From positions 537,925-601,924 of the forward strand of contig JACOWZ010000003.1 of the NCBI GenBank assembly GCA_016176525.1: a DNA stretch of 64,000 bases. Direction: 5' to 3'. This DNA is from Candidatus Colwellbacteria bacterium (GTDB lineage: Bacteria > Patescibacteriota > Minisyncoccia > UBA6257 > Colwellbacteraceae). The translations under genes were made by a program, and so were the position numbers. The number at the start of each line of letters is the position of its first letter. Position 1 is the first letter of the stretch. Positions 1-64,000 of the stretch are shown in pieces. The notes beneath the pieces were generated by a model that did no database searches, had not been told where the DNA came from, and saw nothing but the letters and a program-made list of their open reading frames with translations.

Positions 1-1121
1 TCTTTGGCTTGTTTTTCCAAGATTTCAATGCGGTGTTCCCTTTGAGCAAGTGTTGTAACTTCCAGTCCTTTATAAATAAGGTCGGCGCGTTTTGATCTAT
101 CTTTATCATCTTCGTGTCTCATATGGTAGAAAGCGCTTTTAGATTTGTGATAATCGGTAATAAATACAAAATCGTGATTATGTTCTCGGCTAACATATTC
201 AGATATTTTTTTCTCTTCTTCAGGAGACAAATCGTGCTCCTCTCCCGATGGCATATTCTCCTTAGCAAGAATTTTCTTTGCATCAACCATTGCAATTCTT
301 GGAAACGGTTTGGCAGGTATTCCAAGATTTAATTCCGGGAATTCTTTTGCAACAGCCTTAAACCCTTCTATTATCATACCTTCTTCGGCATCCATAAGGT
401 CGTGGTGCGAATCTATGTAGGCCATCTCAAAATCCCAACCGGTAAATTCTGTCATATGCCTGGTGGTAAAAGACGGTTCTGCGCGGAATACAGGCCCAAT
501 CATAAAAACTCTTTCAAGGCCTGCTGCCATAGCCATTTGCTTATAGAACTGCGGCGATTGGGCAAGATATGCCTTGCGGTCAAAATACTTTACTTCAAAA
601 ACTTCGGCCCCGCTTTCGCTTGCGGTGTTCATTAAAGACGGCGTATATATTTGAATAAAATTGTTTTTTAAAAAATAATCTCTTATGCCCTTCTCAAATT
701 CTGTCCAAACCCTAAAGATTTTTGCCTTTTCCGGCTTACGAAGATCTAACCAGCGATAGTCAAGCCTTTTGGGCGCTTCTGCCTCTTCTTGCTTACCCTT
801 CTCTATTATCGGGATAGGCAATTCGGCGTTTGATAAAGAAAGTATCTTTATCTTCTCGGCTGATACCTCAAATCCGCCCGGCGCTTGCTTTTCTTCTTTC
901 GCCAGGCCCTCTATTTCAACAACTGACTCGTGTGTAAGCCCATCGGCAACCGCCATAGCCTCCTTATTCTTTTTGTGGACTACAATCTGGATAATTCCAG
1001 TTATATCGCGAAGAACAATAAATTTAATATTACCCTGGTCGCGGATAATCTGGGCAAAACCGTCTACTTTTACCTTTTTCCCAATATAGTCTTTTATATC
1101 TGAAACATAAACTCGCCGCAT
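1..1121 (-). CDS. aspS: Aspartate--tRNA ligase, archaeal/eukaryotic type 2 (AspRS or non-discriminating Asp/AsnRS). Partial: the 3' end lies beyond the left edge of the window.
   Basis: Minus-strand translation by eye from the ATG at 1119-1121 gives MRRVYVSDIKDYIGKKVKVDGF...QSPQFYKQMAMAAGLERVFMIGPVFRAEPSFTTRHMTEFTGWDFEMAY. This shows an OB-fold N-terminus and class II aaRS motif 2 (FRAE). The QSPQxYKQ and TTRH signatures fit archaeal-type AspRS. It is absent from the ORF track, probably because no stop codon falls inside the window. Confidence 0.6.
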   Translation of the reverse strand, partial: MRRVYVSDIKDYIGKKVKVDGFAQIIRDQGNIKFIVLRDITGIIQIVVHKKNKEAMAVADGLTHESVVEIEGLAKEEKQAPGGFEVSAEKIKILSLSNAELPIPIIEKGKQEEAEAPKRLDYRWLDLRKPEKAKIFRVWTEFEKGIRDYFLKNNFIQIYTPSLMNTASESGAEVFEVKYFDRKAYLAQSPQFYKQMAMAAGLERVFMIGPVFRAEPSFTTRHMTEFTGWDFEMAYIDSHHDLMDAEEGMIIEGFKAVAKEFPELNLGIPAKPFPRIAMVDAKKILAKENMPSGEEHDLSPEEEKKISEYVSREHNHDFVFITDYHKSKSAFYHMRHEDDKDRSKRADLIYKGLEVTTLAQREHRIEILEKQAK

Positions 1122-1174
1122 AATTGGTAATAATATACGAGTTTATGATAAACGTAAAATAAAAACCGCGGTCG

Positions 1175-1528
1175 TTATAACTGCGGCTCCTTAAGAATAC
1201 TGATTCGTACAATCTGGTGTGTTTCTGGATAATACCAGAAAAGCATACTCCCCTGCGGCATGATTTTTTTGTAAAGGTCCTGCAGATTCTCTTCTGGGTT
1301 AGCGAGAATCGTGTAGTTGCCGACACCGTTTTGTTTTGTGTCGAGTTTAAGGTAGATGCTATCGTCGGGAGTGCCTTCTGTGAAATCATTGCCCTTATCG
1401 TAAGTTCTGCTAACGATAATGGCGGCATCTTGTTCGTAATTCGTTCCTTCGTTGACGAAGGTTACAAACCCAACAAGTGTTACAGTAACTGCGACAAAAA
1501 TCGCTCCAAATAGTTCTCTGCCAAACAC
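1175..1528 (-). CDS. Small membrane-anchored hypothetical protein with one N-terminal TM helix
   Basis: 117-aa ORF. It has a hydrophobic N-terminal stretch AIFVAVTVTLVGFVTFV. I recognise no other motif. Confidence 0.3.
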   Translation of the reverse strand: MFGRELFGAIFVAVTVTLVGFVTFVNEGTNYEQDAAIIVSRTYDKGNDFTEGTPDDSIYLKLDTKQNGVGNYTILANPEENLQDLYKKIMPQGSMLFWYYPETHQIVRISILKEPQL

Positions 1529-1576
1529 TTAGCCACCTCTGCAGAAAATTATAGGCTATTTAAGCACTCTTATCAA

Positions 1577-2641
1577 CTAAATAATTATGCCACCGCCAAG
1601 AAGCTCACCGTTTTTACTGTAGAAAACTGCAGACTGGCCAGGAGCAATGAATTTGATAGGTTTATCAAATTCTAGTTTATAGTTTGTAGTTGGTAGTTTG
1701 TAGATTGTTGCTTTGACAACCGGCTGGCGATAGCGAACGCGTGCAAGAACAGATATTGGAGATTTGAGATTTGATACTGGAGATACGAGATTCACATTTG
1801 TTAATTCAACTTCTTTGCGATACAAAGCTTCGTTATTTTCACCTTCGGCAATGACTATAGTGTTTGCTTTAACATCGCGCTCTGCTACATATGTTGGGCT
1901 TTTAAATCCACCTATACCCAAACCATGTCTTTGGCCAATGGTGTAGAAATATGCGCCGTCGTGGCGGCCAATAGAAACGCCCTCGGTGTTCAACACCGTT
2001 CCTTCATGTTTTGGTAAATATTCACCCAAAAAGTCTTTTAAGGTCACTTGGCCTATAAAGCAGATGCCTTGTGAATCTTTCTTATCAAAATTAGGTAGAC
2101 CTACTTTCTTAGCGATTGCGCGAACCTGTTTCTTTGTATAGTCGCCTATCGGGAAGAGAGAATGTTTTAGCTGATCTTGCATAAGAGTCCATAAGAAATA
2201 AGATTGATCTTTCTGCGTGTCTCGCGCAGAAAGCAATTTTAAATTTGAAATTTTAAATTTTAAATTCCGCTGCAAGCGGACGTAATGTCCAGTTGCTACA
2301 TAATCTGCTCCTAACTCCAGTGCTTTTTTTAAAAATATCCCGAATTTTATTTCTTTATTGCACATAACATCCGGGTTTGGGGTAATACCCTTCTTGTATC
2401 CGTCTATCATATAGTCAACAACAGCTTTCTTATATTCTTTCTCCAAATTCAGTACATAAAAAGGAATATCTAAGTGCTCTGCCGCGCGGCGGGCCATTTC
2501 TGCCTCTTTTTCGTCACATCCGTTTACATTCCAGCAACGCAAATGCACGCCCACGACATCGTAGTTTTGTTTCTTCAATAAATATGCGGCCACGGAAGAA
2601 TCCACTCCTCCCGAGAGCCCTACAAACACTTTCTTCTTCAT
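1577..2641 (-). CDS. mnmA: tRNA-specific 2-thiouridylase MnmA
   Basis: PP-loop motif SGGVDSS near the N-terminus. It has the conserved Cys residues and a C-terminal domain typical of MnmA/TrmU. The length of 354 aa fits. Confidence 0.9.
   Translation of the reverse strand: MKKKVFVGLSGGVDSSVAAYLLKKQNYDVVGVHLRCWNVNGCDEKEAEMARRAAEHLDIPFYVLNLEKEYKKAVVDYMIDGYKKGITPNPDVMCNKEIKFGIFLKKALELGADYVATGHYVRLQRNLKFKISNLKLLSARDTQKDQSYFLWTLMQDQLKHSLFPIGDYTKKQVRAIAKKVGLPNFDKKDSQGICFIGQVTLKDFLGEYLPKHEGTVLNTEGVSIGRHDGAYFYTIGQRHGLGIGGFKSPTYVAERDVKANTIVIAEGENNEALYRKEVELTNVNLVSPVSNLKSPISVLARVRYRQPVVKATIYKLPTTNYKLEFDKPIKFIAPGQSAVFYSKNGELLGGGIII
1672..1707. repeat. TAGTTT(T/G)TAGTT repeat family, copy A (CTAGTTTATAGTTTGTAGTTGGTAGTTTGTAGATTG). 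It lies inside mnmA.
   Basis: 29 of 31 positions are identical to copy C at 62175-62205. On the minus strand it encodes IYKLPTTNYKLEF. Confidence 0.65.
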
Positions 2642-2657
2642 AGCGCTATCCTAATAT

Positions 2658-3176
2658 TTAGCGCACCCATTTGCAACCTGTTCTATTTTGTTTTGCTTGC
2701 TGTTCTGCTAGGGCAATTTCTTGCCTATATTTTGTGTTTGGTTGGTAGAATAGGGCTATAGCCATGCCTTCCTCGACAAGTTTTAGGTTAATATTCGCAT
2801 CCCCCACAAAAATGTAGCGCAAAAACCTGCCATATTGGTCGCTGTCTTCAATATCGCTTTCCAAGTGCACTTGCTTCATTAAAACCAATTCTTCTAGTCT
2901 AGTTTTTGCCGCATCGTAGCATATATGCCCGCGCTCGTCTGCATCAATGCCAAGCAGGCGCACCGAGTTGCCACTCTCTATAACAACAGTGTCGCCGTCT
3001 ATAACTTTGGTCACAACCGCTTCACTACTGATTTCGTTTATTGCTTCTTTATCAGTCTCACCGCCAAGGTAAATTTGTAAATTAGCATTGCCGGAGATAA
3101 CAATAGCCACACTGATTAAGAGCCCTACAATAACAATGCCGATTAATATTTGATACCTCTCAAAAAAGCTTTTCAC
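2658..3176 (-). CDS. Membrane-anchored thermonuclease (SNase-like) family protein
   Basis: N-terminal TM helix followed by an SNc-type motif LLGIDADERG (compare RLxGIDAPE). The length of 172 aa fits staphylococcal-nuclease-like proteins. Confidence 0.6.
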   Translation of the reverse strand: MKSFFERYQILIGIVIVGLLISVAIVISGNANLQIYLGGETDKEAINEISSEAVVTKVIDGDTVVIESGNSVRLLGIDADERGHICYDAAKTRLEELVLMKQVHLESDIEDSDQYGRFLRYIFVGDANINLKLVEEGMAIALFYQPNTKYRQEIALAEQQAKQNRTGCKWVR

Positions 3177-4204
3177 TCGTCGTCCTCGTCGTCGTCACTT
3201 TCTTCCTCATTTTCATCTTCGTCATCCTCATCCTCATCGTCCTTATCTTCATCATCCTTATCTTCGTCGTCTTCATCTTCTGCTTCGTCAATAATATTCT
3301 TAACCTTCTCGAACGAATCATCTGCTTCTTTTGCCAAACGTTCGGCTTCTTCAAAATCGCCGGCATTAAAGGCAGTTTTGGCCTGGGCTATTAAACTATC
3401 GAATTCCATAAATGAATCTGCTGCAAGCTCAACGCCTTCGGCTTTTGCTTCTTCAATCAACTCCTGCTTTTCATCTTGAGCCTCGCTAATCTCTTCTTCT
3501 GCGTCACTCCTTGCGTCTTCCTCGTCCATCTCCATGTCTTCTTCTAAATCATCATCATCAAGATCATCCTCCAGCTTATCTTTTTCGGCTTCAAGCGCAT
3601 CTATTGTTTTATCTTTTAACTCTTCGGCGGCATCTTTTTCTGCTTCAATTGCTTCTAATTCTGCTTTAAGTGTTTCTATAAGTTCGGCATCTCCTGCCTC
3701 TTTCGCGGCTTTAATTTGCTCTTTTAACTCGTCTTTTTGGATGTGGAACTCATCAAGTGCGGTTTCAAATACAGCCTTTGCTTCTTCTCTTTTTTGGTGA
3801 AACTCTTGGTTAATCTCATTTGCAAACTCGCTAACATCTTTGCCTTTTTGCTTCTCTTTTTCAACAATATCTGCAGCGCGCTTTAGGTGAACTTCGAAGC
3901 GCTCTTTTGCTTGGTCTAACCCTTTGGCATTTGCACCCTTGGTCTCTATCATCAGCTTTACCTCGGCCACGCGTTCGGCAGCAAACTTAATTTGCAGCTT
4001 TGCCTTGCCTTCGGCGCCGAATGTAAAAAACTCTCTAACTGATTCGGCCCACTTATCTAAGAAATAAAACAGGCTCTCCGGTGTTAGCCCAGCAGCCGGC
4101 AATTCTAAGTCGGCTTCTTGTGCGTAAACCGCAGATGCGCCCCCGACCAGGGCCAAACCGACCAAAACCGAAATAAGTATTTTTTTCATGTTTATATTAT
4201 ACAC
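3173..4204 (-). CDS. Secreted coiled-coil protein with a poly-acidic (D/E-rich) C-terminal tail
   Basis: Signal-peptide-like N-terminus MKKILISVLVGLALVGGASAVYAQ. The body is a long K/E-rich heptad-like region. The C-terminus is DEDDEDKDDEDKDDEDEDDEDENEEESDDDEDDE. The antisense poly-Ser ORF at 3150-3479 is an artefact of this repeat. Confidence 0.5.
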   Translation of the reverse strand: MYNINMKKILISVLVGLALVGGASAVYAQEADLELPAAGLTPESLFYFLDKWAESVREFFTFGAEGKAKLQIKFAAERVAEVKLMIETKGANAKGLDQAKERFEVHLKRAADIVEKEKQKGKDVSEFANEINQEFHQKREEAKAVFETALDEFHIQKDELKEQIKAAKEAGDAELIETLKAELEAIEAEKDAAEELKDKTIDALEAEKDKLEDDLDDDDLEEDMEMDEEDARSDAEEEISEAQDEKQELIEEAKAEGVELAADSFMEFDSLIAQAKTAFNAGDFEEAERLAKEADDSFEKVKNIIDEAEDEDDEDKDDEDKDDEDEDDEDENEEESDDDEDDE

Positions 4205-4269
4205 TATTTCGAAAGGCCGTATTGATTTTCTGCTATGTTTGGGCTAACTTGTAGCCAGGAGAGTTCCTA

Positions 4270-4866
4270 ATGAAAACAGCGCTAATCTCCGTATACCATA
4301 AAGACGGCATTGTGGAGTTTGCAAGACGCCTCTTGAAAATTGGCGACTGGGAAATCCTTGCCTCTGGAGGCACAGCAAAGCACCTTGAAAACGCAGGAAT
4401 ACCAGTAGAAGATGTAGCAACACTAGTTGGCAAGCCGATACTCGGCCACCGCGTTGTCACTCTATCGCGAGAGATTCATGCGGCGCTTCTTGCGCGAGAT
4501 ACCCCAGAAGATCAGGCAGAACTTGACCGAATAGGCGTGCCGCGCATTGACCTAGTTTGCGTTGATCTCTATCCGCTAGAGGCCGCGATCAAAGAAGGCA
4601 AATCTGCCGAAGAAGTGCAAGAATTGACTGACATCGGCGGACCAACCCTTCTGCGCTCTGCCGCAAAAGGCAGGCGGCTCGTAATAGCAGAACCGCATGT
4701 ACGAGAAACTGTTCTGCAATGGCTCAAAAACGGGCGTCCTCACAATCATAAGGAATTCTGCCGAGCCCTCGCGGCAAAAGCCGAAGCTACTGTAGCGCAT
4801 TACTGCCTAACTTCGGCAGCGTACTTGGAAAAGAAGGTAGTAACTCTGCAACGATACAATACCTGA
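4270..4866 (+). CDS. Standalone PurH N-terminal-like domain (MGS-like / IMP cyclohydrolase domain). It lacks the AICAR transformylase domain.
   Basis: ALISVYHKDGIVEFARRLLKIGDWEILASGGTAKHLENAGIPVEDV...VVTLSREIHAALLAR...IDLVCVDLYPLEA aligns well with the PurH N-terminus (LLSVSDKAGIVEFA...LLSTGGTA...VVVNLYPF). The protein is only 198 aa. Its GC content is higher than that of its neighbours. Confidence 0.6.
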   Translation: MKTALISVYHKDGIVEFARRLLKIGDWEILASGGTAKHLENAGIPVEDVATLVGKPILGHRVVTLSREIHAALLARDTPEDQAELDRIGVPRIDLVCVDLYPLEAAIKEGKSAEEVQELTDIGGPTLLRSAAKGRRLVIAEPHVRETVLQWLKNGRPHNHKEFCRALAAKAEATVAHYCLTSAAYLEKKVVTLQRYNT

Positions 4867-5411
4867 CCGCACCCTAGCGGTCTTTTTTTATTCTCTTTTT
4901 CTAACTTTTCTAAAATAGTTTTCAAATTGCCAGATATAAAAACAAGATTGTCAGGTTCTTTAAATCCCAGCTTCTTGTACCAATTTAGTGAATAAGAATC
5001 CTTAAAGGTTGTTGCTTCGAAATATTTTGCATCATATTTATCTATAGCCTCTTGATATAGCGTCTTGGATAACTGCACTCCTACTCCCTTACCCTGATAA
5101 TCAGGCGCTACAAATATTTCGCCATCGTACAGACAATTACCGTTCCACCACGGTTTTACTGCTGTAAAAAATGCTCCAACTATTTTGCCATCATCTTCAG
5201 CTAGAAAATCTAATTTATTCTTTCTATCAAACCAGTATTTTAATAATTTGTGTGCTGATTTTTCAGTCCACTTCTCGCCAACATCATGTCTTTTTGGGTC
5301 ATAGACCTCACAATATAACTTTGCTAACAAATTTAAGTCACCTTCTTTTACGCGTCTTATTGATACTTTATTATTCTTCATGCGGACTTTTTTGCTATTT
5401 CTTCTCGCCAC
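4800..5411 (-). CDS. GNAT-family N-acetyltransferase
   Basis: Motif A-like QGKGVGVQLSKTLYQEA and the general layout of a GNAT fold. 203 aa. Confidence 0.55.
   Translation of the reverse strand: MARRNSKKVRMKNNKVSIRRVKEGDLNLLAKLYCEVYDPKRHDVGEKWTEKSAHKLLKYWFDRKNKLDFLAEDDGKIVGAFFTAVKPWWNGNCLYDGEIFVAPDYQGKGVGVQLSKTLYQEAIDKYDAKYFEATTFKDSYSLNWYKKLGFKEPDNLVFISGNLKTILEKLEKENKKRPLGCGQVLYRCRVTTFFSKYAAEVRQ
4865..4890 (+). terminator. Rho-independent terminator. Hairpin GACCGCACCCTAGCGGTC followed by a T7 run.
   Basis: Perfect 6-bp GC-rich stem and a T-run immediately after the stop of the 4270-4866 ORF. Confidence 0.55.
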
Positions 5412-5935
5412 TTGATTAATTTGTATTGATCAACAAGTTCAATCGGCTTATCTTCTGAAAACCTTTCTGCCTCTAGAGTGAATTTGTTAGTAGTAATAAA
5501 GTATCCTTTTCCGTTTGTAATCTTACCAGCAATCGCGCCATAAAAATCTCTCATGGCTCCAACCCCAACCTCTTGAATAATAAATTTCTTGCACTGTATA
5601 TAGTGCTTAATCCCGTCTTTTTCTGCTATAACATCTATTCCTCCATCATAAGGGCCTCCGACTGATTCGGTTCTAAATCCCATTTCTCTAAACATCCAAG
5701 CAATATAATCTTCAAATTCCTTAGGTGAGTATCTACGGATCTTATTGATATAGTCCTTACCTGAAAGCCATTTCTCGTTTTTCGCAAATCTTCCTTGCTT
5801 TAATAAATTAGGCAAAACACTGTATATAAAGATGCGGGAGGCAATTACAATTAATAAAATTATCCAAATCGGCCAAAGTTTCCATAATAACACTAATACA
5901 TCTTTCAATATCTGTAACCAAAAATTATCTAGCAT
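5378..5935 (-). CDS. Membrane-anchored Mrr-cat restriction endonuclease-like protein
   Basis: N-terminal TM segment. Then DGGIDVIAEK...IQCKKF, which matches the Mrr_cat (PD-(D/E)xK) catalytic signature D-x-D...QCK. Confidence 0.55.
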   Translation of the reverse strand: MLDNFWLQILKDVLVLLWKLWPIWIILLIVIASRIFIYSVLPNLLKQGRFAKNEKWLSGKDYINKIRRYSPKEFEDYIAWMFREMGFRTESVGGPYDGGIDVIAEKDGIKHYIQCKKFIIQEVGVGAMRDFYGAIAGKITNGKGYFITTNKFTLEAERFSEDKPIELVDQYKLIKWREEIAKKSA

Positions 5936-6038
5936 AAATTTATTATATCACCCTATACAAAAACGCGCTTTTTCAAGCGCGTTTCGAGACTGTTTAGTAG
6001 ATTTAAAAAATCTTCCTGGTTGCATATATGTAATGATA

Positions 6039-6755
6039 TTAAATGTTTTTAATATAATGAATGATTACTGATATAAACCTAGATAATTTTGATGCTGAAT
6101 CAAAGAATAATGTTATCAAAGAAATAAAAACAATAATGACAATGTTTAATAATTGACTTGGTTGTAGACCAAAAACAGCAGTCACCATAAAATAGGACGC
6201 TAAAACAAAAAGAAACAGTGAAATTTCTCCTGAATAATCCATAGCTTTCTTAAACCTTGATTTTCTTTCTTCGGATAATTTCTTGTTTTCTTCCCTCAAC
6301 TTATCAGTGCTAGCTAAGTTACTTAGTCGTTGGAAGTATTCTTTTGTAGCCTCATAAGAGTTATCAAATTTCTCTCCTCTTCCTATTCTTCCAAAATATT
6401 CGTCCAAAAGATTCAGTCTTTCTTCTAGGGCTAAATTGTATTCATCTTGCATTTTTTGTAGGTTGTTAGATTCGTTATCTAACTTCTCTCTTACAATTAG
6501 CAAATTAAAAATTATTACTATAATATTCAAAACTAACCCTATGAAAAAATAATTATTGTTTGGAATATCAATAATCGACGATAACCCCAGCACTGCTCCA
6601 GAAAGTATCGTTACATGCTTGAAAAATCCCCATTTTTGCTCAGCTATTTTAATCTGAGTATCCTTAAAATCTTTATTCAAATCATTACGTAACCGAATAG
6701 CATCTTTTCTTTCTTTCGCTATTAGATCTATAAAGCGTTGCTGTTCTAAATTCAT
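6039..6755 (-). CDS. Hypothetical protein with a coiled-coil N-terminal half and a C-terminal multi-TM region
   Basis: 238 aa. Residues 1-150 are K/E/L-rich. The C-terminal 80 aa are hydrophobic. I recognise no catalytic motif. Confidence 0.35.
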   Translation of the reverse strand: MNLEQQRFIDLIAKERKDAIRLRNDLNKDFKDTQIKIAEQKWGFFKHVTILSGAVLGLSSIIDIPNNNYFFIGLVLNIIVIIFNLLIVREKLDNESNNLQKMQDEYNLALEERLNLLDEYFGRIGRGEKFDNSYEATKEYFQRLSNLASTDKLREENKKLSEERKSRFKKAMDYSGEISLFLFVLASYFMVTAVFGLQPSQLLNIVIIVFISLITLFFDSASKLSRFISVIIHYIKNI

Positions 6756-6818
6756 AAATTTATTCTCCTAATTTTTTTTTATTGGGTAGTTATTTTATTT
6801 TCTGTTTGCCTTACTATG

Positions 6819-9512
6819 TTATTTTTTATCAAAAACCCTCACGATTTCGTCAAAGTTTCTCAGTTTATCCCTTTCCCATTCCTCTTGCTTTATATAAAGG
6901 GCTTTATAGACAACTCGACTTTGCCGATCGTTTACATCCTCACACCACTTTTGTAATCTTTCAAACTTTAATTTATCGTCATCTTCTTCTCGTCCTTTTG
7001 TTTCAATAATGTAAACGGTTTTCTCATTTTTCTTCACAAAGAAATCAGGGTAGTAGGTGGCTATAAATCCCTCTGAATTTTTATACTCAATTCTAAGCGC
7101 GTTTGCTTCTTTGTTTTGGAAATTCTTTGCAAAAGAAATAACATCATCACAATTTTCAAGAAAATCAGAAAATACCAGCTCAAAATCACTGTCGCCGACA
7201 ATCTTATTGAAGACTGATTTTTTCGGTATTAAGTATGATTTGTCATTCACGACAAAGGGACGCGCCTCGCTGATTTTTATATAATTCTTTATCTCCGTAT
7301 CTCCCTTGTCTTCAACTGTAAGCTCGTTAATAGCTTTCTTGAAAGAATCTTTTATGAGCCTAATATACTCAACCTCTGACAAGTTTCTTAAAACATTGAG
7401 GTCTGACAAATTCACAGGGCTGTCAAACATATTATTCTGCACAAACTCTCTTACCTTGCCGAACAAAATGTCGTAGCAACCGAACAGACGCAGCTCCCGC
7501 ATTATTGCTTGCGCAAAAAATCCGACAACGCTTTGATAATCTGGCTCAATCTCACCGGAAAGTATTGTCGTGTGATGCGTTTTCTCATCCACCACATCTT
7601 TAAAAACAATTTCTCTCTTTTCTTCTTCAGAGAAAGTCTTTACTTTGACTTTTTTATTTCCAAATTTTGAAACATCTAACTCGGCAAGGTTTTTATACTC
7701 TCTCTGAATCCTCGGAGACATCACCGGAATCTCAATATCAAGTTTCTCAATATCTTTTTTCGGATTATCTTTATCAACCTCAATAACCATCGGGGCTATT
7801 GGCTTCGCACCTGTCCCCATCGCTTTCTTCTCAAGAATAACGCCCTCGCCTTTGATTGACTCAACAAAGTCCATAAAAGCGGGTGTTCCCACAACACTTA
7901 CATACTCCTCAACATCATCTCTGCCGAAAAACATTCTGCGTAGTCCTCGCCCAAGGGTTTGTTCTGGGAGAATTTTTGAATCGGCGGCATAAGGTCGTAA
8001 GCCAACGATAGTCGTTACATTTTTTACATCCCAACCCTCTTTCAACATCATCACGGAAATGATCACCTTGAACGGACTTTCCCAACTATCAATTTCATTT
8101 GCTTGCTTTCTAAGTAAATCTAATTCTTCTTTGCTTTTTCCAGAAACGCTTTCAGAAATTTCACCACTCTTATTTGTGTGAATGGTCAAAACCGCGCCTT
8201 TCAAACTTTTAAAACTCGTCTCAATGTATTCCGCCACTTCATCGCAGTTTTTTGTATCATCCGTCATTATGAAAAGAATGGACTTTTTACCCATCGGCTT
8301 TAATACATCGTATGTTTTCTGCCATTCCTCAATACCAAGATTTATATAATCTCTGTATTTTTCGCTGAATAGCGTACTCTGATTTTCTTTCAATTTTCCT
8401 CGGCTCGCCGCGTCCGGCGCAACAGGATTTTTTACAACTCTTTGATGTATCGCTTCAACAAGCGGATAATCAGAAATCGTCTGCACAAAAATAGAACCGT
8501 CATTCTTTTTTGGGGTAGCAGTAAGGTCAATCTGCAAAGATAATCCAGTCCCTTTCTGTTTCAGTCGATTGTCTATGTCGGTAATTGATTTAACCCAAGC
8601 AGACTTATCATCGTGCAAGTGATGGGCTTCGTCATTGAGCACGATAAGCTCGTCTATGTCTCTTACAATCACTCCGAGATCAACCTTAGAATCGCTCGTT
8701 TTAGTAACCGGCTTATCGCCTAAGAAATAGCGGGAAGTATCCTCATCATCCGCGCTTGCGTCTCTTATATCACTTTCAAAAACTCTATGGATATTGGTCA
8801 AAAATATATTTCCTGTGTCGGAAACATTGCGTAAATCATCCTGCAAATGCAAAGTCATTTGAAAATCGTCCTGCCAGTTTTGCCCATGATATCCGTTGTC
8901 AGGCAAAACAGGATCGCTAAAGAAGATTTTTAACCCCTCAAAATCATTCTTGATTCTTTCAAAAACAATGACATTCGGAGTTATCAAAAGAAAGTTCTTT
9001 GCCAAACTTGAATCTTCTTCATATTTTTTATGAAAATATGCCCATGCGATTACCAAACTCATCACTTTAGTCTTGCCCGCGCCTGTCGCCATCTTAATAA
9101 CAAAGCGAAGCCATTCCTCGGTAAACATCTGCGGACTTAACACGCCAGTCGTGTTGTAACGAATAAGATCGTATTTATCTTTTACTTTTGCCACCTCGTA
9201 AAGCCACACGACTGTTTCTAGCGCCTCCCTCTGTGCGAAATAGTATTTGAATTGAGTTGATGCTCCATGCTGGTCATATAAAATATGTTTTTCCCTAAAC
9301 CACCAATTCAAAAGCGACTTAGAAGTATCACTTGCTCCCTCATAATTTTTATCTCGCCATTCTTTTACTTTTTCACGGAGTCCTGCAACAAGAGGCGGTA
9401 GGAGTTTTTGAATAGCTCCTTTTTCCCGCAAATCCTCGTCAGCAGGAAACCATCTGATTTGAGGGTCAAGTATCGCATATGGGTCTTTGGGAAAATCCTT
9501 GTGTAGGGCCAT
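6819..9512 (-). CDS. res: Type III restriction enzyme, Res subunit (SF2 helicase plus C-terminal PD-(D/E)xK nuclease)
   Basis: Walker A MATGAGKTKVMSLVIAWAY. DEAH box LVLNDEAHHL. Helicase motif VI-like QTLGRGLRR. C-terminal nuclease motif YYPDFFV...VYIIETKG. 897 aa. Confidence 0.8.
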   Translation of the reverse strand: MALHKDFPKDPYAILDPQIRWFPADEDLREKGAIQKLLPPLVAGLREKVKEWRDKNYEGASDTSKSLLNWWFREKHILYDQHGASTQFKYYFAQREALETVVWLYEVAKVKDKYDLIRYNTTGVLSPQMFTEEWLRFVIKMATGAGKTKVMSLVIAWAYFHKKYEEDSSLAKNFLLITPNVIVFERIKNDFEGLKIFFSDPVLPDNGYHGQNWQDDFQMTLHLQDDLRNVSDTGNIFLTNIHRVFESDIRDASADDEDTSRYFLGDKPVTKTSDSKVDLGVIVRDIDELIVLNDEAHHLHDDKSAWVKSITDIDNRLKQKGTGLSLQIDLTATPKKNDGSIFVQTISDYPLVEAIHQRVVKNPVAPDAASRGKLKENQSTLFSEKYRDYINLGIEEWQKTYDVLKPMGKKSILFIMTDDTKNCDEVAEYIETSFKSLKGAVLTIHTNKSGEISESVSGKSKEELDLLRKQANEIDSWESPFKVIISVMMLKEGWDVKNVTTIVGLRPYAADSKILPEQTLGRGLRRMFFGRDDVEEYVSVVGTPAFMDFVESIKGEGVILEKKAMGTGAKPIAPMVIEVDKDNPKKDIEKLDIEIPVMSPRIQREYKNLAELDVSKFGNKKVKVKTFSEEEKREIVFKDVVDEKTHHTTILSGEIEPDYQSVVGFFAQAIMRELRLFGCYDILFGKVREFVQNNMFDSPVNLSDLNVLRNLSEVEYIRLIKDSFKKAINELTVEDKGDTEIKNYIKISEARPFVVNDKSYLIPKKSVFNKIVGDSDFELVFSDFLENCDDVISFAKNFQNKEANALRIEYKNSEGFIATYYPDFFVKKNEKTVYIIETKGREEDDDKLKFERLQKWCEDVNDRQSRVVYKALYIKQEEWERDKLRNFDEIVRVFDKK

Positions 9513-9517
9513 AAAAT

Positions 9518-10138
9518 TTATATTTCAGAACTCTTTTGCGGTTGAGAATTTGGTTGTTGCAATTTTGACTGCACTGGATTATTTATTAATAAAATATCTA
9601 AATCTTTTGTATCTTTTAAATAAGCTCCATCAATAATATCTGTGACCAATCCGAATTTCTCAGCTTCCTCAGAAGATAGTACAGCTCCACCATGCACTTC
9701 TTTATTTACGATACTTTTCTTCTTTCCCGTTACTTTTGAAATTACCTCGGAATAATCATCAGTAATCCTTTGAATCAATTTTGCCATTTCGCTTAGTTTA
9801 GTCGGGTTAAATTGTCCATTAAGTGTTGCAATTGCTTCATGAAGTACAAAACGACAACTTGGTGCCGCAATTCTTCTTTGACCGGCGCAGAACATCATTA
9901 CAGCGGCGCTATCAACGTTCCCCATTCCAATTGTCGTTTTTGAGATATTGATTTGCCTAAGAAAATTGTATGCTAAAAGACCGTGATCAGATGATCCACC
10001 CGAACTTGATATCTGGAGAATTATCTCATTTATAGGTTTTTCTGGATTTTGTTGAGCAAGCTTAATAGTAATAAATTTTATTAGATCATTTACTGAACCC
10101 TCGGAAACATTTGCATAAAAATTAATTAATAATTTCAT
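9518..10138 (-). CDS. ClpP-like (S14/S49 clan SK) serine protease family protein
   Basis: ISSSGGSSDHGLLAYNFL resembles the ClpP NSPGG region. NVDSAAVMMFCAG resembles the ClpP active-site Ser context AASMGAFLL. RFVLHEA resembles the ClpP His region. A C-terminal Asp region SSEEAEKFGLVTDII is present. 206 aa, with no TM helix. Confidence 0.55.
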   Translation of the reverse strand: MKLLINFYANVSEGSVNDLIKFITIKLAQQNPEKPINEIILQISSSGGSSDHGLLAYNFLRQINISKTTIGMGNVDSAAVMMFCAGQRRIAAPSCRFVLHEAIATLNGQFNPTKLSEMAKLIQRITDDYSEVISKVTGKKKSIVNKEVHGGAVLSSEEAEKFGLVTDIIDGAYLKDTKDLDILLINNPVQSKLQQPNSQPQKSSEI

Positions 10139-10487
10139 AATTTTCTTCTAAAAGTTTTTTTATTATTTCTAATTGTTCCTTGTTTTGTTCTGATAACTCT
10201 TGAACTTGCCTAAGAAATTCCTCATTTATTTTTTGTGTTGTTTCAACAGATTCTATTTTCCCAGAATATTCGCTGTATGCGGCATTGTTATATCTCATTT
10301 GATCAAGGAACAAGCCAATCACCGAAATAATAACTGCAACCAGAGAAACAAGAACCGATGCCACCACCGCAATAAGAATGTTGTCAATTTTATCAAATCG
10401 ACTCTTTACTTCCGGAGGCATCCCAGTTACAGGAGCATCTCTTTCTGGAATTGTAATTAAGGGTTTTTCCATATCAATATATTCCAA
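10122..10487 (-). CDS. Small single-pass membrane protein with a C-terminal coiled coil
   Basis: The central hydrophobic helix is ILIAVVASVLVSLVAVIISVIGLFL. The C-terminus is Q/E/L-rich. It overlaps the next gene by 17 bp and the previous gene by 14 bp, so it is tightly coupled to both. Confidence 0.35.
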   Translation of the reverse strand: MEYIDMEKPLITIPERDAPVTGMPPEVKSRFDKIDNILIAVVASVLVSLVAVIISVIGLFLDQMRYNNAAYSEYSGKIESVETTQKINEEFLRQVQELSEQNKEQLEIIKKLLEENYEIIN

Positions 10488-10686
10488 TTATTACGTGGAC
10501 ATTATTTTCCTCTCGTATCTCTAAATCTCTACCAATATATTTGGATAAATCTATACCGCCGAAAGAAACATTTTTGAATCTAGCTCCAGGTCCGAACTGA
10601 ACACCACCGATTCTTATAATCTTTTCCTTCGATTCGATACTACCATCAGCATTTACATTGAAAACCTCGTGAAAATTGATGCGCAT
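10474..10686 (-). CDS. Small hypothetical protein of 70 aa
   Basis: ORF packed with a 4-bp gap after the mod stop and a 14-bp overlap with the next gene. I recognise no motif. Confidence 0.3.
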   Translation of the reverse strand: MRINFHEVFNVNADGSIESKEKIIRIGGVQFGPGARFKNVSFGGIDLSKYIGRDLEIREENNVHVIIGIY

Positions 10687-10690
10687 ATTT

Positions 10691-12853
10691 TTATATTTTG
10701 ACCTCTATCACCCTAGTGGTGTCATTCCCGAAAATATCGACGACTTTTACGGCAATTTTGTGTTTGCCTTTTGTAGCAACTTTTGGAGAAGTAACGAGGT
10801 CAAGATTTCTGTTCTTTTTGGTACGGAAACTCTGCCACTCGTTGTCAAAAATATAATCGCCCGTCCATACTTCTTTTTCCTCGCCACCTTCCACAACCTT
10901 GATGATTTCTTTTCTGCTTGCAAAATCAAAATCAACTGCCCAATAGTCAATCCAGTCGCTCCATTTTTTAGTCAAAATTTCTTTTGAAATTTCTTCAGTT
11001 TTCTTATCTTTTGAGATTTTTACCACCTGACCATCTTCTACCACAACTTTAGATCTACCGGGGCGCAATGCCTCGGCAATTTCGCCTGAATTGTCCTGAT
11101 TGTAGAAAACAGAAAAATTTATCAGTTCAATAGAAATTTCTTTGTCATTCCCTCGTCCTTTCACAATCGGTTTCACTTCAATAAACGCGACATCATAGAA
11201 CTTCACTTGACCCTTTTCTACCACCTTTCTGTCAAAAACTTCTCGCGGAATTATCCTAAAGGCGATATCAATGCCTTGATCTTTGTACTCTGTAAAATCA
11301 AGTCCCATTTCATAATCAAACCCAAGAACATCAACTTTAGTGATTCCTTTTTCTTTACACTCTTTTACGATGTCCTGCACGAATTTAGAAGAAACGGGAG
11401 TATTGATGGGTCCCACCGCCACAAGGCGATCTCTTTTCTTGCCGATAACATTCACGAAAGACTCTACTGGCTCGGCTTTGTATGCAGAGAGAATAAGTTT
11501 TACAAATTCCTTTTCTTTCCTTTCGGCTTGTCTGGCTTTTTCTTCCGCTCGCAAATCATCATTTGTCGCGAGGAAATTTTCTCTTTCATATCTTCCAACA
11601 TTCAAAATCTCAAAAGCTCTAAAGTCCCCCCCCTCTTTTTTTAGTTCTCTTTGCACGTCAATCATTCTTTTTCGTGAAGTATGTATGCCGAATTTACCCA
11701 AATCTGACCCAATCCATCTTCTCTGTAGTTTCTCTGCTACCTCTAATGTAGTCCCGGAGCCACAGAAAAAATCTGCTACTAAGTCATTTGGTTCGGTTGA
11801 AGTCTCAATTATTCTCCTTAACAATCCGAATGGTTTTTGTGTTGGGTAACCAAGATACTCGGATGAACCACTAATGAGCGGTTTCGTATCGTCTGCGTCC
11901 CATACATCTCTTACATAGACTTCGGCGTAGTGCTGATTAAATAGTTTATCTTTCAATCTATCCGGAAGTGCTTTTCTACTTGCAATACACTCTTCTATTA
12001 TTTTAATGTCTTTTTCTGTAAGATCGTTAATTTTTGCTTCATTTAATTTTGTGTCAATGAATGGTTTCTCGTATTTAATTTTTTCTTTCGTAGCTTTGAA
12101 AATATAGCCGTCTTTATTTTTTGCATAGTAGAAGATCGTATCGTGTTTTCGTGCATAGAATTTTTTACCAACTCCTTGAATACGATAACCCCACGTGATT
12201 TCATTTAATAGATTATCTTTACCAAAAATTTCATCTAGTACCAATCTCATATACGCATTAACTCTATAATCACAATGCACATAGATACTTCCATTGTCAG
12301 CAAGGAGTCCGTGCATTAGTCTTAGTCGTTCATAAATCATCGTGACAAAACTATCAGCACCCTTACCCCAAGTGTCGCGGTAGGCGATTTCTTCTATAAC
12401 TGACGGCTTTTTTGTAAAACTTTCTTCGTCCTCGCCATCTCCGATTTTAATGTCCATTGAAAAATCCGCGCCGACATCGAAGGGCGGGTCAATATAAATC
12501 AATTTCAAACCGCCCTGCGCCTCTATTTCTTTGCGAAGCGGACCGTTCTTAAGAGAGGAAAGAATCAGCTTATTGTCTCCCCAAATCAATTTATTCGTCC
12601 AGCCGGTAATTTGCCTTCCCGTTGTATCCCAAAGAGTGCCGGAATCTCCAAATTCTCCTTGTCGTGGTTCATCTATTTGTTCAATAACTTGAAAAGGCAA
12701 GACAACATTCGTTACCTCATTTGTCTTTCCGTTCCAAAGAAGCTCAACCTCTCTGTCATCGTCAAACAACAAAAACCGATATTTCTCCGGAAGCGGTTTA
12801 CCCACTTCCAAGTATTTCACAATATCTCGTTTTTCGTTATCTGTTAATTTCAT
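10691..12853 (-). CDS. mod: Beta-class N6-adenine/N4-cytosine DNA methyltransferase (Type III Mod-like) with a roughly 300-aa C-terminal extension
   Basis: Motif IV DPPF (LIYIDPPFDVG) precedes motif I FFCGSGTT, which is the beta-class order. The N-terminal LIWGDNKLILSSLKNG is typical of Type III Mod. The ORF track extends to a GTG at 13045 inside a perfect palindrome. The ATG at 12851-12853 (MKLTDNEKRDI...) is the more plausible start. Confidence 0.75.
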   Translation of the reverse strand: MKLTDNEKRDIVKYLEVGKPLPEKYRFLLFDDDREVELLWNGKTNEVTNVVLPFQVIEQIDEPRQGEFGDSGTLWDTTGRQITGWTNKLIWGDNKLILSSLKNGPLRKEIEAQGGLKLIYIDPPFDVGADFSMDIKIGDGEDEESFTKKPSVIEEIAYRDTWGKGADSFVTMIYERLRLMHGLLADNGSIYVHCDYRVNAYMRLVLDEIFGKDNLLNEITWGYRIQGVGKKFYARKHDTIFYYAKNKDGYIFKATKEKIKYEKPFIDTKLNEAKINDLTEKDIKIIEECIASRKALPDRLKDKLFNQHYAEVYVRDVWDADDTKPLISGSSEYLGYPTQKPFGLLRRIIETSTEPNDLVADFFCGSGTTLEVAEKLQRRWIGSDLGKFGIHTSRKRMIDVQRELKKEGGDFRAFEILNVGRYERENFLATNDDLRAEEKARQAERKEKEFVKLILSAYKAEPVESFVNVIGKKRDRLVAVGPINTPVSSKFVQDIVKECKEKGITKVDVLGFDYEMGLDFTEYKDQGIDIAFRIIPREVFDRKVVEKGQVKFYDVAFIEVKPIVKGRGNDKEISIELINFSVFYNQDNSGEIAEALRPGRSKVVVEDGQVVKISKDKKTEEISKEILTKKWSDWIDYWAVDFDFASRKEIIKVVEGGEEKEVWTGDYIFDNEWQSFRTKKNRNLDLVTSPKVATKGKHKIAVKVVDIFGNDTTRVIEVKI

Positions 12854-13010
12854 CTGTTTTTTATAAGAATCAGACTTATTATACACTCTTTTCTGTGATA
12901 AAATATACTTAAGAAGTATGCGAATATTCCCTAATAAATCATTTATACTAATACTCTCTGTTGCGATATTACTTGTGCAAATTTCGATTCTGGGGTTGAC
13001 AATGAAAGAT

Positions 13011-13048
13011 GGAGTGGCTAAAATCTCTGTAGAGATTTTAGCCACTCC
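13011..13048. promoter_or_regulatory. Perfect 38-bp palindrome GGAGTGGCTAAAATCTCTGTAGAGATTTTAGCCACTCC upstream of mod
   Basis: 18-bp arms around a 2-bp centre, seen directly in the sequence. It lies about 160 bp upstream of the preferred mod ATG. No T-run follows on either strand, so it is more operator-like than terminator-like. Confidence 0.4.
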
Positions 13049-13257
13049 ATCTAACTAACGCGTATCTTATTTCTCCCAATCTTTGATTATTAGCGATTTG
13101 CCGCGTTTGGTGACCACCACTTTCTGCCGCTCTTGCCATTTTAGATTCTTAACATGCTCAATTGGGAGGGTAACGTAATATGTGTGCTGGTTTTTCTGGA
13201 TATTTCGCACATTTTTATTTTTTAGTTGCCTTCTTACCATATGCAAATTCTAACACA

Positions 13258-13297
13258 AGAAAACACGTTTTAAAACTAGTTTTAAAACGTGTTTTCT
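13258..13297 (-). terminator. 40-bp perfect palindrome (20-bp arms) immediately downstream of the trhO stop
   Basis: AGAAAACACGTTTTAAAACT/AGTTTTAAAACGTGTTTTCT. It sits 3 bp after the trhO stop on the transcribed strand. It is U-rich, so a terminator is likely, though it is unusually long. Confidence 0.4.
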
Positions 13298-13299
13298 GC

Positions 13300-14184
13300 T
13301 TAACTCGCCAATCTACTTACAAATCTGCATTTGAGATTGCAAAAACCGCCGGATTTTTTATAACACTCCTCGCATATAATATAGTGTCTGTGGCACACGT
13401 CATATGCACAATTTACATAATTTTCTGACTTTACTCCGCATCTCTCACAACTTGAAACAACCTCGTGTCTAGAATCTTCTGTGTTAAAACCTATTAAAAT
13501 CCTCTTATCAAAAACATACAGCTTGCCCTTAAAGTCTTCGTTTGGATATTTCTCCATATATGAGTGTATTCCGCCTTCAAGCTGATAAACATTTTCAAAT
13601 CCGTTTTGCATTAAATACCCCGAGGCCTTTTCGCACCTAACTCCACCCGTGCAAACTGTTAAAATCTCTTTGTCTTTTAGGTGTTTTATTTTGGGCAGAA
13701 ATTTTGGAATATCTCTAAAATTCGGTACATTGGACAAGATTGATCCTTCAAAATATCCACTTTTTTGTTCGTAGTCGTTCCGCATATCAACAATATAAAA
13801 TTCTTTTCCGCTCTCTATCCATTTTTTCAATTCTTCGGGCTTTAGATACTTTCCTGTTATGCGGTTTTCTGCATTTTCTTCGGTTCCCAGTCCGCTTGTT
13901 ACAATCTCTTCTCTTGCTTTGATGCTCAACTTAAGGAAAGAAGCGCCAGTTCCATCGCTATATTTAAAGTGAATTCCAGAAAACAACTCGTCGGAATTCA
14001 TTGCTTCAACATATTTTGCGATATTGTCTTTAGTGCCTTCAAGCGTGCCATTAATCCCCTCTTTGGAAATCAAAATTCTGCCCTTTAAGCCGAGACGCAG
14101 GCAAAGTTCGCGCTGATCTTGAACCGCTTTTATTGGATCAGCAACAAGCACATATTTATAATAGAGTATTACCTTAAAACTCAT
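13300..14184 (-). CDS. trhO: Rhodanese-domain tRNA uridine(34) hydroxylase TrhO (YceA/UPF0176 family)
   Basis: ILYYKYV...ADP...GRILISKEGINGTLEG matches the YceA N-terminus (ISFYKYF..ADP...GRVYLAHEGINAQI). A rhodanese Cys loop and a C-terminal CxxC...C cluster are present. The start was chosen at MSFKVILYYKYV. Confidence 0.7.
   Translation of the reverse strand: MSFKVILYYKYVLVADPIKAVQDQRELCLRLGLKGRILISKEGINGTLEGTKDNIAKYVEAMNSDELFSGIHFKYSDGTGASFLKLSIKAREEIVTSGLGTEENAENRITGKYLKPEELKKWIESGKEFYIVDMRNDYEQKSGYFEGSILSNVPNFRDIPKFLPKIKHLKDKEILTVCTGGVRCEKASGYLMQNGFENVYQLEGGIHSYMEKYPNEDFKGKLYVFDKRILIGFNTEDSRHEVVSSCERCGVKSENYVNCAYDVCHRHYIICEECYKKSGGFCNLKCRFVSRLAS
14045..14113. repeat. 69-bp direct repeat, copy A. 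It lies inside trhO, where it codes for ...GRILISKEGINGTLE...
   Basis: It matches 16342-16410 with 4 mismatches in 69 bp. Confidence 0.7.
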
Positions 14185-14223
14185 TACACGAATTCTAACA
14201 ATTATTGACACCTAGGTCTAGGT

Positions 14224-14637
14224 ATGTTACCTTGCATTAACCCAGTAAGAACTGGGATGTACCCTAAAAACAAGGAGTGGAAACAAATGCAAGTGAGTAT
14301 TTTGGTAGAAAAGGCTCTAGCCTACGAGAACCAAAACATGGTTAGCCGCTATACCGAACGGTATGGCGTAAGTATGGAAACTGCTAAGGTTCTCTTTGAG
14401 GAATGCAAGAAATTCCTCGTGGCATGCGCAAAGACGAAGGATCCCATCTCGCCACCCAACAAGGATGTTGACGAGATGTGGCACTTCTTCATACTACACA
14501 CGAAGGACTACGCAGCCTTTTGCGAGACCTACTTCGGCAAGTTCATCCACCACGTCCCGACGGACAAGGTGGAGGGCGTAAACTGCAACGACTGCTCGCA
14601 GAGCCCGCCGGATTGCACCTCGCCGGCACAGCCCTAG
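14224..14637 (+). CDS. Hypothetical protein in a GC-rich patch. The likely start is the internal Met at 14287, MQVSILVEK...
   Basis: ORF with a higher GC content than its neighbours. Overlapping alternate-frame ORFs at 14396-14581 and 14478-14672 are typical of a GC-rich insert. I recognise no motif. Confidence 0.35.
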   Translation: MLPCINPVRTGMYPKNKEWKQMQVSILVEKALAYENQNMVSRYTERYGVSMETAKVLFEECKKFLVACAKTKDPISPPNKDVDEMWHFFILHTKDYAAFCETYFGKFIHHVPTDKVEGVNCNDCSQSPPDCTSPAQP

Positions 14638-14658
14638 ATCAACTCCAAGACAACAACC

Positions 14659-14691
14659 GAGTCCAGTTATAAAAACTGGACTCTTTTATTT
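14659..14691 (+). terminator. Rho-independent terminator. Hairpin GAGTCCAGTT/AACTGGACTC followed by a TTTTATTTT run.
   Basis: 10-bp stem and a T-run 20 bp after the stop of the 14224-14637 ORF. Confidence 0.5.
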
Positions 14692-14713
14692 TCGTATTTT
14701 TCTCCTATTCTCT

Positions 14714-14741
14714 CCGGCTTATCACAACTGTGATAAGCCGG
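14714..14741. repeat. Palindrome CCGGCTTATCACAACTGTGATAAGCCGG. It is copy 1 of a pair flanking the HNH-like gene.
   Basis: Seen directly in the sequence. Arms of 13 bp. Confidence 0.6.
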
Positions 14742-14795
14742 ACAGGTTGTAAACCGGGAGTGGTATAATGTTTTGAGAATAACCGTAAGAAAACC

Positions 14796-15134
14796 GTGAT
14801 TAATCTTTGTAAACGGCATGGCCGAACCAAACACTATAAGCGCGCCGACGGTCCCCCTCGTTGCGGCAAATGCGCATATGCATATGTAGCGACAAATAGA
14901 GTCAGAAAAATAGATCGCCTCGCAGAGAAATTTAATACATGCAAAAGGTGCGGATACAAAGGGAGTATTGGAACCCTTAATTTTTATTATCCAAAAAGAC
15001 CCTACAAAAAGGCAAATTTGTTAGACCCAAGAAATTTGAGCCGTGCTTGGAACAAGATAGAGAATGAAGCCAAGAATTGTATTTTGTTATGCAGAAACTG
15101 TTATATAAAGTCTAGTGGCAAAGCCATCTATTAA
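14796..15134 (+). CDS. HNH-like zinc-finger nuclease-family small protein. The active-site His may be degenerate.
   Basis: CxxC pairs are present (CGKCAYAYV, CKRCGYKG, LLCRNCY). The C-terminal NLSRAWNKIENEAKNCILLCRNCY resembles the HNH xxLxxLCxxCN tail. It is flanked on both sides by related palindromes. Confidence 0.4.
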   Translation: MINLCKRHGRTKHYKRADGPPRCGKCAYAYVATNRVRKIDRLAEKFNTCKRCGYKGSIGTLNFYYPKRPYKKANLLDPRNLSRAWNKIENEAKNCILLCRNCYIKSSGKAIY

Positions 15135-15155
15135 CTTCGACTTATCACAGCTGTG
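15130..15155. repeat. Palindrome CGACTTATCACAGCTGTGATAAGCCG. It is copy 2 and starts right after the HNH-like stop.
   Basis: Seen directly in the sequence. It shares the core CTTATCACA(A/G)CTGTGATAAG with the copy at 14714. Confidence 0.6.
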
Positions 15156-15194
15156 ATAAGCCGAGGTTGGGTCGGAGTTAAGTTTTGTAGATTT

Positions 15195-15233
15195 GAAAAA
15201 TAAAAAAGCCGACGAGCAGAATGCTTCGTCGGC
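15195..15233 (-). terminator. Rho-independent terminator for the SPFH gene. Hairpin GCCGACGA(loop)TCGTCGGC with a U-run on the minus strand.
   Basis: 8-bp GC-rich stem followed, in minus-strand sense, by a T-run (A-run 15195-15207 on plus). It lies about 20 bp after the SPFH stop. Confidence 0.5.
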
Positions 15234-15252
15234 TAGAGGTGCCCTAGATCTA

Positions 15253-16176
15253 CTAGGTTGTGTTCCCCGAGTTTGACCACGGCACCGGAATGGCGAAGGG
15301 GGTCTCGTCTCCCACAAGGGTTGTGGGGACTTGGGATCCGCCAGCGATCCATGCCTCCAGCCACTTCAAGAAGAGATAGGCTTGTCCTTTCTCTCCGCTA
15401 GTAGCGGCAGCAAGCCTCTCGATGGCATAGCCTTGACCGTCGGCCTCAACCCTGGTTTGGTTCGCGATAATCTCCTTCTGCTTTAAGACAGCCAGCTCCT
15501 TCTGAACATCTCGTTCAGCGATAGCCGCCTTTTCAACAGCAAGATTGTATTCGCCTGTGAAGTCAAAATCCGTGAGACTTACCTTGTCCACCACGAGATT
15601 TTGCCTTTCCACATCCGCCGTAATACGCCTGATGATATCTTGCTTCACCAGCTCGCGGTTTTCGCCGCGCAGATCTTCAACTGCGAAGAAGTTCACTGCG
15701 CTTTTCACGCTGTCTTGTACCGCCGGAACCACCACCTTTCCCTCGTAGTTTATCCCGAGGGTTTGGTGGATAGTTTGGATCTTGGTCTCGTTCGGATGGT
15801 AGAGAACTGTTACCTCCGTGAAGACAGCTTGTTGGTCTAGCGCGATGCCTTCAGCCGTTACGGTGTAGGCTACCGAGCGAACGTCGTATTTTGTCACCGT
15901 ATTGAAGATGGGGGTGACCCACTGGAACCGGCCAGGTTCCTTAATCTCTAGATCGCCGTTGGCGTGGAAGACCACTGCTCGTTCTGTAGCATCCACGTGA
16001 AGTAGGCCAGAGGTGACGAAAATGAGGACGAAGAGCCCCACTAGCGCCATTCCGCCCCAGAGTAAGATCCCGGGCAAGTTGGGTACTCGTCCGTAACTTC
16101 CCGGCTTCGTCAGCGCGAAACGGCTAGGTCGTGGTTCATGCTCATCGTTTTCGTTTTCACGCGTGTTGCGTTGCAT
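15253..16176 (-). CDS. SPFH/band-7 (stomatin/prohibitin/HflC-like) membrane protein
   Basis: N-terminal TM helix, then an SPFH-like core (VVFHANGDLEIKEPGRFQWVTPIFNTVTKYDVRS...) and a C-terminal coiled-coil-like region. GC-rich. Confidence 0.65.
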   Translation of the reverse strand: MQRNTRENENDEHEPRPSRFALTKPGSYGRVPNLPGILLWGGMALVGLFVLIFVTSGLLHVDATERAVVFHANGDLEIKEPGRFQWVTPIFNTVTKYDVRSVAYTVTAEGIALDQQAVFTEVTVLYHPNETKIQTIHQTLGINYEGKVVVPAVQDSVKSAVNFFAVEDLRGENRELVKQDIIRRITADVERQNLVVDKVSLTDFDFTGEYNLAVEKAAIAERDVQKELAVLKQKEIIANQTRVEADGQGYAIERLAAATSGEKGQAYLFLKWLEAWIAGGSQVPTTLVGDETPFAIPVPWSNSGNTT

Positions 16177-16210
16177 TCTTGGTTTCTCCTTCTGTGTTCT
16201 TCGCCTATAT

Positions 16211-16258
16211 AAGGCGAGTATTCAAGAGATTTATAATAATCTCCTCAATACTCGCCTT
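16211..16258 (-). promoter_or_regulatory. Hairpin in the 5' leader of the SPFH gene (AAGGCGAGTATT ... AATACTCGCCTT)
   Basis: 12-bp inverted repeat located 25-75 bp upstream of the SPFH start codon on the minus strand. A Shine-Dalgarno-like aaggagaaacc follows it. Confidence 0.3.
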
Positions 16259-16341
16259 ATTATTTTTTATACTAAAAATAATTGTTAATGAACGAAGCTC
16301 AATATAAACTATATTGACTCAAATGTCAATAGAATGTTATT

Positions 16342-16410
16342 GTGCCATTAATCTCCTCTTTGGAAATCAAAATTCTGCCCTTTAAGCCGAGGGGCAGGCA
16401 AAGCTCGCGC
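16342..16410. repeat. 69-bp direct repeat, copy B. It lies in the intergenic region upstream of the response regulator gene.
   Basis: It matches 14045-14113. The ORF-track start at 16342 (MPLISSLEIKILPFKPRG...) is an artefact of reading through this duplicated fragment. Confidence 0.7.
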
Positions 16411-16430
16411 GGGTTTGATATAATTTATCT

Positions 16431-17103
16431 AATGCGGCTTCTTGTTATTGAAGATGAGGAAGAGACTAGAGAGTTTCTTAAAGTTGCCTTAGAAGAGCAA
16501 TCTTTCGCGGTAGACACCGCATGTGACGGCGACAAAGGCGCTTATTTAGCGCGCTTAAACGACTACGATTTAATTATTCTTGACCACATTCTGCCCCTAA
16601 AAGACGGATTTGAAGTTTGCAACGATATAAGAAGCAGCGGGAAACACACGCCGATACTAATGCTTTCTGTAAAATCAGAGATAGACCACAAAATTAATCT
16701 TTTTGAACAGGGAATTGACGATTATGTAACAAAGCCGTTTTCTATGAGCGAGCTTCTTGCAAGGGTTAGAGCAATTTTAAGAAGGCCGAAAATTCTTCAA
16801 GAAGATGAAATAACAATTGACGACCTTGTGTTGAACGTTCAAAAACAATCCGTATCTCGCGGAGACAAGAAAATATATTTAACCAGAAAGGAATTCAGCT
16901 TGCTGGAGTATCTTATGCGCAATGCCGGGACCGTTGTTTCAAGGGGTATGATAATGGAACACGTGTGGGATTCAGAAAGCGATCCGTTTTCAAACACTAT
17001 AGAAACACATATTTTAAACTTAAGAAAGAAAATAGAGCTCCCTAAAAAGAGAAAGATAATCCACTCCGTACCGGGTAGGGGTTATAAAATAGACTTGTTA
17101 TAA
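16431..17103 (+). CDS. OmpR-family two-component response regulator (receiver plus winged-helix)
   Basis: MRLLVIEDEEETREFL...DLIILDHILP (receiver Asp). C-terminal winged-helix motifs YLTRKEFSLLEYLMRN and GYKIDL. The start was moved to MRLLVIED. Confidence 0.8.
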
Positions 17104-18998
17104 ACACTCATAAACTTAATAGTCTCTTTTCGCTCTTTAAGGGCTTTGTCTGCAGAGGCCTCTATCGCGCGCAAAAGTTTTTCGAATATTGCCGGATACT
17201 TAAGGATTTTATTTTTTTTAAGATTGTATCTCGCGGCATAGGTGTGCCTTTTTATTTCTTCGCACACCCCCGGCACTGTCTTTTCCCAGAATAACTTTCG
17301 CAAGTTTTTAGGCTCCGTGGATTTACTTAACCTAAGCAGTCTTGCGCCAACGGCATTTATATATCCCCTCTTTAAATCATCTTCCCAATCATGGGCATCG
17401 TCATTTAACTGGCGGGCAATTATATAGTTTTTAAAAAATCTTATTGTGTTTTGGACCTCGGGCGACTTTTCGCGGTAACCCAAGGCAAATAAAATGCCTA
17501 TCGGCCCCAATGCATGCCCAAACGATTTTTCTGCAAGCTGTAGATAATTGCCGAATTTCGGCAAAGTTATCCGGCTTCTGCAGTTTTTAACCTCCCAGGT
17601 ATTGGCGCTATCTATTGCATCAAATGTAGCGCGAGAAAACTCCATAAACCCGCTCGCTTCCGGCAAGATTGAGTCCAATATTGAAGAAGATTCCCGCAAA
17701 GAAATATTTGCGACACTTAGCGTCTCGGGGTCGCCTTCGCCGTCTAAAAAGTCGTCGTAAATTGTGTAAGCTATCCACCCAAACAGATTGGCCGCGCCGA
17801 ACCGAACTAACATATCGTCTGAAATGCCTTCGGCTGTTTTTCCCAGCGCTACCTTAAATAAATATGGCAAGAGTACGATTTGCCTGTCTTTATCGTTTTT
17901 CAGGGTTTTACGTATAATTTTTTCTGCCTGATTTTGCAAATCCGGGCCAGAGAACGCAAACCTGCGCCTTACTCTACGCACAATTTTGGCATATATTTTA
18001 CTTTCGTTCATTCTACTATTTATCACTGCGCTCTTAACTTTGGTTTCTTTTGGCTCGTTTAAAAATTTATTTATTGCCTCCAAACACAAAGCAGTTGTTG
18101 TAGAAGCCGAGCCTGCATAAAGCGTTTTCTTTTTTGTCTTCATCTGAAAATAAAAAGAAAATGGCCTCCAACCGCCGTTTTTACCCTGGGTTTTAAGAAG
18201 ATAACCAATGCCTTTGGTAAGATTTTCTCTATGTTTAAGCCCCGTTAGATTTATTAACGTTGAGATTGCAAGCGCAGTGCGCAGCGGGTTTTCCCAACCG
18301 CCGCTTGGCTCTTGTTTAGACAAAATAAGCTTTACAATTTGATCGGTCTTTTCCCCTTTATAGAACCTAGAAATAAAATATGCAGCTGGGTAAATTTTGT
18401 TATATGGAAATTCGTAATCCTCTTCGTCAATAGATTTTTTAATAAAAGCGATGACCTTGGGCAAAAATATATCTTGAAGGGAAAGAAAATAGGCAATATT
18501 CGCGTTTACAACCAAATCTGTGTCATTCCAAACGTTTCTTCCCTCTTCGGGGACAAGCCACATATCGTACGGGCCGCCCTCGCTTTTTTCGGCCGAGGTG
18601 AGCATTGTTACAATTTTTGCCATAACATCGCCGCTGAACAAACGCGGGTGATATTCATAAAGCGCGGCAAGCGCGCAAAACGTGTCGTCTAGGTCGTCTG
18701 GATACGGCTCTTTTTTGTACCAATGTGACTTTCTAAACCAATAATTAAATGACCAATATTCACTCTTTTCTTTCAACAGAAAATCAGCAGACTTCTTTTT
18801 AATTTTTTTTGATCTATCTCCACCGATATTGATAAGTGAAGAAAGTACTATGTTTGTCGGCACTATTGCCGGAACAGTTTTAGCGCGCGAATAGTCGTCT
18901 AATTTCTTGGATACCAAACACAAAAAACTGCCGTTCTTTTCTTGGTCTTTGGCTAAAAAGCCTAACCCTTTGCCAATTGCTGATTGAAGATTATTCAT
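17082..18998 (-). CDS. Two-domain isoprenoid-synthase-like protein. The N-terminal domain is an alpha/alpha-toroid (squalene-hopene cyclase or prenyltransferase type) with a DxDDT motif. The C-terminal domain carries two DDxxD motifs.
   Basis: N-domain: QW-type repeats KGLGFLAKDQEKNGSF, LILSKQEPSGGW and KGIGYLLKTQGKNGGW, plus PDDLDDTFCALAAL (compare the class II DxDDTA motif). C-domain: IYDDFLDGEGD, and about 118 aa further on, QLNDDAHDWEDD. This spacing resembles FARM/SARM or DDxxD/NSE spacing. 638 aa. Confidence 0.45.
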   Translation of the reverse strand: MNNLQSAIGKGLGFLAKDQEKNGSFLCLVSKKLDDYSRAKTVPAIVPTNIVLSSLINIGGDRSKKIKKKSADFLLKEKSEYWSFNYWFRKSHWYKKEPYPDDLDDTFCALAALYEYHPRLFSGDVMAKIVTMLTSAEKSEGGPYDMWLVPEEGRNVWNDTDLVVNANIAYFLSLQDIFLPKVIAFIKKSIDEEDYEFPYNKIYPAAYFISRFYKGEKTDQIVKLILSKQEPSGGWENPLRTALAISTLINLTGLKHRENLTKGIGYLLKTQGKNGGWRPFSFYFQMKTKKKTLYAGSASTTTALCLEAINKFLNEPKETKVKSAVINSRMNESKIYAKIVRRVRRRFAFSGPDLQNQAEKIIRKTLKNDKDRQIVLLPYLFKVALGKTAEGISDDMLVRFGAANLFGWIAYTIYDDFLDGEGDPETLSVANISLRESSSILDSILPEASGFMEFSRATFDAIDSANTWEVKNCRSRITLPKFGNYLQLAEKSFGHALGPIGILFALGYREKSPEVQNTIRFFKNYIIARQLNDDAHDWEDDLKRGYINAVGARLLRLSKSTEPKNLRKLFWEKTVPGVCEEIKRHTYAARYNLKKNKILKYPAIFEKLLRAIEASADKALKERKETIKFMSVYNKSIL

Positions 18999-20361
18999 TT
19001 GAAACCGGGAATTCCACTATAAATGTTGCTCCAGCGTTAACTTTGCTAGAAACACTAATGCTGCCGCCGAAATCTTTCTCAATAATACTTTTAGTCATTG
19101 AAAGGCCTATGCCTATTCCCTCTTCATTTGTTTTGGTGGTAAAAAATGGCTCAAAAATCTTAGTTAAGTTCTCTGCGGGTATTCCCGCGCCATAATCTAC
19201 AACTTTAAGAACGAGTTTTCCGTCTTCTTTGTATAAATACACGGCGATTTCTCTTCTTGCATTACTACCGGAATGTGAATATGAATCAATGGCGTTGGCA
19301 ATTAAATTTAGAACAACTTGGTTTAACCGCACCGCATCCCCAAAAATACTAATTTCGTCTTGTGCCGAAAAATGCACCTTAATCTTTGCTTTTGACGCTT
19401 TATATGAAAGGATGCTGATAATATCTTTAATTTCTTTGTTTACAGAAAAGACTTTCTTATTTGCTTGCCTTGCCAGTTGTTTACGCACCGCAATCACCAA
19501 ATCCTGCAGTTTGCGAGCTGCTCCTGTTGCTCTCTCTACATATTTGTTGTTTGTCGTGTTTTTTAGTTTTTCGGTATTTAACGAAACAGAATTTAGGGGA
19601 TTCATAAGGTCGTGAAATATGCCTGCGCTTAGGCGGCCGAACTCTGCAAATCTGTAAAGTTGGCTTATCTTTTCCACTTGTGCTTCTTTTAACTCTTTGG
19701 TTCTTTCTTCCACCGTTATCTCCAGCGAATCGCGTTCTTGCTTAAGCTCCGCTTCGGATTTTCTTGCCCTTTTTAAAGATTTCTCTATCTCGCGGTTAGA
19801 GAGCCAAGAAACAACGGCGATAATTAATAAAACAACTGCTATAAAAATTGCATTTGCCATATTTAACAATTCCAATCTCCAGTAAGAGTCTGGTGGCAAA
19901 ATTGAGTTAATCTGTAAATAAGCAACAATTACTATAAAAAACGCAGTAAACCCAGCCGTAAAAAAAGCGAACCTAGTATTAACCAAAATTCCAGACATAA
20001 CTATTATTAGAGCGTACACGAGCAAGCCATCGGAAATGTCTACACCGTACTTAATAGCCGTATACGAATTTAAAAGAAAGAAAACTCCAAGGAAAACTGT
20101 AGATGTTAGCGTTGAAAACCCCTTTCGCGACAACGTATACAGGACAACAAAAAAAGAAAAGACAATAAAAACAACTCCGGCTGACATTGCGTTGTACAAA
20201 CCCATAATCCACTTAATCAGATTCATTAAAAAAGCGACAAGTGATAAGCTGATTATGGACAGCAATAAAACATTGAGTATAAACTCACGCCTAGCTTTAT
20301 CCTCGTTTTTTGAAACGGGCAAAACAAGTCTCCTAAAAAGAGTTATAAAACGTTTTACCAT
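18991..20361 (-). CDS. Sensor histidine kinase with a multi-TM N-terminus (about 6 TM helices), HisKA and HATPase_c domains
   Basis: H-box FHDLMNPLNS. HATPase motifs VLNLIANAIDS (N-box) and DYGAGIP / GIGIGLS (G-boxes). Its stop overlaps the start of the 17082-18998 gene by 8 bp. Confidence 0.75.
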   Translation of the reverse strand: MVKRFITLFRRLVLPVSKNEDKARREFILNVLLLSIISLSLVAFLMNLIKWIMGLYNAMSAGVVFIVFSFFVVLYTLSRKGFSTLTSTVFLGVFFLLNSYTAIKYGVDISDGLLVYALIIVMSGILVNTRFAFFTAGFTAFFIVIVAYLQINSILPPDSYWRLELLNMANAIFIAVVLLIIAVVSWLSNREIEKSLKRARKSEAELKQERDSLEITVEERTKELKEAQVEKISQLYRFAEFGRLSAGIFHDLMNPLNSVSLNTEKLKNTTNNKYVERATGAARKLQDLVIAVRKQLARQANKKVFSVNKEIKDIISILSYKASKAKIKVHFSAQDEISIFGDAVRLNQVVLNLIANAIDSYSHSGSNARREIAVYLYKEDGKLVLKVVDYGAGIPAENLTKIFEPFFTTKTNEEGIGIGLSMTKSIIEKDFGGSISVSSKVNAGATFIVEFPVSNE

Positions 20362-20582
20362 ACATAGACATTATACAATGTCCACAGTAACTGCTCTATT
20401 TTAAGACCAAGGAGATCCGACACTCACTGTTGTTAGGGCAAACGCGCTTAATGCTGCTGCGTTTCTAACTTTTTTGCTCTCAAGTATCTTCTTAATGAGT
20501 TTTTTCATTTGTTTATTTATATTTTTTTTCGACCTTTGTAAAAAGCATAATTCGGTTGAAATAAATATTATTTAAAGATTCT

Positions 20583-22604
20583 CTAAAGATTAACAACAGG
20601 TAACGCTATGAAAAACGTTGTCTCGCTCGGCTTAGAGGTAAACCAAACTTTACCGCCCATTAATTTTAAGTACCCCATTGCAATATAAAGCCCCAAGCCC
20701 GCACCGGGAATTTTAGTTGTGTCAAAATTATGTCCTCGGAAAAACTTTGTAAACACAAGTGCTTGCTCCTCTTCTAAAATACCGATGCCGCTGTCTCTAA
20801 TTTGGACAATACATTCCTCATTGTTTTTGTCTGCAGTCACCTCTACACTGCTGCCTTCGCGCCCATATTTTACGGCGTTGTCTAAAATCTCAAATAAAGC
20901 CTGTGATAAAAGCTTTTCGTCGGCTTGTATTTTAATATCTTCTCCTATACTAGTTGTAATATCCGGAAGCTCTCCACTGAATTCCTTGTTAATTTTGGCA
21001 ATTACGCCCTTAGTAAGCTCTCCTAAATTTATGGTTTTTTTCTCAACAATTATGCGGCTTTGGTCAATTCTAGTAATAGAGAGCAGCTGATCGGACATTT
21101 TTTGAACACTGCGCGCCGAAAAAATCGCTGTTTTAATTAAATCATTGCGCTTTTTATCATCTTTTGTTTCAAGTGCCAGCTCTAAACTCCACATTCCTTT
21201 ACTAACAGGAGTTCTAAACTGATGCGCGGCATAAGTAAAATCTGACCGCAGCTGCATAGTCTCGCGCTCTTTTGAAACATCGCGAAACACCACAATTACA
21301 CCCTGAACTTTTCCATTTACATCAAAAATAGGCGAGGCGCTGTCGCCTACGGGAATTTCGCTTTTATCTTTTTTAATAAGGATTGTTTTATTAGACATCT
21401 GGGCCGGTTTTCCGCTGAAGAATACATCATTAATAAAACCCACAGCTTCAGAGCGATCTTTCTCGCGCACAAATCTAATATATTCGCGAAACGACTTGCC
21501 TATAAGCTCTTCTTCTTTCCAACCAGTTAAAGTTTCTGCCGCTTTATTTAAAAATATTATGTCCCAATTGCGGTTCATTGCCACTACTCCGTCACCAATG
21601 CTACGCAGTAATTGTCTTTCTCTTTCTCTGGAGATATAAGTTCTTGAAAAAGCTTCTATTACGAGATAAGTAAATCCGGCTATAAAAAACCAAAGCGCCG
21701 CAAGCACAAACACCTCGCCGCGCAACTGCCTGTTGGATTCATTAAAAAATATCTGTGAATTTTCTTCAACCGCTGCCACCCAACCATAGTTTTTTACCGG
21801 CGCCGTTGCAATAACATTTTCTATACCAGATTTATCGCGATACAAACCAACTGCACCTTTTCCGCTAAGGGTCTGGCTTATATAATCTAGCTCTGACAAA
21901 TTAACAATGTCACCCTGACTGGGAATCTTTGGGTGCGCGGCCACTTGGCCCTCACGGTCTGTAAAAATTAAGTATCCGGAGCCAGTAATCTGTACTGTTT
22001 TTGCCCATTCAAAAATAGTATCTAAATTTATTTGCAAAACCAAAACTCCAATATTCTCTCCGCCGCTGGATTTAATTAAAGAGGACACTGCAACGACATT
22101 ATGCCTGGGTTCGGCTGTTCTTTTGTATATGCGCGAAATATATGGTCCGTCGGTTTTTGTTGTTCCCACAAACCAGTCGCGAAACGAAAAATCCATTCCC
22201 CGAACTCCCGGAAGAGCTGGAGTGTCGGCAGTAAGCATACCTGCCATATCCGTTAAGAAAACCCGTTCAATAAATGGGAAATCCCGCGGAACATTTTGCA
22301 TAATTTCAACCGCCTCTTGCCACTTTTTTTCACTCACTAGTTTGCTAAACTGCACACGCGTTGAAAGCGATTTTGTAATATCAACTAGCCGGTTAAACCG
22401 TTCTTCTAGATTTGAGGCTGCAAGTTGCGCAACTGTTTCGCGTCTCTCAAGAGTAATTTCTGTGTATTTGCTTCGGTTTTCAAAGTGATAAAACGCCATC
22501 ACCGCTGCAGCAGTTATTAGAATAACTGCAAAAATACCAAGTTTTGCAAGCCATATTTTCTTCCGATGAAATAAAAATTTAACAAAACGCTCAAAGTAAT
22601 CCAC
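20583..22604 (-). CDS. Sensor histidine kinase with an extracytoplasmic (Cache-like) domain, a PAS domain, HisKA and HATPase_c
   Basis: An N-terminal TM helix and a roughly 250-aa periplasmic region, then a second TM helix. PAS region SIGDGVVAMNRNWDIIFLNKAAETLTGW. H-box AHQFRTPVS. HATPase N/G boxes ILDNAVKY and GAGLGLYIA. Confidence 0.75.
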   Translation of the reverse strand: MDYFERFVKFLFHRKKIWLAKLGIFAVILITAAAVMAFYHFENRSKYTEITLERRETVAQLAASNLEERFNRLVDITKSLSTRVQFSKLVSEKKWQEAVEIMQNVPRDFPFIERVFLTDMAGMLTADTPALPGVRGMDFSFRDWFVGTTKTDGPYISRIYKRTAEPRHNVVAVSSLIKSSGGENIGVLVLQINLDTIFEWAKTVQITGSGYLIFTDREGQVAAHPKIPSQGDIVNLSELDYISQTLSGKGAVGLYRDKSGIENVIATAPVKNYGWVAAVEENSQIFFNESNRQLRGEVFVLAALWFFIAGFTYLVIEAFSRTYISRERERQLLRSIGDGVVAMNRNWDIIFLNKAAETLTGWKEEELIGKSFREYIRFVREKDRSEAVGFINDVFFSGKPAQMSNKTILIKKDKSEIPVGDSASPIFDVNGKVQGVIVVFRDVSKERETMQLRSDFTYAAHQFRTPVSKGMWSLELALETKDDKKRNDLIKTAIFSARSVQKMSDQLLSITRIDQSRIIVEKKTINLGELTKGVIAKINKEFSGELPDITTSIGEDIKIQADEKLLSQALFEILDNAVKYGREGSSVEVTADKNNEECIVQIRDSGIGILEEEQALVFTKFFRGHNFDTTKIPGAGLGLYIAMGYLKLMGGKVWFTSKPSETTFFIALPVVNL

Positions 22605-22658
22605 AGTATAGATTTATAAAAATCTATATAAAGTAATTATAAAGAAACTGGGGATAGG

Positions 22659-24506
22659 CTATTCTACAGTCACAGACTTAGCCAAGTTTCTCGGACGGTC
22701 AACATCACGCCCACGGAGGACGCCAGAATGGTAGGCAAAAAGCTGCAAAGGCACAATTGTAAGGAGTGGTGTTAGCATCTCTAAAGTCTTTGGAATATAA
22801 ATAACATCTTCTGTAATGTACTTAATATCCTCATCGCCTTCTGTGGCAATTGCAATTATCGGGCCGCTGCGGGCTTTTATTTCTTGCAAGTTTGAAAAAT
22901 TCTTTTCGTACACGCTGTCTTTTGGGATTATTGCAACCGTGGGGAAGTTTTCGTCTATCATTGCAATGGGGCCGTGCTTCATCTCTGCAGAGCTATACCC
23001 TTCTGCGTGCGCGTAAGAGACTTCTTTCATTTTAAGCGCGCCTTCGTATGCTATTGGGTAGTTGTATTTGCGCCCGATGTACAAAAAGTTGTTAAAATCT
23101 TTATATTTTTGCGCAATTTCCTTTACTTTATCGGATTGTTTTAAAACTTGGCGCATTAGTTGCGGAATATTTTTTAACTCTTCTGCAATGCGTTTGCCCA
23201 TTGTCATAGACATTTGTCTTTGCCTGCCCAAAAGCATTGCGTATAGCACAAGGGCTGTAAGCTGGGCGGTAAAAGCTTTGTAAGATGCAACAGAAATCTC
23301 CGGGCCAGCGTGCGTGTAAACCCCAGCGTGGGTTTCGCGCGCTATTGAAGACCCTACAACATTTACAATGCCAAGTGTAAGAGCGCCTTTTTCTTTAGAC
23401 TCTCGTAGAGCCGCTATTGTGTCTGCTGTTTCTCCGGATTGCGAAATAAATATAACTGCTGTTTCGGGGTCAAGAATCGGCTTTCTATACCTAAACTCAG
23501 ATGCAAGCTCAACCTCAACAGGCACGCCGCCGTATTCCTCAAACATATATTCCCCCACCTCTGCGGCAAAGCCAGCCGTACCACAGGCGGTTATAACAAA
23601 TCTTTTTATTCCGCGGAGTTTCTCTCGCACAGTCTCCAAGCCACCGAGTTTTGCCATGCCTTCTTCGGGTATTAGCCTGCCGCGGAGCACGTTTTCTATA
23701 ACATCCGGCTGTTCAAATATCTCTTTCGCCGAAAAGTGCGCGTGCCCGCCTCTTTGTGCCTCTTCTATATCCCAGTCAATTTGTGCAATATCTTTTTTAA
23801 GCGAATTGTGCTTAAAATCAACAAACTCGTAGCCTTTTGGAGAAATAATCGCCATATCGCCATCGTTCATATAAATAATCTGCCGCGTGTGCCTGGCAAT
23901 CGGCGTGGGGTCGGAGGCTACAATATATTCATCGTCGTTGCCGTTTATTCCCAAAACCAACGGACTAAAGTTGCGTACGGCAAATAATTTTTCTGGCTCG
24001 CTTTTTACCATAATTAAAAGCGCAAATGCGCCCTGTAATTTATTGATAGAATTTAATATGGAGCGCTTTGCGGAATAGAGAGGATTATTTTTTATTTCTT
24101 CTTCTATAAGGTGAGAGATAACCTCTGTATCTGTTTCGGAATAAAACTTGTGGCCCGCTTTTTGCAGCTCTTCTTTTAAGGTTTTGTAATTTTCTACAAT
24201 GCCGTTGTGCACCAGAAAAATATTGCCTGTGCAGTCGGAGTGCGGATGTGCATTTAAGTCGTTTGGCGCGCCGTGAGTTGCCCACCGCGTGTGGCCTATT
24301 GCTGCATATCCGGGTTTGTCTTCTATACCTTGCAGAGCAGAAACTAAATTATTTAATCTGCCTGCGCGTTTTACGGTTTTTATAGATGGATTGCTCCAAA
24401 ATGCAACACCTGCCGAGTCGTAGCCGCGGTATTCCAACGCCCTTAACCCATCAACAAGTATATTTATTGGTTTCTTTTTGCCTGTGTATCCTACAATTCC
24501 ACACAT
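22659..24506 (-). CDS. glmS: Glutamine--fructose-6-phosphate aminotransferase (isomerising)
   Basis: N-terminal MCGIVGY (Ntn amidotransferase Cys1). Two SIS domains. C-terminal ...LAKSVTVE. 615 aa. Confidence 0.9.
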   Translation of the reverse strand: MCGIVGYTGKKKPINILVDGLRALEYRGYDSAGVAFWSNPSIKTVKRAGRLNNLVSALQGIEDKPGYAAIGHTRWATHGAPNDLNAHPHSDCTGNIFLVHNGIVENYKTLKEELQKAGHKFYSETDTEVISHLIEEEIKNNPLYSAKRSILNSINKLQGAFALLIMVKSEPEKLFAVRNFSPLVLGINGNDDEYIVASDPTPIARHTRQIIYMNDGDMAIISPKGYEFVDFKHNSLKKDIAQIDWDIEEAQRGGHAHFSAKEIFEQPDVIENVLRGRLIPEEGMAKLGGLETVREKLRGIKRFVITACGTAGFAAEVGEYMFEEYGGVPVEVELASEFRYRKPILDPETAVIFISQSGETADTIAALRESKEKGALTLGIVNVVGSSIARETHAGVYTHAGPEISVASYKAFTAQLTALVLYAMLLGRQRQMSMTMGKRIAEELKNIPQLMRQVLKQSDKVKEIAQKYKDFNNFLYIGRKYNYPIAYEGALKMKEVSYAHAEGYSSAEMKHGPIAMIDENFPTVAIIPKDSVYEKNFSNLQEIKARSGPIIAIATEGDEDIKYITEDVIYIPKTLEMLTPLLTIVPLQLFAYHSGVLRGRDVDRPRNLAKSVTVE

Positions 24507-24507
24507 G

Positions 24508-25068
24508 TTAGACTCTTTCTACATACTCACCCGTTTCGATGTTTACCCGCAAAATATCGCCCTCGTTAATAAATAGCGGAGTTTGAATTTTGGCGCCGCC
24601 TTCTATTGTTACTAATTTTGTGCCGCCCTGCGCAGTGTTGCCCTTTACCGCCGGCGGAGCTTCTATAACTTTGTATTCTGCTTTAATTGGCAATTGTATA
24701 CCTAGAATTTTATCTTCAAACTTAAGGGCCGTAACTTCCATATTTGGTCTAAGAAATATTTTCTTTTCGCCAATAAACTCGTCTTTAAAAGAAAATCTTT
24801 TAGATGGATTATTAATTTCTGTAAACCAGTTTTCTTCCCTGTGGCTGTAAATATACTTAATAGGGTCTTTTACAAGCTCGGCTTCTTCTAGCTTGTCGCT
24901 TTGGTGGAATGTCTGTTCTTTAATCTTGCCTGTAGAGAGATTCTTTAATTTGGTGCGCGAAACGGGCTTTCTCTGCTGCATTCGCAAAAACTCAAAATCA
25001 AGAATTTCCCACGGCTCGCCGTCTAAGACTATAAACTTGCCGGGTTTTAGTTCGTTGTATGCCAACAT
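24508..25068 (-). CDS. efp: Elongation factor P
   Basis: 186 aa. KOW-like N-terminus GKFIVLDGEPWEILDFEF and OB domains. Typical EF-P length. It sits 1 bp from the glmS start. Confidence 0.8.
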   Translation of the reverse strand: MLAYNELKPGKFIVLDGEPWEILDFEFLRMQQRKPVSRTKLKNLSTGKIKEQTFHQSDKLEEAELVKDPIKYIYSHREENWFTEINNPSKRFSFKDEFIGEKKIFLRPNMEVTALKFEDKILGIQLPIKAEYKVIEAPPAVKGNTAQGGTKLVTIEGGAKIQTPLFINEGDILRVNIETGEYVERV

Positions 25069-25134
25069 ATATACTTAAAGCATATAGCACATATGCTATA
25101 TTGCAATATGTGGAAAAAGCCCACAATAAAGAAG

Positions 25135-25437
25135 TTATTGTGTCAAAGTGCTTTTAATTCGCGCCGCTTCGGCCTCTACAACCTCGCCCTCATATTCTCC
25201 ACCGTGGGCGCTTGTGCCTGCATAAATTGGCCGCTTTTGGTCTAAGTGCAGGTTAAATAAAAGAGCTTTCTCTAATTCTTTTACATATAGGTGAAATCTT
25301 GGATACCCTCCCCTCTCTAGGGGGCGTATTAAGCTAACTTCGTTTGGGCCTGCCGCCCGCTGGGGCGTATAGCCGATTTTCCGTGCAATACTTACCACAC
25401 CCTCACGCGGCTTATTAATTTCAAATCTCATATCCAT
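25135..25437 (-). CDS. Hypothetical protein of 100 aa
   Basis: ORF only. I recognise no motif. Confidence 0.3.
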   Translation of the reverse strand: MDMRFEINKPREGVVSIARKIGYTPQRAAGPNEVSLIRPLERGGYPRFHLYVKELEKALLFNLHLDQKRPIYAGTSAHGGEYEGEVVEAEAARIKSTLTQ

Positions 25438-25456
25438 AGTATATAATAAATTTGCT

Positions 25457-26977
25457 ATGGCTGATATTAAATTAGGTAAAGAGAAAGACGTAGTCTACTT
25501 TGGCAAAACCAGTTTTCGCAACGAACAGCGCGTTTTTGGCATAAAGCGCAAAGACCGCCGCCAGCATATGTATGTAATAGGCAAAACCGGCACGGGTAAG
25601 TCTGTGCTTTTGCAAAACTTAGCGTTGCAAGATATTGCAAACGGCGACGGGGTTTGTATTGTTGATCCCCACGGAGAATTTGTAGAAACCATTTTAGAAA
25701 AAGTGCCAAACGAGCGCATAAAAGACGTTATATATGTAAACCCCGCAGACTCGGATTTTCACGTTGGGTTTAACCCGCTGGAGCTGCCAGACCCAAAATA
25801 TAAGCATCTGATTGCATCCGGCTTGATGGGAATATTCACTAAAATATGGGCAAACGTCTGGTCTGCCAGAATGGAATATATTTTAAATAACATTATTCTT
25901 GCGCTATTAGACACACCGGGCTCAACCTTGCTTGGCATACCAAGAATTTTAGTTGATAAAACCTATAGGCAAAAAATTGTAGATAATATTAAAGACCCGG
26001 TTGTAAAAGCCTTTTGGGTGCATGAATACGAAAGCTGGCAAGAAAAATTCCGCAGCGAGGCAATAGCGCCGATTCAGAACAAAGTGGGCCAATTTTTATC
26101 CACATCTATAATTCGCAACATTGTAGGCCAGCAAAAAAGCACTTTTGACATATACAACCTTATGAACGCGAGAAAAATACTTTTAGTTAACGTTTCTAAA
26201 GGCAGAATCGGCGAAGACAACTCAAAGTTATTGGGAGCAATGTTTATTACAAAAATACAGCTTTCTGCCATGGAGCGCGTGCGTATACCCGAAGAAGAGC
26301 GCAAAGACTTCTTTTTGTATGTAGACGAGTTCCAAAACTTTGCAACAGACTCTTTTGCAGACATTCTATCAGAGGCCCGCAAATATAGGCTAGATCTTGT
26401 GCTTGCACACCAATACATAGGCCAGCTTGTAACAGATGTTTCCACAAAAGTACGCGATGCCGTATTCGGCAACGTTGGCACAATGGTAATATTCCACGCC
26501 GGGGCAGAAGACGCGGAGTTTTTAGAGAAGGAACTTACACCTGAATTTAGCGCAGATGACCTTGTAAAACTGCCAAACTATACCGTATATGTTAAGTTAA
26601 TGCTAAATGGCGTAACTACCCGGCCTTTCTCAGCACACACACTGCCGCCGATAGAGGTTGAAGAGAAAGAGAAAACCAAAGAAGAAATAATAAAAACCTC
26701 AAGAAAACTTTATTGCAGACCAAATAAACAAATTGAAGCAGAAATTAATGAGTGGAGCGGCATGATTATGGGGCCAGAAGCCGTACGCCGCCAGCTTAAA
26801 CAAACTCCAACACGGTATAGTAGGCCACAAGCAGGTAGAACTAAAAACCCGCATACAATTTCTCTTAGAGAGTTAGTAAAACCAGAAGAAACTCCAAAAC
26901 AACCTAAGCCCGAGAAGGTTGATAAATCTGCACTACGCGAGGTATTAAGCGAGGCCCTTAAGGATAAAGACAAGTAG
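25457..26977 (+). CDS. VirD4/TraG/TraD-like (type IV secretion coupling protein family) P-loop ATPase
   Basis: Walker A GKTGTGKS followed by CIVDPHGEF. Walker B-like FLYVDEFQNF. The all-alpha insertion and C-terminal LAHQYIGQL region are typical of TrwB/VirD4-like ATPases. It has no N-terminal TM helix. Confidence 0.5.
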   Translation: MADIKLGKEKDVVYFGKTSFRNEQRVFGIKRKDRRQHMYVIGKTGTGKSVLLQNLALQDIANGDGVCIVDPHGEFVETILEKVPNERIKDVIYVNPADSDFHVGFNPLELPDPKYKHLIASGLMGIFTKIWANVWSARMEYILNNIILALLDTPGSTLLGIPRILVDKTYRQKIVDNIKDPVVKAFWVHEYESWQEKFRSEAIAPIQNKVGQFLSTSIIRNIVGQQKSTFDIYNLMNARKILLVNVSKGRIGEDNSKLLGAMFITKIQLSAMERVRIPEEERKDFFLYVDEFQNFATDSFADILSEARKYRLDLVLAHQYIGQLVTDVSTKVRDAVFGNVGTMVIFHAGAEDAEFLEKELTPEFSADDLVKLPNYTVYVKLMLNGVTTRPFSAHTLPPIEVEEKEKTKEEIIKTSRKLYCRPNKQIEAEINEWSGMIMGPEAVRRQLKQTPTRYSRPQAGRTKNPHTISLRELVKPEETPKQPKPEKVDKSALREVLSEALKDKDK

Positions 26978-26978
26978 G

Positions 26979-28436
26979 TTATTCTTCCAATATAGGCAAA
27001 TCTACCGGTGCTTTTCCCTTGCGCGCCTCTTGGTATTCTATCTTTGTCGCGCCAACGCCAATAACAGGCGGGTGAAAGAGCGTTGCAAGCTCGTCAATAC
27101 CTAAAATAAAAGTTTCTACTTGCAGAGCCCCAAAAGGAACATTTCTGCCAAGTAATGAACCAAGACGCCTATATTTGCCTGTCACTTTAGGATTGGACTT
27201 TTGATTGAACATAGGGCTTAGGGTGTAGAGATATTGAGGAATATATCTTTCTTTTGCGGCGCGAAACATTAGCCTGCGCCTGCGCTCCAGCCTTTCTTTA
27301 CGGAAGAAATAATCACCCAGAATAAATTTTACAAAAACATTTTTAGAATCCGAGCCAACCTTATTTTTCTTTATAAAAGTTTTCATATTCGGCTTGAACG
27401 AGTTTAAGTCTCTGGTTGCATACTGCGCAATTCCAGCAAACCCAGCAGTAATATTAGAACCTGTAAAAGCGTTGCGCGAATCAATGTATGTAAACCTTAA
27501 TGCGCACTCAAAGGCAACTTTACTCATTTTTCTGTCAATTCGCTCCGCCGCCTCTTGTTCGCCTGGAGTTGCAAATTTAAACATAAGTTTTTCTTCTTTC
27601 TTGGCTGTTTCTGCGCCACCCTTTCCTCCCGCTACTGTGCTTATTAAATCAACTATAAAGTCTAAAAACGCTATAATTGGGTTTTTCTCGGGCTTCTTAG
27701 ATGGCCTACCGTAGAGCTTATCTACAATCTCTTTGCCTTTGTCTTTCCACTCTTTGCCATACTCATCAAAATGCGGGCGGATAATAAGCTGCAAGATAAG
27801 CATTTCGTCTTCTTTAAGGTTAGACATTACCTCGCCGAAGGTAGAAATTGGGTCAAGCCGTTTTTCTTCTGCCGCCTCCTCAAAAAAGTCGTAGGTCTTG
27901 AGCGGGTAAGCGTTATCTCTTGCAAGCATAAAGTCTGTAGAGAATGTACTGAATGTTTCGTTTGGCAGGTTTTCCGGCAATGAATCAAAATAATCCGGCA
28001 CTTCTGTAATTTCTACATTCGGATATTGCGCGAAGAAAGAGTCCATAACAGTTTTTTTGAAACCAGCCGGAACTCGGATATAAAAACCCATTTTGCCGGC
28101 ATGGCCCACAATTTCTAAAGACATCCACCGCTCAACCTCTCCTTCGACCCAAACCTGATACCAATTGTAGCCATATGAATACCAAGCATGAAAACCGGCA
28201 AAAACCTGCTCCATTGCTTTTGGAGATTTTTCGTTGTCTTTAGGAAAAATAACCTGCAAGACAACCCACTTTATCTTTTTAATCGTTGCGTCTTGCTTCC
28301 TTATAAGATAATTTTTAATTGCAATCTTAAAAACCCATCTTATAAACAAAAAGGTCAGTCCAAGAACAAGTAAAACCGCCCAATTCTCTAATAGGAATTG
28401 CCATATAAGCGAAGCGTAACTGATTATCAGATCCAT
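26979..28436 (-). CDS. Membrane-anchored hypothetical protein (2 N-terminal TM helices, large soluble domain). Convergent with the VirD4-like ATPase.
   Basis: 485 aa, with an N-terminal hydrophobic pair. I recognise no catalytic motif. Confidence 0.35.
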   Translation of the reverse strand: MDLIISYASLIWQFLLENWAVLLVLGLTFLFIRWVFKIAIKNYLIRKQDATIKKIKWVVLQVIFPKDNEKSPKAMEQVFAGFHAWYSYGYNWYQVWVEGEVERWMSLEIVGHAGKMGFYIRVPAGFKKTVMDSFFAQYPNVEITEVPDYFDSLPENLPNETFSTFSTDFMLARDNAYPLKTYDFFEEAAEEKRLDPISTFGEVMSNLKEDEMLILQLIIRPHFDEYGKEWKDKGKEIVDKLYGRPSKKPEKNPIIAFLDFIVDLISTVAGGKGGAETAKKEEKLMFKFATPGEQEAAERIDRKMSKVAFECALRFTYIDSRNAFTGSNITAGFAGIAQYATRDLNSFKPNMKTFIKKNKVGSDSKNVFVKFILGDYFFRKERLERRRRLMFRAAKERYIPQYLYTLSPMFNQKSNPKVTGKYRRLGSLLGRNVPFGALQVETFILGIDELATLFHPPVIGVGATKIEYQEARKGKAPVDLPILEE

Positions 28437-28441
28437 ACCGT

Positions 28442-29266
28442 CTATTTTAGCGCGTATAACCCTCTGCCTACAAGCCTAAAGCGATTATCTTTTATAAGCT
28501 CGTTATGCACAGTGTCTGGGTGCGAAGGCTTAACGCCGTTTAGTTTGTTTACTCTTTCTGCTATTTCGCGGAAGTGTAAGGGTTTGCCGGCATACTTAAG
28601 CACAATATAATTTTTGTCTTTGGTTGTTTTCGGGTTTATGTGCACCCAGTGTTTTGCGCCAAGGTCTCCATACGGGCCTATGCCGAAATTCTTTGAAATA
28701 TGCAAATAGTTTATTATTTTCTCTTTAGGCAGACTAAACTTTTTGCCAGCTGATTCAATAAATCTATCAAAATTATCATCATCAAAAGAATTAAGGTGTT
28801 TTGCAACTGCTCGGGCTTTTTCGTAGGCGCGCTCGTTGTTGTGCCAAGTGCTGTGCCAATCATCATCTTCGTAGACGATATTAGGTTCGCCGACTAGTTC
28901 GGCTATAAAGTGCAAGCGGTTATTTAATATTTTTTCGTTGTCTTTAAGCTTATTGGCTTCTATAAAGTCTTTAACCAAGAGATGCGACGGCCTTACTCCG
29001 CCCTGAGAGTCAAGGTAATCGTGCACAAACTTAAGGAAACGCACAATTTCTTTGTGGCGGCCAATTTCCGACCTTATAGCAGCCATTGTGGAATTCTGTA
29101 TTTGCCTAACACGCTCTCTTGTCAGGTCGTATACCTCACCTAATTCAGCCAAAGTCTTGTAGTCTTCGGACTCTAGGCCATACCTATCCATAACAATAGT
29201 TGCCGCCCTGCGGTCGTGGTTGCTGAGTTCGTTTTGTATTAAGTTGTATAACCTTGCCAATTCCAT
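28442..29266 (-). CDS. Sigma-70 region-4-like HTH domain protein
   Basis: The N-terminal DRRAATIVMDRYGLESEDYKTLAELGEVYDLTRERVRQIQNSTMAAIR resembles sigma-70 region 4 (RIRQIEAKAL type). The remaining 180 aa are unassigned. Confidence 0.4.
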   Translation of the reverse strand: MELARLYNLIQNELSNHDRRAATIVMDRYGLESEDYKTLAELGEVYDLTRERVRQIQNSTMAAIRSEIGRHKEIVRFLKFVHDYLDSQGGVRPSHLLVKDFIEANKLKDNEKILNNRLHFIAELVGEPNIVYEDDDWHSTWHNNERAYEKARAVAKHLNSFDDDNFDRFIESAGKKFSLPKEKIINYLHISKNFGIGPYGDLGAKHWVHINPKTTKDKNYIVLKYAGKPLHFREIAERVNKLNGVKPSHPDTVHNELIKDNRFRLVGRGLYALK

Positions 29267-29300
29267 AGTTTATATATATTACAACCGACTGGCCTATGTG

Positions 29301-30188
29301 TCAACTCCGTCTAAATAGGGTTAGTATCGGGCTTGCGACGAATATAGATGAATATGTACCTACAACGGTGCCAATAAGCATTATTAGCATAAAATACCTT
29401 AAGCTAGCCGGCCCCAGAAAAAGCAGCGCCAAAAGCACCAAAACGAGCGTAAAAGAAGTGTTTATAGACCGTTTTAGAGTCTCGTTAATGCTTTTATTTA
29501 CGATTGTCCCCATCTCTATGTGCCTGGTTTTTATTATGCTTTCTCGGATTCTGTCAAAAACCACTATTGTGTCGTGTACCGAGAAACCCATTATTAAAAG
29601 GAGCGCGACAACAAAGGTTGTATCTATTGTCAGGTCCATATAATAACCGATAATAGCAAAAGCTCCGATGGGGATAACCACGTCGTGCGCAAGTGTAATA
29701 AGAGTTACAACTCCATACTTCCAAGATTTAATCGCTTTTGATGCGTGCCTAAATGCATAAGCAACAAACAGCGATATTCCTACAATTACGAAAACTATAG
29801 CTTGCATTGCCTTATCTTTTATCTCACGCGAAACAGACGGACTAATACTCCAAAAATCTTGCTCTTCCGCTTCTGGGTCTAACTTCTCTTTTATTGCAGA
29901 GAATGCTGATTGTCTTTCTGCATCCGGAATCTCGCGCAGAACCAGCGAGTAAACTCCGCTTGTTTGATCGTAAGAAAGGCTTGTTGGCGGAAGATTTATT
30001 TGAGTTTCAAAAAAATCCCTAATATCTGTTTTACTTACGATCTCGCTAAATTTAATTTGCCAGAGCGAACCGCCGGTAAAGTCCACTCCAGGTCTTAAAC
30101 CAAAAGCTAGAATGCCTACAATTGCAGCAAGCACTAAAATCGCCGATAAACTCAAAAATATTTTTTTGTATCTGACTACATCAATCAT
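29301..30188 (-). CDS. secF: Protein translocase subunit SecF
   Basis: 6-TM SecD/SecF-type topology. It lies directly downstream of secD. 295 aa. Confidence 0.8.
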   Translation of the reverse strand: MIDVVRYKKIFLSLSAILVLAAIVGILAFGLRPGVDFTGGSLWQIKFSEIVSKTDIRDFFETQINLPPTSLSYDQTSGVYSLVLREIPDAERQSAFSAIKEKLDPEAEEQDFWSISPSVSREIKDKAMQAIVFVIVGISLFVAYAFRHASKAIKSWKYGVVTLITLAHDVVIPIGAFAIIGYYMDLTIDTTFVVALLLIMGFSVHDTIVVFDRIRESIIKTRHIEMGTIVNKSINETLKRSINTSFTLVLVLLALLFLGPASLRYFMLIMLIGTVVGTYSSIFVASPILTLFRRS

Positions 30189-30190
30189 TG

Positions 30191-31468
30191 TTATTTAATA
30201 AATACTCTTAGCATAAGCCGACTTATGATTATCGCCGAAAACATGCTTACGAGCACGCCAACACCAAGGGTTAAAGCAAAACCCTTTACAAAGCTTGTTG
30301 TAAATACGTATAAAATTGCAGCGCTTAGAATGGTTGTGATATTAGAGTCTCTAATAGATGGCCACGCGCGCTTAAAGCCCTCGGTTATTGCGCTTGCCTT
30401 AGATAAACCCTTTTTAATTTCTTCTTTTGTGCGCTCAAATATAAGGATATTTGCATCAACCGCCATACCGATAGAGAGTATAAACCCTGCAATACCGGCC
30501 AAAGTCATTGTAAAGCCAGGTATAACCTTTAGCACTGTTAACGTGAAGACAGTGTAAGCAATAAGAGCAATAGAGGCTATAACACCAAACGAGCCATAGA
30601 AAATAGGCATAAAAAGCAGTACCGCAATTGCACCAATCGCTCCTGCAAAAAGCATTTTACTTAAGGCGCCTGTTGCAAGAGAAGGGCTAATTGTTCTTTG
30701 GTTAACAAGCTCAATAGGTGCCGCAAGCGCGCCGGCTTGGAACCGTTCAATTAGTGCCCGGGCGGATTGAACCGTAATACTGCCTCCAGAAATCTGCGCC
30801 CTACCGCCTGTTATCTTTTCGTTTACATTCGGGCAGCTGGCGAATGGGTCTTCCGGGAATATAAAGTTTCCGTCAACCAAAATACATAAAGGTTTTCCGG
30901 CATTACGCTCGGTAATATTTTCAAAAAGTTCTCCCCCTTCTTTATTTAGAGAAAAGTTAACTAAAGGCCTGTTTAGCTGGTCAAACCCCATTGAAGCGCC
31001 GGATATATGCCTGCCAGTAAGCTCTGTTGGCCTAAGGTCTGTTACATCTTCAGCTGCACCCGTAAACTCGGCAAATTGCAGAACAGGCGTCTCGCCTATT
31101 AAGGCAACGGCATCTTTAAGCTCGCTTATGCCAGCAAGCTCAACAAGTAGTTCGTAGGTATCTGCTTTTTTTAATATAGCAACTTTTGGTTCTGCAACTC
31201 CAAAAAGGTTAACTCTTTTTTCTATAACATCCCTTAGGCCTGCAACCGCATTCTCTTGGTCTTCTGGGCGAACTTCAGACAAATCAATTTCGTAAACAAG
31301 GGCAGTTCCGCCTGCCAAGTCTAGACCTAAACGCCAAGGCAAAAAACTTTTACCAAAATCAGTGGGCACTACAAAAAGAGCCGCAAGAACGGCGACAGAA
31401 AATATAAATATCAGAAGTAGTATGTTTTGTCTGTGGTTTTTCATAAAACGATAAATAAAATGATACAT
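30191..31468 (-). CDS. secD: Protein translocase subunit SecD
   Basis: SecD periplasmic domain and C-terminal 6-TM bundle (LTLAGIAGFILSIGMAVDANILIFER). The ORF-track start at 31528 would overlap tRNA-Lys. The start was moved to an internal Met (31468 or 31444) and is uncertain. Confidence 0.8.
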   Translation of the reverse strand: MYHFIYRFMKNHRQNILLLIFIFSVAVLAALFVVPTDFGKSFLPWRLGLDLAGGTALVYEIDLSEVRPEDQENAVAGLRDVIEKRVNLFGVAEPKVAILKKADTYELLVELAGISELKDAVALIGETPVLQFAEFTGAAEDVTDLRPTELTGRHISGASMGFDQLNRPLVNFSLNKEGGELFENITERNAGKPLCILVDGNFIFPEDPFASCPNVNEKITGGRAQISGGSITVQSARALIERFQAGALAAPIELVNQRTISPSLATGALSKMLFAGAIGAIAVLLFMPIFYGSFGVIASIALIAYTVFTLTVLKVIPGFTMTLAGIAGFILSIGMAVDANILIFERTKEEIKKGLSKASAITEGFKRAWPSIRDSNITTILSAAILYVFTTSFVKGFALTLGVGVLVSMFSAIIISRLMLRVFIK

Positions 31469-31513
31469 TTGCCTTGCAAAAAACTCAAATACGCGCAATA
31501 ATTGTGCAATAAC

Positions 31514-31584
31514 GCCCCCATAGCTCAATGGTAGAGCAGTTGCCTTTTAAGCAATTGACCAAGGTTCGATTCCTTGTGGGGGCA
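31514..31584 (+). tRNA. tRNA-Lys (anticodon UUU)
   Basis: The cloverleaf was folded by hand. Acceptor GCCCCCA/TGGGGGC. D-arm GCTC-AATGGTA-GAGC. Anticodon stem GTTGC/GCAAT with loop CTTTTAA. T-arm CAAGG-TTCGATT-CCTTG. Discriminator A. Confidence 0.85.
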
Positions 31585-31725
31585 CAAACGAAGTTTGCTC
31601 TAAATTAAGTTTTCCACAGGCGCATAACTTGACAAAGATAGGGTTTGTGCCTAAGCTAAAATCAGCACTCGGAAAAACCAGCCTGGTAGGTTGGGACCGG
31701 TGAAAATAAGGAGGGAAAAAATACC

Positions 31726-32064
31726 TTGATAGAAGTAGGTCAGGGAATGTATGTGCTGAACGGACCGGAATGCGAAGCTCTTGTTCGAGAAATCGACACA
31801 AAGGGCACGTCCGGTGAACTAGGCGCAAAAGGAGGAGCACTCGCAGCGATCGTTCGCACAATGCGGCCTAGCACACCCGATGAGCTAGCCACAGCGATTG
31901 AGAGTGTCGGACTCTTCGATGAAGATCAAATTGATCTAAAAGGAGTCTCCAAAACCATGCGCGAGCTTGCACAAACAACAGCCGTGCCGCGTAAGTTCAT
32001 CCAAGCCGTCCTTGAATCCGTTGATCACTATCAACTTTCAAGGATTCTGGGAAATCTTACATAG
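31726..32064 (+). CDS. Hypothetical GC-rich small protein of 112 aa, adjacent to tRNA-Lys
   Basis: ORF with about 52% GC against the local background. It is followed by a clean terminator. I recognise no motif. Confidence 0.4.
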   Translation: MIEVGQGMYVLNGPECEALVREIDTKGTSGELGAKGGALAAIVRTMRPSTPDELATAIESVGLFDEDQIDLKGVSKTMRELAQTTAVPRKFIQAVLESVDHYQLSRILGNLT

Positions 32065-32079
32065 ATTTCTCCACAACAA

Positions 32080-32107
32080 GCTCCACCGATGTGGAGCTAC
32101 TTTTTTA
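32080..32107 (+). terminator. Rho-independent terminator. GCTCCAC-CGAT-GTGGAGC followed by TACTTTTTT.
   Basis: 7-bp perfect stem and a T-run 13 bp after the stop of the 31726-32064 ORF. Confidence 0.55.
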
Positions 32108-32114
32108 CCTTTAA

Positions 32115-33173
32115 TTACAGTTCCTGATCTAAATCTTCCAAAAGCTTTTTGGCTTTAACGCTTAAATGCTTTGGTGCGCTTGCGTCAAGCTTTATAACTA
32201 AATCTCCGCGCTCTGTAAGCCCTTCGCCTTTAATGCGCAATTCTTCTCCAACTGTAAAGCCAGAAGGTATCTTAAATTTAACCTGTTTACCGTCAATATT
32301 ATTAATGCTTAAGTCTCTTTTTAGGAGAATATCAACTAAACTAACCTGCATTTTTGTGTAAAGGTCGATGCCGTGGCGAGTGAATGTTGAGTGGGGTTTT
32401 ACGTGAACTCTTATATACAAATCTCCAGATTCTGTTTTGTGCTCTCCGGCCTCACCGAGCTTAGAAATTTTTATTATCTGGCCATCTTCAACGCCAGGGC
32501 GCACTTCAAATTCAACATTTCTAACTCCTTTTGTTCTTCCGGAACCGCCGCAACGCAAACATTCTTCGTTCGGAATTTCTCCCGAGCCCCGGCATGCAGC
32601 GCAGACCGCAACTTGCGCAAACTTGCCAAAAAATGTCGAACGCTCTTCTTTTACCTCACCCTTACCTGCACACCGAGCACATTTAGCAAATCCTTTATCT
32701 GGGTTATGCCCTATTCCACTGCACTTTTCACATGCAGTAAAAGTATTAAAAGTGGTTTTTACCTTCTTTCCGCTTTTAACTTCTTCTAACGTTAGCGTAA
32801 TGTTTAACTCTAAATCCCCGCCGCGCCTGTATGTGCGCCTGCGAGCGCCGGCGCCGCCAAAACCCTCAAAAAACATATCAAATATATCCTTAAGGTCGCC
32901 TATATCTTCAGCTCTACCGAAATTCATATCGCCCCAATTAAAAGGACCGCCTCCGCCTGCAAATTGGTCTGCACCTACGCGGCCAAACGCATCGTATTGC
33001 TTCCTTTTTTCAGTATTTGAGAGCACCTGATATGCCTCGTTAACCTCTTTAAATTTCTTTTCGTCTCCCCCACTTTTGTCTGGGTGGTATTTATGCGCAA
33101 GCTTGTGATATGCTTTTTTTATTTCTTCTTGAGTAGCGCTTTTTTCTACTCCTAATATTTTGTAGTAATCCAT
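32115..33173 (-). CDS. dnaJ: Chaperone DnaJ
   Basis: J-domain MDYYKILGV...HPD. G/F-rich region. Four CxxCxGxG zinc-finger repeats ([32 protein letters not shown]). Confidence 0.9.
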
Positions 33174-34084
33174 TATTTTAATACTATTCTTTCTACACTC
33201 CTTGACTCAAACTTTATAACTAAAAAGTTAGAAACAATTAAAACTTCATATATTAGAAATACTATAAGCGAAAGCGGTATGTAGAACAAATATCCTATTC
33301 CTCGAAATACCAACCATAAAACCAAAAGTATTAGAATAAAACCCAATGTTTTGCCCGCAAGTTCAAACGCTTCAAACCACGAAGACATCCGCTCTACAAT
33401 CACTTCCCATATCGGCATATCCAAATTGAACTCTCCAAAATAACCTTCTAGGTTTTCTTTCACCTGTGAAACCGCAGAGTTTATATCAAAACCTGCACGC
33501 TCTTCCTCCGGTATATTTTTTATAATTGCGCCTTCTATTATATTGCGCGGAGTAACATCTGTGCCAAGACCTGTTAAAAGCGGTGCAGCTTCGCCAATCT
33601 TTCCTGCAGCAAAATATGTAACGGAGAGAAATATTAGGGTGCCGGCAACTGCGTTTATAACAATCCCCTTAATAACACGCCTGAAAGGAATCTTGACCGA
33701 ACCTTCCAATACTTTCCAAGACCGGAATATTGTATAAGTTAAGAATGCCAGAAACACTGCCCAGGCAGCGAATAAGTACAAAGACAAAAATTCTCTAAAA
33801 ACAAGTGCAATCGGCAATGCCATAAAAAATGCATCGGCAAATACAGCGATTAAAGCAACTCGGAGATCTCTTAATGCTAAAACTTGAATCGTAAAGAGAG
33901 ACCAAAAAATAAAAAGAGCAATTAAAGTTTGAAAAAACGTGCCTTGAATAACGAAAACGCCTGCTATAGAGGCGGAAGCAGCGACTAGGATTACAATTAA
34001 ACCAGGCTTAATCCACTCATTACGGCGTTCTTTAGGTTCAGAAACCCTAAACGTTTGGTTTTCCATTTTTATACATCGCCTCAC
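33173..34084 (-). CDS. Polytopic membrane protein of unknown function, inserted between dnaK and dnaJ
   Basis: 303 aa with at least 6 hydrophobic helices. Its start overlaps the dnaK 3' end. A shorter start at MENQTFRV would still overlap. Confidence 0.4.
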
Positions 34085-35906
34085 CTATCTTCTGCACGGT
34101 TTTAGTAAGGTCTTCTGCAGCAGATTCTATCGCCCCTGCGTTATTATGAGACAAAGCATCCCTTAAAGCTTTGATTTTGCCGCTTATTTCTTCTCTAATA
34201 TTTGCCGGCGCTTTGTCCCCAGCATCTTTTAGCGCCTTCTCTGAAGAGTATATAAGGTTTTCCGCTTTATTCCTAACTTCAATAAGTTCTCTTTTCTTTT
34301 TGTCCTCTGCTGCGTGCTCTGCAGCCTCGCGCTTAAGTTTCTCCACTTCTTCTTTGCTTATTGAAGTAGATGCCTCTATGCGCACAGATTGCTCTTTATT
34401 TGTAGCCTTATCAATAGCTTTTACGTTTAATATGCCGTTTGCGTCTATATCAAACTCTACCTCTACTTGCGGCAGGCCGCGCGGAGCAGGCGGAATTCCG
34501 TCTAATATAAACTTTGCAAGAGTTTTATTGTCTACCGCCATTTCGCGCTCGCCCTGCAAAACATGAATTTCTACAGAGGTCTGGCTGTCCGCCGCAGTTG
34601 AAAACACTTGTTTCTTGGAGGTTGGGATTGTCGTATTTTTGTCTATCAGCCGTGTAAACACTCCACCTAAGGTTTCTATGCCAAACGAGAGCGGTGTGAC
34701 GTCCAGCAACAGCATATCTTTAACCTCACCCTCCGGACGCCTACCTTCCTCTTTTGCAGCTAGTATTTCTGCTTGTATTGCCGCCCCAACTGCCACAACC
34801 TCGTCCGGGTTTATGCCTTTGTGCGGCTCTTTGCCAAAAAGCTTTTTAACGGCTTCTTGAATAGCAGGCATCCTTGTTTGACCTCCAACAAGCACTATTT
34901 CATCAATATCCGATAATTTTAGGCCTGCGCCTTTTGGCTGTTTGGCCGTAACAGTCTCCAGCACAAGTTCAATAGATTTTTGTATGTAATCTTCAACTAA
35001 ACTTTCCAGCTTTGCGCGGGTGAGCTTTATAAGCAAGTGTTTGGGACCTTCTGCTGTTGAAGTTATGTAGGGCAAATTAACCTCTGCTTCAACGGAAGCC
35101 GAAAGTTCATGCTTTACTCTTTCTGCAGCTTCTTTTAAGCGCTGTACGGCAAGCGGGTCTTTAGATATATCTATTCCTTCGCTCTTTTTATACTCTTGAA
35201 TTAAGTATTCAATAATTCTTTTATCAAAATCGTCTCCGCCCAAGTGCGTGTCCCCTCCTGTGGCTTTCACTTCTATTGTATCCCCGCTCTTTTCTAAAAC
35301 CGAAATATCAAAAGTGCCCCCGCCGAAGTCGTAAACAACTATTTGTTCGTCTTTTTGTTTCTCCAAACCATAGGCCAACGCCGCAGCAGTAGGCTCGTTA
35401 ATAATTCTGCGTACATTAAAGCCGGCAATTTCGCCAGCGTTTTTTGTTGCCTGCCTTTGCGAGTCGTCAAAATATGCCGGCACTGTTATAACCGCATCCT
35501 GAATTTTCTCTCCGAGCCTGGACTCTGTATCGCTCTTTAGTTTTGCAAGTACCATCGCGGATATTTGCTCCGGCTTATAAGATTTGTCACCCATTTTAAT
35601 CTCCACGCCGCCGTCTTTAGACTCTAATATTTCGTAAGATAGAAGAGATTTATCTTTTTGAGTTGCTGGGTCGGAAAACTTGCGGCCTATAAGGCGCTTA
35701 ACAGAGAAAATAGTGTTTTTAGGGTTTGTAACGGCTTGCCGCTTTGCAAGCACGCCAACGAGGCGTTCGCCGCCTTTAGATAAAGAAACTACAGAAGGCG
35801 TTGTTCTTTGCCCCTCCGAATTTTCTAATATTTTGGGCGTGCCTTTGTCTACCACGGCAACGGCAGAATAAGTTGTACCCAAATCTATTCCTATAATTTT
35901 TGGCAT
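34047..35906 (-). CDS. dnaK: Chaperone DnaK (Hsp70)
   Basis: [40 protein letters not shown]. 619 aa. Confidence 0.95.
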
Positions 35907-35907
35907 A

Positions 35908-36384
35908 TTATTTAACTACTTTTACTTTAGACGCTTTAACTACCCTGCTGTGCATGGTATACCCCGGTTCAAGCACTTCTGCTATTGTGCCTGATTTTAA
36001 TTTTTCTGTGGCCTCTACTACTGCAACAGCTTCATGTATTTCCGGGTTAAACTCTTCTCCCAATACAACGCTTATTTTAGCAATTCCACGTTTGGCGATC
36101 AAGTCTTCCATGCGCTTTTTAAGCATTAAAAGCCCTTCGCTCGGTTCCTTGCCGGCTTCTTTCGCAGTTTTAATACCGAGCTCAATGCCATGCAAGATTC
36201 CTAGCACTTCCAACACAATATCAAGTGCGCCAAACTTAGCCACTTGCTCAAGCCGCGCGGCTTCTTCTTTTTGGTAATTTATAAGGTCGGCTTTTGCGCG
36301 TTTCCAGCCGTTTAAATACTCGTCACGCTCGGCCTTAATTTTTTCTAAAGTGTCGTCTTTCTTATTTTCAACGTTTTCTGACAT
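35908..36384 (-). CDS. grpE: Nucleotide exchange factor GrpE
   Basis: It sits immediately upstream of dnaK. It has a coiled-coil N-terminus and GrpE-like C-terminal beta domain motifs ([18 protein letters not shown]). The start was moved to [11 protein letters not shown]. Confidence 0.8.
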
Positions 36385-36585
36385 CAATACGAATAGAATA
36401 ATGAAGCAGCTCCAGCATGTCAAATTATGTAACTTCACAATGGGTTTGGTTAGTGAAAAGTTAATGAGCCACCCAGCCATGCTCGTAAAGTCATCTTCGG
36501 AGCGCGACGGCGCGAGAAAAAGGCGAATCCGCCAGCCGGCGGATTACGCCGGTGACTTGTAGAGTATGGGTGGGTGGCGAAGTAA

Positions 36586-37191
36586 CTATGTTCTTCGCTC
36601 TAGTGCTTGGCCGAGAGTTTCTTGGTCTGCAAATTCTATCTCGCCGCCGGATGGTATGCCAATGCCAATGCGCGAGATTTTCTCTGTATAGGGCTTTAAC
36701 ATATCGGCCGCTTGGGCGGCGTTTAAGCTAGCAACCGAGTTTGGGTTAACTGCTATTATTATTTCGCTCAATTTGCCACCCTCCTTTTTTATCCGGCTTA
36801 TAAAATTCTCTAATCTTGCTTTTTGGAATGCTTCTAGCCCAGATTTCTTGCGCAAATCCCCTAATATAAAATATTTGCCTTTAAATTTTTGGGATTCCTC
36901 CAATGTTATAAGGTCTGTTTCTTTTTCTATTAAGGCCACGGTTTTGGCATCTCTTTTTTTGTCGGAGCATATTTCGCAAATGCCGGAATCGCTCTCCGTT
37001 ACAAAAAAACAATTTTTGCAGGTTTTCGCACGCGAGAGCCCCTCAACCGCAGTTGCAGCTTCTTTGATAACTCCTTCTCCACGCGAGGCAAGGTAAAATG
37101 CAAGCCTTATCGCTTGGCGCGGGCCTATGCCGGGCAGAGTTGCAAAAACTTCTGCAAATTTTTTAAGAGACTCCGGCGTATTGTTCTTCAT
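36586..37191 (-). CDS. recR: Recombination protein RecR
   Basis: HhH motif LPGIGPRQAIRLAFYL. C4 zinc finger CKNCFFVTESDSGICEIC. Toprim domain. 201 aa. Confidence 0.9.
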   Translation of the reverse strand: MKNNTPESLKKFAEVFATLPGIGPRQAIRLAFYLASRGEGVIKEAATAVEGLSRAKTCKNCFFVTESDSGICEICSDKKRDAKTVALIEKETDLITLEESQKFKGKYFILGDLRKKSGLEAFQKARLENFISRIKKEGGKLSEIIIAVNPNSVASLNAAQAADMLKPYTEKISRIGIGIPSGGEIEFADQETLGQALERRT

Positions 37192-38533
37192 GGACTGTAT
37201 CTACTTCTTGGAAACTTACTTTCTCTTTGTTGAAACGCAGTTTTACAACCCCGAGCGGGCCGTTTCTGTGCTTTGCAACTATAATATCGACAATATCCTG
37301 CTCTTCGGCCGATACATCAGATCTGTCGCGATTCTTAGGGTGAATAAATATAACAACATCTGCATCCTGCTCTATAGAGCCAGACTCGCGAAGGTCGGAG
37401 AGCCGAGGCAGTTTATTGTCTCTTTGCTCAACACCACGCGATAACTGCGAAATTGCAATAAGTGGCACATCTAGTTCGCGTGCCAAACCCTTTAACCCGC
37501 GCGAAATTTCTGTAATCTGCTGAACCGTGCTGTCAAAATTGCCGCGTGGCTGGATAAGCTGCAAGTAATCCACTACAAGCAAGTCCAACCTACCTTGCTC
37601 TGCCTGCAGGCGCCTTGCCATAGAGCGCATTTGCACAATATTTGGAGACGGCGTGTCGTCTATAAAAATCTTAGCCTCGCTTAGCTTGTTTAAGGCCTCT
37701 TGTATCATGCCAAACTCATTTTCGTTTCTTAACCTGCCTGTGCGGAGTTTCCAAAGGTCAACTTTCGCCTCGGCGGCAATAAACCTGTCTATAACCTGTT
37801 CGCCAGACATCTCCAAAGAAAAAATTCCAACAACAGCCCCATTTTTTATTGCAACATTGCGCGCAATGTCGAGCGCAAAAGTTGTTTTGCCGTAAGATGG
37901 CCGAGCGCCAATAATTATAAGATCTGACCTTTGGAAACCGGACAAGATATTGTCTAACTGCGTAAAATTGGTTGAAAGGCCGCGCAACCTTTCGCCCTCG
38001 CCTTGATGCAGTTTTTCTATGCGAGCGTAGGCATCTTTTAACTCTTCGCGAAGTGGAATAAAATTTTTGGCTATTGACCTTTGCGAAATTGCAAAAATTC
38101 TTTTTTCAACAGAGTCCAATATGTTTTCTAAGTCTTCTTCGGAAAAAGCGTGGTCTGTAACTTCCGCTGAGGCTCTAATAAGCTCGCGCAAAATTCTTTT
38201 TTCTTTTACAACTTTTGCATAGTGCGAAACATGGGATGCGGTTGGCACAGAGTTAATAGTTTCTGTTAGATAACTAGAACCGCCTGCTTCGGTTAGTTTG
38301 TTCATCTTCTTTAGCTCCGATGTAACGCTTAAAACATCAATCGGCTCGTGCCTATTCCAAAGGCGCTGAATGCTTTCGTATATTATTTCGTTTGATCTTT
38401 TATAAAAGTCATCCGACTGCAACAGGTCGCCCACCGCGTAGATAGCGTCTTTATCTATCATCAATGCACCAAGCACCGACTGCTCGGCTTCTAGATCGTG
38501 CGGGGGTGTTTTTACGTCTTTTTGTTTAGCCAT
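37163..38533 (-). CDS. dnaB: Replicative DNA helicase DnaB
   Basis: N-terminal DnaB domain (PPHDLEAEQSVLGALM). Walker A GARPSYGKTTFAL. RecA-like C-terminal domain. 456 aa. Confidence 0.9.
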   Translation of the reverse strand: MAKQKDVKTPPHDLEAEQSVLGALMIDKDAIYAVGDLLQSDDFYKRSNEIIYESIQRLWNRHEPIDVLSVTSELKKMNKLTEAGGSSYLTETINSVPTASHVSHYAKVVKEKRILRELIRASAEVTDHAFSEEDLENILDSVEKRIFAISQRSIAKNFIPLREELKDAYARIEKLHQGEGERLRGLSTNFTQLDNILSGFQRSDLIIIGARPSYGKTTFALDIARNVAIKNGAVVGIFSLEMSGEQVIDRFIAAEAKVDLWKLRTGRLRNENEFGMIQEALNKLSEAKIFIDDTPSPNIVQMRSMARRLQAEQGRLDLLVVDYLQLIQPRGNFDSTVQQITEISRGLKGLARELDVPLIAISQLSRGVEQRDNKLPRLSDLRESGSIEQDADVVIFIHPKNRDRSDVSAEEQDIVDIIVAKHRNGPLGVVKLRFNKEKVSFQEVDTVHEEQYAGVS

Positions 38534-39900
38534 GTGCCTAGTGGAGTATCTTCTACCATATATCCTAACCCTTCTATTTGCTTCCGCAAAGCGTCGGCCT
38601 GAATAAACTGTTTATTATCCCTTAGCTTATCTCTCTGCAGTGCCATTTTTGCAGCTTTTGAACTAATTTTTCTAAATCCCAGACCCTCTATGCCATAGAG
38701 TTCTAGCTTGTTTTCTATAAATTTAGCCGCGCGTTTTGCATCTTTTTTGGAAATCTGCCAAATTACGTTTTGTAAGCCGGCTACAAATGAGAAAAGCGCA
38801 CTAACAGCGCCAGGAGTGTTAAAATCATCTTCCATTGCGCTTATAAAATCGCTTTCTGCTTTCTCCAATAACACCCTAAACTCGGCGCTAGAAGCACTCG
38901 CCTTGTTTTTTTCTGCCACAAACCGCGCCTTGCGTACAAACTCGCGGAGAGTTTCTAGGCCCGCACTAGATTGGGCAATAAGCGCATCCGTAAAATCAAT
39001 CGGTTGGCGATAGTGCGCGCCCAAAAAGAGCCACCTCAAAACTTCTGGCGGATATTTAGATAAAAACTCTGTAATAGAAATAAAATTACCCAAACTTTTA
39101 GACATCTTCTTGCTATTGATATTTAGCAGGCCAGAATGCATCCAAACTTTTACAAATGGCTTTTTGTCGCTTGCGGCTTCCGCTTGGGCGATTTCTGCCT
39201 CGTGGTGCGGGAATTTTAAGTCTAGTCCCCCGCCGTGCAAATCGTATTGAGGGCCAAAAACCTTATTTGTTATCGCAGTGTCTTCTATGTGCCACCCGGG
39301 GCGGCCTTCGCCTAGCTCTGTTTTCCAAGACGGTTCGCCTTCTTTAGAAAATTTCCATAATGCGAAGTCGCCCTTGTTGTGTTTGTTTACACTCTCATCA
39401 ATGCGCGAAACAGAATCTTCTGCCTGTTCCGCGGTTCTACCAGAAAGCTTGCCGTAGTCTTTAAACTTGGCGATATCAAAATAATAGCCATCTTTAGCTT
39501 TGTACGCATAGCCTTTTTTAATAAGGGTTTTAACTTGTTTTACAATAGCCGAAATATATTTTGTAGCCGGAGCGTATTTATCAACCTCTATTACACCTAG
39601 TTTTTGCATAGCAGACAAATACTCTCTGGTATATTTTTGCGCTAACTTTTGCGGCTGCACACCAAGCTCCGAGGCACGCTTTATTATTTTGTCGTCAATG
39701 TCTGTTATGTTCTGTAAATAATAAAGCTTGTACCCCTTAGAGCGAAGATATCGGGCTATAACATCAAACGTAATATACACACGCGCATGGCCTATGTGCG
39801 GGCTGTCGTAGACCGTGGGTCCGCAAACAAATAGCTTTAAGGTTTTTCTAGTCTTTTTTAGCTCTTCTTTTTTCCGAGAGAGAGTGTTGTAGATATACAT
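38512..39900 (-). CDS. cysS: Cysteine--tRNA ligase
   Basis: HIGH motif (CGPTVYDSPHIGHAR) and KMSKS motif (KMSKSLGN). 462 aa. Confidence 0.9.
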   Translation of the reverse strand: MYIYNTLSRKKEELKKTRKTLKLFVCGPTVYDSPHIGHARVYITFDVIARYLRSKGYKLYYLQNITDIDDKIIKRASELGVQPQKLAQKYTREYLSAMQKLGVIEVDKYAPATKYISAIVKQVKTLIKKGYAYKAKDGYYFDIAKFKDYGKLSGRTAEQAEDSVSRIDESVNKHNKGDFALWKFSKEGEPSWKTELGEGRPGWHIEDTAITNKVFGPQYDLHGGGLDLKFPHHEAEIAQAEAASDKKPFVKVWMHSGLLNINSKKMSKSLGNFISITEFLSKYPPEVLRWLFLGAHYRQPIDFTDALIAQSSAGLETLREFVRKARFVAEKNKASASSAEFRVLLEKAESDFISAMEDDFNTPGAVSALFSFVAGLQNVIWQISKKDAKRAAKFIENKLELYGIEGLGFRKISSKAAKMALQRDKLRDNKQFIQADALRKQIEGLGYMVEDTPLGTWLNKKT

Positions 39901-39983
39901 GGTAATTGTAAGTATACCCTAGCACTAAATTCTACTCCAAATTCTACCCCACTAATTTCCTTGCTATAGAATTAAGAATTAGT

Positions 39984-40011
39984 CAGGTGTTATGATCAAT
40001 CATAACACCTG
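39984..40011. repeat. Palindromic repeat family P24, copy 1 (CAGGTGTTATGATCAATCATAACACCTG). Intergenic between cysS and rplU.
   Basis: Seen directly in the sequence. One central mismatch relative to the other three copies. Confidence 0.75.
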
Positions 40012-40080
40012 TGGTTAATAATAACTTGTAGAAAATAAAAAGCCTCGCGCCGATTCTGGTCGGAGGGCAAAATCTCCGCG

Positions 40081-40389
40081 TTAGGCGGAGATTTTTGTGA
40101 TTTCTACTTCTGTAAATGCTTGGCGGTGGCCTTTCTTTTTGCGATAGCGGGTTTTGGAGTGGTATTTAAAAACTATAACCTTTCTGGATCTCCCCTGCCG
40201 CAAAATTTTACCCTCCACTTTAACGCCATCCAAATACGGCATACCTAATTTAGGTTTGCCTTCGTCTGGCGCAACAAGTAAAACTTTATCAAACTTAATA
40301 GCGCCCTCACCGGCTAGTTTTTCAACTTTTATTTTATCCCCGGGAGAAACCAAATATTGCTTGCTCCCAGATTCAATTACTGCAAACAT
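40081..40389 (-). CDS. rplU: 50S ribosomal protein L21
   Basis: MFAVIESGSKQYLVSPGDKIKVEKL is the canonical bL21 N-terminus. 102 aa. Confidence 0.9.
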   Translation of the reverse strand: MFAVIESGSKQYLVSPGDKIKVEKLAGEGAIKFDKVLLVAPDEGKPKLGMPYLDGVKVEGKILRQGRSRKVIVFKYHSKTRYRKKKGHRQAFTEVEITKISA

Positions 40390-40399
40390 GGGCTAAATA

Positions 40400-41821
40400 C
40401 TACTCTATCACCTTTGCCTCGTCAAGAATGTCGGCCGAATCTGGCTTGTAAAACTTAAGTGGCACCGCGTTTGCCTCCCAAGCGGCTATTATTGGGTCAA
40501 TAAACCTCCACATAGCCCGCACTTCTTCTGTTGAAGTAAAAAGAGTTTGGTCTCCATAAATGCAATCTAAAAGCAGTTTTTCGTATTCACTGACGGTGCC
40601 GTTGCCGTTTTCGCGCAAAGCAAGCTTAATACTCTTATCTTCTAGCTCAAATTTATAGCCAATTTTCTTTATACCCATATGTATATTTATTTCTTCTTTG
40701 GGGGCAAGAGAAAATACAATGCTATTTCTATGCGGGGCTCTGCCTGCACACAAACATTCGCTAGGATGCTTAAAATTAACCGTTATGTCTTTAGTGTCTT
40801 TGCCGAGCCGCTTGCCCGACTCTAAATAAAACGGCACACCTTTAAACTTAGGAGATTTAATATAGGTTTTTATCTTAAAATATGTTTCTCTTGTAGAGTC
40901 CGGCCGCACGCCGAGGATTTGCTTATACCCTTCGTACTGCGCCCTAAAAGTATTTTTGCGAATATATTCGGCATCCGGCGCTACTATAGAGCTTAATATC
41001 TTGCGTCTATTGTTGCGTATTGCGCGCGCATCCATTTTTTGCGGATGTTCCATAGCAACAAGAGCAAGCATTTGCAGCAAATGATTTTGGCCAAAATCTC
41101 TTAAGGCGCCTGTGTCGTCATAAAACCCGCCTCGCTTTTCTACACCAACATCCTCCAATGCCCTTATGTAGACAGACTCGATATGGTTTCTGTTCCAATT
41201 TGACTCAAATATGCTGTTTGAGAACCTAAAGCTCAACACACTTTGAACCATTTCTTTCGCCAGATAGTGGTCTATTCTGTATATTTGCTCATCTGAAAAA
41301 AGCCGCGCAAGAAGCCGGTCTAATTTCCTGGATGTTTTAAGGTTTCTGCCAAATGGCTTTTCTACCAATATCTTTGTCTTTGCCGAGCCTTTGTGTGTTC
41401 TTAAATGCGTGTAAGAAGACGACAAATTTAAAAGAATATCTTCGTAGTGCAATGGGGGCACAGCCAAATAAAAAAGCTTGTTTGAATCTTCCTGAAATCC
41501 TTTATCTATTTCTTTGAGTACAGAAATTAAGGCTTTATAATCTTTTTTATTTTCAAAATTGCCTTTTTGGTAAGAAAAAAGCCTTATAAACGAAGGCCAT
41601 TTATCGCTTATCATAAGCGAGGAGCTGTGCTCTTCGTGCATCTTAGCTACGTGGTTTCTAAACTGTTCCAAATCCATATCGGTTCTTGAAAAACCGACTA
41701 CCCTAAACTTATCTGGCAAAAGCTCCCTGTCGTAAAGCTCAAAAAGGGCCGGGAGTATTTTTCTCGCTACCAAATTGCCGGTTGCGCCGAAAAGCACTAA
41801 AGTTGTTGGGATGTTTTTCAT
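40400..41821 (-). CDS. zwf: Glucose-6-phosphate 1-dehydrogenase
   Basis: LVLFGATGNLVARKILPAL (NADP-binding). RIDHYLAKE (G6PD signature RIDHYLGKE). 473 aa. Confidence 0.85.
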   Translation of the reverse strand: MKNIPTTLVLFGATGNLVARKILPALFELYDRELLPDKFRVVGFSRTDMDLEQFRNHVAKMHEEHSSSLMISDKWPSFIRLFSYQKGNFENKKDYKALISVLKEIDKGFQEDSNKLFYLAVPPLHYEDILLNLSSSYTHLRTHKGSAKTKILVEKPFGRNLKTSRKLDRLLARLFSDEQIYRIDHYLAKEMVQSVLSFRFSNSIFESNWNRNHIESVYIRALEDVGVEKRGGFYDDTGALRDFGQNHLLQMLALVAMEHPQKMDARAIRNNRRKILSSIVAPDAEYIRKNTFRAQYEGYKQILGVRPDSTRETYFKIKTYIKSPKFKGVPFYLESGKRLGKDTKDITVNFKHPSECLCAGRAPHRNSIVFSLAPKEEINIHMGIKKIGYKFELEDKSIKLALRENGNGTVSEYEKLLLDCIYGDQTLFTSTEEVRAMWRFIDPIIAAWEANAVPLKFYKPDSADILDEAKVIE

Positions 41822-41825
41822 CGCT

Positions 41826-42530
41826 TCATTGCGGAATATCAGTAAACACCTTTACATTTTTCATCTCGCGCATAATCCTAGCGGGCGCTTCGTTTAAGGA
41901 ACCTTCTGAAATTAGTTTATTAAGCGCATCTTTCTTGGTGGCCCCGCGCACATAGACTACCCCTCCATCTATTTTATCGCGCATAAAAGTAGCACTAACC
42001 GTCGCCCTTTGTGGATAAACATTTTTTTCGCCCGCATCGTAACCAACCACCCAACTTTTGGAGAGAAGGGCCTCCGAGTACGGCATTATACCCGCCGTAT
42101 GAGCATCTGGGCCAACACCTATAACTGCAATAATTTTGCCAGCCGGATGCAGTTTTACCCAAGACTTAAGCTCGGAATCAAGGCGCGTAGAAAAACCCTG
42201 CAGGGTTTCGCTCTCTTTCGGCACTGTACTTATAAACTTTGTGCCGCGCGCAATAGCTACCTTGCAAAACATAGTTTCTGAAAATTGTGCGAAGTTGTTG
42301 ACGTCCAGTTCCCTAGAAAATCTGTCGTCAAGCATTGTTATTGTAGTATTTTTACCAATATACTCTAGGCTAATGTCGTCTAAGAGTTCCATAGCTGAGC
42401 CGCCGGAAAGCATAAGCAAAACCGGGATATCTTTACTTTCTTTTAAAAATTGAGAAAGAGCGGCAGTCGCTCTTTCCCGTAATTTTTCTAGGTTATCAAT
42501 TCTTACAATCTCCGGTACGTGGCCAGGCAT
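41826..42530 (-). CDS. pgl: 6-phosphogluconolactonase / glucosamine-6-phosphate isomerase family protein
   Basis: NagB/DevB-fold signatures (LMLSGGSAMELL, IAVIGVGPDAHTAGI). It sits immediately downstream of zwf. Confidence 0.6.
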   Translation of the reverse strand: MPGHVPEIVRIDNLEKLRERATAALSQFLKESKDIPVLLMLSGGSAMELLDDISLEYIGKNTTITMLDDRFSRELDVNNFAQFSETMFCKVAIARGTKFISTVPKESETLQGFSTRLDSELKSWVKLHPAGKIIAVIGVGPDAHTAGIMPYSEALLSKSWVVGYDAGEKNVYPQRATVSATFMRDKIDGGVVYVRGATKKDALNKLISEGSLNEAPARIMREMKNVKVFTDIPQ

Positions 42531-42865
42531 TAGTTTAAATATAAAACCATAGACATTGAAATTGCAACAATTAATGCTAATAGAACCGTAAAGAATGCAA
42601 TTGCATAAGACAAAAATTTCTTCCTATAAAAAAACTCGTAAGTTAAAACAAGATTAATAAAAATAATCGCCGATGTTATCCACAGAACAGACTTTATTGC
42701 ATAGATGCTATGAGTTACAGGCAAGCCCTCGGAAGTGTAATTTATTATAAAGTCTCCGCCACGAGCTGTTAGGCCTCCAAGGCCTATAAAAAGAGCTATA
42801 AGCCAAAAGGCAATGCTTACAAGCGCCGCAGAAACAATAACCGGATCCTTTATGATAGGCATCAC
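42530..42865 (-). CDS. Small polytopic membrane protein (about 3 TM helices), hypothetical
   Basis: 111 aa and hydrophobic throughout. It overlaps the pgl start by 1 bp. Confidence 0.3.
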   Translation of the reverse strand: MMPIIKDPVIVSAALVSIAFWLIALFIGLGGLTARGGDFIINYTSEGLPVTHSIYAIKSVLWITSAIIFINLVLTYEFFYRKKFLSYAIAFFTVLLALIVAISMSMVLYLN

Positions 42866-42906
42866 AACTTGAATAATATCAAAGCTGGCAATAAAATAAA
42901 ACTTCT

Positions 42907-42979
42907 AGCTCCTATCGTCTAGAGGCCTAGGACGCTGCCCTCTCACGGCAGAAACTCGGGTTCAAATCCCGATGGGAGC
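42907..42979 (+). tRNA. tRNA-Glu (anticodon CUC)
   Basis: Folded by hand. Acceptor GCTCCTA/TGGGAGC with one G-U pair. D-arm TCGTCTAGAGGCCTAGGAC is typical of tRNA-Glu. Anticodon stem CTGCC/GGCAG with loop CTCTCAC. T-arm TCGGG-TTCAAAT-CCCGA. Confidence 0.8.
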
Positions 42980-42980
42980 G

Positions 42981-44549
42981 CTAATTATCTATTCTATCTG
43001 GCGGCACGTTGTAGTAGTTTAGTATAAATTGCGCGAGGTCGCGGAATGCGGGCACAACGCTTAATCCTGCAAGCGGCGCTCCAGCTGGCTTATCTAGTTT
43101 TATAAGGATAGTAAAACGCGGGTCGTAAGCCGGCGCAAAACCAACAAAGCTGTTTATAACATCATCTGAATATCCGCCTTTGCCTGGAATTTGCGCGGTG
43201 CCAGTTTTGCCTGCAACAGTGTAGCCAGAAATTTTGGCAACCTGCGCGCCGTCAACGGCTTTAACCATCATATCTGCGACTTTAAGGCTTGTTTGTAAAG
43301 ATATGACTCTCTCCACGCGCTCTGGTTTTAAGTCTGTATTAACATATGGCTTCATCATTACTCCTTTATTTGCTATTGCAGATACGGCAGTGATTAAAGA
43401 TATGGGCGTAACCGATATGCCCTGCCCGAAAGATGCGGTTGCAAAGTTTATGTCTCTAGTATTTGATTCTAAATTTCTTATACTGCCTGCAACCTCGCCC
43501 GGCAAGTCTATACCAGTTTCTTTGTTAAAACGGAATTTAGTGAGATATTCATAAAAAATTTCATGCCCCATAGTGCGCTCCGCAAACGCGGTGCCTGTGT
43601 TTAGAGATTTGCCTAGAACTTCTATCATAGTAACCCTGTCGTGGGCTTTATTGTCCCAGTTTTTTATCGTCCGTCCGTTTAATGTTAATTCACCCGTATC
43701 AACAAAGGCAGTCTCTGGTGTAATTTTTCCGGAATCAATGCCAGCAGCCATAGTTATAACCTTAAAAGCGGAGCCTGGCTCGTAAACCGACTGAACGGCA
43801 GGGTTTAAAAAGTTTTTTAATGGATACTCGCCATATTTGTTCGGGTTAAAGCCGGGTGCGCTTGCAAGCGCAAGAATCGCACCGGTCTTAGGGTCTTGCA
43901 CTATTACCGTGCCTCCCTCTGCGCTAAATTTTTGAATTAAACCGCCCAAAACAGCTTCTGCTTGGGCTTGTATGTCTTTATCTACAGTAAGCCTAATATT
44001 ATCGCCCGTTAGCGTTTCGTTATAGCGCGCTTCTACTCCATACGCTCCGCCGGGGTTCTCATTATCAATAGAAACAAAGCCAAGCAGGTGCGAAGCAGAG
44101 GTTCCAAATGGATAAAATCTATATGTTTCGTAAGCTACGCTTATTCCTTTTAATTCTTGTAAAGAAAGAGCTGATAATTGGTCCTCATTAACTCTTTTTA
44201 ATATAGGTTCAAATGGGTCGCTTGAATCCTTAAGTTTTTCTCCTAAGTCTTCTGCAGAAATCCCGGTAATTAAAGACAAAGCTGTAGCGGTTTCTTTTAC
44301 ATCATCAATTTTTCGATTATCAGAATAAATAAGCGGATAATCTCTGTTCATTGCCGCTGGCAGGTAATTGCCGTTTTTATCCGCAAGGTAAATTATGCCA
44401 CGGGGCGGCAAAATATTTTCAGGCGAGAGAGATGCGGCGCGCGCGCCGTAATAGTCCCCCTCTTTAATTTGAAGTTTATAAACATTAATACCCAAAGCCG
44501 CGAAGGCAACGCTAAAAACAGCAATCAGCGCTCCGATGCGAAAACCCAT
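42981..44549 (-). CDS. Penicillin-binding protein 2 / FtsI-type transpeptidase
   Basis: N-terminal TM helix and PBP dimerisation domain. Transpeptidase SxxK (SAFK), SxN (SLN) and KTG (KTGTA) motifs. 522 aa. Confidence 0.8.
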   Translation of the reverse strand: MGFRIGALIAVFSVAFAALGINVYKLQIKEGDYYGARAASLSPENILPPRGIIYLADKNGNYLPAAMNRDYPLIYSDNRKIDDVKETATALSLITGISAEDLGEKLKDSSDPFEPILKRVNEDQLSALSLQELKGISVAYETYRFYPFGTSASHLLGFVSIDNENPGGAYGVEARYNETLTGDNIRLTVDKDIQAQAEAVLGGLIQKFSAEGGTVIVQDPKTGAILALASAPGFNPNKYGEYPLKNFLNPAVQSVYEPGSAFKVITMAAGIDSGKITPETAFVDTGELTLNGRTIKNWDNKAHDRVTMIEVLGKSLNTGTAFAERTMGHEIFYEYLTKFRFNKETGIDLPGEVAGSIRNLESNTRDINFATASFGQGISVTPISLITAVSAIANKGVMMKPYVNTDLKPERVERVISLQTSLKVADMMVKAVDGAQVAKISGYTVAGKTGTAQIPGKGGYSDDVINSFVGFAPAYDPRFTILIKLDKPAGAPLAGLSVVPAFRDLAQFILNYYNVPPDRIDN

Positions 44550-44821
44550 GTTGGATTCTTATCTTTTATAAAACCGTTATCTATTGCAAGGCGTTCCATA
44601 TTTTCTTGGCTTAATATATATGATAGCGCATTTTGCGCTTCGGCAATATCTAATTTCGCTTCTTCTATCTCTTCGCCTTGCATAGCTATCTCATGCGCCA
44701 AACTTGTGGTTTCTGAATAAACCCAAATTTCGGCGACTAAAAATCCTACAAATATCAAAGCAAACAGGTATAGTATCCCTTTTAGGCTATTTTTATTTTT
44801 ATTTGGTTGTATAACTGTCAT
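44525..44821 (-). CDS. FtsL/DivIC-like small bitopic cell-division protein
   Basis: 98 aa, with one TM helix and a short coiled coil. Its position between rsmH and the PBP gene matches the mraZ-rsmH-ftsL-ftsI order. Confidence 0.45.
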   Translation of the reverse strand: MTVIQPNKNKNSLKGILYLFALIFVGFLVAEIWVYSETTSLAHEIAMQGEEIEEAKLDIAEAQNALSYILSQENMERLAIDNGFIKDKNPTWVFASER

Positions 44822-44829
44822 GTTTTAGT

Positions 44830-45711
44830 TTAGATAATTTTGATGGCGCGTAGCTTCGCAGAACGACTGCGTAGGTTTGCCGTAATTTCTTTTTCTTCTG
44901 GAATAACTGGTTTTTTGGTAAGTAGCTTAGCTTTGGCGTTCTCTTCCATCTCTATAAATGCATCCTTTACCAACCTGTCTTCTAGAGAATGGAACGTTAT
45001 AATCACAACTCTTCCGCCAACGGCCATAATTTTCTCCAAGTTCGTGAGAATCCGCTCTAAATTATCCAGTTCGCTGTTTACATATATGCGAAGCGCCTGG
45101 AAAACTCTTGCCACAACACCTGCCTCCCCTTTTTTAAAAAATTTAGGTATTGCCCCTTTAATCACTTCTTTCAGTTGGCCAGCAGTAAGTATTCTTTCTT
45201 TCTTACGCTCCCTTACAATTTCGGCTGCAATTTGTCGCGAGAATCTCTCTTCGCCTAAATTCCATAAGATATCGGCAAGCTCATCCTCGCGCAGGCTGTT
45301 TATAATTTCTGCAGCGGTTTTAATTCCTTCGGTTTTGGAATATCTCATATCAAGCGGTTCCGCGTCGTTTTTATAGCTAAAACCTCTGCCCGCCTCAAGC
45401 TGCCCCGAAGAAAACCCTAGATCTAGCAGTAACCCGTCTGCCTTACCTAACTTTTCTCTTTCCAAGATTTCTGGTAAATCTGCGTAATTTCCGTGGGCGA
45501 AAATAGTTTGTAGTTTATAGTTTTTAGTTTTTAGTTTTGTGATCATGCTTTCATCCCAATCAATTCCTAGAAACTTTCCACTACTCCCTATTTTTTCAAG
45601 AATCGCCTCTGCGTGGCCACCACCGTTAACAGTGGCGTCTATCATAAATTCTCCCGGCTTCGGCACAAGACATTTCAAAACCTCATTTAAAAGAACAGGA
45701 ATATGCATCAA
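44830..45711 (-). CDS. rsmH: 16S rRNA (cytosine1402-N4)-methyltransferase RsmH
   Basis: MMHIPVLLNEVL. SAM motif IDATVNGGGHA. DLGFSSGQL. 293 aa. Confidence 0.9.
   Translation of the reverse strand: MMHIPVLLNEVLKCLVPKPGEFMIDATVNGGGHAEAILEKIGSSGKFLGIDWDESMITKLKTKNYKLQTIFAHGNYADLPEILEREKLGKADGLLLDLGFSSGQLEAGRGFSYKNDAEPLDMRYSKTEGIKTAAEIINSLREDELADILWNLGEERFSRQIAAEIVRERKKERILTAGQLKEVIKGAIPKFFKKGEAGVVARVFQALRIYVNSELDNLERILTNLEKIMAVGGRVVIITFHSLEDRLVKDAFIEMEENAKAKLLTKKPVIPEEKEITANLRSRSAKLRAIKII
45504..45538. repeat. TAGTTT(T/G)TAGTT repeat family, copy B (TAGTTTGTAGTTTATAGTTTTTAGTTTTTAGTTTTG). It lies inside rsmH.
   Basis: Seen directly in the sequence. It encodes ITKLKTKNYKLQT. Confidence 0.6.
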
Positions 45712-46142
45712 ATTCCGAGTTCTCCAAGCTTCTCTGCTATTTCTTCCGAACTGCCTTCAGATTTTGACTTGTAGCGCTCCCATTCTTCTGCATCCCAAAT
45801 TTCCATTCTGTTGTAAACGCCGGTAATTTTTGTGTTTTTCTTTAGCCCTGAATATTTGCGCAAATAATCCGGAATTAAAATTCTCCCCTGCGAGTCCAGC
45901 TCCACATCTGCCGCGCCAGAGAGCATAAGCCGCACAAATGCGCGTGAATTTGCTTGCGACAAAGGCAAGGCAACAAGCTTTTGCGCAAGTGCCTCCCAAT
46001 CTTTGCTTGTAAAAACAAAGAGGCAATGGTCTATGCCTCTTGTAATAATTGCTCCGCCCACGAGCTTACCCCTAAATTTGGCGGGTATCGCTACTCGTCC
46101 TTTCTGGTCTATATTGTGTTGGTATTCGCCTAGAAAGCTCAT
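45708..46142 (-). CDS. mraZ: Transcriptional regulator MraZ
   Basis: MSFLGEYQHNIDQKGRVAIPAKFR is the canonical MraZ N-terminus. The start was moved from 46214 to the ATG at 46140-46142. Confidence 0.85.
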   Translation of the reverse strand: MSFLGEYQHNIDQKGRVAIPAKFRGKLVGGAIITRGIDHCLFVFTSKDWEALAQKLVALPLSQANSRAFVRLMLSGAADVELDSQGRILIPDYLRKYSGLKKNTKITGVYNRMEIWDAEEWERYKSKSEGSSEEIAEKLGELGI

Positions 46143-46347
46143 AGTTATTATAGTTATCCACAGAAAAGAGGGGTTTTCCACATACTTATCCACAATTCCC
46201 CACTTTTCATACATTATAACGTTAAATCACCCACAAAAGCAACATATAGACTATGTGTACAAGTAGAGCTCTCCAAACCCAGAGAGTTGACAATAGTGTT
46301 GCTTTATTATATAAAGCTGGTACCTCGCGAAGCGAGGCGGTGCAGAA

Positions 46348-47778
46348 ATGCAACACGGACAGAACCTTGAAAACCAGAACGCAGAAACAAAACAGCTCTA
46401 CGGAGCTGCAGTGCTATTTGGCCTAGGCCAGCAAGGCAAGCGAGTAGTACAAAAGCTCGTGAACCTTCGAGAAGACGGCCACAAAGTGGATCTAACCGCA
46501 GTGTTTGATCCCAACCCCGCTAAGTTTGAGGAAGAAATCGTGCCGGGCAAAAGGCTCGCAGACATCTTCCCAGACACAAAGCGCATCGTCGGCACAATTA
46601 GAGATGCTCCTTTTGATATGAAAGGCATCACGGTTGTGTTTGACTGTTCAAACACCGTAAGTGACGGCGTGGAAAACCACACAGCAAACATGGAGGCGGT
46701 AGTGCAAAACGGCTTCCGCGGCACTTCGTGGAGCGGCAGAGACTGGTTCCGGACATATGCGGTTGAAAAACCGACATCTCTGGATGGCGAACGGCTAAAA
46801 AGACTTGTTATGGTTATGCGCAAGCGAAAGATCGCGCTAACCACTGACTACGTTGAGTCGTTTACTCCAGCAAAGAGCGCAACGATTAAGGACATTGCGC
46901 AGCACTCGCGAAAAGTTACGAGCATCAAGACATTCCGCCTGTCTTCCACACAAGAAAAGAGCGTAAAGACAAAACGCTTGGTTATCCGCCACAACAGCGG
47001 AGCTTGGGCAGACAAGGCGCATGACCCGATGCACGCAGCAATGGTTATTGCCGCGTCGCACGGAGACATAAGATACGCGCGCGTAGTTAAAGCAGATTTC
47101 CAAATGTTGGAGATCATCTCGCCGAACGGCATAAAATCGTACATCGCCAAAGACGGGCGGTTTGTGCCAGGCGAAGGTGAAGCAAAAAATCTGCAAGGTT
47201 TTAACGACGCGCATGCTAACGTAGCATGGAGTGCAAGCGGAGTAACCGTGCGCCATGTTTCTTCGCATCTTGGCGCAAAGCCCGAAGACCTGCGCGAAAT
47301 TGAGGGTTGGTTTACGCCAAACCTTAAGCACGCAGTTGCAGAGGCATCCACAAAGCGCGGAGAACCGCGCACACCGGCATCTGTTACTGCCGCATACGGC
47401 GCGAATTTCCAAAACTTGGAGGCTCGCGTCGCGAAGATTGAGTGCTCCGATGGTACTGCGTATGTTGAACAAACTTACGGCGCACCCGGAGGGCACTTCT
47501 CCGCTCGCATCAACCCTGACGGCACGGTAGACATTCTTTTTGAAGGTCCTCCGCCTGACGGAATGATGAAATGGGTATGGAATGCGTTCGCCGCGTCCGT
47601 GGGAGTTGAAAAACCGGCGTTCACAATGGCCGAAATCCTTAAGGACAACGAAATTATCCAACTCGCATCGTGGGCAGCAAACCGCGATACGACCTGGACT
47701 CTGGATTTAGGCGATCCCCAACAAGAGGCATTTGCCAAGTTCTTGGAAAAGCCCCTGCGAGAAGCAAACTGCTGGTAA
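46348..47778 (+). CDS. Gfo/Idh/MocA-like NAD(P)-binding oxidoreductase-family protein. GC-rich and probably horizontally acquired.
   Basis: N-terminal Rossmann-like VLFGLGQQGKRVVQKL...LTAVFDPNP and an EKP motif (YAVEKPTSL). GC content is clearly above the window background. Five overlapping alternate-frame ORFs are a GC-rich artefact. Confidence 0.45.
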   Translation: MQHGQNLENQNAETKQLYGAAVLFGLGQQGKRVVQKLVNLREDGHKVDLTAVFDPNPAKFEEEIVPGKRLADIFPDTKRIVGTIRDAPFDMKGITVVFDCSNTVSDGVENHTANMEAVVQNGFRGTSWSGRDWFRTYAVEKPTSLDGERLKRLVMVMRKRKIALTTDYVESFTPAKSATIKDIAQHSRKVTSIKTFRLSSTQEKSVKTKRLVIRHNSGAWADKAHDPMHAAMVIAASHGDIRYARVVKADFQMLEIISPNGIKSYIAKDGRFVPGEGEAKNLQGFNDAHANVAWSASGVTVRHVSSHLGAKPEDLREIEGWFTPNLKHAVAEASTKRGEPRTPASVTAAYGANFQNLEARVAKIECSDGTAYVEQTYGAPGGHFSARINPDGTVDILFEGPPPDGMMKWVWNAFAASVGVEKPAFTMAEILKDNEIIQLASWAANRDTTWTLDLGDPQQEAFAKFLEKPLREANCW

Positions 47779-47839
47779 AAAACCGGCAACCCCGCTAGAA
47801 TAAAGTCTAAGCGGGGTTTTTATTGTTATAAATGAAGAT

Positions 47840-48607
47840 ATGAAAGTTGATTATCATTTTCACCCGAATCTTCCGAAGAGCGACAAACGCGCGCGGCGTA
47901 AAGTTGCTAAAATATATTCTAAACTCCAAGATGCGGGTATTCGTTGCGTTATTATAACCGAACACGTTTACAAAAACTACCGGCGCGCGTGGCAGATGAT
48001 GTTGGAGCAAAAACCTGCAAACATTTCTATATTCCCCGGGCTAGAATATGTAACAAAAGAAAATATTGATATATGCATATTTGCAGAAACCGAAAAGATA
48101 TATCAACACGAATTTGTGCCATTTAAGTGGACTTATGAAGAAGTGCTCGCATACCTTAAGCAAAATACAGATATATTCGGTTATGTAACACACCCCCTTA
48201 CCTTAGGACAAACAAGTATTGTAGATAAAAAAGGAGCGGACTTTGCAAAACTTGCTATAAGCCAACTTGGAGCAGTTGAGGCGTCTTACACAGCTCTATC
48301 CAAGCTAAAAAATATTATAATTAGTAAGAAAACCTTAAATAGAATAAAAGACAACGAAAACCTACCGCAGGAATTCTATCCCAAGAATATAAAATTCCTA
48401 ACCACCGGAAGTGATGCGCATCATCCGTGGGATATAGGAATGTGCACAGAGGTTGAAGAAAAAAGCAGCGTGTTTGATTCAATAATAAGCAATAAAAGCA
48501 TGAAAGTAGTAGGCAAAAGAGATGCAACCGTAATACAAACTATAAGAAGTATATTAACGGTTATACACGAATGGTGGTTAAAAATCTGGTATAGGTTATG
48601 GAAATAG
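47840..48607 (+). CDS. PHP-domain (polymerase/histidinol-phosphatase-like) metal-dependent phosphoesterase
   Basis: MKVDYHFHPN (HxH). ...ITEHVY... ...TGSDAHHPWDIG, a PHP motif order with the terminal DAH. Confidence 0.55.
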   Translation: MKVDYHFHPNLPKSDKRARRKVAKIYSKLQDAGIRCVIITEHVYKNYRRAWQMMLEQKPANISIFPGLEYVTKENIDICIFAETEKIYQHEFVPFKWTYEEVLAYLKQNTDIFGYVTHPLTLGQTSIVDKKGADFAKLAISQLGAVEASYTALSKLKNIIISKKTLNRIKDNENLPQEFYPKNIKFLTTGSDAHHPWDIGMCTEVEEKSSVFDSIISNKSMKVVGKRDATVIQTIRSILTVIHEWWLKIWYRLWK

Positions 48608-49131
48608 TAATACAAGTAATTTGGCTTTTATTGCCGGCGGCTGTCGCAAATATTTGCCCCGTAATTTTCCGCTTTTTGCCTATATTAAATTACCCGGTTG
48701 ATTTTGGTAAAACCTTTAACGGTAAGCCAATCTTAGGGCGCCACAAAACTTACAGGGGTTTCCTAGTAGGGATCTTGGGCGGAATATTAACAGCACAAGC
48801 GCAAAAAGCTCTTTACCCAATAATGGAAGCTTATTCAATAGTAGATTACTCGCAGATAAATATATTTATATTCGGTTTTGCGCTTTCTGCCTCTGCTCTT
48901 CTGGGAGATACCGCAAAGAGTTTTTTAAAAAGAAGGTTGAACATCGCACCGGGCAAACCATGGATTCCATTTGACCAAATTGACTGGATTGTAGGGTCAC
49001 TTATCGCGGCGAGTTTTTGGGTTACATTAAACCTCTCCATAATAGTGGTAGGCATTTTTGTGCTAGGCACGTTGCACTTTATACTCAACTTGATTGGGTA
49101 TGCAACCGGCCTAAGAGAAGAAAATCTATAA
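48598..49131 (+). CDS. CarS-like (DUF46, CDP-archaeol synthase family) integral membrane cytidylyltransferase
   Basis: 177 aa with 5 TM helices. LLPAAVANICPVI and FGKTFNGKPILGRHKTYRGF resemble the CarS PAYxANxxPV and GxxKTxxG cytoplasmic-loop motifs. This is from memory of the family, not from a database search. Confidence 0.5.
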   Translation: MEIVIQVIWLLLPAAVANICPVIFRFLPILNYPVDFGKTFNGKPILGRHKTYRGFLVGILGGILTAQAQKALYPIMEAYSIVDYSQINIFIFGFALSASALLGDTAKSFLKRRLNIAPGKPWIPFDQIDWIVGSLIAASFWVTLNLSIIVVGIFVLGTLHFILNLIGYATGLREENL

Positions 49132-49699
49132 GAGCTTTAGTTGCTAAAAAAGCGGCAAAAAGCATAGATGTTATGTTTAGGTAATCCGCACCTGTAAAAA
49201 CATAAACCGTAAAAATCGCATAAGAAAGGTATGCCAAAACATTGGGGAATGCGCCTGCCATAGGGCGGATAAGCCAATCACTGACACGCCCCAGATTCTT
49301 GCGCACTACCATAAGAACCCTTGCAAGCAGCATAAAATAAACATAGGCTGCCCCGGCGGCTCCAGAGACTAAAGAGACGGCCGTAAGACCGATAATAAAC
49401 AAAGTAAAATTCAAGTTATCTACTAAAACGTCTGTAAACTTACCTTTATCTGAATCTACTTTTAAATATCTCGCCAACCCACCATCAAACGCATCCATTG
49501 CAAGGGCAGCAAGTAAAAAATAAAAAGACATAAGCGGATTTGTGCCAACAAAATATATAAACCCAAGCATCAAAAAAACGCCCGCAAAACTCAATGCTGA
49601 TGGGTGAACCCTAAAAAATGCCAAGACTTTAACTATAGGCCTAATTAGGGGCTCACGGATATCGCGTAGCCAATAATACATTTTCTCTTCGCCGTTCAT
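49085..49699 (-). CDS. CDP-alcohol phosphatidyltransferase family protein
   Basis: DAFDGGLARYLKVDSDKGKFTDVLVD fits the D-G-x2-A-R-x8-G-x3-D-x3-D signature. 204 aa, polytopic. Confidence 0.7.
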   Translation of the reverse strand: MNGEEKMYYWLRDIREPLIRPIVKVLAFFRVHPSALSFAGVFLMLGFIYFVGTNPLMSFYFLLAALAMDAFDGGLARYLKVDSDKGKFTDVLVDNLNFTLFIIGLTAVSLVSGAAGAAYVYFMLLARVLMVVRKNLGRVSDWLIRPMAGAFPNVLAYLSYAIFTVYVFTGADYLNITSMLFAAFLATKALIDFLLLGRLHTQSS

Positions 49700-49711
49700 A
49701 TAGAAATTATA

Positions 49712-49740
49712 ACAAAACCCCGCATTGCGGGGCTTTTTGT
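49712..49740 (-). terminator. Rho-independent terminator after rplL. Hairpin CCCCGC-ATT-GCGGGG with flanking T/A runs, so it looks bidirectional.
   Basis: GC-rich 6-bp stem directly after the rplL stop. U-runs are present in both orientations. Confidence 0.55.
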
Positions 49741-50102
49741 TATTGTAGTTCTACTGTCGCACCGACAGTTTCTAGTTTTTTCTTTAGCTCTTCTGCCTCT
49801 TCTTTCTTTAAGCCTTCTTTAACCATCTTAGGCGCGCCGTCTACAATGCCCTTAGATTCTGCTAAACCCAAACCAGTGGCTTCTTTGACCGCTTTGATGA
49901 CGTTAATCTTTTGGTCGCCTACTGCTTTAAGAAGCACATTAAACGACGTTTTCTCTTCGGCTTCTGCAGCGCCTGCGGCCCCTCCACCTGCGGCGGGCAT
50001 TGCGGCGGAGATTCCCCACTTCTCTTCCATCGCTTTAACTAATTCGGAAATCTCTACAACTGTTAATTTTTCTACTTCTTCTATTAATTTTGTTTTGTCC
50101 AT
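49740..50102 (-). CDS. rplL: 50S ribosomal protein L7/L12
   Basis: 120 aa. The Ala/Gly-rich hinge and C-terminal [26 protein letters not shown] are typical of bL12. Confidence 0.9.
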
Positions 50103-50108
50103 ATGGTT

Positions 50109-50615
50109 CTAAGTCGTTGCGACCTTTTTACTCCTCTCTTGAAGTACATACATAAGTTTTCTAACAGGTCCGGTAATCGCTCCCAAAAGCTGCCCGAGTA
50201 GAATTGGTCTCGGTGGCAATTTGCCTATCGCTATCACTTCTTCGCCAGAGATAACTTTTTTGCCTGCAACATCCAACCCACCCAAAAGCTTAAAAGTATC
50301 TTTACCTTTGCCAAATCTGTATGCAATGCCAGCGGCGTTTGATATATCGCTTTTAGAAAATATAGTGCCAACTTGGGCGCCATATTCTTTTTTAACGTCG
50401 TGCGGAACACCAAGACTTTTTAACATAAGAGTCAGAAGTCTCTTTTTTACAACCGTATATTTGCCTTCTGCTTCGTTTCTTACTGTGCGCCTAAATGCAT
50501 TTAAGTCTTTTGTTGGAACACCTGTAAAATCAGTAAAAATAAGGAATTTAGACTCTTTTGCAAGAGTCTCTGCCTCTTTTAACGCTTCTGCTTTTTGTGC
50601 TCTAGTTTTTGCCAT
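50109..50615 (-). CDS. rplJ: 50S ribosomal protein L10
   Basis: 168 aa, directly upstream of rplL. It has uL10-like N-terminal motifs. Confidence 0.85.
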   Translation of the reverse strand: MAKTRAQKAEALKEAETLAKESKFLIFTDFTGVPTKDLNAFRRTVRNEAEGKYTVVKKRLLTLMLKSLGVPHDVKKEYGAQVGTIFSKSDISNAAGIAYRFGKGKDTFKLLGGLDVAGKKVISGEEVIAIGKLPPRPILLGQLLGAITGPVRKLMYVLQERSKKVATT

Positions 50616-50745
50616 AAAAAATACTGCGTTTTCGCAGCGATAATGGTTCGACTAAACTCACCATCCTCGTTGGGGCTTATTGGTTGCCCAATTTCTGCGG
50701 AATTAAGGTAAGTATACTAAACCAGGAATTATTGTCAATACAAGA
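50616..50745 (-). promoter_or_regulatory. Putative rplJ (L10) leader / 5' UTR
   Basis: A non-coding gap of about 130 nt between the RRM-gene terminator and the rplJ start. L10 leaders are a known autoregulatory site in many bacteria. Its structure was not evaluated here. Confidence 0.3.
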
Positions 50746-50779
50746 AAACACCCCCGCTGAAGCGGGGGTGTTTTTGTGT
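50740..50779 (-). terminator. Rho-independent terminator (looks bidirectional). Hairpin CACCCCCGC-TGAA-GCGGGGGTG with T-runs on both sides.
   Basis: 9-bp GC-rich stem about 10 bp after the RRM-protein stop. Confidence 0.6.
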
Positions 50780-50786
50780 ACAAACC

Positions 50787-51092
50787 TTACTGCATGGGTC
50801 TGCGTGGGCGGCCAAAGCCACCGTTGCCTCTCGGCGCACGCTCTTCCATTGGTTTGGCAATGTTGACGGTTAAATTTCTGCCTTCAAAATCCTTTCCGTT
50901 CCACATATCAATCGCCTTTTGAGCTTCTTCGTCTGTAGACATTTCTACAAAACCGAAACCCTTGCTCCTACCAGACATCCTGTCAATAATTATGTTTACT
51001 GTCTCAACAGTGCCGGCTTGGGCAAAAGCGCTCTTTAAAGCATCATCTGTGGTGGAATATGGCAAACCGCCAATATACAATCTCTTAGCCAA
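50787..51092 (-). CDS. RRM-domain RNA-binding protein
   Basis: RNP2 LYIGGL and RNP1 KGFGFVEM motifs. A C-terminal RG-rich tail. 101 aa. Confidence 0.75.
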   Translation of the reverse strand: MAKRLYIGGLPYSTTDDALKSAFAQAGTVETVNIIIDRMSGRSKGFGFVEMSTDEEAQKAIDMWNGKDFEGRNLTVNIAKPMEERAPRGNGGFGRPRRPMQ

Positions 51093-51206
51093 GTTAATGT
51101 TTAATTTACTCTGTAGGACGACTTTACTTCTGCGAGTGTAACGAACTTATGTCGTCCTAACCTCGAGAACTACCTACTTACAGTGTATATACTACACCAA
51201 ACTACC

Positions 51207-54200
51207 TTAGAAGTCAATTGTGATATTTGATACCCTAAGCTGATAATCGCCATTCTGGAAATCAAACCGTATTGTATTGCTCACAGTTGAAAATACGTTA
51301 AATGTGCGGGTGGCATAAGTTCCGGTGTTACTCTCGGTGCACGTGCCGGCGCCTGTGTATGGAGTTGTAAAAGAGAACGTGTCCACCAAAGAGCCGTCAA
51401 AATAAGTTCTGATGTATGCTGTAGACCCATTACTATTGGCGTAATAACAATATTTGTAAGAAATTGCTACCGGGGAAGAGGTATCGCTAACACCATGGAA
51501 GGTTGCTAGTGTACCTGTGGTGCCATTAGCGCCTGTGGAATTAAGTTTACGGGCGTGGCGGCTAATTCCAGATTCATTTTCAAACTCCAAAGATGACGCC
51601 CAGTCATTGATGCCAAAGCTTGGAAAATCAGGATAAGTTCCATCTTCAAAAACATGCACAGAACCGCCATAATCTATATCTTGATACAAAGCCACTCTAT
51701 ATGTTGTACCTACCTTTGCCGATGAAGCGAAATCACCCCAGCCATAACTGTGCAAATTTGAGATAGCTGAACAGCAACTAAATCCTGTGGTGCTGCCTCC
51801 ATACCACGAATCTTGATACAGCGCTATAGGATAGTTATATACTACTGTTGCTGTGCGGCTGGAGTTTACGGTAAGTTTACACCTAACCCAATCAAGAGTT
51901 GTGCTCGTAGGAGTTCCGCTGTAACTCCACACCTGGTCATCACAGCCTGTAAAATCTTCTATAATCTTACCACTCAGTTCTCCTGTAGATGTAAGTTCAA
52001 TGTAGGTGCCGCCACTTATGCTTGGTTTTGAATAGTTTGTAGTGCCTCCATATGTCGATGGGCTGCCGGTAATAGAGACGCCAGATAATCCACTTGAGTT
52101 AACATTAAGTGTATATGACGCATAGGATCCCTGCGCATAGTAGTAGCCTTGATAGTAGCCTTGGTAATAGCCTTGATAGTAGCCTTGGCCGTAGTAATAT
52201 CCTTGATAATAGCCTTGATAGTATCCTTGACCGTAGTAATATCCTTGGCCGTAGTAATAACTTTGGTAATATCCTTGATAATATCCTTGGCCGTAGTAGT
52301 AGCCTTCTGAGTAGTAAGCTCCTTGGCTGTAGTAGTATCCTTCTGCGTAAGGTGTGACGCTAAAAGCAAACTCCGCTGGTGTTGTATCTTCATTTAACAC
52401 CGCGTCTCTGGCTTTAACCTCAAATGTATGGCTTCCGACTGACTGAGTCGGTAAAGTAACCGAAGTTGGAGTTGACCACGATGACCAACTACTACTGCCG
52501 CCCGTGAATGAATATTGCTTCCCTGATCCGCCGTTATATAGCTCTGAGATCTCTGCAGCAGATAAAGTACGGTTCCAAATTGCAAGTTCGTCAATTTTAC
52601 CGTCGGAGTCTCCGTAAAACGGAGCGTTCGTGCAGGTAGATTGATACATAAACCTATAAAGACCAATGTTAATCGGACAGCCGGATGTAAAAATTGGAGT
52701 TGTAGTAGGTGGGCTAAATGTAGCGCTTAACGCACCATTAATATAAGTCTTAAATGTGGTTCCAGACTTAGTGGTAGCGATATGATACCACTGGCCTGCA
52801 GAAAGCGCGCCGGTATCCCCCAGACTTGTCCACGATTCTTGTACTAGTGTTCTTACATTGCCGCTAGAGCTCAATACATAACTTCTGAAAGCCGTTGATT
52901 CACTTGATGTGGGTATATCAATAATTGTGAAGGACTCTCCTCCAACCCAACCATCTATAAATATCCAAGCGGCATAACTAAAGTCGCCTGATGGGAAGGT
53001 AGGGCTGCTCACTCGCGCATAATCATCGGCGCCATCAAAGCTTAACGCAGAGCCTATTTTGCCCGTTGCCCATGTAGTGTTATTAAATAAAGATCCATTG
53101 CTCGTGCCATGGCTATCAGAAAATGATGTGCCAGAGCCCTCATCAAATTTCCAGTAAGATATAAGACTATCTGTTAAAGTGGAAGATCCTCCCCCACCTC
53201 CTCCACCGCCCGGTACAAATTCAACATCCGCCTGGCCGTACATATAGTTTGTAACAGTATTCGTAGGCATACTATTACTTTGATACAAATACCCAGAATT
53301 TTTTATATTCACGCTACCGGAAGTTACAGGGGTGGTAAATGTTGTATAGCAGTAACCCCCGTCCCTTACAGCCACAAAATAATCAGTGTTTGCTGTAATA
53401 GAAACCGGAGTTATGTTTGTATAGACCCAATTAGTTGTACCTGTTGTGTTTACTGTTGCGCTCGCAAGTAATGCGCTGTCGCTTACTCTATAAAGTCTAA
53501 CGGTTCTTGTGGCTGAAGCACATCTAGACCCTAATTTAGTTATCTGGCCGTCAATAGACGCAGAAAATTTATAGCCCATATTATAGTCGCCAGTAGTTGA
53601 ACTTGGTGTTGCTATGCCGGTTGCCTGAAGCGGTGTTTCTGGTGTTCCGGAGTCTTGGCTAACCTGCCAGCTAAATGTGCATGGCGAGTTTGCGCCACCG
53701 CAATCAGACCCAGACCCACCATAACCGAATGTGGGAGTGGAATCTGATGTGCTGGCTCCGGGATTGCTTGTAATTACTGTGTTAGGCGCTGTGGTATCAA
53801 TAGTAAAGCTATATGAGGCTGGTGTAAGGTCTTCGTTTGGTACGTTCGTTACTGCATCCCTCGCTTTTACATAAAATGTATGCCCGCCATCAAGTAGGGC
53901 ACCTGTAGTCACCGATGCGGTAGTTGACCATGCGGAGTATGTGCCACTGTCAATTTTCCAGCTATATTGGCATGGGGTATGCGCATCTGTACAGCTATAT
54001 GCAAAGCTGGGTGTAGTGTCGGTTGAAACTGTGAGCGGGTTTGAAGTAATAGATGTTGCCGGACCCGTTGCATCAACCGTAAAGCTAAAGCTAGCCGGCG
54101 TTGTATCTTCTGTGCCAGCGCTATCTCGCGCTTTTACATAAAATGTGTGTGCACCATCAGATAAGGCTCCAGTAGTTGCTGAAAGCAAGGCTGACCATGC

Positions 54201-54740
54201 GGAATATACTCCGCCGTCAACTTGCCAAGCGAATTCACAGGTAGTTGTGTCGCAACCATATCCAAAAGTTGGGGTTGAATCATTAATTAATGTGCCAGGA
54301 GTAGAAAGAATCGCCGTAATCGGTATGCTATTTATCGTATTTAAAGTGTACCTCCTAAACCAACCGACACCCGGGCTTGTGTCTGATGCAACCTGCACAT
54401 CATTGTCCGGCCTGCCGTTGCCATCTGCATCTTGCATCCAAAGGTATGTTTTACGCAGTTGCGCATCTCCAATAAGCACTATTGAACCCTGAATATTAAT
54501 TGAATAGCCCGAGTTCCAAACGATTGTTTGCCCTGTGTTAACAGTAAGAGTAGTTCCCGAACTGACAGTTAAGTTGCCTTGCTCAATACCATCGGTGCCG
54601 CTGGGGAACTGACACGATGAAGACACAGTGGTGTTGCCCGAGGCATCCCTGGAACAATCAGCAGCAAAGGCGGGCTCGCCGTTTAAAAGCACAAAGAAAA
54701 ATGCGATAAAAGCTAATATGCTGATAGTTTTTTTAATCAT
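51207..54740 (-). CDS. Giant secreted surface protein (1177 aa) with Ig-like repeats, a poly-Gly linker, a LamG/concanavalin-like domain and a Y/G/Q-rich tandem repeat
   Basis: Signal peptide MIKKTISILAFIAFFFVLLNGEPAFA. Three repeats of about 85 aa (TPTFGYGCDTT...GAHTFYVKARDSAGTEDTTPASFSFTVD). GGGGGGGG. LamG-like ...DELAIWNRTLSAAEISELYNGG. (GYYQ/GYYYGQ)n block. Confidence 0.6.
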   Translation of the reverse strand: MIKKTISILAFIAFFFVLLNGEPAFAADCSRDASGNTTVSSSCQFPSGTDGIEQGNLTVSSGTTLTVNTGQTIVWNSGYSINIQGSIVLIGDAQLRKTYLWMQDADGNGRPDNDVQVASDTSPGVGWFRRYTLNTINSIPITAILSTPGTLINDSTPTFGYGCDTTTCEFAWQVDGGVYSAWSALLSATTGALSDGAHTFYVKARDSAGTEDTTPASFSFTVDATGPATSITSNPLTVSTDTTPSFAYSCTDAHTPCQYSWKIDSGTYSAWSTTASVTTGALLDGGHTFYVKARDAVTNVPNEDLTPASYSFTIDTTAPNTVITSNPGASTSDSTPTFGYGGSGSDCGGANSPCTFSWQVSQDSGTPETPLQATGIATPSSTTGDYNMGYKFSASIDGQITKLGSRCASATRTVRLYRVSDSALLASATVNTTGTTNWVYTNITPVSITANTDYFVAVRDGGYCYTTFTTPVTSGSVNIKNSGYLYQSNSMPTNTVTNYMYGQADVEFVPGGGGGGGGSSTLTDSLISYWKFDEGSGTSFSDSHGTSNGSLFNNTTWATGKIGSALSFDGADDYARVSSPTFPSGDFSYAAWIFIDGWVGGESFTIIDIPTSSESTAFRSYVLSSSGNVRTLVQESWTSLGDTGALSAGQWYHIATTKSGTTFKTYINGALSATFSPPTTTPIFTSGCPINIGLYRFMYQSTCTNAPFYGDSDGKIDELAIWNRTLSAAEISELYNGGSGKQYSFTGGSSSWSSWSTPTSVTLPTQSVGSHTFEVKARDAVLNEDTTPAEFAFSVTPYAEGYYYSQGAYYSEGYYYGQGYYQGYYQSYYYGQGYYYGQGYYQGYYQGYYYGQGYYQGYYQGYYQGYYYAQGSYASYTLNVNSSGLSGVSITGSPSTYGGTTNYSKPSISGGTYIELTSTGELSGKIIEDFTGCDDQVWSYSGTPTSTTLDWVRCKLTVNSSRTATVVYNYPIALYQDSWYGGSTTGFSCCSAISNLHSYGWGDFASSAKVGTTYRVALYQDIDYGGSVHVFEDGTYPDFPSFGINDWASSLEFENESGISRHARKLNSTGANGTTGTLATFHGVSDTSSPVAISYKYCYYANSNGSTAYIRTYFDGSLVDTFSFTTPYTGAGTCTESNTGTYATRTFNVFSTVSNTIRFDFQNGDYQLRVSNITIDF
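52110..52340 (-). repeat. In-frame tandem short repeat encoding (G-Y-Y-Q / G-Y-Y-Y-G-Q)n inside the giant surface protein
   Basis: 12-15-nt units (tagtagccttga / taatatccttga...) repeated about 15 times. Protein: EGYYYGQGYYQGYYQSYYYGQGYYYGQGYYQGYYQGYYYGQGYYQGYYQGYYQGYYYAQG. Confidence 0.7.
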
Positions 54741-55201
54741 AATGTTAGCTCTATTATTGAATCGCTCGTGGCATCATATGCCGAGATAACCGCGTTGTAG
54801 CCTGTAACACTATCATAATTTGCAGCCCACTTGCCCTGCCAAAAGCCATCTCTGCTTCTGCCGTTTAAGAGCTCTAGTTGATACGGATATTCCTGTGTTT
54901 CGGTTTTTATAGTCACTGTGACCGATTTTACGGGCCTAAAATTTGTAACATGCACGCTAAACATCTGCTCCTCGCCGCGCTTAATATCAAACGGGTCAAT
55001 AAAGCCGCTTACTATTCTTGGACCCCTCTCGCCGCTAGAAACAGTAAACACCTCGCCCCTTTCCGACGGGCTCGGCACAAATTTATCACTATTCACTACC
55101 TGCTCTTCGCTAAAAGGAAATAAAGTTATAAATACAAAAAATATGGCAATTGCAAGCGCAAAGAGAGCTAGATAATCTTGTTGACTGCCTTTTTTAGCCA
55201 T
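54737..55201 (-). CDS. Small secreted/membrane-anchored hypothetical protein of 154 aa
   Basis: N-terminal hydrophobic helix. It overlaps the giant protein start by 4 bp. Confidence 0.35.
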   Translation of the reverse strand: MAKKGSQQDYLALFALAIAIFFVFITLFPFSEEQVVNSDKFVPSPSERGEVFTVSSGERGPRIVSGFIDPFDIKRGEEQMFSVHVTNFRPVKSVTVTIKTETQEYPYQLELLNGRSRDGFWQGKWAANYDSVTGYNAVISAYDATSDSIIELTL

Positions 55202-55719
55202 TAATTAATTATAACATTATAAAGCACAGCGATGCTGTGGAGAATTGGCAAGGCAGATGCATCCCCAGACGGCTCTACAATTATGCGCCAGAGCATTGCC
55301 CTGCCTTTAGTATTTGGAAAAACAACTCTTTCTCCAACTTTCACACTATGCCAAGTTGCGCCGTCGTTAGAAAGTTCCAGAGTAATATCGCTATCGCCAC
55401 CGGTAAAATCCAGATTATCTATTGAGGCAGATCGCACCTCGCCACCGTAGGTGTTGAGGTTTGCAGAGACAAGCTGGCCGGGCGAGATAAAGGCCATTGC
55501 CTCGGGGTCATGCCGCATAGTTGTTTCTGCCATATTAATCCATGTCGCGCTAGAAAATATATCTGTAAAGCTTGCGTCGCGTGCGTCCTCCGGCGCCTCG
55601 CTCGTTTTACCATCCGTATAAATCCACGCTAGAAGTATGGCGCTTGCTAAAAGCAAAACAACAAGCGCGCCAAACGCTATTCGTTTACTATTAGTTTGCC
55701 CGTTACTTCGTTCCTGCAT
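55201..55719 (-). CDS. Small membrane-anchored hypothetical protein of 172 aa
   Basis: N-terminal TM helix ALVVLLLASAILLAWIY. It is contiguous with its neighbours. Confidence 0.35.
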   Translation of the reverse strand: MQERSNGQTNSKRIAFGALVVLLLASAILLAWIYTDGKTSEAPEDARDASFTDIFSSATWINMAETTMRHDPEAMAFISPGQLVSANLNTYGGEVRSASIDNLDFTGGDSDITLELSNDGATWHSVKVGERVVFPNTKGRAMLWRIIVEPSGDASALPILHSIAVLYNVIIN

Positions 55720-56243
55720 GAATTTTGGCAGTAAAATTCGTATTCGCCATGGCCAGAAACCTGGAATTGTATAGTTTCTGTTGTGCCCTCAATTATTTCT
55801 TTATAAACTCCCAGGTCCGAGAAAAAGATATCGTAGTTGCCGTCAACCGCTGTAAAATTAATCTTTACAATATCACCGGTGTTTACAACGATTGTACTCG
55901 GCACATATTTTTGATTCTCCCCGCTTATATCAAACTCGCGGCGCTCAACTGTGCCGACTTGTGTAACTTTTGTTGGTACAGCAACATCTTGATTGGCTGA
56001 ACTCCCCACTTCGGGGGTAGCTACTGTCTCTGTTATTTCTTTTCTTGTACCGCCCTCTACGGTTTCTAATGCATCTGGGTCGTTTGGTCTGAATCTGTCT
56101 TCACCCAAAACTACCACGCCTTCATCGGTTAACAATTGCGGTTCTTGTGTAGGCGCAGGTTTAAGTTGTAAAAATAAAATAATAATAACAGCAACTGCGG
56201 CAACCAGTGCCATACCCCATATTAACTGTGCCTTAACACTCAT
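55677..56243 (-). CDS. Small secreted hypothetical protein of 188 aa, possibly with an Ig-like beta domain
   Basis: N-terminal TM/signal segment, a Pro/Thr/Glu-rich linker, then a beta-rich C-terminal domain. I recognise no catalytic motif. Confidence 0.35.
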   Translation of the reverse strand: MSVKAQLIWGMALVAAVAVIIILFLQLKPAPTQEPQLLTDEGVVVLGEDRFRPNDPDALETVEGGTRKEITETVATPEVGSSANQDVAVPTKVTQVGTVERREFDISGENQKYVPSTIVVNTGDIVKINFTAVDGNYDIFFSDLGVYKEIIEGTTETIQFQVSGHGEYEFYCQNSCRNEVTGKLIVNE

Positions 56244-56259
56244 AGTTTTATTATATCAC

Positions 56260-59200
56260 TTATAATTTTTCGTTTATGTTAATCGCGCCTTCTTTTATGT
56301 GCTCTCCAACTTCATCATCTGTTATTGCTCTATCCGCTACCAACCTGTAGCTTACCTCTCCTTCGCCGCTGCCGTGGATTGTAAGGGTATTTGCGATTGT
56401 GTCTTTGGTGTACCAAACGCGGCCATCAAACCCCGGGGTTAAAAACACCTGCAGACCCTCCATATCCGCACCAAAGTTTGTTATTTGGTAGAAAACCCAA
56501 AGATTACTGCCTCGCTTAAGGTTATCAAAATCAATAATATATTCATTCCCGGCTAGGTGCGCAGTGTCTACCACTTCTTCTTTTGTGGAACCCGCCATAA
56601 ATGGCGCATAGGTTGCGTAGTCTTCGCCGCCAATGTTGTACACCGGGTCGATCGTGGCAACTGTAATTTTGTTTACGCCAAGAATGTTGTTGTTATTCAT
56701 GTTTAAGTTGCCGTCAAAACGCCCTTCGCCTGCAACATGAAGTTTTACGGCAGGACTCGCCGTTCCGATGCCAACATTCCCGCTGCCTGGCATTAGCCGA
56801 ATATGATCACCCACTCCCCCGGCAGAATATAAAGAAAGATGGTTACCATTTTCCGCTTTTATACAAAATTCGTCTGTAACGTTTGTACAACTAGTCCATG
56901 CCCCGTCATACAACATAATACCCTGGCGTGTTGCTCCAGAATAAAACCCTAGCCACTCGTAAGTGGTGTCGTCTGCTCGCGCGCTATGGAATCCGATTTT
57001 ATCGTTTGTGCTGTTGATATCGGTGCCGATAGTCAGATTACCGGAGAATGTTCCCGATCCTCCATTCACTATATTTCTTGATGAATCTATAAATTGTGTG
57101 GTGCCGACTTTAAGGTCTCTCACCCTAAGGGTCTCGTATCCGGTTCCTGGGTTGTCTATAACCGCGAGATCCCCGCTGTTGTCGCCATCCACATAACCGA
57201 ACTGGGACGCAACCGCGCCGGAGTAGTGGAAAGATATTCTTGGGGCGTCGCCCGCGCCGGCGTTCCAATCCTGTATAACCTCTAGGGGCGCTTGGTTGTA
57301 AGCTAGTCCTGCGGAGCCCTGCAACAGACGCATCCTTCCGCTAACATCTAATTTGGACCCTGGACTCGTAGTCCCTATGCCGACGTTACCACTGGTGTTG
57401 GCAAAAAGTACGTTAGTGCGGTAGGCAAAGTTGCCTCCGCTTGCAACACTCAAGGTAGCTCCACCCGATCCCACCTCTAATGTGCCGTCAGTGCGCATTA
57501 TTCCAGCATTGTGGTAGATATTCTTAGAGCCATAACTTCGAATCCATGTAGTGTCTGACATATACCATCCACCACCATATGTTTCAAACAATAGCGGGTT
57601 ACTGCCTATAAGGCGTAGATTACCGCTTCCACGAATGTCTCCTATAACATCAAGGGGGTAACTTGGGCTCACCGTGCCTACACCTACACGCTGATTAGTT
57701 GCGTCAACGTATAAAACCGGTGAAGTACTCGCCGCCGCGTCAAAACGATAGCTGCCTTTTGTAGTGGTAGAACCAAACGTGCCCGGCGTAATTTGCCCAG
57801 CCGCAATTGCACTTGTGGTTTCTACATTGCCCGTAATGGTGCCGGATACATCCAAATCGCCGGTGATGTTTGTGTTACCGTTTACGTTTAGTTTGTATAC
57901 ACCGGGCGTTGTGGTGGCAATACCGACACTGCCGAATGTCGGAACAAGAAGAACGTTATTAGCTACACTAATCATATCTACATTAGCACCAGTAGCGCTA
58001 GCCGAAGTTCTAAGAACTATAGCATCATTTGTGTTATCTCTTACTTGTATGACTAATCTAGAGTCCTCTGTATTCAGATTATGCTCTCCATAGATTAATC
58101 CGTCGTCTGTAGACCCAATACCCGCTGTGCCGCTGTTTGTTCCCGCGTTGAATTGAATGGCATTTATTGGAATATTAACGTTTCCAATAACCTCAAGTTT
58201 TGTTGTTGGCGAGGCCGTCCCTATTCCAACGTTGCCAGATCTTTGAATCAGAAATCTAGGTGTCGTTAAATTATTATCATCAAATACTTGAAAGGCATTT
58301 GTACTATCATTGACTATAATATTCACAGTTGCATTTCCAGCTGCTCCGTTACCAACTTTAAGTTTGGGTTGAGCATCATCACTTATTCCTCTATCTGCAA
58401 CTTCTAAATTAGCACCTGGGCTAGCCGTACCTATGCCGATATTGCCGCTTCCATCTATTCTCATTCTTTCCGATGGAGCGTCGTTTGTTGAACCTGCGTT
58501 GAATATAATATCTCCCCCTGATTGATTAGCGTTGATATTCAATTCTCCACTCTGAACACCGAAACCGTAAACGGTGGTACCAGATTCATAAAGTCGAATA
58601 TGTGCAGTGGGATTTGTACCCCCAGTATCATAGAACGTTCCAAAGGACAATTTAGATCCCGGCGCCGTCGTCCCAATACCAACGTTGCCGTTCACGGAAA
58701 GCTTGGCCGTGTGGGACGTTACTCCTGCGTCATAACCAATTCCCACCTCGTTTTCGCCTTTCGCCTTAAAAGACACTATCTGGTTGCCGTCGCCATTGCC
58801 TACCCCGAAATTCTCGCCGCCAGTACTCGACTCGCCGACTAAGTAAAGTGTGTCATAGTCAGCAGTCGGCCCGGTGACGGTCCACCGGTAATCGATGGGG
58901 TTGGTTGTTCCGGTGGGCTCAATCCTTGACATACCCTTGACCGTCAACGGGTTACCCGGAGATGTCGTCCCGATGCCGACGTTGCCGCCTGCGGCTATTG
59001 TCAGCCTGTCCAATGAGTTTGTCCTAAATCTAAAATCCCTTGAACCAGAATTGTGCCCTATTGAAAGACCTGTATTGTCCATTACGAAGTCTGTTGTGTA
59101 TCCTGATGTTGACGTTGAACCATTGAATCTGAAAGCTGTATTTACACCATCTTGTATATGCAATTTCGTTCCAGGGCTCGTCGTCCCTATACCTACCCGC

Positions 59201-60639
59201 TCATTAGCTCCGTCAATAATAGCCCAGCCAGTTGTGAGCCCAGTCTTTCTAAATGTATAGTTTACAGAAGAGCTAGGATATGCAGAGCCAAAAGTGCCTC
59301 CACTAACTTGCGCTGCGACAAGTTCACTTGTGGTTTCTACATTGCCAGTAATTGTGCCAGATACGTCTAAATTACCAGTTATGTTTGTGTTGCCTGCGAC
59401 GTTCAGCTTATAAGTTCCCGGAGTAGTAATACCGATACCAACATTACCTGTTGAATCTATAGTAACTCTGTCAACTCCATTATCCTGGATATGCAAAGCA
59501 CTTATATCTGCATCAACCGATCCGATATATACATCATTAACACCATTTATCCCAAGGATTCTTGTTGATGCTCCTGCGGAATTCTTGGCTCTGTAATACT
59601 GTGCGTTTGCGTTCAGAGTTATGTCGCCGTTAACATCGAGCTTTGAACCCGGCGTGACTGTACCTATGCCGACGTTGCCGGAGTTGAGAATTGTCATGGC
59701 CGTTGTCGCATTGGTTCCCAAATAGATGTGATGGTTCTCGCGTTGCCACAGGTAGACATCCTGGTTTGAATCCACTTGGACATCAAATCCGTCACCGGAC
59801 GCAGACCCCGTGTTAGCGTTGCTTATCTTGATCTGAGAATCGGTTCCTGCACCATTCACATGCAATTGTCTTTGAGGACTTGTCGTCCCGATGCCGACGT
59901 TGCCGCTAACAACCAAACTATTTGCTGGCGCAGCAGTGCTTGCGGAATACCCTATTGCCGCGTTGCCATTGACTTGAAGTTTTGAACCTGCTGTTGCCGT
60001 GCCAATGCCAACCCCTCCGGTTCCGGATGGTTCAAGGATGATATCTCCTCCCCCCGGCTGTTCATTTTTAATATGGAAATCAAAAGTGTTAGCATTCGGA
60101 AAACCCAATTTTGCAAGGCTAGTCCAGCCCCCAACGGTTGGTGAAAAACCATACTCTATGTATGGTATGGCGGTGGCTGCGTCGGTTGCGGCACTTCGCA
60201 AGCGGAGGTGCGGGTTTATACCTTTAATCTCTAGTTTGGCTGCCGGTTCGCGAACGTTATCAACGAAATCATCGCCAATACCGACATTTGTGTTGTTATG
60301 AAAAAGGTTTGTCGTTGACACCCAAGCGGGCGCGCCCAGTGCATTCGTGCCTCCATAAATAGTTGCGCCTTGTATTACCGATGGTAACAGACCTTCAATC
60401 TCTCTCCATTCTGCTAAACCATCAGTGTTTGTGGCAGTAAGAACTGTGCCATCCGTCGGGTTGCCGCCGCTTATCTGAATACGCCTGCCGCCGGTAATTC
60501 CCACCGTAGTGTCTGAAACCGTTATAGCCGAACCTCCACCGCCAGGCGGTTGTTGAGTTGGTTGTGCAAAAACAACAGTAGCGCCAATTATGCTCACAAA
60601 GAGAAGCACAAGCGCCCGATTTAACACTCTTATAACCAT
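56260..60639 (-). CDS. Giant secreted repeat protein (1459 aa) with at least 12 repeats of a GNVGIGTTSPGxKL module. Probably a beta-helical fibre or adhesin.
   Basis: Signal-peptide-like N-terminus. Recurrent units such as SGNVGIGTTSPQRQLHVNG, GNVGIGTVTPGSKLDVNG, GNVGIGITTPGTYKLNVAGNTNITGNLDVSGTITGNVETTS (seen twice), GNIGIGTASPGANLEV and GNVGIGTASPAVKLHVAG. Confidence 0.6.
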   Translation of the reverse strand: MVIRVLNRALVLLFVSIIGATVVFAQPTQQPPGGGGSAITVSDTTVGITGGRRIQISGGNPTDGTVLTATNTDGLAEWREIEGLLPSVIQGATIYGGTNALGAPAWVSTTNLFHNNTNVGIGDDFVDNVREPAAKLEIKGINPHLRLRSAATDAATAIPYIEYGFSPTVGGWTSLAKLGFPNANTFDFHIKNEQPGGGDIILEPSGTGGVGIGTATAGSKLQVNGNAAIGYSASTAAPANSLVVSGNVGIGTTSPQRQLHVNGAGTDSQIKISNANTGSASGDGFDVQVDSNQDVYLWQRENHHIYLGTNATTAMTILNSGNVGIGTVTPGSKLDVNGDITLNANAQYYRAKNSAGASTRILGINGVNDVYIGSVDADISALHIQDNGVDRVTIDSTGNVGIGITTPGTYKLNVAGNTNITGNLDVSGTITGNVETTSELVAAQVSGGTFGSAYPSSSVNYTFRKTGLTTGWAIIDGANERVGIGTTSPGTKLHIQDGVNTAFRFNGSTSTSGYTTDFVMDNTGLSIGHNSGSRDFRFRTNSLDRLTIAAGGNVGIGTTSPGNPLTVKGMSRIEPTGTTNPIDYRWTVTGPTADYDTLYLVGESSTGGENFGVGNGDGNQIVSFKAKGENEVGIGYDAGVTSHTAKLSVNGNVGIGTTAPGSKLSFGTFYDTGGTNPTAHIRLYESGTTVYGFGVQSGELNINANQSGGDIIFNAGSTNDAPSERMRIDGSGNIGIGTASPGANLEVADRGISDDAQPKLKVGNGAAGNATVNIIVNDSTNAFQVFDDNNLTTPRFLIQRSGNVGIGTASPTTKLEVIGNVNIPINAIQFNAGTNSGTAGIGSTDDGLIYGEHNLNTEDSRLVIQVRDNTNDAIVLRTSASATGANVDMISVANNVLLVPTFGSVGIATTTPGVYKLNVNGNTNITGDLDVSGTITGNVETTSAIAAGQITPGTFGSTTTKGSYRFDAAASTSPVLYVDATNQRVGVGTVSPSYPLDVIGDIRGSGNLRLIGSNPLLFETYGGGWYMSDTTWIRSYGSKNIYHNAGIMRTDGTLEVGSGGATLSVASGGNFAYRTNVLFANTSGNVGIGTTSPGSKLDVSGRMRLLQGSAGLAYNQAPLEVIQDWNAGAGDAPRISFHYSGAVASQFGYVDGDNSGDLAVIDNPGTGYETLRVRDLKVGTTQFIDSSRNIVNGGSGTFSGNLTIGTDINSTNDKIGFHSARADDTTYEWLGFYSGATRQGIMLYDGAWTSCTNVTDEFCIKAENGNHLSLYSAGGVGDHIRLMPGSGNVGIGTASPAVKLHVAGEGRFDGNLNMNNNNILGVNKITVATIDPVYNIGGEDYATYAPFMAGSTKEEVVDTAHLAGNEYIIDFDNLKRGSNLWVFYQITNFGADMEGLQVFLTPGFDGRVWYTKDTIANTLTIHGSGEGEVSYRLVADRAITDDEVGEHIKEGAININEKL

Positions 60640-60657
60640 TCTCGTAATTATAACATC

Positions 60658-61539
60658 TTATATAGCGGCGCAGGTGTTGAAATCTTTAACACTTTGGTTA
60701 TATGTTGCAATGTCTTCTTTAACCTCTTCAAGTAGGGCATTATATTGCTCGGCAAGCGCGTTGTATTCATCTATCTTTTGGTTATACTCCGGCCCGCTCT
60801 TGGGCCTGGTTTGTTCCAAATCAACTTTCCGCTCTTCTAGCTCCGCCGCCCAAATTTCTAGTTGCGCCTCATTTGATTCAATCTCCGCGGCCAAATACTC
60901 TGCTACAGGCGGGCAATAAGAGAGAGGCAAGCCAAATTCTTGCGCGGCAAGCCAAACACTTTGGCCATTAAACTCACCTTTTTCTGCATACACGCCAATT
61001 TCCGTAAACCTCTGGTTAAGAATATTTGCTCTGTGGCCTGGGCTATTCATCCAACCATCTACAACCATTTCGTCCCCCGCCCAGTTGCCCAGCGCCAAGT
61101 TTTCGCCTATCAAAATAAATTGATAGTTTGCGCCCGCTGCCAGATCCGCAGGACCCGTGCCATTGGGCGAAACGTGTTCAAAATATTCAAGCGCGAACAT
61201 ATCTTTAACCTTAGCGATGGCGGCATTTTTAAGTTTTAAGTTTTCAGAGAGGGGCGGTAAACCCTGTTCCGCACGATGTTTGTTTGTCCAACTTATTATG
61301 CCCGCGCTTGTAAGCTCTTTGCCGGGCAGAGATGTGCGTGATTTTAAGGGGCCGGGTGTGAGCACACGGTCTGCGCTGGGCAAAACCTCAACGCGAGAAA
61401 CAATGTCACTCAAAATTTCGTCTACTGCAGGCAGCCTTGACCATAAGCTCGCGATATCAGAACGGAACACCGTTAACACACCTACTGTAACTACCAATGC
61501 AAGAAATACTAAAATTATTTTTATTATGTGATTAAACAT
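60658..61539 (-). CDS. CAP (SCP/PR-1-like) domain protein with an N-terminal TM helix and a C-terminal coiled coil
   Basis: GWMNSPGHRANILNQRFTEIGV is a canonical CAP motif (HYTQVVW / GHxxN-type region). The N-terminal helix is IILVFLALVVTVGVLTVF. The C-terminus is E/L/A-rich. Confidence 0.65.
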   Translation of the reverse strand: MFNHIIKIILVFLALVVTVGVLTVFRSDIASLWSRLPAVDEILSDIVSRVEVLPSADRVLTPGPLKSRTSLPGKELTSAGIISWTNKHRAEQGLPPLSENLKLKNAAIAKVKDMFALEYFEHVSPNGTGPADLAAGANYQFILIGENLALGNWAGDEMVVDGWMNSPGHRANILNQRFTEIGVYAEKGEFNGQSVWLAAQEFGLPLSYCPPVAEYLAAEIESNEAQLEIWAAELEERKVDLEQTRPKSGPEYNQKIDEYNALAEQYNALLEEVKEDIATYNQSVKDFNTCAAI

Positions 61540-61550
61540 GGCTTATCCAC

Positions 61551-61574
61551 GGTGTTATGATTAATCATAACACC
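61551..61574. repeat. Palindromic repeat family P24, copy 2 (GGTGTTATGATTAATCATAACACC). Intergenic between the CAP-domain gene and the PduO-like gene.
   Basis: Seen directly in the sequence. Confidence 0.75.
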
Positions 61575-61581
61575 GCATTCT

Positions 61582-62169
61582 CTATTTATATTTGGGGTGT
61601 TTTTCTCTTTTATGTGACTTTTTGGCTTCCATGCGCCCGAGGGCAAAAAATAGACTGGAAAGGCGGTTTAAATATGCCATTATCGCTGAGTCTGGCAACA
61701 AGGTGTTATGATTAATCATAACGCCTTGTTTTTTACTTTTATAATTCTTATAAAAAACAAGTGCACTGCGTTCCGCGCGGCGCGAAACTGCCCTTACATA
61801 ATCCAAAAGTGCAGACGTTTCGTTTACGCCGGATATGATAAATCCGCGTTCGGGTTTTAACTTGCGCTCACATTCGTCAATAATACGCTCAATTTCCGTT
61901 ATTTTAGTTTTTGGGAACGCCGGCGACTTGTATTTGCCGCCTAGCATAATATTTGCAACATTTGCTTGGATTATAAACAAATTTTCTTGCACGGTGTGTA
62001 AAATCTTTTTTGTCACCGCAGACAGCTTGCGCGCTTTTGCAACGCCTATAAGCGAGTTTAGCTCGTCTAGGTCGCCGAGCGCCGCAATTTCCACACAAGT
62101 TTTGTCTATCTTCTTCTTACCAATAACGCTTTTTCCACTATCACCCTTGCCGGTATAAAAAAGTCCCAT
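61582..62169 (-). CDS. PduO-type ATP:cob(I)alamin adenosyltransferase family protein. It carries an in-frame copy of the palindromic repeat.
   Basis: N-terminal YTGKGDSGKS...GDLDELNSLIG (compare YTRTGDKGETSL...LDELNS). C-terminal YLNRLSSLFFALGR (compare YLNRLSDLLFVLAR). The repeat encodes GVMINHNT at 61702-61725. Confidence 0.7.
   Translation of the reverse strand: MGLFYTGKGDSGKSVIGKKKIDKTCVEIAALGDLDELNSLIGVAKARKLSAVTKKILHTVQENLFIIQANVANIMLGGKYKSPAFPKTKITEIERIIDECERKLKPERGFIISGVNETSALLDYVRAVSRRAERSALVFYKNYKSKKQGVMINHNTLLPDSAIMAYLNRLSSLFFALGRMEAKKSHKREKHPKYK
61697..61730. repeat. Palindromic repeat family P24, copy 3, with extended arms AACAAGG...CCTTGTT. It lies in frame inside the PduO-like CDS.
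   Basis: Seen directly in the sequence. It encodes KQGVMINHNTL. Confidence 0.75.
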
Positions 62170-62174
62170 AGTAA

Positions 62175-62205
62175 TAGTTTATAGTTTTTAGTTGGTAGTT
62201 AGTAG
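62175..62205. repeat. TAGTTT(T/G)TAGTT repeat family, copy C (TAGTTTATAGTTTTTAGTTGGTAGTTAGTAG). Intergenic between the PduO-like gene and rsmE.
   Basis: Seen directly in the sequence. Confidence 0.65.
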
Positions 62206-62238
62206 TGAACACAAAATCTACACACTACCTACTATACA

Positions 62239-62952
62239 CTAATCACTAATTGCAACGTATGTTGCAATTATTGCTGCTGTTTCGGCGCGCAAAGTTAGTT
62301 TGCCTAAACTCACAATCTTAAACCCTGCTTCTTTCGCGGCTGTGAGCTCCGATTCGTCCCAACCGCCTTCTGGGCCAACCCAGAGATTAAGTTTTAAGTT
62401 TTTAGTTTTTAGTTTTAAGTCATTTATGGGCTCGCCAGATATATCAAAAAGGGTGTTATGATTAATCATAACACCACCTGCGTTTTTTACAGCCTCATTA
62501 AAAGAGATCACTTCGTGAATCTTAGGGACAACCGCGCGGCCAGACTGCTCGGCCGCCTCTTTAGCAATGATTCGCAAGCGCTCCAGATTAAGGTTTAGTT
62601 TAACCGTGCGCTTTGCAACAATCGGAACAATTTCTTTTATGCCGACTTCTGTTGTTTTTTGCACAACTAACTCGAAATTATCTCTTTTTAAAACCGAGCA
62701 ATAAAGAGTGATATCCGCCTCCGACTCTGATTTATTTTGGGAAATTTCGAGAACTTTAAACATAATAAAACCGTTGCCAAAATCCTGAATTTCAGCTACG
62801 GCCTCGCAAGATGCGCCGTCTCCCAAAACCAGCTTATCACCTATGCGAAGGCGCAATACGTTTCGAATCTGTTTTACAACATCCTCGTCGGATACTCTTA
62901 ATAATTTTCCAGACTCGAGAGTTTCGTTAATAATAAATCTATGGAGTTTCAT
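62239..62952 (-). CDS. rsmE: 16S rRNA (uracil1498-N3)-methyltransferase RsmE. It carries both repeat families in frame just before the conserved GPEGG motif.
   Basis: MKLHRFIINE...(PUA-like N-terminus)...WVGPEGGWDESE (RsmE GPEGGF/W motif). The segment GVMINHNTLFDISGEPINDLKLKTKNLKLNL is encoded by the repeats at 62388-62475. Confidence 0.75.
   Translation of the reverse strand: MKLHRFIINETLESGKLLRVSDEDVVKQIRNVLRLRIGDKLVLGDGASCEAVAEIQDFGNGFIMFKVLEISQNKSESEADITLYCSVLKRDNFELVVQKTTEVGIKEIVPIVAKRTVKLNLNLERLRIIAKEAAEQSGRAVVPKIHEVISFNEAVKNAGGVMINHNTLFDISGEPINDLKLKTKNLKLNLWVGPEGGWDESELTAAKEAGFKIVSLGKLTLRAETAAIIATYVAISD
62388..62421. repeat. TAGTTT(T/G)TAGTT repeat family, copy D (TAAGTTTTAAGTTTTTAGTTTTTAGTTTTAAGTC). 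It lies inside rsmE, 30 bp from P24 copy 4.
   Basis: Seen directly in the sequence. It encodes DLKLKTKNLKLN. Confidence 0.6.
62452..62475. repeat. Palindromic repeat family P24, copy 4. It lies in frame inside rsmE.
   Basis: Seen directly in the sequence. It encodes GVMINHNT. Confidence 0.75.
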
Positions 62953-63704
62953 TGTGACAATTTAATGGCCTTAATCATCATAAATATTGGGAACTCCTTG
63001 CGGGCTCTGTCCTCTGCTTTGGAACGCGGGCCTGGCTCGCTTACTTTGTGCGAAATCCATTCTTCAAGCTCGGCGACCATAAAACCGGCATTCCTAATCG
63101 CCTTAAAATAAACCTGAAGCGAGCGGTGGAATGAAATCGTTGTTTCCTTCGGGCGCTCTCCCGGATGCATTTGCATTTTCACCTTACTATCCGTCATATA
63201 CTCATCAATGCGGCGATACTGAATATTATTCTCATTATCCCACCCCCACGAGCTCTTCTTTGGGATTCTGAATGCAGGATGGTTCATCACTATAAAAATG
63301 GACCCCTCCGGCCCCAAAACCCTCGCACACTCTTTCAACATACCGGCAATGTTCTCAATGTTTTGAATCGCAAGGATAATGGCAACCTTGTCTATACTTT
63401 GGTTTTTTAAGAATTTAAGATTGTCTGCCGGCGCAACATGGAATTCTATATCTTTAGATGATTTTTCCCTTGCTAGGCTAATAAGCTCGCTTGAAATATC
63501 CGCCCCAACAACCGTTGCCCCGGCCTTATTAAACTCCTGTGCAAAAAAACCTTGGCCGCAGGCCAAGTCTAGCACAACGTCGCGCTGCGCAATGCCCATA
63601 GCCCTCATCAAATTCGGCAGAATCACGGCCTTTTGATAAGTATCCTCACCGCCTAAAAGATCATCATACCAAGACGCAAATTTTCCCCAAGAAGTCTGTT
63701 TCAT
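62949..63704 (-). CDS. Class I SAM-dependent methyltransferase
   Basis: Motif I VLDLACGQGFF. Post-I acidic residue VVGADIS. Motif II region KVAIILAIQNIENI. 251 aa. Confidence 0.7.
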   Translation of the reverse strand: MKQTSWGKFASWYDDLLGGEDTYQKAVILPNLMRAMGIAQRDVVLDLACGQGFFAQEFNKAGATVVGADISSELISLAREKSSKDIEFHVAPADNLKFLKNQSIDKVAIILAIQNIENIAGMLKECARVLGPEGSIFIVMNHPAFRIPKKSSWGWDNENNIQYRRIDEYMTDSKVKMQMHPGERPKETTISFHRSLQVYFKAIRNAGFMVAELEEWISHKVSEPGPRSKAEDRARKEFPIFMMIKAIKLSQ

Positions 63705-63706
63705 TA

Positions 63707-64000
63707 TTAATTCTTGCGAATTATATGGTTTTTTACATACTCCATATCGCCGTTAACTTTCTTGCGGGGATTAAAAATATTCTGCGGGTCAAAAATCTCC
63801 TTGACTCTTTTGAAAAGTTTATAAACCTCTTCTCCATACATCTTAGGCAAGTATGATGTGCGTATTAGCCCATCGTTATGCTCCCCGGTTATTGATCCCT
63901 TGTATTGAATAATCAGCTCTGTAACTTCGTCTAAAAGCCTAAAAATAATCTCCTTTGATTTTATATCATCCATATTCATAAGCGGAATTATATGGAAATT
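63707..64000 (-). CDS. FAD-linked oxidase (GlcD/D-lactate dehydrogenase-like) C-terminal domain. Partial: the 5' end is probably beyond the right edge of the window.
   Basis: YKGSITGEHNDGLIRTSYL...LFKRVKEIFDPQNIFNPRK matches FAD-oxidase_C signatures (GGxISGEHGxG...K..FDPxxILNPGK). The Met at 63979 is probably internal. Confidence 0.55.
   Translation of the reverse strand, partial: NFHIIPLMNMDDIKSKEIIFRLLDEVTELIIQYKGSITGEHNDGLIRTSYLPKMYGEEVYKLFKRVKEIFDPQNIFNPRKKVNGDMEYVKNHIIRKN

Follow-up and report, generated by a model that had tools for sequence, protein, structure and literature searches.

A probable lipid head-group gene trio in a CPR bacterium

Much of bacterial diversity belongs to the CPR (Patescibacteria). 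Their genomes hold no complete lipid pathways, yet their membranes are ordinary, with lipids of the usual fatty-acid type that are thought to be taken from neighbours, and how these membranes are built and tailored is an open question (PMC7242380). Why, then, does the metagenome-assembled genome of a Candidatus Colwellbacteria bacterium, a member of this group, carry a gene already annotated by NCBI as "CDP-archaeol synthase" (CarS), and which lipid would the enzyme activate together with its two gene neighbours? The DNA analysed here (the window) is a 64-kb stretch representing about 10% of a 645-kb contig. The three genes concerned, as given in the ORF list, are:

47840-48607, + strand: PHP phosphoesterase, 255 aa
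48598-49131, + strand: CarS-family cytidylyltransferase, 177 aa
49085-49699, - strand: CDP-alcohol phosphatidyltransferase, 204 aa, convergent with the CarS gene

The stop of the PHP gene and the start of the CarS gene overlap by 10 bp (ATGGAAATAG), and the convergent CarS and transferase genes overlap by 47 bp. A preliminary description of this DNA had given the same three genes with coordinates and overlaps that agree exactly with the ORF list, and had named them correctly, the Pfam matches being PHP_C, PF01864 (CarS/DUF46) and PF01066. Two strings that it quoted from the 177-aa translation, LLPAAVANICPVI and GKTFNGKPILGRHKTYRG, are present there, and its '5-TM' label fits the five long helices of the AlphaFold model (pLDDT 95.1). 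It had also called the trio 'archaeal-type'. This stands for CarS only: the transferase is part of a separate subfamily from CPR, and all members of the PHP family that were found are in bacterial or CPR contigs.

Reality of the locus

All three genes have conserved homologues and are therefore not chance ORFs. An assembly or binning artefact, or the decaying remnant of a recent transfer without function, is hardly credible. CarS is typically archaeal, its nearest homologues are only about 50% identical, and a syntenic relative (L092) has other genes in the corresponding gap and no trio. Against this, the trio is flanked by the bacterial genes mraZ and rplL on the contig (644,793 bp in full), and the same gene order is found in an independently assembled 22-kb Logan contig. 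Its GC content (37-41%) is like that of its neighbours, the three reading frames are intact, the conserved catalytic residues are all kept, and two further bacterial contigs (L088 and L095) carry this trio too. The gap in L092 shows that the position by mraZ is not conserved.

The CarS-family protein

The 177-aa protein matches PF01864 over its full length (E 3e-36, 125.5 bits against a cut-off of 22, model positions 3-172 of 175), which bears out the earlier suggestion that it resembles CarS. With the NCBIfam equivalog NF003114 it scores 138.6 bits, just below the cut-off of 148, so that membership of the CarS family holds and functional equivalence to the characterised enzymes is uncertified. 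CarS from A. pernix (ApCarS, PDB 5GUF) is matched in sequence (E 1.8e-13) and is the sole significant match in a Foldseek search of the PDB with the AlphaFold model (TM 0.72/0.81, rmsd 2.6 A). The protein keeps 27 of the 28 columns conserved at at least 85%, and every invariant column is present. The residues retained include N18, G47, K50, T51, G54, D104, S108, K111, R112, D126, Q127 and D129, within the polar motifs of the family (PA..AN; G..KT..G; GD...SF.KRR; PFDQ.D); a second alignment (A3) agrees. The roles of these residues are taken from conservation only.

CarS-like genes are spread over many CPR lineages. Relatives at about 50% identity also include genuine DPANN archaea, as judged by nearby genes (Rpb7/RpoE in L002; XPD and DHH-CID in L005). 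CPR and DPANN members appeared interleaved in a neighbour-joining tree; in the bootstrapped tree the placement of the window protein reaches at most 29%, and no mixed CPR/DPANN clade has support of at least 70%. Given these bootstrap values, we dropped the assignment of a donor or a direction of transfer for the gene. No column of the alignment separates bacterial from archaeal (CPR from DPANN) members. Within the limited literature set searched, we found no paper that discusses CarS in CPR bacteria.

The preliminary description had raised two possibilities, that a CarS homologue replaces the bacterial enzyme CdsA or that unusual ether-type or mixed lipids are made. Its statement that the window has no canonical cdsA is correct: Pfam, applied to essentially all ORFs of at least 150 aa, found none in the 64 kb. 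The PROSITE signature of CdsA is S-x-[LIVMF]-K-R-x4-K-D-x-[GSA]-x2-[LIF]-[PGS]-x-H-G-G-[LIVMF]-x-D-R-[LIVMFT]-D, and a looser regular expression for its core (KR..KD..HGG..DR) had no match in the six frames of the window. The CdsA family model PF01148 gives a partial match to the 177-aa protein itself (24.1 bits, residues 45-116, model positions 165-230 of 264). When about 9 kb past the window end was included (L086), there was likewise no cdsA, plsXYC, GGGPS, DGGGPS or G1PDH. Neither the window nor the flanks of the CPR CarS loci contain G1PDH, GGGPS, DGGGPS, GGR or isoprenoid-pathway genes, and archaeal core-lipid genes are absent among the recurrent neighbours of CarS in 75 loci.

The phosphatidyltransferase

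The 204-aa protein is a member of PF01066 (E 1.3e-10, 42.3 bits against a cut-off of 22) and its catalytic motif, D69-x2-D72-G-x2-A-R-x8-G86-x3-D90-x3-D94 (DAFDGGLARYLKVDSDKGKFTDVLVD), is intact. Its best NCBIfam match is archaetidylinositol-phosphate synthase (AIPS NF040950), at 47.9 bits against a cut-off of 180. It falls below the cut-offs of all the equivalogs scored, which comprised AIPS, PgsA (TIGR00560), PIPS (NF045883) and PC synthases (the remaining scores and cut-offs being 19.5/109.1, 17.1/170, 16.2/400 and 15.5/440). Among solved structures, profile searches place the Renibacterium PIP synthase 5D92 first (E 1.5e-6), followed by PssA, AF2299 and S. aureus PgsA; 4MND, related to DIPP synthase, is a weak match. 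Orthologues of the transferase adjoin PHP homologues in L088 (54% identity), L089 (38%), L090 (39%) and L095 (29%). Together they constitute a separate CPR subfamily with linkage to PHP.

The PHP protein

The Pfam match of the 255-aa protein is marginal (PHP_C, E 1.8e-4, 21.4 bits against a cut-off of 21.3), and NCBIfam gives a match at 5e-8 to the N-terminal PHP region of TrlF. PDB sequence searches gave nothing significant. In a Foldseek search of the PDB with the AlphaFold model (pLDDT 96.2) the best match is PsfC (7RTY; E 1e-9, TM 0.62-0.65), with further matches to EndoQ, RNase AM and the PHP domains of Pol III. Across 42 homologues E41, H42, H118, D192 and H194 are invariant and H6 and H8 nearly so. 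These residues lie in HxH, (T/E)H and GSDAH motifs, which contain the metal ligands of the PHP fold. With its modelled barrel and its His, Asp and Glu ligand residues, the protein is thus assigned to the PHP superfamily. An amphipathic helix is present at the C-terminus (residues ~231-254).

The family is small. It has just 43 homologues, all labelled hypothetical and all in CPR or other bacteria, with no match outside bacterial or CPR contigs. It has not previously been studied, and its place in a lipid module is new here. The PHP enzymes of known substrate are nucleases, nucleotide or histidinol phosphatases and one oxidative decarboxylase, with no lipid phosphatase among them, and we found no paper on a PHP-type PGP phosphatase within the limited literature set searched. 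Pfam and NCBIfam scans list no PgpA, PAP2 or HAD family in the protein. We propose that it is a lipid head-group phosphatase. The idea that it is a partner of the lipid genes, put forward in the preliminary description, is strongly backed by conserved gene linkage (see below). The same description had compared it with PgpP. PgpP is a HAD phosphatase (PMC11804483), so the PHP protein could be a functional analogue only and not a relative.

Recurrence of the module

The three-gene module recurs in other CPR contigs, with varying order and orientation, an observation that is new here. Eight PHP contexts were sampled, and a CDP-alcohol transferase is adjacent in six of them (the window, L088, L089, L090, L094 and L095); the other two, L091 and L093, contain no lipid genes. 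This linkage persists down to a PHP identity of 29%. CarS is also adjacent in three of the six, while L089, L090 and L094 have the PHP-transferase pair with no adjacent CarS. PHP and transferase are therefore the conserved core of the module. L095 has the three genes as a same-strand operon, transferase-PHP-CarS, with overlaps of 17 and 20 bp, and all three proteins are orthologous to those of the window; a further gene there is presumably DnaG-like, from our own reading of its N-terminal sequence. The trio-bearing contig L088 also carries RF-1 and SHMT, which places the trio in bacterial company.

Seen from the CarS side, a CDP-alcohol transferase is the commonest neighbour: it lies at most three genes away, and mostly directly adjacent, in 39 of about 75 loci. 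Persistence of the linkage through rearrangements of gene order and orientation speaks for a single pathway.

Acyl-lipid contexts

The genes surrounding CPR homologues give an indication of the lipid involved. One CPR CarS clade, with 100% bootstrap support, comprises six loci, and eight loci share its gene context. This is an operon of H+-PPase, one or two PlsC, an AMP-binding ligase, a patatin phospholipase, CarS and trigger factor. A second clade, from Andersen- and Saccharibacteria, has a CFA synthase two to four genes away from CarS, and in L088 a DAGK_prokar gene (DgkA) is directly beside the trio. These contexts favour acyl-lipid salvage over ether-lipid synthesis. A fatty-acid desaturase gene just beyond the window end is a further sign of acyl lipid. 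A similar salvage reading has been given for genome-reduced archaea that have CarS and head-group enzymes and no core synthesis (PMC12411855). The CarS of A. fulgidus has a strong preference for DGGGP compared with phosphatidate, and an E. coli cdsA mutant is not rescued by it (reviewed in PMC9385802). Use of acyl phosphatidate would therefore need a change in CarS specificity, and no sequence signature of such a change was seen.

Proposed pathway and alternatives

We consider, with a probability of roughly 0.55, that the trio is a module for building or rebuilding (salvaging) the head groups of membrane lipids in a CPR cell that is probably unable to make lipid cores. In the first step CarS would use CTP to convert a phosphatidic-acid-type lipid to a CDP-activated lipid, with release of pyrophosphate. 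The family assignment is clear; the most likely substrate is diacyl phosphatidate, whether scavenged or re-acylated, and not digeranylgeranylglyceryl phosphate. The transferase, whose family and motif are likewise clear, would then pass the phosphatidyl group to an alcohol and free CMP. This acceptor is probably phosphorylated, for example glycerol-3-phosphate or inositol-1-phosphate. Finally the PHP protein, anchored to the membrane through the amphipathic helix at its C-terminus, would strip off the terminal phosphate and so complete the phospholipid, a job done elsewhere by PgpA, PgpB, PgpC or PgpP. This last step is suggested by the conserved linkage, the intact metal site and the amphipathic tail.

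A broader version of this reading is possible but doubtful: that CPR bacteria widely use an archaeal-type CarS, exchanged with DPANN, in place of CdsA on diacyl lipid, and that the PHP protein represents a fifth, non-homologous class of head-group (PGP/PIP) phosphatase. If true, the use of substrates by CarS would have crossed the 'lipid divide' from isoprenoid ether to diacyl ester, and the PHP protein could be a lead to a PIP/AIP phosphatase, none of which has been identified so far to our knowledge.

The trio might instead perform genuine archaeal chemistry, with CarS making CDP-archaeol from DGGGP or archaetidic acid taken from archaeal neighbours or an archaeal host, and transferase and PHP finishing archaetidyl-inositol or -glycerol lipids to give a bacterium with an archaeal or mixed membrane. 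We regard this as unlikely, though it has several points in its favour. CarS is a full-length member of its family in sequence, conserved residues and fold, its relatives at about 50% identity include DPANN archaea (L002 and L005) from which no alignment column distinguishes CPR proteins, the top NCBIfam match of the transferase is an archaetidylinositol-phosphate synthase, and characterised CarS prefers DGGGP (PMC9385802). What tells against it is the absence of GGGPS, DGGGPS, G1PDH, GGR and isoprenoid genes from the window and the CPR flanks, the company of PlsC, AMP-ligase, patatin, DgkA and CFA synthase around CPR homologues, and a lipidomic study in which the lipids attributed to CPR were fatty-acid based (PMC7242380). 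Another order of events would have the PHP protein act first, as a phosphodiesterase of phospholipase C or D type that cuts the head groups off scavenged phospholipids. The DAG or phosphatidate left behind would be phosphorylated again (by DgkA in cells that have it), after which CarS would activate it and the transferase attach a new head group. The DAGK_prokar gene beside the trio in L088, the patatin phospholipase in the CPR CarS operon and the existence of phosphodiesterases among PHP enzymes (RNase AM, EndoQ) would all fit. So would an Exo_endo_phos protein found at a comparable place by CarS and transferase in L004, L006, L033 and L066, since that fold includes enzymes of the sphingomyelinase/PLC type. 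The window, however, has no DgkA, the tightest linkage of PHP is with the transferase and not with CarS, which better fits a pair of synthase and phosphatase, and we know of no PHP phospholipase. Such an order seems improbable to us.

Very improbable, in our estimation, is a product that is not a membrane phospholipid at all. Here the CarS-like protein would have a polyprenyl phosphate as its substrate or be a CTP-dependent polyprenol kinase, and transferase and PHP would make a soluble or cell-wall phosphodiester in the manner of DIPP synthase or teichoic acid synthesis. The CTP-transferase superfamily does hold dolichol and phytol kinases, and some DgkA homologues are undecaprenol kinases. 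DIPP synthase, whose reaction is followed by a phosphatase step, is a member of the CDP-alcohol transferase family (4MND being a weak match), the PHP-transferase pair occurs with no adjacent CarS in L089, L090 and L094, and the module adjoins the cell-wall genes mraZ-rsmH-ftsL-ftsI. The last point is countered by L092, where other genes occupy this position. Moreover, the CarS match is full length, with all the family-conserved polar residues and the same fold, and adjacency of CarS and transferase in 39 loci is the expectation for a donor and a user of CDP-lipid.

Comparison with known systems

The window CarS is like the characterised enzymes (A. fulgidus AF1740 and A. pernix 5GUF; PF01864, NF003114) in family, length, five-helix fold and conserved polar residues, and thus presumably catalyses the same chemistry, from CTP and a lipid phosphate to CDP-lipid and PPi. 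It differs in its CPR host, in its NF003114 score (138.6 against 148) and in having no archaeal core-lipid genes nearby. Since CPR homologues lie in acyl-lipid operons, it may act on diacyl phosphatidate, a poor substrate for characterised CarS (PMC9385802). With CdsA (PF01148; T. maritima 4Q2E) it would share the role of phosphatidate activation and a distant superfamily kinship. It is about 100 residues shorter (E. coli CdsA has about 285 aa) and has five helices where CdsA has more; the signature expression does not match, and 4Q2E is not among the Foldseek matches.

The transferase has the family and catalytic motif of the PIP and archaetidylinositol-phosphate synthases and PgsA, and like them is paired with a phosphatase-type gene, but it lies far under every equivalog cut-off, in its PHP-linked CPR subfamily. 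The PHP protein would share with PgpA, PgpB (PAP2), PgpC and PgpP (HAD) the removal of a terminal phosphate after the transferase step (PMC11804483), but has an unrelated fold. The nearest parallel in logic is Panguiarchaeum, which has CarS, PgsA, PssA and Cls and no isoprenoid synthesis (PMC12411855): only activation and head-group steps are kept and the cores come from others. The present case differs in its bacterial host, its new partner phosphoesterase and a lipid core that is probably acyl.

The module would offer clonable enzymes for the study of lipid salvage and head-group remodelling in CPR bacteria, as would the related operon with PlsC, acyl-AMP ligase, patatin and H+-PPase. If a CarS-type enzyme uses diacyl phosphatidate, it does not guard the divide between archaeal and bacterial lipids as has been supposed (PMC9385802); if its substrate is an archaeal lipid, archaeal-type lipids are present in some CPR cells. 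The PHP protein would be a new enzyme class at the last step of phospholipid head-group synthesis, a step settled only recently even in Gram-positive bacteria (PMC11804483).

Flanking genes and transcript boundaries

Three further features flank the module:

46348-47778, + strand: 476-aa near-orphan, by weak profile matches a candidate remote Gfo/Idh/MocA-like NAD-dependent dehydrogenase
47788-47823, + strand: predicted terminator-like hairpin with U-run, between the 476-aa gene and PHP (RNA fold -17.9 kcal/mol, z = -4.08)
49714-49736, no strand assigned: GC-rich hairpin that has T-runs on both strands and separates the stop codon of rplL from the start of the transferase gene (terminator-like sites on both strands)

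On its upstream side the PHP-CarS unit is bounded by the predicted hairpin at 47788-47823. A terminator consensus scan missed it because its apical part is longer than the allowed loop of 3-8 nt. The hairpin at 49714-49736 is probably the rplL terminator.

The 476-aa gene is probably a separate transcription unit, outside the conserved module. Its product has no Pfam or NCBIfam match and no significant match in a PDB sequence search. Homologues are rare (one among 5.8e9 clusters; 14 matches, including the query, among 1.84e9 representatives). Profile matches are weak (3EZY 1.6e-3, 4HKT 6.9e-3); PF01408 is found in four of ten relatives, and the protein carries GLGQQG and VEKP motifs. We considered whether this gene might be a MIPS-like head-group maker belonging to the module, and rejected it: a terminator-like hairpin lies between, its GC content is 52% against about 40% in the neighbours, no other PHP or CarS context examined contains it, and its resemblance is to Gfo/Idh/MocA enzymes rather than to MIPS. 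Its sole close relative adjoins a hexokinase-like gene in a genome with no trio at that site.

The genes and their family attribution

The three lipid-related genes of the preliminary description agree with the ORF list in their coordinates, in the 10-bp overlap between the PHP and CarS-like genes and in the 47-bp overlap between the CarS-like gene and the convergent transferase gene. With the gene upstream, they are:

46348-47778, + strand: near-orphan 476-aa protein (52% GC vs ~40% around)
47840-48607, + strand: PHP phosphoesterase, 255 aa
48598-49131, + strand: CarS-like protein, 177 aa
49085-49699, - strand: CDP-alcohol phosphatidyltransferase, 204 aa

The proposed attribution of the 177-aa protein to CarS (DUF46) is borne out by a whole-length match to PF01864 (E 3e-36, 125.5 bits); its match to the CdsA family (PF01148) is partial and marginal. 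Of the 28 alignment columns with 85% or higher conservation across 80 relatives it keeps 27, along with all of the invariant residues (N18, G47, K50, T51, G54, D104, S108, K111, R112, D126, Q127, D129). Its structural model (pLDDT 95.1, five helices) has Aeropyrum pernix CarS (PDB 5GUF) as sole match (TM 0.72/0.81, rmsd 2.6 A), and this is also the only solved relative found by sequence (E 1.8e-13). Membership of the CarS family is therefore secure. The same function as characterised CarS is not certified, since the protein falls just short of the cut-off of the NCBIfam CDP-archaeol synthase equivalog (138.6 vs 148).

The convergent gene was likewise correctly named as a CDP-alcohol phosphatidyltransferase (PF01066, E 1.3e-10). 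It lies far under the cut-offs of all NCBIfam head-group-specific models, of which the top is archaetidylinositol-phosphate synthase (47.9 vs 180). With a profile of its subfamily the top solved relative is the Renibacterium PIP synthase (5D92, E 1.5e-6), followed by PssA, AF2299 and PgsA; this relationship gives a mild hint of what the acceptor might be.

In Pfam, the 255-aa protein has a marginal PHP_C match alone. Its model (pLDDT 96.2) has a PHP fold, with PsfC, EndoQ, RNase AM and Pol III PHP domains as top PDB matches. The family comprises 43 homologues from CPR and other bacteria, all annotated 'hypothetical', across which the residues that we presume from PHP motifs to be metal ligands are invariant or nearly so. 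At the C-terminus, 24 residues make up an amphipathic helix rich in Trp and Lys which, as modelled, would be suited to a seat on the membrane surface.

Distribution and neighbourhoods of CarS

When each species was represented by a single genome, the scan gave 108 CarS relatives, in which DPANN archaea (Woese- and Nanoarchaeota) are mixed with many CPR lineages (Komeili-, Peri-/Peregrini-, Kerfeld-, Falkow-, Andersen- and Saccharibacteria, and Microgenomates). The closest homologues of the window protein reach only ~50% identity, and among the nearest loci two belong to genuine archaea (L002, with Rpb7/RpoE nearby, and L005, with XPD and DHH-CID). CPR and DPANN members appear interleaved in a neighbour-joining tree, but bootstrap analysis leaves the position of the window protein without support, the two robust clades are both CPR-only and no mixed clade is supported. 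For this reason our claim is that CarS occurs widely in CPR, and concerns no particular transfer history.

Neighbours were clustered after ORFs had been called in 75 of 80 fetched related loci. The most frequent is a CDP-alcohol transferase (39 of the 75 loci, mostly directly adjacent); phosphatidylserine decarboxylase is often added in DPANN loci. Eight CPR loci (L009, L012, L014, L016, L022, L024, L027 and L039; CarS at ~6001-6540 in most) share a same-strand operon containing an H+-pyrophosphatase, one or two PlsC-type acyltransferases, an AMP-binding ligase, a patatin-like phospholipase, CarS and trigger factor. Six of these form one clade with 100% bootstrap. The operon looks like a complete route of lipid salvage and re-acylation ending in CDP-lipid formation. 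In the Andersen-/Saccharibacteria clade, a cyclopropane-fatty-acid synthase lies 2-4 genes upstream. The enzymes in both neighbourhoods belong to the metabolism of acyl ester lipids and not to that of isoprenoid ethers.

In four DPANN or unclassified loci (L004, L006, L033, L066) an Exo_endo_phos family protein of 238-263 aa stands beside CarS or the transferase, and may fill the place of PHP there without being homologous to it.

A conserved PHP-transferase pair

PHP homologues are absent from all 80 CarS loci of the genome scan. The loci fetched with PHP homologues are:

L088: DgkA (diacylglycerol kinase), then PHP, CarS and convergent transferase, as in the window
L089, L090 (Pacebacteria): PHP and convergent overlapping transferase, without CarS
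L094: PHP (29% identity) and convergent transferase
L095: transferase-PHP-CarS on one strand, overlaps 17 and 20 bp
L091, L093: PHP homologue, no lipid genes nearby

The PHP-transferase pair is thus the conserved core: it is present in six of eight PHP contexts, counting the window, with CarS added in three. These transferases form one orthologous subfamily, separate from those beside CarS elsewhere. Since the linkage outlasts changes in gene order and strand, it is good evidence that the genes act in one pathway. The L094 transferase (4892-5455, - strand) is without the last Asp of the D..DG..AR..G...D...D motif (GAYLDLVAS) and may be inactive or of altered chemistry.

Proposed pathway and lipid substrate

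Enzymes of the CarS/CdsA type convert CTP and a lipid phosphate to CDP-lipid and PPi. CDP-alcohol transferases then move the phosphatidyl group onto an alcohol and set CMP free; where this alcohol is phosphorylated, as with PgsA and the PIP and AIP synthases, a phosphatase has to complete the synthesis. The CarS-like enzyme would accordingly supply CDP-lipid and PPi from CTP and a lipid phosphate, the transferase would place the phosphatidyl group on an alcohol, releasing CMP, and PHP would dephosphorylate the product if that alcohol was phosphorylated. This need for a finishing phosphatase is the simplest reason for joining a phosphoesterase to such a transferase. The PGP phosphatases known so far fall into the PgpA, PAP2 and HAD families (PMC11804483); PHP acting as such would be a new, unrelated class, and no PHP-type PGP phosphatase was found described in the literature searched.

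We favour a diacyl lipid as substrate because of the PlsC, acyl-AMP ligase, patatin, DgkA and cyclopropane-fatty-acid synthase contexts and a desaturase gene just past the window end, and because CPR cells are reported to contain fatty-acid lipids that they cannot make (PMC7242380). Against this count the selectivity of characterised archaeal CarS, which discriminates against phosphatidate and does not replace Escherichia coli CdsA (PMC9385802), and our failure to find any residue setting CPR members of the family apart from DPANN members. Genuine CDP-archaeol synthesis, with an archaeal lipid acquired from neighbouring cells, is unlikely in our estimation. Rather less probable still is that PHP takes the opening step of a head-group exchange, as an enzyme of phospholipase C/D type, although the DgkA of L088 and Exo_endo_phos proteins in comparable places elsewhere would fit such an order. 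It seems very improbable that the module serves polyprenyl or cell-wall chemistry rather than the membrane. An artefact is unlikely, since the GC content of the trio (37-41%) is like that of its neighbours and an independently assembled 22-kb contig has the same arrangement.

The presence of a CarS gene alone is not new, since it is already annotated in public databases: an NCBI entry on a 644,793-bp contig ('MAG: CDP-archaeol synthase [Candidatus Colwellbacteria bacterium]') is identical to our protein. On that contig the PHP protein (HYS87_03445) and the 476-aa protein (HYS87_03440) are labelled 'hypothetical'. In the literature searched we found no description of the breadth of CarS in CPR, of CarS within acyl-lipid salvage operons, or of a conserved module of CarS, CDP-alcohol transferase and uncharacterised PHP phosphoesterase.

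Genomic setting

The window is ordinary CPR housekeeping DNA (mraZ-rsmH-ftsL-ftsI, rplJ-rplL, dnaK/dnaJ/grpE, dnaB, secDF, restriction-modification genes and giant surface proteins). As had been remarked, its 64 kb contain no canonical cdsA, nor pls, pgsA, pssA, psd or archaeal core-lipid genes, which, for ~1/10 of the contig, says little of the whole genome.

The 476-aa protein is remotely Gfo/Idh/MocA-like (GLGQQG and VEKP motifs), with one homologue in 5.8 billion clusters and 14 matches, including itself, among 1.84 billion representatives. A strong terminator-like hairpin (47788-47823) separates its gene from PHP, and we treat it provisionally as a separate unit. In the syntenic relative L092, its one close relative is followed in the mraZ-rplL gap by genes for a 265-aa and a hexokinase-like protein; PHP, CarS and transferase are all missing from this gap. 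The trio looks like a lineage-specific insertion at this site.

Almost all of the 40 nt that separate the rplL stop codon from the start of the transferase gene are occupied by a GC-rich hairpin (49714-49736) that has T-runs on each strand, leaving no obvious room for a promoter of the transferase's own; rplJL read-through is predicted as a possible driver of its expression. Beyond the window end (>63704), three genes of contig L086 lie immediately upstream of the last gene in the window. They encode a 549-aa FAD_binding_4/FAD-oxidase_C protein, DHFR and a 284-aa fatty-acid desaturase (PF00487); the desaturase suggests that this CPR cell modifies acyl chains.

Other features of the window are:

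5378-13045, - strand: restriction-modification-like island (Mrr-type nuclease, 897-aa ResIII helicase, ClpP, 784-aa N6/N4 DNA methylase)
25457-28436: VirB4/TraG-like ATPase (DUF87, AAA_10, TrwB) adjoining one DUF8128 and one sigma-70 region-4 protein; perhaps an element of the conjugation or competence type
51207-60639, - strand: two giant probable surface proteins (1177 and 1459 aa)

The 1177-aa protein has Laminin_G_3, Big_13 and crystallin-like domains and a long Tyr/Gly/Gln repeat (GYYYGQGYYQGYY...) around 52016-52393, while the 1459-aa protein is without a Pfam match. Small proteins follow, one of them cupredoxin-like.

Follow-up and report, generated by a model that had tools for sequence, protein, structure and literature searches.

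A tyrosine-rich tract with a constant two-residue register in a predicted exported modular protein of Candidatus Colwellbacteria

The window analysed here, a stretch of 64,000 nucleotides, belongs to a metagenome-assembled genome (MAG) of Candidatus Colwellbacteria, a CPR lineage under whose name NCBI lists the neighbouring proteins, in agreement with an initial annotation that had judged the cell to be CPR-like. All features of the window described below lie on its reverse strand. An operon is headed by an exported tail-fibre-like protein of 1459 aa (56260..60639; phrog_9942, E=7.5e-42), continues with three small membrane-anchored proteins and ends with the gene for an exported modular protein of 1177 aa (51207..54740), whose CDS was defined by ORF translation and is the same in two Logan assemblies. 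Two of the small proteins, of 172 aa and 188 aa (the latter cupredoxin-like), are anchored N-terminally (55201..56243; ORFs, profile scan, hydrophobicity), and the third, of 154 aa, lies immediately upstream of the modular protein (54737..55201). Spacing is tight throughout, with overlaps of 4, 1 and 43 nt and one gap of 16 nt; the start codon of the 1177-aa gene overlaps the stop codon of the 154-aa gene (ATGA). No full-length homologue of the 1177-aa protein was present among 5.8 billion proteins searched, although parts of it are common to other proteins. The open reading frame and nearly all of the features that had been listed for it proved to be real.

The protein opens with a predicted signal peptide (aa 1-26, 54663..54740; sequence) composed of MIKK, a 15-residue hydrophobic core and AFA|AD, which is its sole hydrophobic segment. 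The signal peptide proposed previously fits this leader, and the family of the adjoining N-domain begins exactly where cleavage is predicted. A motif and hydrophobicity scan of the 1177 aa found neither an LPxT[GAS] motif nor a C-terminal hydrophobic segment of the sortase-anchor type. The signal peptide is followed by a mini beta-helix, two Big_13 domains, a third Ig-like domain with a nested DUF4082-Gly8-LamG segment, and a Tyr/Gly/Gln tract, beyond which lie, in this order, InlB-B-like, beta/gamma-crystallin and jelly-roll domains. The N-terminal beta-helix and the InlB-B-repeat-like, beta/gamma-crystallin and C-terminal jelly-roll-like domains had escaped the initial annotation, as had the nested insert in the third Ig domain, the split gene pair and the apparently CPR-restricted, recurrent tract module.

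Three repeats of about 85 aa with conserved Cys pairs had been described. These are Big_13 Ig-like repeats and each has its Cys pair (C163/C168, C250/C257 and C347/C354), but only two are contiguous: repeat 1 (aa 141-225, 54066..54320; PF19077, E=3.3e-8, 34.4 bits against a Pfam cut-off of 27), and in tandem with it repeat 2 (aa 226-316, 53793..54065; internal alignment, 55-57% identity to repeat 1). The third is broken into an N-terminal half (aa 317-365, 53646..53792), aligning with the first half of repeats 1 and 2, and a C-terminal half (aa 746-797, 52350..52505), aligning with their second half. When joined, the two halves are collinear with repeats 1 and 2 at 55-57% identity, and the 380 aa between them consist of DUF4082, Gly8 and LamG; on this internal alignment, the third Ig domain is predicted to carry these as a nested insert. 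DUF4082 (aa 366-510, 53211..53645; PF13313, E=1.9e-12) scored 47.8 bits against a cut-off of 28.4 when these residues were scanned alone, and went unreported in the full-length scan. The Gly8 linker is present as claimed (aa 511-518, 53187..53210; TRF array 53188-53211). The LamG or concanavalin-A-like domain (aa 519-745, 52506..53186), likewise named before, is confirmed by a Laminin_G_3 match (PF13385, E=1.3e-22) that spans aa 569-732, including DELAIWNRTLSAAEISELYNGG, and covers profile positions 1-151 of 151 with 81 bits against a cut-off of 27.6; its closest solved chain is 4qvs_A (E=3.9e-12).

Three domains lie C-terminal to the tract. The first, C1 (aa 877-968, 51837..52112), has no direct Pfam match, also when scanned apart, and is described as a divergent InlB-B-repeat-like domain through its homologues (P0122, P0125, P0126, P0130 and P0131), among which P0125 scores 25.3 against PF18998 (cut-off 23.6) and P0130 20.0, a link to the target that is transitive only. 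The second (aa 969-1056, 51573..51836) is a borderline member of the beta/gamma-crystallin family: PF00030 gives 28.1 bits alone (cut-off 25), 20.6-24.5 in longer contexts and 20.6 at full length, and the two YxxxxYxG Greek-key signatures, YQDSWYGG and YQDIDYGG, can be seen in the sequence. The third, C3 (aa 1057-1177, 51210..51572), is jelly-roll or CBM-like.

At the opposite end, the N-domain (aa 27-140, 54321..54662) has a conserved Cys pair (C29, C43), and its roughly 115 aa are confidently modelled as a mini right-handed beta-helix (pLDDT 94.5), with beta-helix adhesins such as tapirins as the best structural matches (PDB 4wa0, 6n2b, 6n2c). Its family comprises 560 clusters. Elsewhere in CPR this domain is fused to that of the 154-aa protein: when aa 40-154 of the latter were joined to the mature N-terminus of the former, single proteins from UBA2163 and Saccharibacteria aligned collinearly and without a gap at the junction (BLASTP E=1e-27), and a 154-like domain is fused to the N-domain in 31 of the best-scoring 150 family representatives. 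The split arrangement is found again at two other loci (L012 and L017), with an ATGA overlap at L012. The 154-aa protein and the beta-helix are thus seen, by alignment, as one polypeptide in other CPR lineages and as a predicted split gene pair here. Only 6 of the same 150 representatives have Tyr-rich tracts, so that N-domain and tract need not occur together. No prepilin motif (TIGR02532 / PF07963) was recognised in the 154-aa and 172-aa proteins of the window. At locus L005, two genes upstream of a Tyr-tract gene, a protein bearing a 154-like domain (4610-5515) passes both models, with 25.7 bits against 16.3 and 25.9 against 21.2 respectively.

The Tyr/Gly/Gln tract itself (aa 798-876, 52113..52349), delimited by unit parsing and register count and picked up independently by TRF, contains 37 Y, 18 G and 13 Q in 79 aa (47% Tyr; P = 8e-27 against the Tyr frequency in the remainder of the protein). 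Its units are GYYQ or GYYY[GSA]Q. About 15 of them, encoded by a DNA repeat of 12-15 nt, had been reported; the tandem tract stands, with 14 units, but the DNA units are of 12 nt (seven, GYYQ-type) and 18 nt (seven, GYYYGQ-type). Units of 4 and 6 residues follow one another in irregular order, and residue parity is nevertheless perfect across all 79 aa. This pattern recurs elsewhere. We propose an uncurated tract family, defined by at least 20 aa built only of [GSA]YY[QE] and GYYY[GSAT][QE] units, about 48% Tyr, constant residue parity and an exported protein; the target, with 14 units, 47% Tyr, perfect parity and a predicted signal peptide, falls within it. The family has 33 non-redundant proteins (Y 48%, G 21%, Q 16%), and a hydrophobic leader is present in 27 of the 30 with an intact N-terminus; one of them, P0133, has by eye a pilin-like G|FTLL leader, without a family match. 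In 185,579 species representatives the tract matched 10 loci in 8 genomes, all Patescibacteria, and none was found in viral contigs. It is apparently a recurrent, so far undescribed module, matching only CPR among the genomes searched. Tracts of this kind break contigs and evade Pfam and NCBIfam, which makes them a useful flag for annotators.

The grammar of these tracts is strict. Even lengths account for 452 of 458 units, and since units have 4 and 6 residues, Tyr and Gln fall on one parity and Gly and Tyr (or small residues) on the other; Q/E occupies one parity in 489 of 493 cases, G the opposite parity in 541 of 546, and parity is perfect in 32 of 35 tracts. We read the register pattern as pointing to a silk- or zipper-like beta structure, extended and with two faces, predicted from sequence, although even-only lengths could stem in part from duplication of whole units and not from selection on register. 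Within tracts TAC outnumbers TAT by 774:354, against 152:145 outside (p=4e-8), a preference that points to selection on the translated product. The initial annotation had favoured phase separation, and essentially the same view, that the tract is a disordered, FUS-like sticker acting through Tyr-Tyr contacts in phase separation or non-specific adhesion, draws on a composition resembling an extreme [G/S]Y[G/S]Q low-complexity domain, on the irregular succession of units, and on a length (26-192 aa) and position (N-terminal, internal or C-terminal) that vary greatly among family members. AlphaFold2 (AF2) returned coil for the tract (pLDDT 32-40), which would also suit disorder, but the run is not informative, since with an alignment of 12 sequences the crystallin domain, which Pfam supports, came out just as low. 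Disorder, however, gives no reason for parity, yet 99% of Q/E and G are in register, distant lineages included; 5-residue units such as GYYYQ, the easiest product of a single-codon slip, number 3 in 458; and 48% Tyr is far above known soluble prion-like domains. Such a register is unexpected of a purely disordered sticker and speaks for the two-faced extended strand; phase separation is weakened as an explanation, and we consider the disordered sticker rather doubtful.

Two further readings concern the mechanical role of the tract. It might be a passive or elastic spacer between the lectin-rich and C-terminal halves, without a binding role. The tract does sit between folded domains in the target, the protein has a Gly8 linker elsewhere, and G, Q and Y dominate elastomeric repeats too, as in HMW glutenin (GYYPTSPQQ/PGQGQQ). 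In many family members, however, the tract forms the very C-terminus (L006, L009, L021, L024, P0133 and P0139) or is accompanied by a single globular domain and nothing else, which leaves nothing to space; the conserved grammar and TAC bias would also be unusual for a spacer, which we regard as quite unlikely. Alternatively, oxidative cross-linking of Tyr in the tract, to dityrosine or by quinone tanning, could serve to harden an attachment plaque or a surface layer. Tyr-rich spore-coat and resilin-type proteins are precedents for cross-linking, Tyr density is very high in a protein predicted to be extracellular, the operon encodes a cupredoxin-fold protein, and weak cupredoxin-like matches occur in genes adjoining homologues at L006 and L021. 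Against this, the 188-aa cupredoxin-like protein lacks, by eye, a Cys-His-Met copper-site motif, the cluster genes examined include no oxidase, peroxidase or tyrosinase, and the MAG is apparently from groundwater, which is often low in oxygen. Cross-linking is compatible with a zipper, but is in itself distinctly improbable.

Slipped-strand variation in length had been predicted for the DNA repeat, and the locus does not bear this out. A contingency locus, in which mispairing rapidly changes tract length and thereby the cell surface, would accord with the widely varying tract lengths in the family, with the close homologues L019 and L020, which differ by exactly two SYYQ units, and with the many metagenome contigs that terminate within tracts. 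P0127 and P0128, with the same tract and C-terminal domain and unrelated N-terminal domains, could be cited in its favour; they indicate that the tract marks a shuffling junction. At this locus, however, synonymous codons are shuffled among the units, and no exact word longer than 21 nt recurs, a maximum among the shortest of a set ranging from 13 to 120 nt. All units, here of 12 and 18 nt, are multiples of 3 nt, which makes on/off frameshift switching impossible, and not one base of the CDS differs between the MAG window and two independent Logan assemblies from different runs. On these three grounds a phase-variable contingency locus is not supported here, and rapid slippage is very improbable. 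Nor is the length of the tract likely to result from collapse or expansion of the repeat in assembly. Assembly of tandem repeats readily goes wrong, and contigs elsewhere break at related tracts, but the NCBI MAG and the Logan assemblies agree in DNA, the absence of exact repeats longer than 21 nt makes the tract resolvable from ordinary short reads, the reading frame and the conserved terminator QGSYAS are intact, and many independent homologous tracts exist. An assembly artefact can be dismissed as extremely improbable.

Taken jointly, we read the protein as a Sec-exported, non-enzymatic adhesin, docked via the 154-aa partner and equipped with ligand-binding modules and a beta-zipper tract, to which we assign a probability of roughly 0.45. 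Apparently lacking any anchor of its own in membrane or wall, the protein would be retained at the surface by docking of its beta-helix onto the membrane-anchored 154-aa protein, as gene fusion logic, and that only, suggests. The LamG, DUF4082, crystallin and jelly-roll domains are putative binders of glycans or other surface ligands, on the host or on the cell's own envelope. The Tyr tract may take up an extended beta conformation, its two faces differing in chemistry, comparable to silk (GAGAGS/Y) or cross-beta zippers, and would then act as a cohesive stalk or zipper pairing with other tracts or a surface, and not as a floppy linker. Candidacy as a host-attachment factor, put forward in the initial annotation, is reasonable given an exported protein with lectin/adhesin modules, an envelope operon and the precedent of Saccharibacteria (PMC10633639), attachment itself being our inference; the interpretation given there holds for the CPR cell, export and the lectin/adhesin modules and is not supported for slippage.

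Parts of the fibre/small-protein/tract neighbourhood recur across Patescibacteria, and homologues of the C-terminal domain of the tail-fibre-like protein adjoin Tyr-tract or N-domain genes at 8 other CPR loci. A wider proposal, that a Patescibacteria-specific, two-faced (Tyr/Gln against Gly/Tyr) beta-zipper goes with a CPR-wide attachment apparatus of cassette and fibre protein, seems to us unlikely. If true, the zipper would be a bacterial counterpart of silk or amyloid in exported, pilin-like and fibre-associated proteins, polymerising or gluing epibiont to host. Apart from type IV pili and a handful of essential genes of adhesin type, little is known of attachment in CPR/Patescibacteria, and this locus supplies a sequence-definable module, matching only CPR genomes, with a testable prediction: residue parity predicts beta structure. 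As the conserved two-domain cassette is in some cases divided between two genes, a specific interaction of the two proteins is predicted, and the recurring tail-fibre-like neighbourhood is a third handle on CPR attachment. Homologues of cassette and tract occur in Saccharibacteria, the sole CPR lineage in which genes can be knocked out, and these ideas are therefore directly testable. The module is a testable candidate for the means by which CPR cells stick to each other or to hosts.

Epibiotic growth of cultivated Saccharibacteria requires several exported proteins with glycan-binding domains, and the essential proteins, which have been proposed to bind host glycans, have VCBS, dockerin and FN3 domains (PMC10633639). 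The target resembles these, by their description, in being a CPR protein, exported and lectin-like. Through Big_13 and LamG-type domains it is matched by 233 database proteins, none over more than about a third of its length. Like surface proteins of this class it combines a signal peptide with a ConA-like lectin domain and with Big_13 domains in tandem, whose loop holds a Cys pair, and its LamG part matches 4qvs, an S-layer-domain protein; it differs in the domain nested within an Ig fold, the CPR-specific beta-helix N-domain, the Tyr tract and the lack of an SLH, LPXTG or other known anchor. The modelled right-handed beta-helix is shared with tapirins, autotransporter passengers and Candida Awp A-domains. 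Tapirin genes adjoin those of type IV pili; in CPR, one protein related to the partner domain (L005) is a genuine prepilin. Curli CsgA and Fap also consist of exported repeats rich in Gln, Gly and aromatic residues and serve adhesion and matrix formation, but their strand-loop-strand units are of roughly 20 aa, against 4-6 aa here; the tract has no Pfam or NCBIfam match, and the operon no export or nucleator genes of that kind. With FUS-type [G/S]Y[G/S]Q domains the tract shares a Tyr/Gly/Gln(Ser) composition and cohesive Tyr. Tyr makes up roughly 15% of the FUS low-complexity domain, whereas the tract is extracellular and bacterial, with 47-48% Tyr, strict parity and no Ser/Pro spacers. Tyr, Gln and Gly are classic zipper residues, as in the GAGAGS and GAGAGY of silk fibroin and the GNNQQNY of Sup35. 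The tract is not homologous to these, has Tyr on both faces and irregular units of 4 and 6 residues, and is short (79 aa), with a predicted beta structure inside a globular multidomain protein; what it has in common with them is a strict dipeptide periodicity, by which one face receives the small residues and the opposite face residues of another chemistry.

The gene at 51207..54740(-) is a single open reading frame encoding an exported protein of 1177 aa. The initial annotation placed it in a CPR-like cell, and the CPR assignment is correct, since the neighbouring proteins are filed at NCBI under a Candidatus Colwellbacteria MAG, on a contig of 644,793 bp. Export was predicted from a signal peptide, which has the classic layout of a Sec signal (MIKK, a hydrophobic core of 15 residues and AFA|AD) and is the sole hydrophobic segment of the protein; the LPXTG motif is absent from the sequence, and the protein appears to possess no anchor of its own. 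The LamG domain recognized earlier is unambiguous (Laminin_G_3, E=1.3e-22), the nearest solved chain in the PDB to this region being 4qvs_A, and the Gly8 linker is present at aa 511-518. Three repeats of about 85 aa with Cys pairs had also been described; these are Big_13 Ig-like domains, but just two of them are contiguous and the third is split. When joined, the two halves of repeat 3 (aa 317-365 and 746-797) are collinear with repeats 1 and 2, to which they are 55-57% identical, and the 380 residues separating them consist of DUF4082 (E=1.9e-12 when the region is scanned alone), the Gly8 linker and LamG. Judged by sequence, DUF4082-Gly8-LamG is a putative nested domain insertion in a loop of the third Ig domain. 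Three further domains lie downstream of the tyrosine tract: a divergent InlB-B-repeat-like domain, assigned transitively through the homologous protein P0125; a beta/gamma-crystallin domain, which is a borderline match with two Greek-key signatures; and a C-terminal domain (C3), modelled as a jelly-roll resembling carbohydrate-binding modules. The AF2 model of aa 790-1177 has a mean pLDDT of 45.9; the C3 domain alone is usable, and the model says nothing about the tract. Scans of PHROGs and NCBIfam returned a weak match on the LamG region and nothing else, while a full-length search was dominated by Big_13 repeat proteins, and none of the matches listed covers more than 33% of the query.

The Tyr/Gly/Gln repeat reported for this protein occupies aa 798-876 (52113..52349), where 37 Tyr, 18 Gly and 13 Gln are found in 79 residues; relative to the Tyr frequency in the rest of the protein, this enrichment in Tyr has P = 8e-27. 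It is a tandem array of 14 units, which measure 12 and 18 nt rather than 12-15 nt: seven GYYQ units (4 residues, 12 nt) are combined with seven GYYY[GSA]Q units (6 residues, 18 nt). At the DNA level the tract is far from a clean microsatellite, since synonymous codons are mixed and the longest word repeated exactly is 21 nt. TAC:TAT is 22:15 within the tract against 13:43 in the remainder of the gene (p=9e-4), and TAC is favoured within such tracts generally (774:354, versus 152:145 outside; p=4e-8). Slipped-strand length variation, suggested for this locus, is unsupported, given that every unit keeps the reading frame, codon choice is scrambled and the sequence is the same in three assemblies; two of these are Logan assemblies, one from run SRR12113430 and one from SRR12113383, in which the coding sequence is base-identical. 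It is very unlikely that the tract arose as an assembly artefact. Unit number does change over evolutionary time, as seen in two homologous loci, L019 and L020, which differ by exactly two SYYQ units. Contig ends are frequent at tracts with longer exact repeats. Tyr tracts break short-read assemblies and are therefore probably under-counted in MAGs; contigs that start or end within a tract are L003, L005, L011, L013, L014, L016, L017, L022 and L026.

When the C-terminal third of the target was used as query, the same tract was found in otherwise unrelated proteins. The back-translated motif YYQGYYYxQGYY occurs at 10 loci in 8 of 185,579 species-representative genomes, all of these loci belonging to Patescibacteria (Saccharibacteria, Taylorbacteria, Parcubacteria, UBA2163 and others), and at 14 metagenome loci; viral contigs gave zero matches. 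No chain in the PDB resembles the tract, a literature collection of some 8 million papers yielded no match to six motif strings, and the term 'tyrosine-rich' is absent from the 15 CPR papers examined for it. Across 33 non-redundant proteins the tracts are 26-192 aa long (Y 48%, G 21%, Q 16%) and follow a strict grammar of GYYQ-type and GYYY[GSAT]Q-type units. Because unit lengths are almost all even (452/458), Q/E and Gly keep to opposite residue parities within each tract, a rule obeyed by 489 of 493 Q/E and by 541 of 546 Gly, and parity is perfect in 32 of 35 tracts, including that of the target. Divided by parity, the tract presents Tyr and Gln on one face and Gly, Tyr and small residues on the other, and it may form an extended, two-faced beta structure serving as a cohesive stalk or zipper. 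The tract could instead be a sticker with no ordered structure at all, though this fits the parity rule poorly. Tract position varies, being directly after the signal peptide, between domains or at the extreme C-terminus; a passive linker is also possible, but is a poor fit to the many tracts that form C-terminal tails. A hydrophobic leader is present in 27 of the 30 Tyr-tract proteins with an intact N-terminus. The Tyr-tract protein P0133 combines a pilin-like G|FTLL leader, recognized by eye, with a C-terminal Tyr tail, and had no match among prepilin family models.

These protein families also contain other Tyr-rich 'dialects' (YAYSQ[ST]TY octamers, GYGYGQGYYQDYYY and GYYYGYGQ, in P0171, P0255, P0257, P0287 and P0136), so that tracts rich in Tyr are a wider theme among CPR exported proteins. 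In a Saccharibacteria homologue (L007, 2357-5122(+)) a segment just after the Tyr tract resembles, by eye, an autoprocessing domain of the Hint/intein type (CFGPDTKIEMANG...HN), and another Saccharibacteria contig, L010, encodes two tandem paralogues of a large fused protein (876 and 877 aa), both ending in a Tyr tract. Proteins P0127 (locus L018) and P0128 (locus L027) have in common the tract and, at ~90% identity, a C-terminal Ig-like domain. Their DNA similarity starts within the tract, which suggests that tracts are sites of module shuffling; their Cys-rich N-terminal domains are unrelated and their genomic flanks different. We rejected the idea that these represent one locus with a swapped N-terminal domain; since the flanks are unrelated, the claim is limited to module sharing.

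At the other end of the protein, aa 27-145 belong to a family of 560 cluster representatives, recovered by exhaustive HMMER search; a word-index search with aa 1-145 had found no match. The AF2 model of this N-domain, a mini beta-helix after the signal peptide (aa 27-140), is an all-beta fold with pLDDT 94.5 (43-sequence alignment). Immediately upstream, a membrane-anchored protein of 154 aa (54737..55201) has a stop codon that overlaps the target start codon (ATGA). Proteins from UBA2163 and Saccharibacteria carry a domain homologous to this neighbour ahead of the N-domain in one polypeptide; when the 154-aa protein and N-domain are concatenated, the alignment is gapless across the junction (E=1e-27), and such fusions account for 31 of the 150 top-scoring representatives of the family. 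The target and its neighbour are a product of gene fission, and the split form is also seen at the homologous loci L012, with an identical ATGA overlap, and L017. At L005 (4610-6393) the modules occupy three separate consecutive genes, which encode a bona fide prepilin bearing the 154-like domain (N_methyl above cut-off, GspG-like), an N-domain protein and a Tyr-tract protein that carries a signal peptide itself. Obligate coupling of N-domain and Tyr tract was considered and rejected, Tyr-rich tracts being present in 6 of these 150 representatives. The beta-helix of the target probably docks onto the membrane-anchored 154-aa protein.

The target is the final gene of a compact operon on the minus strand, in which it follows, in this order, the genes for proteins of 1459, 188, 172 and 154 aa. 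The 1459-aa protein (56260..60639(-)) is exported and tail-fibre-like, with many GNVGIGT-type repeats (phrog_9942, E=7.5e-42), and it ends in a domain of ~165 aa with homologues near Tyr-tract or N-domain genes at eight other CPR loci. Homology was rejected between this C-terminus and the C-terminal domain of P0123-type proteins, the commonest Tyr-tract family (best E=0.64). A prophage origin for the cluster was also rejected, on the grounds that viral contigs do not match the tract motif, that rplJ/rplL and dcw genes adjoin the cluster, and that its synteny extends over several CPR lineages. The operon region includes a membrane-anchored, cupredoxin-fold protein (55677..56243(-); Cupredoxin_1, E=3.6e-11), and in two other CPR genomes genes flanking the fused homologues have weak cupredoxin-like matches (L006, 3257-4882; L021, 8474-10099). 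The Tyr tract could possibly be a cross-linking substrate; the idea that the cupredoxin protein acts as a Tyr oxidase is of low probability, because by eye the Cys-His-Met copper site is absent. Elsewhere in the window, a CAP (cysteine-rich secretory protein) domain protein is encoded at 60658..61539(-), immediately upstream of the fibre gene, and a small RRM-type RNA-binding protein at 50787..51092(-), between the target and rplJ. A CarS-like (CDP-archaeol-synthase-type) gene at 48598..49131(+) and a CDP-alcohol phosphatidyltransferase gene at 49085..49699(-), with Pfam labels taken from the Logan gene table, are convergent and overlap by 47 nt.

As to function, we infer that the lectin-type modules of the target would bind glycans or surface ligands. 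The observation that drew attention to this gene was real, and the protein is richer in features than had been listed. As far as these searches show, the Tyr tract, the cassette of beta-helix and 154-like domain and the fibre-gene neighbourhood are undescribed, CPR-specific features, and the target as a whole combines known adhesin-type domains in a new way.

Follow-up and report, generated by a model that had tools for sequence, protein, structure and literature searches.

A predicted tail-fibre-like surface fibre with an unannotated tip domain in Candidatus Colwellbacteria

The fibre gene and its locus

The 64-kb window, meaning the whole stretch of DNA analysed here, derives from a Candidatus Colwellbacteria MAG and contains an intact gene for a large, repetitive, G/T/N/S-rich protein that is predicted to be secreted (Table 1). 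The gene begins with ATG and runs for 1459 codons to one stop, at its end, in agreement with the preliminary description, which had given the coordinates of this uninterrupted, minus-strand ORF exactly. It is chromosomal and lies within a tight run of six genes, the first of which is probably that for the CAP/SCP-domain protein, a gene not conserved at related loci. The 9433 bp between positions 51207 and 60639 make up 14.7% of the window, matching the earlier estimate of about 15%. Flanking the locus are housekeeping genes, including those for G6PD, 6PGL, a PBP, RsmH, L10, L7/L12, cobalamin adenosyltransferase and RsmE. The ~24 kb surrounding the fibre gene, with its ribosomal and metabolic flanks, held no other phage gene among the ORFs examined, and inspection of the flanking genes revealed no virion genes that would accompany it in a phage or prophage setting.

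Table 1. Features of the fibre gene, its protein product and the neighbouring genes
Feature	Position	Strand	Remarks
293-aa membrane-anchored CAP/SCP-domain protein	60658..61539	-	18 nt upstream of fibre gene
Fibre gene, 1459 aa	56260..60639	-	NCBI MBI2013862.1, 'hypothetical protein'
Predicted Sec signal peptide or N-terminal membrane anchor, aa 1-25	60565..60639	-	inspection by eye
N-terminal region, aa 26-205	60025..60564	-	no family assignment
Fibre shaft, aa 206-1318	56686..60024	-	homologous to triple-beta-helix modules of MAT and phage tail fibres
Degenerate capping motif TNVGIGDDFVDNVR, aa 117-130	60250..60291	-	
Capping motif GGVGIGTATAGSKL	59977..60018	-	six-frame scan
Capping motif GNVGIGTTSPQRQL	59863..59904	-	six-frame scan
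Capping motif GNVGIGTVTPGSKL	59638..59679	-	six-frame scan
Capping motif GNVGIGITTPGTYK	59407..59448	-	six-frame scan
Long unit copy 1, aa 399-438	59326..59445	-	
Capping motif ERVGIGTTSPGTKL	59161..59202	-	six-frame scan
Capping motif GNVGIGTTSPGNPL	58945..58986	-	six-frame scan
Degenerate capping motif NEVGIGYDAGVTSH, aa 630-643	58711..58752	-	
Capping motif GNVGIGTTAPGSKL	58648..58689	-	six-frame scan
Capping motif GNIGIGTASPGANL	58405..58446	-	aligns to GLVGINTAAPLQKL of Bd2133
Capping motif GNVGIGTASPTTKL	58195..58236	-	aligns to GNVGIGATAPTAKL of Bd2133
Capping motif GSVGIATTTPGVYK	57892..57933	-	six-frame scan
Long unit copy 2, aa 904-943	57811..57930	-	
Degenerate capping motif QRVGVGTVSPSYPL, aa 983-996	57652..57693	-	
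Capping motif GNVGIGTTSPGSKL, exact consensus	57349..57390	-	six-frame scan
Double-length module with inserted domain, aa 1100-1286	56782..57342	-	
Last capping motif GNVGIGTASPAVKL	56740..56781	-	directly before tip; six-frame scan
C-terminal beta-sandwich 'tip', aa 1319-1437	56329..56685	-	unannotated family, CPR bacteria and DPANN archaea
188-aa membrane-anchored cupredoxin-like protein	55677..56243	-	16 nt downstream of fibre gene
172-aa membrane-anchored protein	55201..55719	-	homologous domains in L001 and L019
154-aa membrane-anchored protein, uncharacterised domain	54737..55201	-	conserved downstream neighbour of tip-domain genes
1177-aa secreted protein	51207..54740	-	Big_13, Laminin_G_3, weak beta/gamma-crystallin match

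The repeated motif

Twelve copies of the motif GNVGIGTTSPGxKL are present in the fibre protein when up to 5 substitutions are allowed, and shuffled versions of the protein (2000 shuffles) contained a mean of 0.007 copies and a maximum of 1. With three further, degenerate copies (VGIG or VGVG cores at aa 119, 632 and 985) there are 15 in all, and a six-frame scan of the whole window found no copy outside the fibre ORF. The cores of successive motifs are spaced by 91, 38, 75, 77, 82, 72, 78, 21, 81, 70, 101, 80, 101 and 203 aa. Both the minimum of 12 modules and the periodic recurrence (about 60-100 aa) proposed in the preliminary description were thus upheld, the number of copies being far above chance and most spacings falling between 70 and 100 aa.

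The (G)NVGIGTtSPGxKL copies also fit the published capping-loop consensus of the mosaic adhesive trimeric (MAT) fibres of Bdellovibrio bacteriovorus, V-G-G/N-pi-x-x-P-x-x-x-L (Caulton et al. 2024, PMC10769870). Three motifs of the MAT fibre Bd2133 (crystal structure 8OND; residues 682-698, 797-812 and 869-884) align with the fibre protein. Two of them mark the start and the end of beta-helix domain 1 (G683-E813); the one at the C-terminal end of this first domain, GLVGINTAAPLQKL, pairs with the fibre motif GNIGIGTASPGANL. The third lies inside domain 2 (N814-A907), ~20 residues ahead of the domain end. Because the aligned Bd2133 motifs sit at the starts and ends of beta-helix domains, GNVGIGTTSPGxKL is, as judged from alignment, a loop predicted to cap the beta-helix modules, 70-100 aa each, of an intertwined trimer and not a solenoid rung, and the earlier idea that the motif forms a solenoid unit was not borne out.

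A longer unit occurs twice in the shaft. The two copies share 34 of 40 residues, in line with the near-identity first reported, which does not extend to the DNA, where identity is 76% over 129 nt. Divergence at synonymous sites is heavy, with different codons at 20 of the 35 compared positions encoding identical residues. The duplication is old, since the copies are only 76% identical in DNA, and the suggestion of a recent internal duplication is not supported by these values.

Homology and structure of the shaft

The shaft is related to the tail fibres of phages and to MAT fibres. PHROG 9942, a phage tail-fibre family, was matched at E 7.5e-42 in 7 stretches, and PHROG 18345 at 3.2e-23; annotated tail fibres of cyanophages, Pelagibacter phages and Thermus phages were 24-32% identical to the fibre (tblastn). 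In a phmmer search of the PDB, the fibre matched Bd2133 (8OND) at 2.4e-12, and a profile of the shaft matched 8OND (1.6e-28), 8OML (5e-17), 8OJN (7.3e-13), 8OL4 (4.7e-8) and 8ON4 (1.7e-7); outside these five MAT fibre structures, the profile had no PDB match. The view of the protein as a beta-helical, phage-tail-fibre-like fibre or adhesin therefore gains support from sequence homology, both to phage tail fibres and to solved trimeric beta-helical MAT fibres. Pfam searches of the fibre gave no match to beta-helix or pectate-lyase families, even at E 0.1. An AlphaFold2 model of a shaft piece (aa 640-905), run as a single-chain monomer only, had a pLDDT of 53 and a pTM of 0.24, neither confirming the beta-helix of the preliminary description nor yielding a globular fold that would refute it.

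Within the double-length module, aa 1101-1205 match part of P0105 at 62% identity, P0105 being a fibre that bears the S74 intramolecular chaperone and peptidase domain (PF13884), and a match to phrog_5906 spans aa 1056-1212. Of the 120 homologues listed, ~40% terminate in S74. The domain was absent from the fibre studied here at E 0.1 (whole protein) and at E 10 (C-terminal 160 aa), and no SD...K string corresponding to the catalytic SDxxxK motif of S74 occurs in the protein. Among its relatives, tips are swapped in a mosaic fashion.

The two ends of the protein

By eye, the N-terminus, MVIRVLNRALVLLFVSIIGATVVFA|QPT, resembles a Sec signal peptide, having a basic n-region, a 16-aa hydrophobic core and the sequence VFA|Q. 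After the predicted signal comes QPTQQPPGGGG, a degenerate version of a CPR leader motif, and the leader is similar to that of P0257. No Pfam family matched aa 1-205, and the one homologue found for this region is an internal piece of P0252, another tip-domain protein, in which aa 53-138 reappear at 45% identity. Some CPR relatives have an N-terminal HTH-like segment, which suggests that the N-terminus would be the cell-proximal end.

At the other end, the isolated tip (~120 aa) was modelled by AlphaFold2 as a beta-sandwich with a pLDDT of 83.6. Its family comprises 1112 cluster representatives, in which the domain is nearly always C-terminal (median tail of 23 aa), within proteins of 132 to 3495 aa whose remaining parts are much less well conserved. 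Among the fibre's 119 best full-length homologues, just 9 share the tip. Many CPR and DPANN genomes have relatives on the chromosome, and in the scans run the domain was found neither in INPHARED phages nor in IMG/VR. Across CPR and DPANN, tip identity is 40-67%, unusually high for a receptor-binding domain; such conservation would fit a role in folding, trimerisation or docking as well as it fits ligand binding. The tip of the window's fibre has a mean identity of 55.6% to DPANN tips and of 47.4% to other CPR tips, and in 986 of 1000 column resamplings it lay nearest to a DPANN sequence or to L005, whose locus is labelled Bacillota yet possesses an archaeal-type leader. Structural matches of the tip model were moderate (Foldseek PDB E 6e-3, TM 0.34), the folds matched being distal tailspike or fibre domains.

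Conserved neighbouring genes

Downstream of the fibre gene, the last 4 nt of the 154-aa gene overlap the beginning of the 1177-aa gene. The N-terminal ~150 aa of the 1177-aa protein form a second conserved neighbour domain. At 13 of 40 related loci, the tip-domain gene is followed by this domain and the 154-aa domain, in both CPR and DPANN. In DPANN, the partner domains are fused behind an archaeal pilin-type signal peptide. Homologues of the 188-aa cupredoxin-like protein flank a related fibre, P0040, in one other Patescibacteria genome. As to the proposal that the neighbours act as anchoring or export partners, no recognisable machinery of either kind was seen among them, though two are conserved beside tip-domain genes in other CPR and DPANN genomes.

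Comparison with known fibres

MAT fibres combine invariant trimerisation with swappable tips, which are either S74 or another domain that folds independently; they possess a conserved ~130-aa beta-rich domain directly behind the signal peptide, are displayed on the cell surface, and bind prey or host ligands (Caulton et al. 2024, PMC10769870). The closest likeness is to their non-S74 subgroup (Bd2133, 8OND), with which the present fibre shares the shaft sequence family, the repeated capping loop at module ends and a swappable, independently folding C-terminal beta-sandwich. An N-terminal signal peptide (here judged by eye) and a chromosomal location are also common to both, and Bdellovibrio lives on other cells, as the CPR bacterium here presumably does. 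The present fibre differs in being longer (1459 aa versus about 1000), in having conserved neighbouring partner genes, in its tip, which is of a different and unannotated family, and in its CPR producer; CPR (Patescibacteria) are absent from the MAT-bearing organisms in Table S3 of Caulton et al. 2024 (PMC10769870).

The S74-type phage fibres and tailspikes (PF13884; for example, T5 pb1, 4UW8, and the K1F endosialidase, 3GW6; PHROG 9942/18345) have homologous shaft modules, and an intertwined trimer with a distal C-terminal domain would be expected in both. Many close relatives of the fibre still carry S74, whereas the fibre itself lacks S74 and SDxxxK, has a predicted signal peptide and lies outside a phage genome context. 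Its tip has no sequence similarity to the receptor-binding domain of the cyanophage Pam1 tailspike (7EEA) or to the C-terminal domains of Klebsiella phage capsule depolymerases, and its likeness to them, at moderate TM-scores, may reflect mere common beta-sandwich topology. Finally, trimeric autotransporter adhesins (type Vc, YadA-like) are long, modular, trimeric fibres of the bacterial surface, as the present fibre would be, and the relative P0105 has a weak YadA_stalk match. In a Pfam search, however, the present fibre showed no C-terminal outer-membrane beta-barrel and no YadA head or stalk, and its polarity appears to be opposite, with the N-terminus proximal.

Alternative explanations

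The fibre could be oriented the other way round, its C-terminal beta-sandwich serving, by the logic of T9SS C-terminal domains or S-layer anchors, as a cell-proximal anchoring or sorting domain that fixes many different cargo proteins to the CPR or DPANN envelope, and its N-terminal part being distal. A tip at the extreme C-terminus of proteins of such different length, better conserved than the rest, would suit this arrangement, and the conserved neighbour genes could supply a docking partner. It is nonetheless unlikely, given N-terminal signal or anchor helices and, in some relatives, HTH-like segments of cytoplasmic type that place the N-terminus at the membrane, a distal C-terminus in homologous fibres (MAT and phage), and tip fold matches to distal domains. 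An envelope, sheath or matrix protein with a structural role in the cell coat, lacking a specific ligand, is quite unlikely as well. In favour of that role, the protein is large, repetitive, G/T/N/S-rich and predicted to be secreted, the run holds other large surface proteins, and no ligand-binding site was identified in the fibre; its detectable homologies, however, are all to phage and predator fibres that recognise receptors, and mosaic tip swapping among relatives is typical of recognition proteins.

It is very unlikely that the protein is the fibre of a phage-derived particle (a prophage remnant, tailocin or gene-transfer agent). Its matches to PHROG tail-fibre families and phage tail-fibre genes would suggest as much, but the ~24 kb around the gene yielded no further phage genes among the ORFs examined and has ribosomal and metabolic flanks, the predicted N-terminal signal peptide is a feature that virion fibres lack, and the tip is absent from the phage collections scanned (INPHARED and IMG/VR) while many CPR and DPANN genomes have relatives on the chromosome. 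Just as improbable is a single-chain beta-solenoid (a right-handed beta-helix, pectate-lyase-like or ice-binding-like) in place of an intertwined trimer, although the G/N/T-rich composition and the generic idea in the preliminary description agree with it. The rungs of a single-chain right-handed beta-helix have a period of about 18-25 aa, far below the 70-100 aa seen here; no Pfam beta-helix or pectate-lyase family was matched at E 0.1, the only solved homologues are intertwined trimers, and the AlphaFold2 monomer run gave no confident solenoid.

Proposed function

Weighed against these alternatives, the gene quite probably encodes a subunit of a long, trimeric cell-surface fibre of phage tail-fibre/MAT architecture used for attachment to a host. 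We infer export, trimerisation, orientation, fibre length and host adhesion along the following lines. The protein would be exported by Sec, with the N-terminal signal or anchor staying at the membrane or being cleaved near it, and three chains would intertwine into a row of ~14 triple-beta-helix modules, each GNVGIGTTSPGxKL copy forming the capping loop at the end of a module. Scaled from Bd2133 and Bd3182, the fibre may be very roughly 55-100 nm long. The self-folding C-terminal beta-sandwich of ~120 aa is probably the head of the trimer, and would most likely bind a ligand on another cell, the host of a presumably episymbiotic CPR bacterium.

The fibre, its tip and the downstream partner domains may also constitute a host-attachment module that CPR bacteria and DPANN archaea have exchanged, a tentative and rather doubtful proposal. 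If true, the two radiations of ultra-small episymbionts, CPR and DPANN, would have an attachment module in common. A tiny, probably symbiotic bacterium would thus appear to possess the type of fibre that phages and predatory bacteria use for gripping cells, tipped with an uncharacterised end domain that is also present in equally tiny symbiotic archaea.

The fibre gene and its repeated motif

The fibre gene lies exactly where the preliminary description placed it, with 1459 codons, an ATG start and a single stop, at its end. Its product is identical to NCBI MBI2013862.1, a "hypothetical protein" encoded on a 645-kb contig of a Candidatus Colwellbacteria (CPR/Patescibacteria) MAG and a singleton when clustered at 90% identity. 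Glycine (14%), threonine (11%) and asparagine (8.5%) are abundant, and cysteine is almost absent. The GNVGIGTTSPGxKL motif, of which at least 12 modules had been reported, was indeed found in 12 copies when up to five substitutions were allowed, and three degenerate copies bring the number to 15; shuffling the protein 2000 times gave a mean of 0.007 matches and a maximum of 1, and a six-frame scan of the 64-kb window found the motif nowhere outside the fibre ORF. The consensus of the 15 copies is i..sGNVGIGTtSPG.kL.V.G, and their cores are spaced by 91, 38, 75, 77, 82, 72, 78, 21, 81, 70, 101, 80, 101 and 203 aa.

A long unit that occurs twice had been taken as a sign of recent internal duplication. 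Its copies share 34 of 40 residues; at the DNA level they are 76% identical over 129 nt, and 20 of the 35 codons for shared residues differ, making the unit either a long-standing duplication or a module type that recurs, in each case under purifying selection and not recent. A diversity-generating retroelement was considered and dropped, since internal DNA repeats are limited to this 129-nt pair and a 26-nt exact repeat of the motif.

Features of the window and of related loci (window coordinates in nt unless marked aa; coordinates of L-numbered loci, which encode the tip domain or related fibres, are their own)
Feature	Position	Strand	Size	Remark
Gene 1 of run		(-)	293 aa	CAP-domain protein
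Gene 2 of run	56260-60639	(-)	1459 aa	Fibre
Degenerate motif copies	aa 117-130, 630-643, 983-996			In fibre
Long unit	aa 399-438, 904-943			In fibre
Double-length module	aa 1086-1289			In fibre; part 62% identical to a piece of P0105, an S74-bearing homologue; phrog_5906 match
Gene 3 of run		(-)	188 aa	Cupredoxin-like membrane protein
Gene 4 of run		(-)	172 aa	Membrane protein
Gene 5 of run	54737-55201	(-)	154 aa	Membrane protein
Gene 6 of run	51207-54740	(-)	1177 aa	Secreted; Big_13, Laminin_G_3, weak crystallin match
Tyr/Gly/Gln stretch	52122-52349 (aa 798-873)		76 aa	In gene 6; Tyr 36, Gly 18, Gln 13
Gly run	53187-53210		8 Gly	In gene 6
Terminator-like hairpin	50774-50745	(-)		13 pairs, 8 G-C
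CarS-like gene	48598-49131	(+)		PF01864, E 3e-36
GTGTTATGATTAATCATAACAC	39987-40008, 61552-61573, 61703-61724, 62453-62474		22 bp	Palindrome
Cobalamin adenosyltransferase-like gene	61582-62169	(-)
RsmE-like gene	62239-62952	(-)
L001, region around P0040 fibre gene	7482-16317			Three cupredoxin-like membrane proteins
L005, fused partner ORF	941-2872
L010, fused partner ORF	1360-3102
L016, fused partner ORF	1151-3355
L004, archaeal giant fibre			2641 aa	Motif x18
L012, archaeal giant fibre			3151 aa	Motif x20
L013, archaeal giant fibre			>3473 aa	Motif x25

Shaft homology and the role of the motif

The whole protein has no match in Pfam or NCBIfam, and relaxing the Pfam threshold to E 10 for the N-terminus, tip and insert (the extra domain at aa 1100-1286 of the double-length module) gave nothing useful. 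The suggestion of a phage-tail-fibre-like protein is nevertheless borne out by other databases. Among the PHROGs, seven stretches match phrog_9942, "tail fiber protein" (7.5e-42), and phrog_18345 also matches (3.2e-23). A tblastn search of 50,697 phage genomes returned 27 records; identity is under 60% throughout (24-32% among the matches listed), and annotated tail fibres occur among them, from Synechococcus phages S-CBP1 and S-PRM1, S-TIM5-like cyanophages, Pelagibacter phages and Thermus phage phiFa; in S-CRES phages, the match sits in a gene annotated "chaperone of endosialidase". Likewise, searching all PDB sequences identified Bd2133 of Bdellovibrio bacteriovorus (8OND, 2.4e-12) and two related chains, and a profile built from aa 640-905 and 18 homologues matched 8OND (1.6e-28), 8OML (5e-17), 8OJN (7.3e-13), 8OL4 (4.7e-8) and 8ON4 (1.7e-7), with no PDB match beyond these five chains. 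All five are mosaic adhesive trimeric (MAT) fibres, a family defined by a signal peptide followed by a conserved N-terminal domain, with a long "meandering" trimeric beta-helix as shaft, capping loops of the form V-G-G/N-pi-x-x-P-x-x-x-L, and at the C-terminus an S74 chaperone/protease or else one of a set of unrelated tip domains that fold independently (PMC10769870). The likeness drawn here concerns shaft and motif. The insert has no homologue among PDB sequences.

HMMER alignments place the motif at residues 682-698, 797-812 and 869-884 of Bd2133 (chain index i of 8OND being residue 661+i, as checked by T20, which is T681 of the TSGNLG peptide; PMC10769870). The beta-helix domains of Bd2133 span G683-E813 and N814-A907 (PMC10769870). 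Specifically, the first two copies mark the start and end of the first domain in the solved trimer, and the third is inside the second domain, some 20 residues ahead of its end. These positions indicate that the motif is a module cap and not the rung of a solenoid, and they agree with the 70-100-aa spacing in the fibre protein, for which the best reading is a chain of about 14 modules that includes one of double length.

The N-terminus

Residues 1-25 look like a Sec signal peptide, and residues 26-205 have no family match, although aa 53-138 reappear inside another tip-domain protein. Directly after aa 25, QPTQQPPGGGG (window 60532-60564) is a degenerate form of a leader that recurs in many tip-bearing proteins, in which a hydrophobic helix leads into A-[WF]-[TNS]-x-P-[ST]-x-x-P-P-x-G-[GN]. 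This leader is present in 36 of 126 tip-domain representatives (for example, L018, L038, P0141, P0162 and P0184) versus 1 of 113 general fibre homologues, and could represent a signal or processing motif specific to CPR.

Several CPR tip-bearing fibres (L023, L025, L035, L044, L045 and L046, as well as P0061) open with a MerR/HTH-like segment (…KEAxxxxGxxxDYISRLCRxGKI…), and NCBI gives one relative, despite its 2452 aa, the name "MerR family DNA-binding transcriptional regulator". A cytoplasmic-type DNA-binding fold would thereby stand at the start of a giant extracellular fibre.

The C-terminal tip domain

Searching with the full-length protein gave 3544 homologues, of which the best, apart from the protein itself, is only 28% identical. 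In about 40% of the best 120 of these, the C-terminus carries Peptidase_S74 (PF13884), whereas neither this domain (Pfam) nor its SDxxxK motif was found in the fibre protein, which ends in a beta-sandwich tip instead. The last ~140 aa are common to 9 of the 119 best matches, always at the C-terminus. A word-indexed search with the tip alone gave four proteins; when aa 1300-1459 were compared exhaustively with 1.84 billion cluster representatives, 1112 matched at E<=1e-3 (942 at E<=1e-10), a family of 1112 clusters at 50% identity. Among 150 matches listed, the proteins span 132 to 3495 aa, the median distance from the end of the tip to the C-terminus is 23 residues, and more than 60 residues follow the tip in only five. 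The family has no Pfam model, and its profile has no homologue among PDB sequences. Its conserved core is K.TV.TIDP.Y.I.G..YATY...M.G.KEE..G...L....Y.IDF..L..GSDLWLF.Q.T.FG.....L.V.LTP.F.G.VWY.K.......L.I.G...GEVSYR.

An AlphaFold2 model built with 31 homologues predicts a confident beta-sandwich (mean pLDDT 83.6, pTM 0.74). The top Foldseek match in the PDB, the receptor-binding domain of the cyanophage Pam1 tailspike (7EEA), is weak (E 6e-3, TMq 0.34); among predicted viral structures, the leading matches are phage tail or tail-fibre-like proteins (E 2e-5 to 8e-4, TMq 0.42-0.55). Together, these matches to the model suggest that the tip shares its fold class, without close similarity, with the distal domains of phage receptor-binding proteins.

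A tip family shared by CPR bacteria and DPANN archaea

When one genome of each prokaryotic species was scanned, with patterns biased to close relatives of the query and taxonomy taken from the labels of MAG records, the tip was found at 45 loci. Of the 14 closest (54-62% identity), 13 are labelled as DPANN archaea (Woesearchaeota, Pacearchaeota and Nanoarchaeota) and one, L005, as a Bacillota MAG. Most of the remainder are CPR (Saccharibacteria and Kaiser-, Adler-, Nomura-, Wolfe- and Paceibacteria), with two labelled only as bacteria and weak matches in Omnitrophota and Zixibacteria. Neither the INPHARED phage genomes (tblastn) nor IMG/VR (pattern scan) yielded a match to the tip.

The archaeal origin of the DPANN-labelled loci has support only from long contigs (236 and 351 kb), an archaeal/eukaryotic-type YGR210-like GTPase in L014 and the archaeal leader peptides encoded downstream of tip genes. 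On a short alignment, a neighbour-joining tree places the window tip beside the DPANN clade and apart from most CPR tips, and in 986 of 1000 column resamplings the tip nearest to it was L005 or one from DPANN. Identity averages 55.6% with the 13 DPANN tips versus 47.4% with 26 other CPR tips.

Gene neighbourhood and conserved partners

The fibre gene is the second of six tightly packed minus-strand genes (gaps of 18, 16, -43, -1 and -4 nt). A gene for an RRM protein is set apart from this run by 114 nt, and past it lies the sole convincing terminator-like hairpin on the minus strand of the scanned region. In the 1177-aa protein, a Tyr/Gly/Gln stretch of (G)YYQGYYYGQG repeats and a glycine run sit between the Laminin_G_3 and crystallin-like domains.

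The small neighbouring proteins had been put forward as anchoring or export partners. Synteny supports partnership for two neighbours, and nothing marks them as anchoring or export machinery. In another Patescibacteria genome, the gene for P0040, a homologue with the same tip, has alongside it cupredoxin-like genes resembling that for the 188-aa protein and, downstream, homologues of the 172-aa, 154-aa and 1177-aa-N-terminal proteins. The cupredoxin-like proteins of this locus (171, 189 and 183 aa) showed no obvious copper ligands. ORFs of the tip loci, 40 of which extend 1.5 kb or more past the tip gene on its downstream side, were searched iteratively, and domains of the 154-aa and 1177-aa-N-terminal types were found in 13 loci, on the same strand and downstream save for one extra minus-strand match in L018, and within 100 bp of the tip gene in six (L005, L010, L016, L018, L031 and L038). 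Neither domain has a Pfam family, and the CAP gene is not conserved at related loci. Most DPANN loci, and the Saccharibacteria loci L031 and L038, carry both domains fused within a single ORF. The fused ORFs of L005, L010 and L016 lie directly downstream of the fibre genes, have Cys-rich ends, and start with what we take to be an archaeal class III (pilin-type) signal, e.g., KRGLSAIVATLIIILL; given this archaeal-type leader, the Bacillota-labelled L005 may be misbinned.

Elsewhere in the window, a palindrome occurs four times, three copies being exact and one having a single mismatch, where shuffles expect none. Two copies are intragenic and encode GVMINHNTL in frame, in the cobalamin adenosyltransferase-like and RsmE-like genes; the palindrome resembles a small repeat element of palindromic type that is tolerated in coding sequence. 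In addition, a CarS-like CDP-archaeol synthase gene on this bacterial contig overlaps the end of an opposite-strand CDP-alcohol phosphatidyltransferase gene.

Proposed fibre and alternative explanations

We consider it fairly probable that the protein forms a Sec-exported, homotrimeric, tail-fibre-like or MAT-like surface fibre, held at its N-terminus and bearing a distal beta-sandwich head. The subunit would be exported via Sec and three chains would assemble, the N-terminus anchoring or retaining the fibre at the cell and the conserved head lying at its far end, where the fibre could serve contact with another cell. The homotrimeric state is suggested by homology; a rival reading is a monomeric solenoid. 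An AlphaFold monomer of aa 640-905 was of low confidence (pLDDT 53, pTM 0.24), as would be expected of an obligate intertwined trimer, and proves nothing either way. The tail-fibre matches might also point to a phage or tailocin remnant, but the gene is not in a prophage, and its flanks encode ribosomal, metabolic and other non-phage proteins: ribosomal proteins L10 and L7/L12, the RRM protein, CDP-alcohol phosphatidyltransferase, G6PD, 6-phosphogluconolactonase, a PBP transpeptidase, RsmH, cobalamin adenosyltransferase and RsmE.

Other readings concern position and function. The conserved C-terminal domain could be a cell-proximal anchor instead of a distal head, or the protein a non-specific coat protein. 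For the proposed surface fibre, attachment is the most likely role, by analogy with phage and Bdellovibrio fibres and because all cultivated Patescibacteria are reported to be obligate episymbionts (PMC12206443). Scaled from Bd2133 (142-150 A per 370 residues) and from mature Bd3182 up to its S782 self-cleavage site (about 550 A; PMC10769870), its length would very roughly be 55-100 nm.

Implications

The finding is real, and the protein is of a known architectural class. Its less ordinary part is the unannotated tip family with its partner genes, common to CPR bacteria and DPANN archaea. A limited literature search found no report of such fibres in either group, though such reports may exist; mainly type IV pili are reported to have been implicated so far in CPR/DPANN host recognition and attachment (PMC12206443). 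The fibre bears on the largely unexplained question of how ultra-small CPR and DPANN cells recognize and grip their hosts, in that the type of fibre with which phages and Bdellovibrio recognize cells is also encoded by a CPR genome. The fibre, tip family and partner genes are concrete, clonable candidates for host-range determinants, and the tip family with its partner genes provides a testable case of surface machinery shared across domains.
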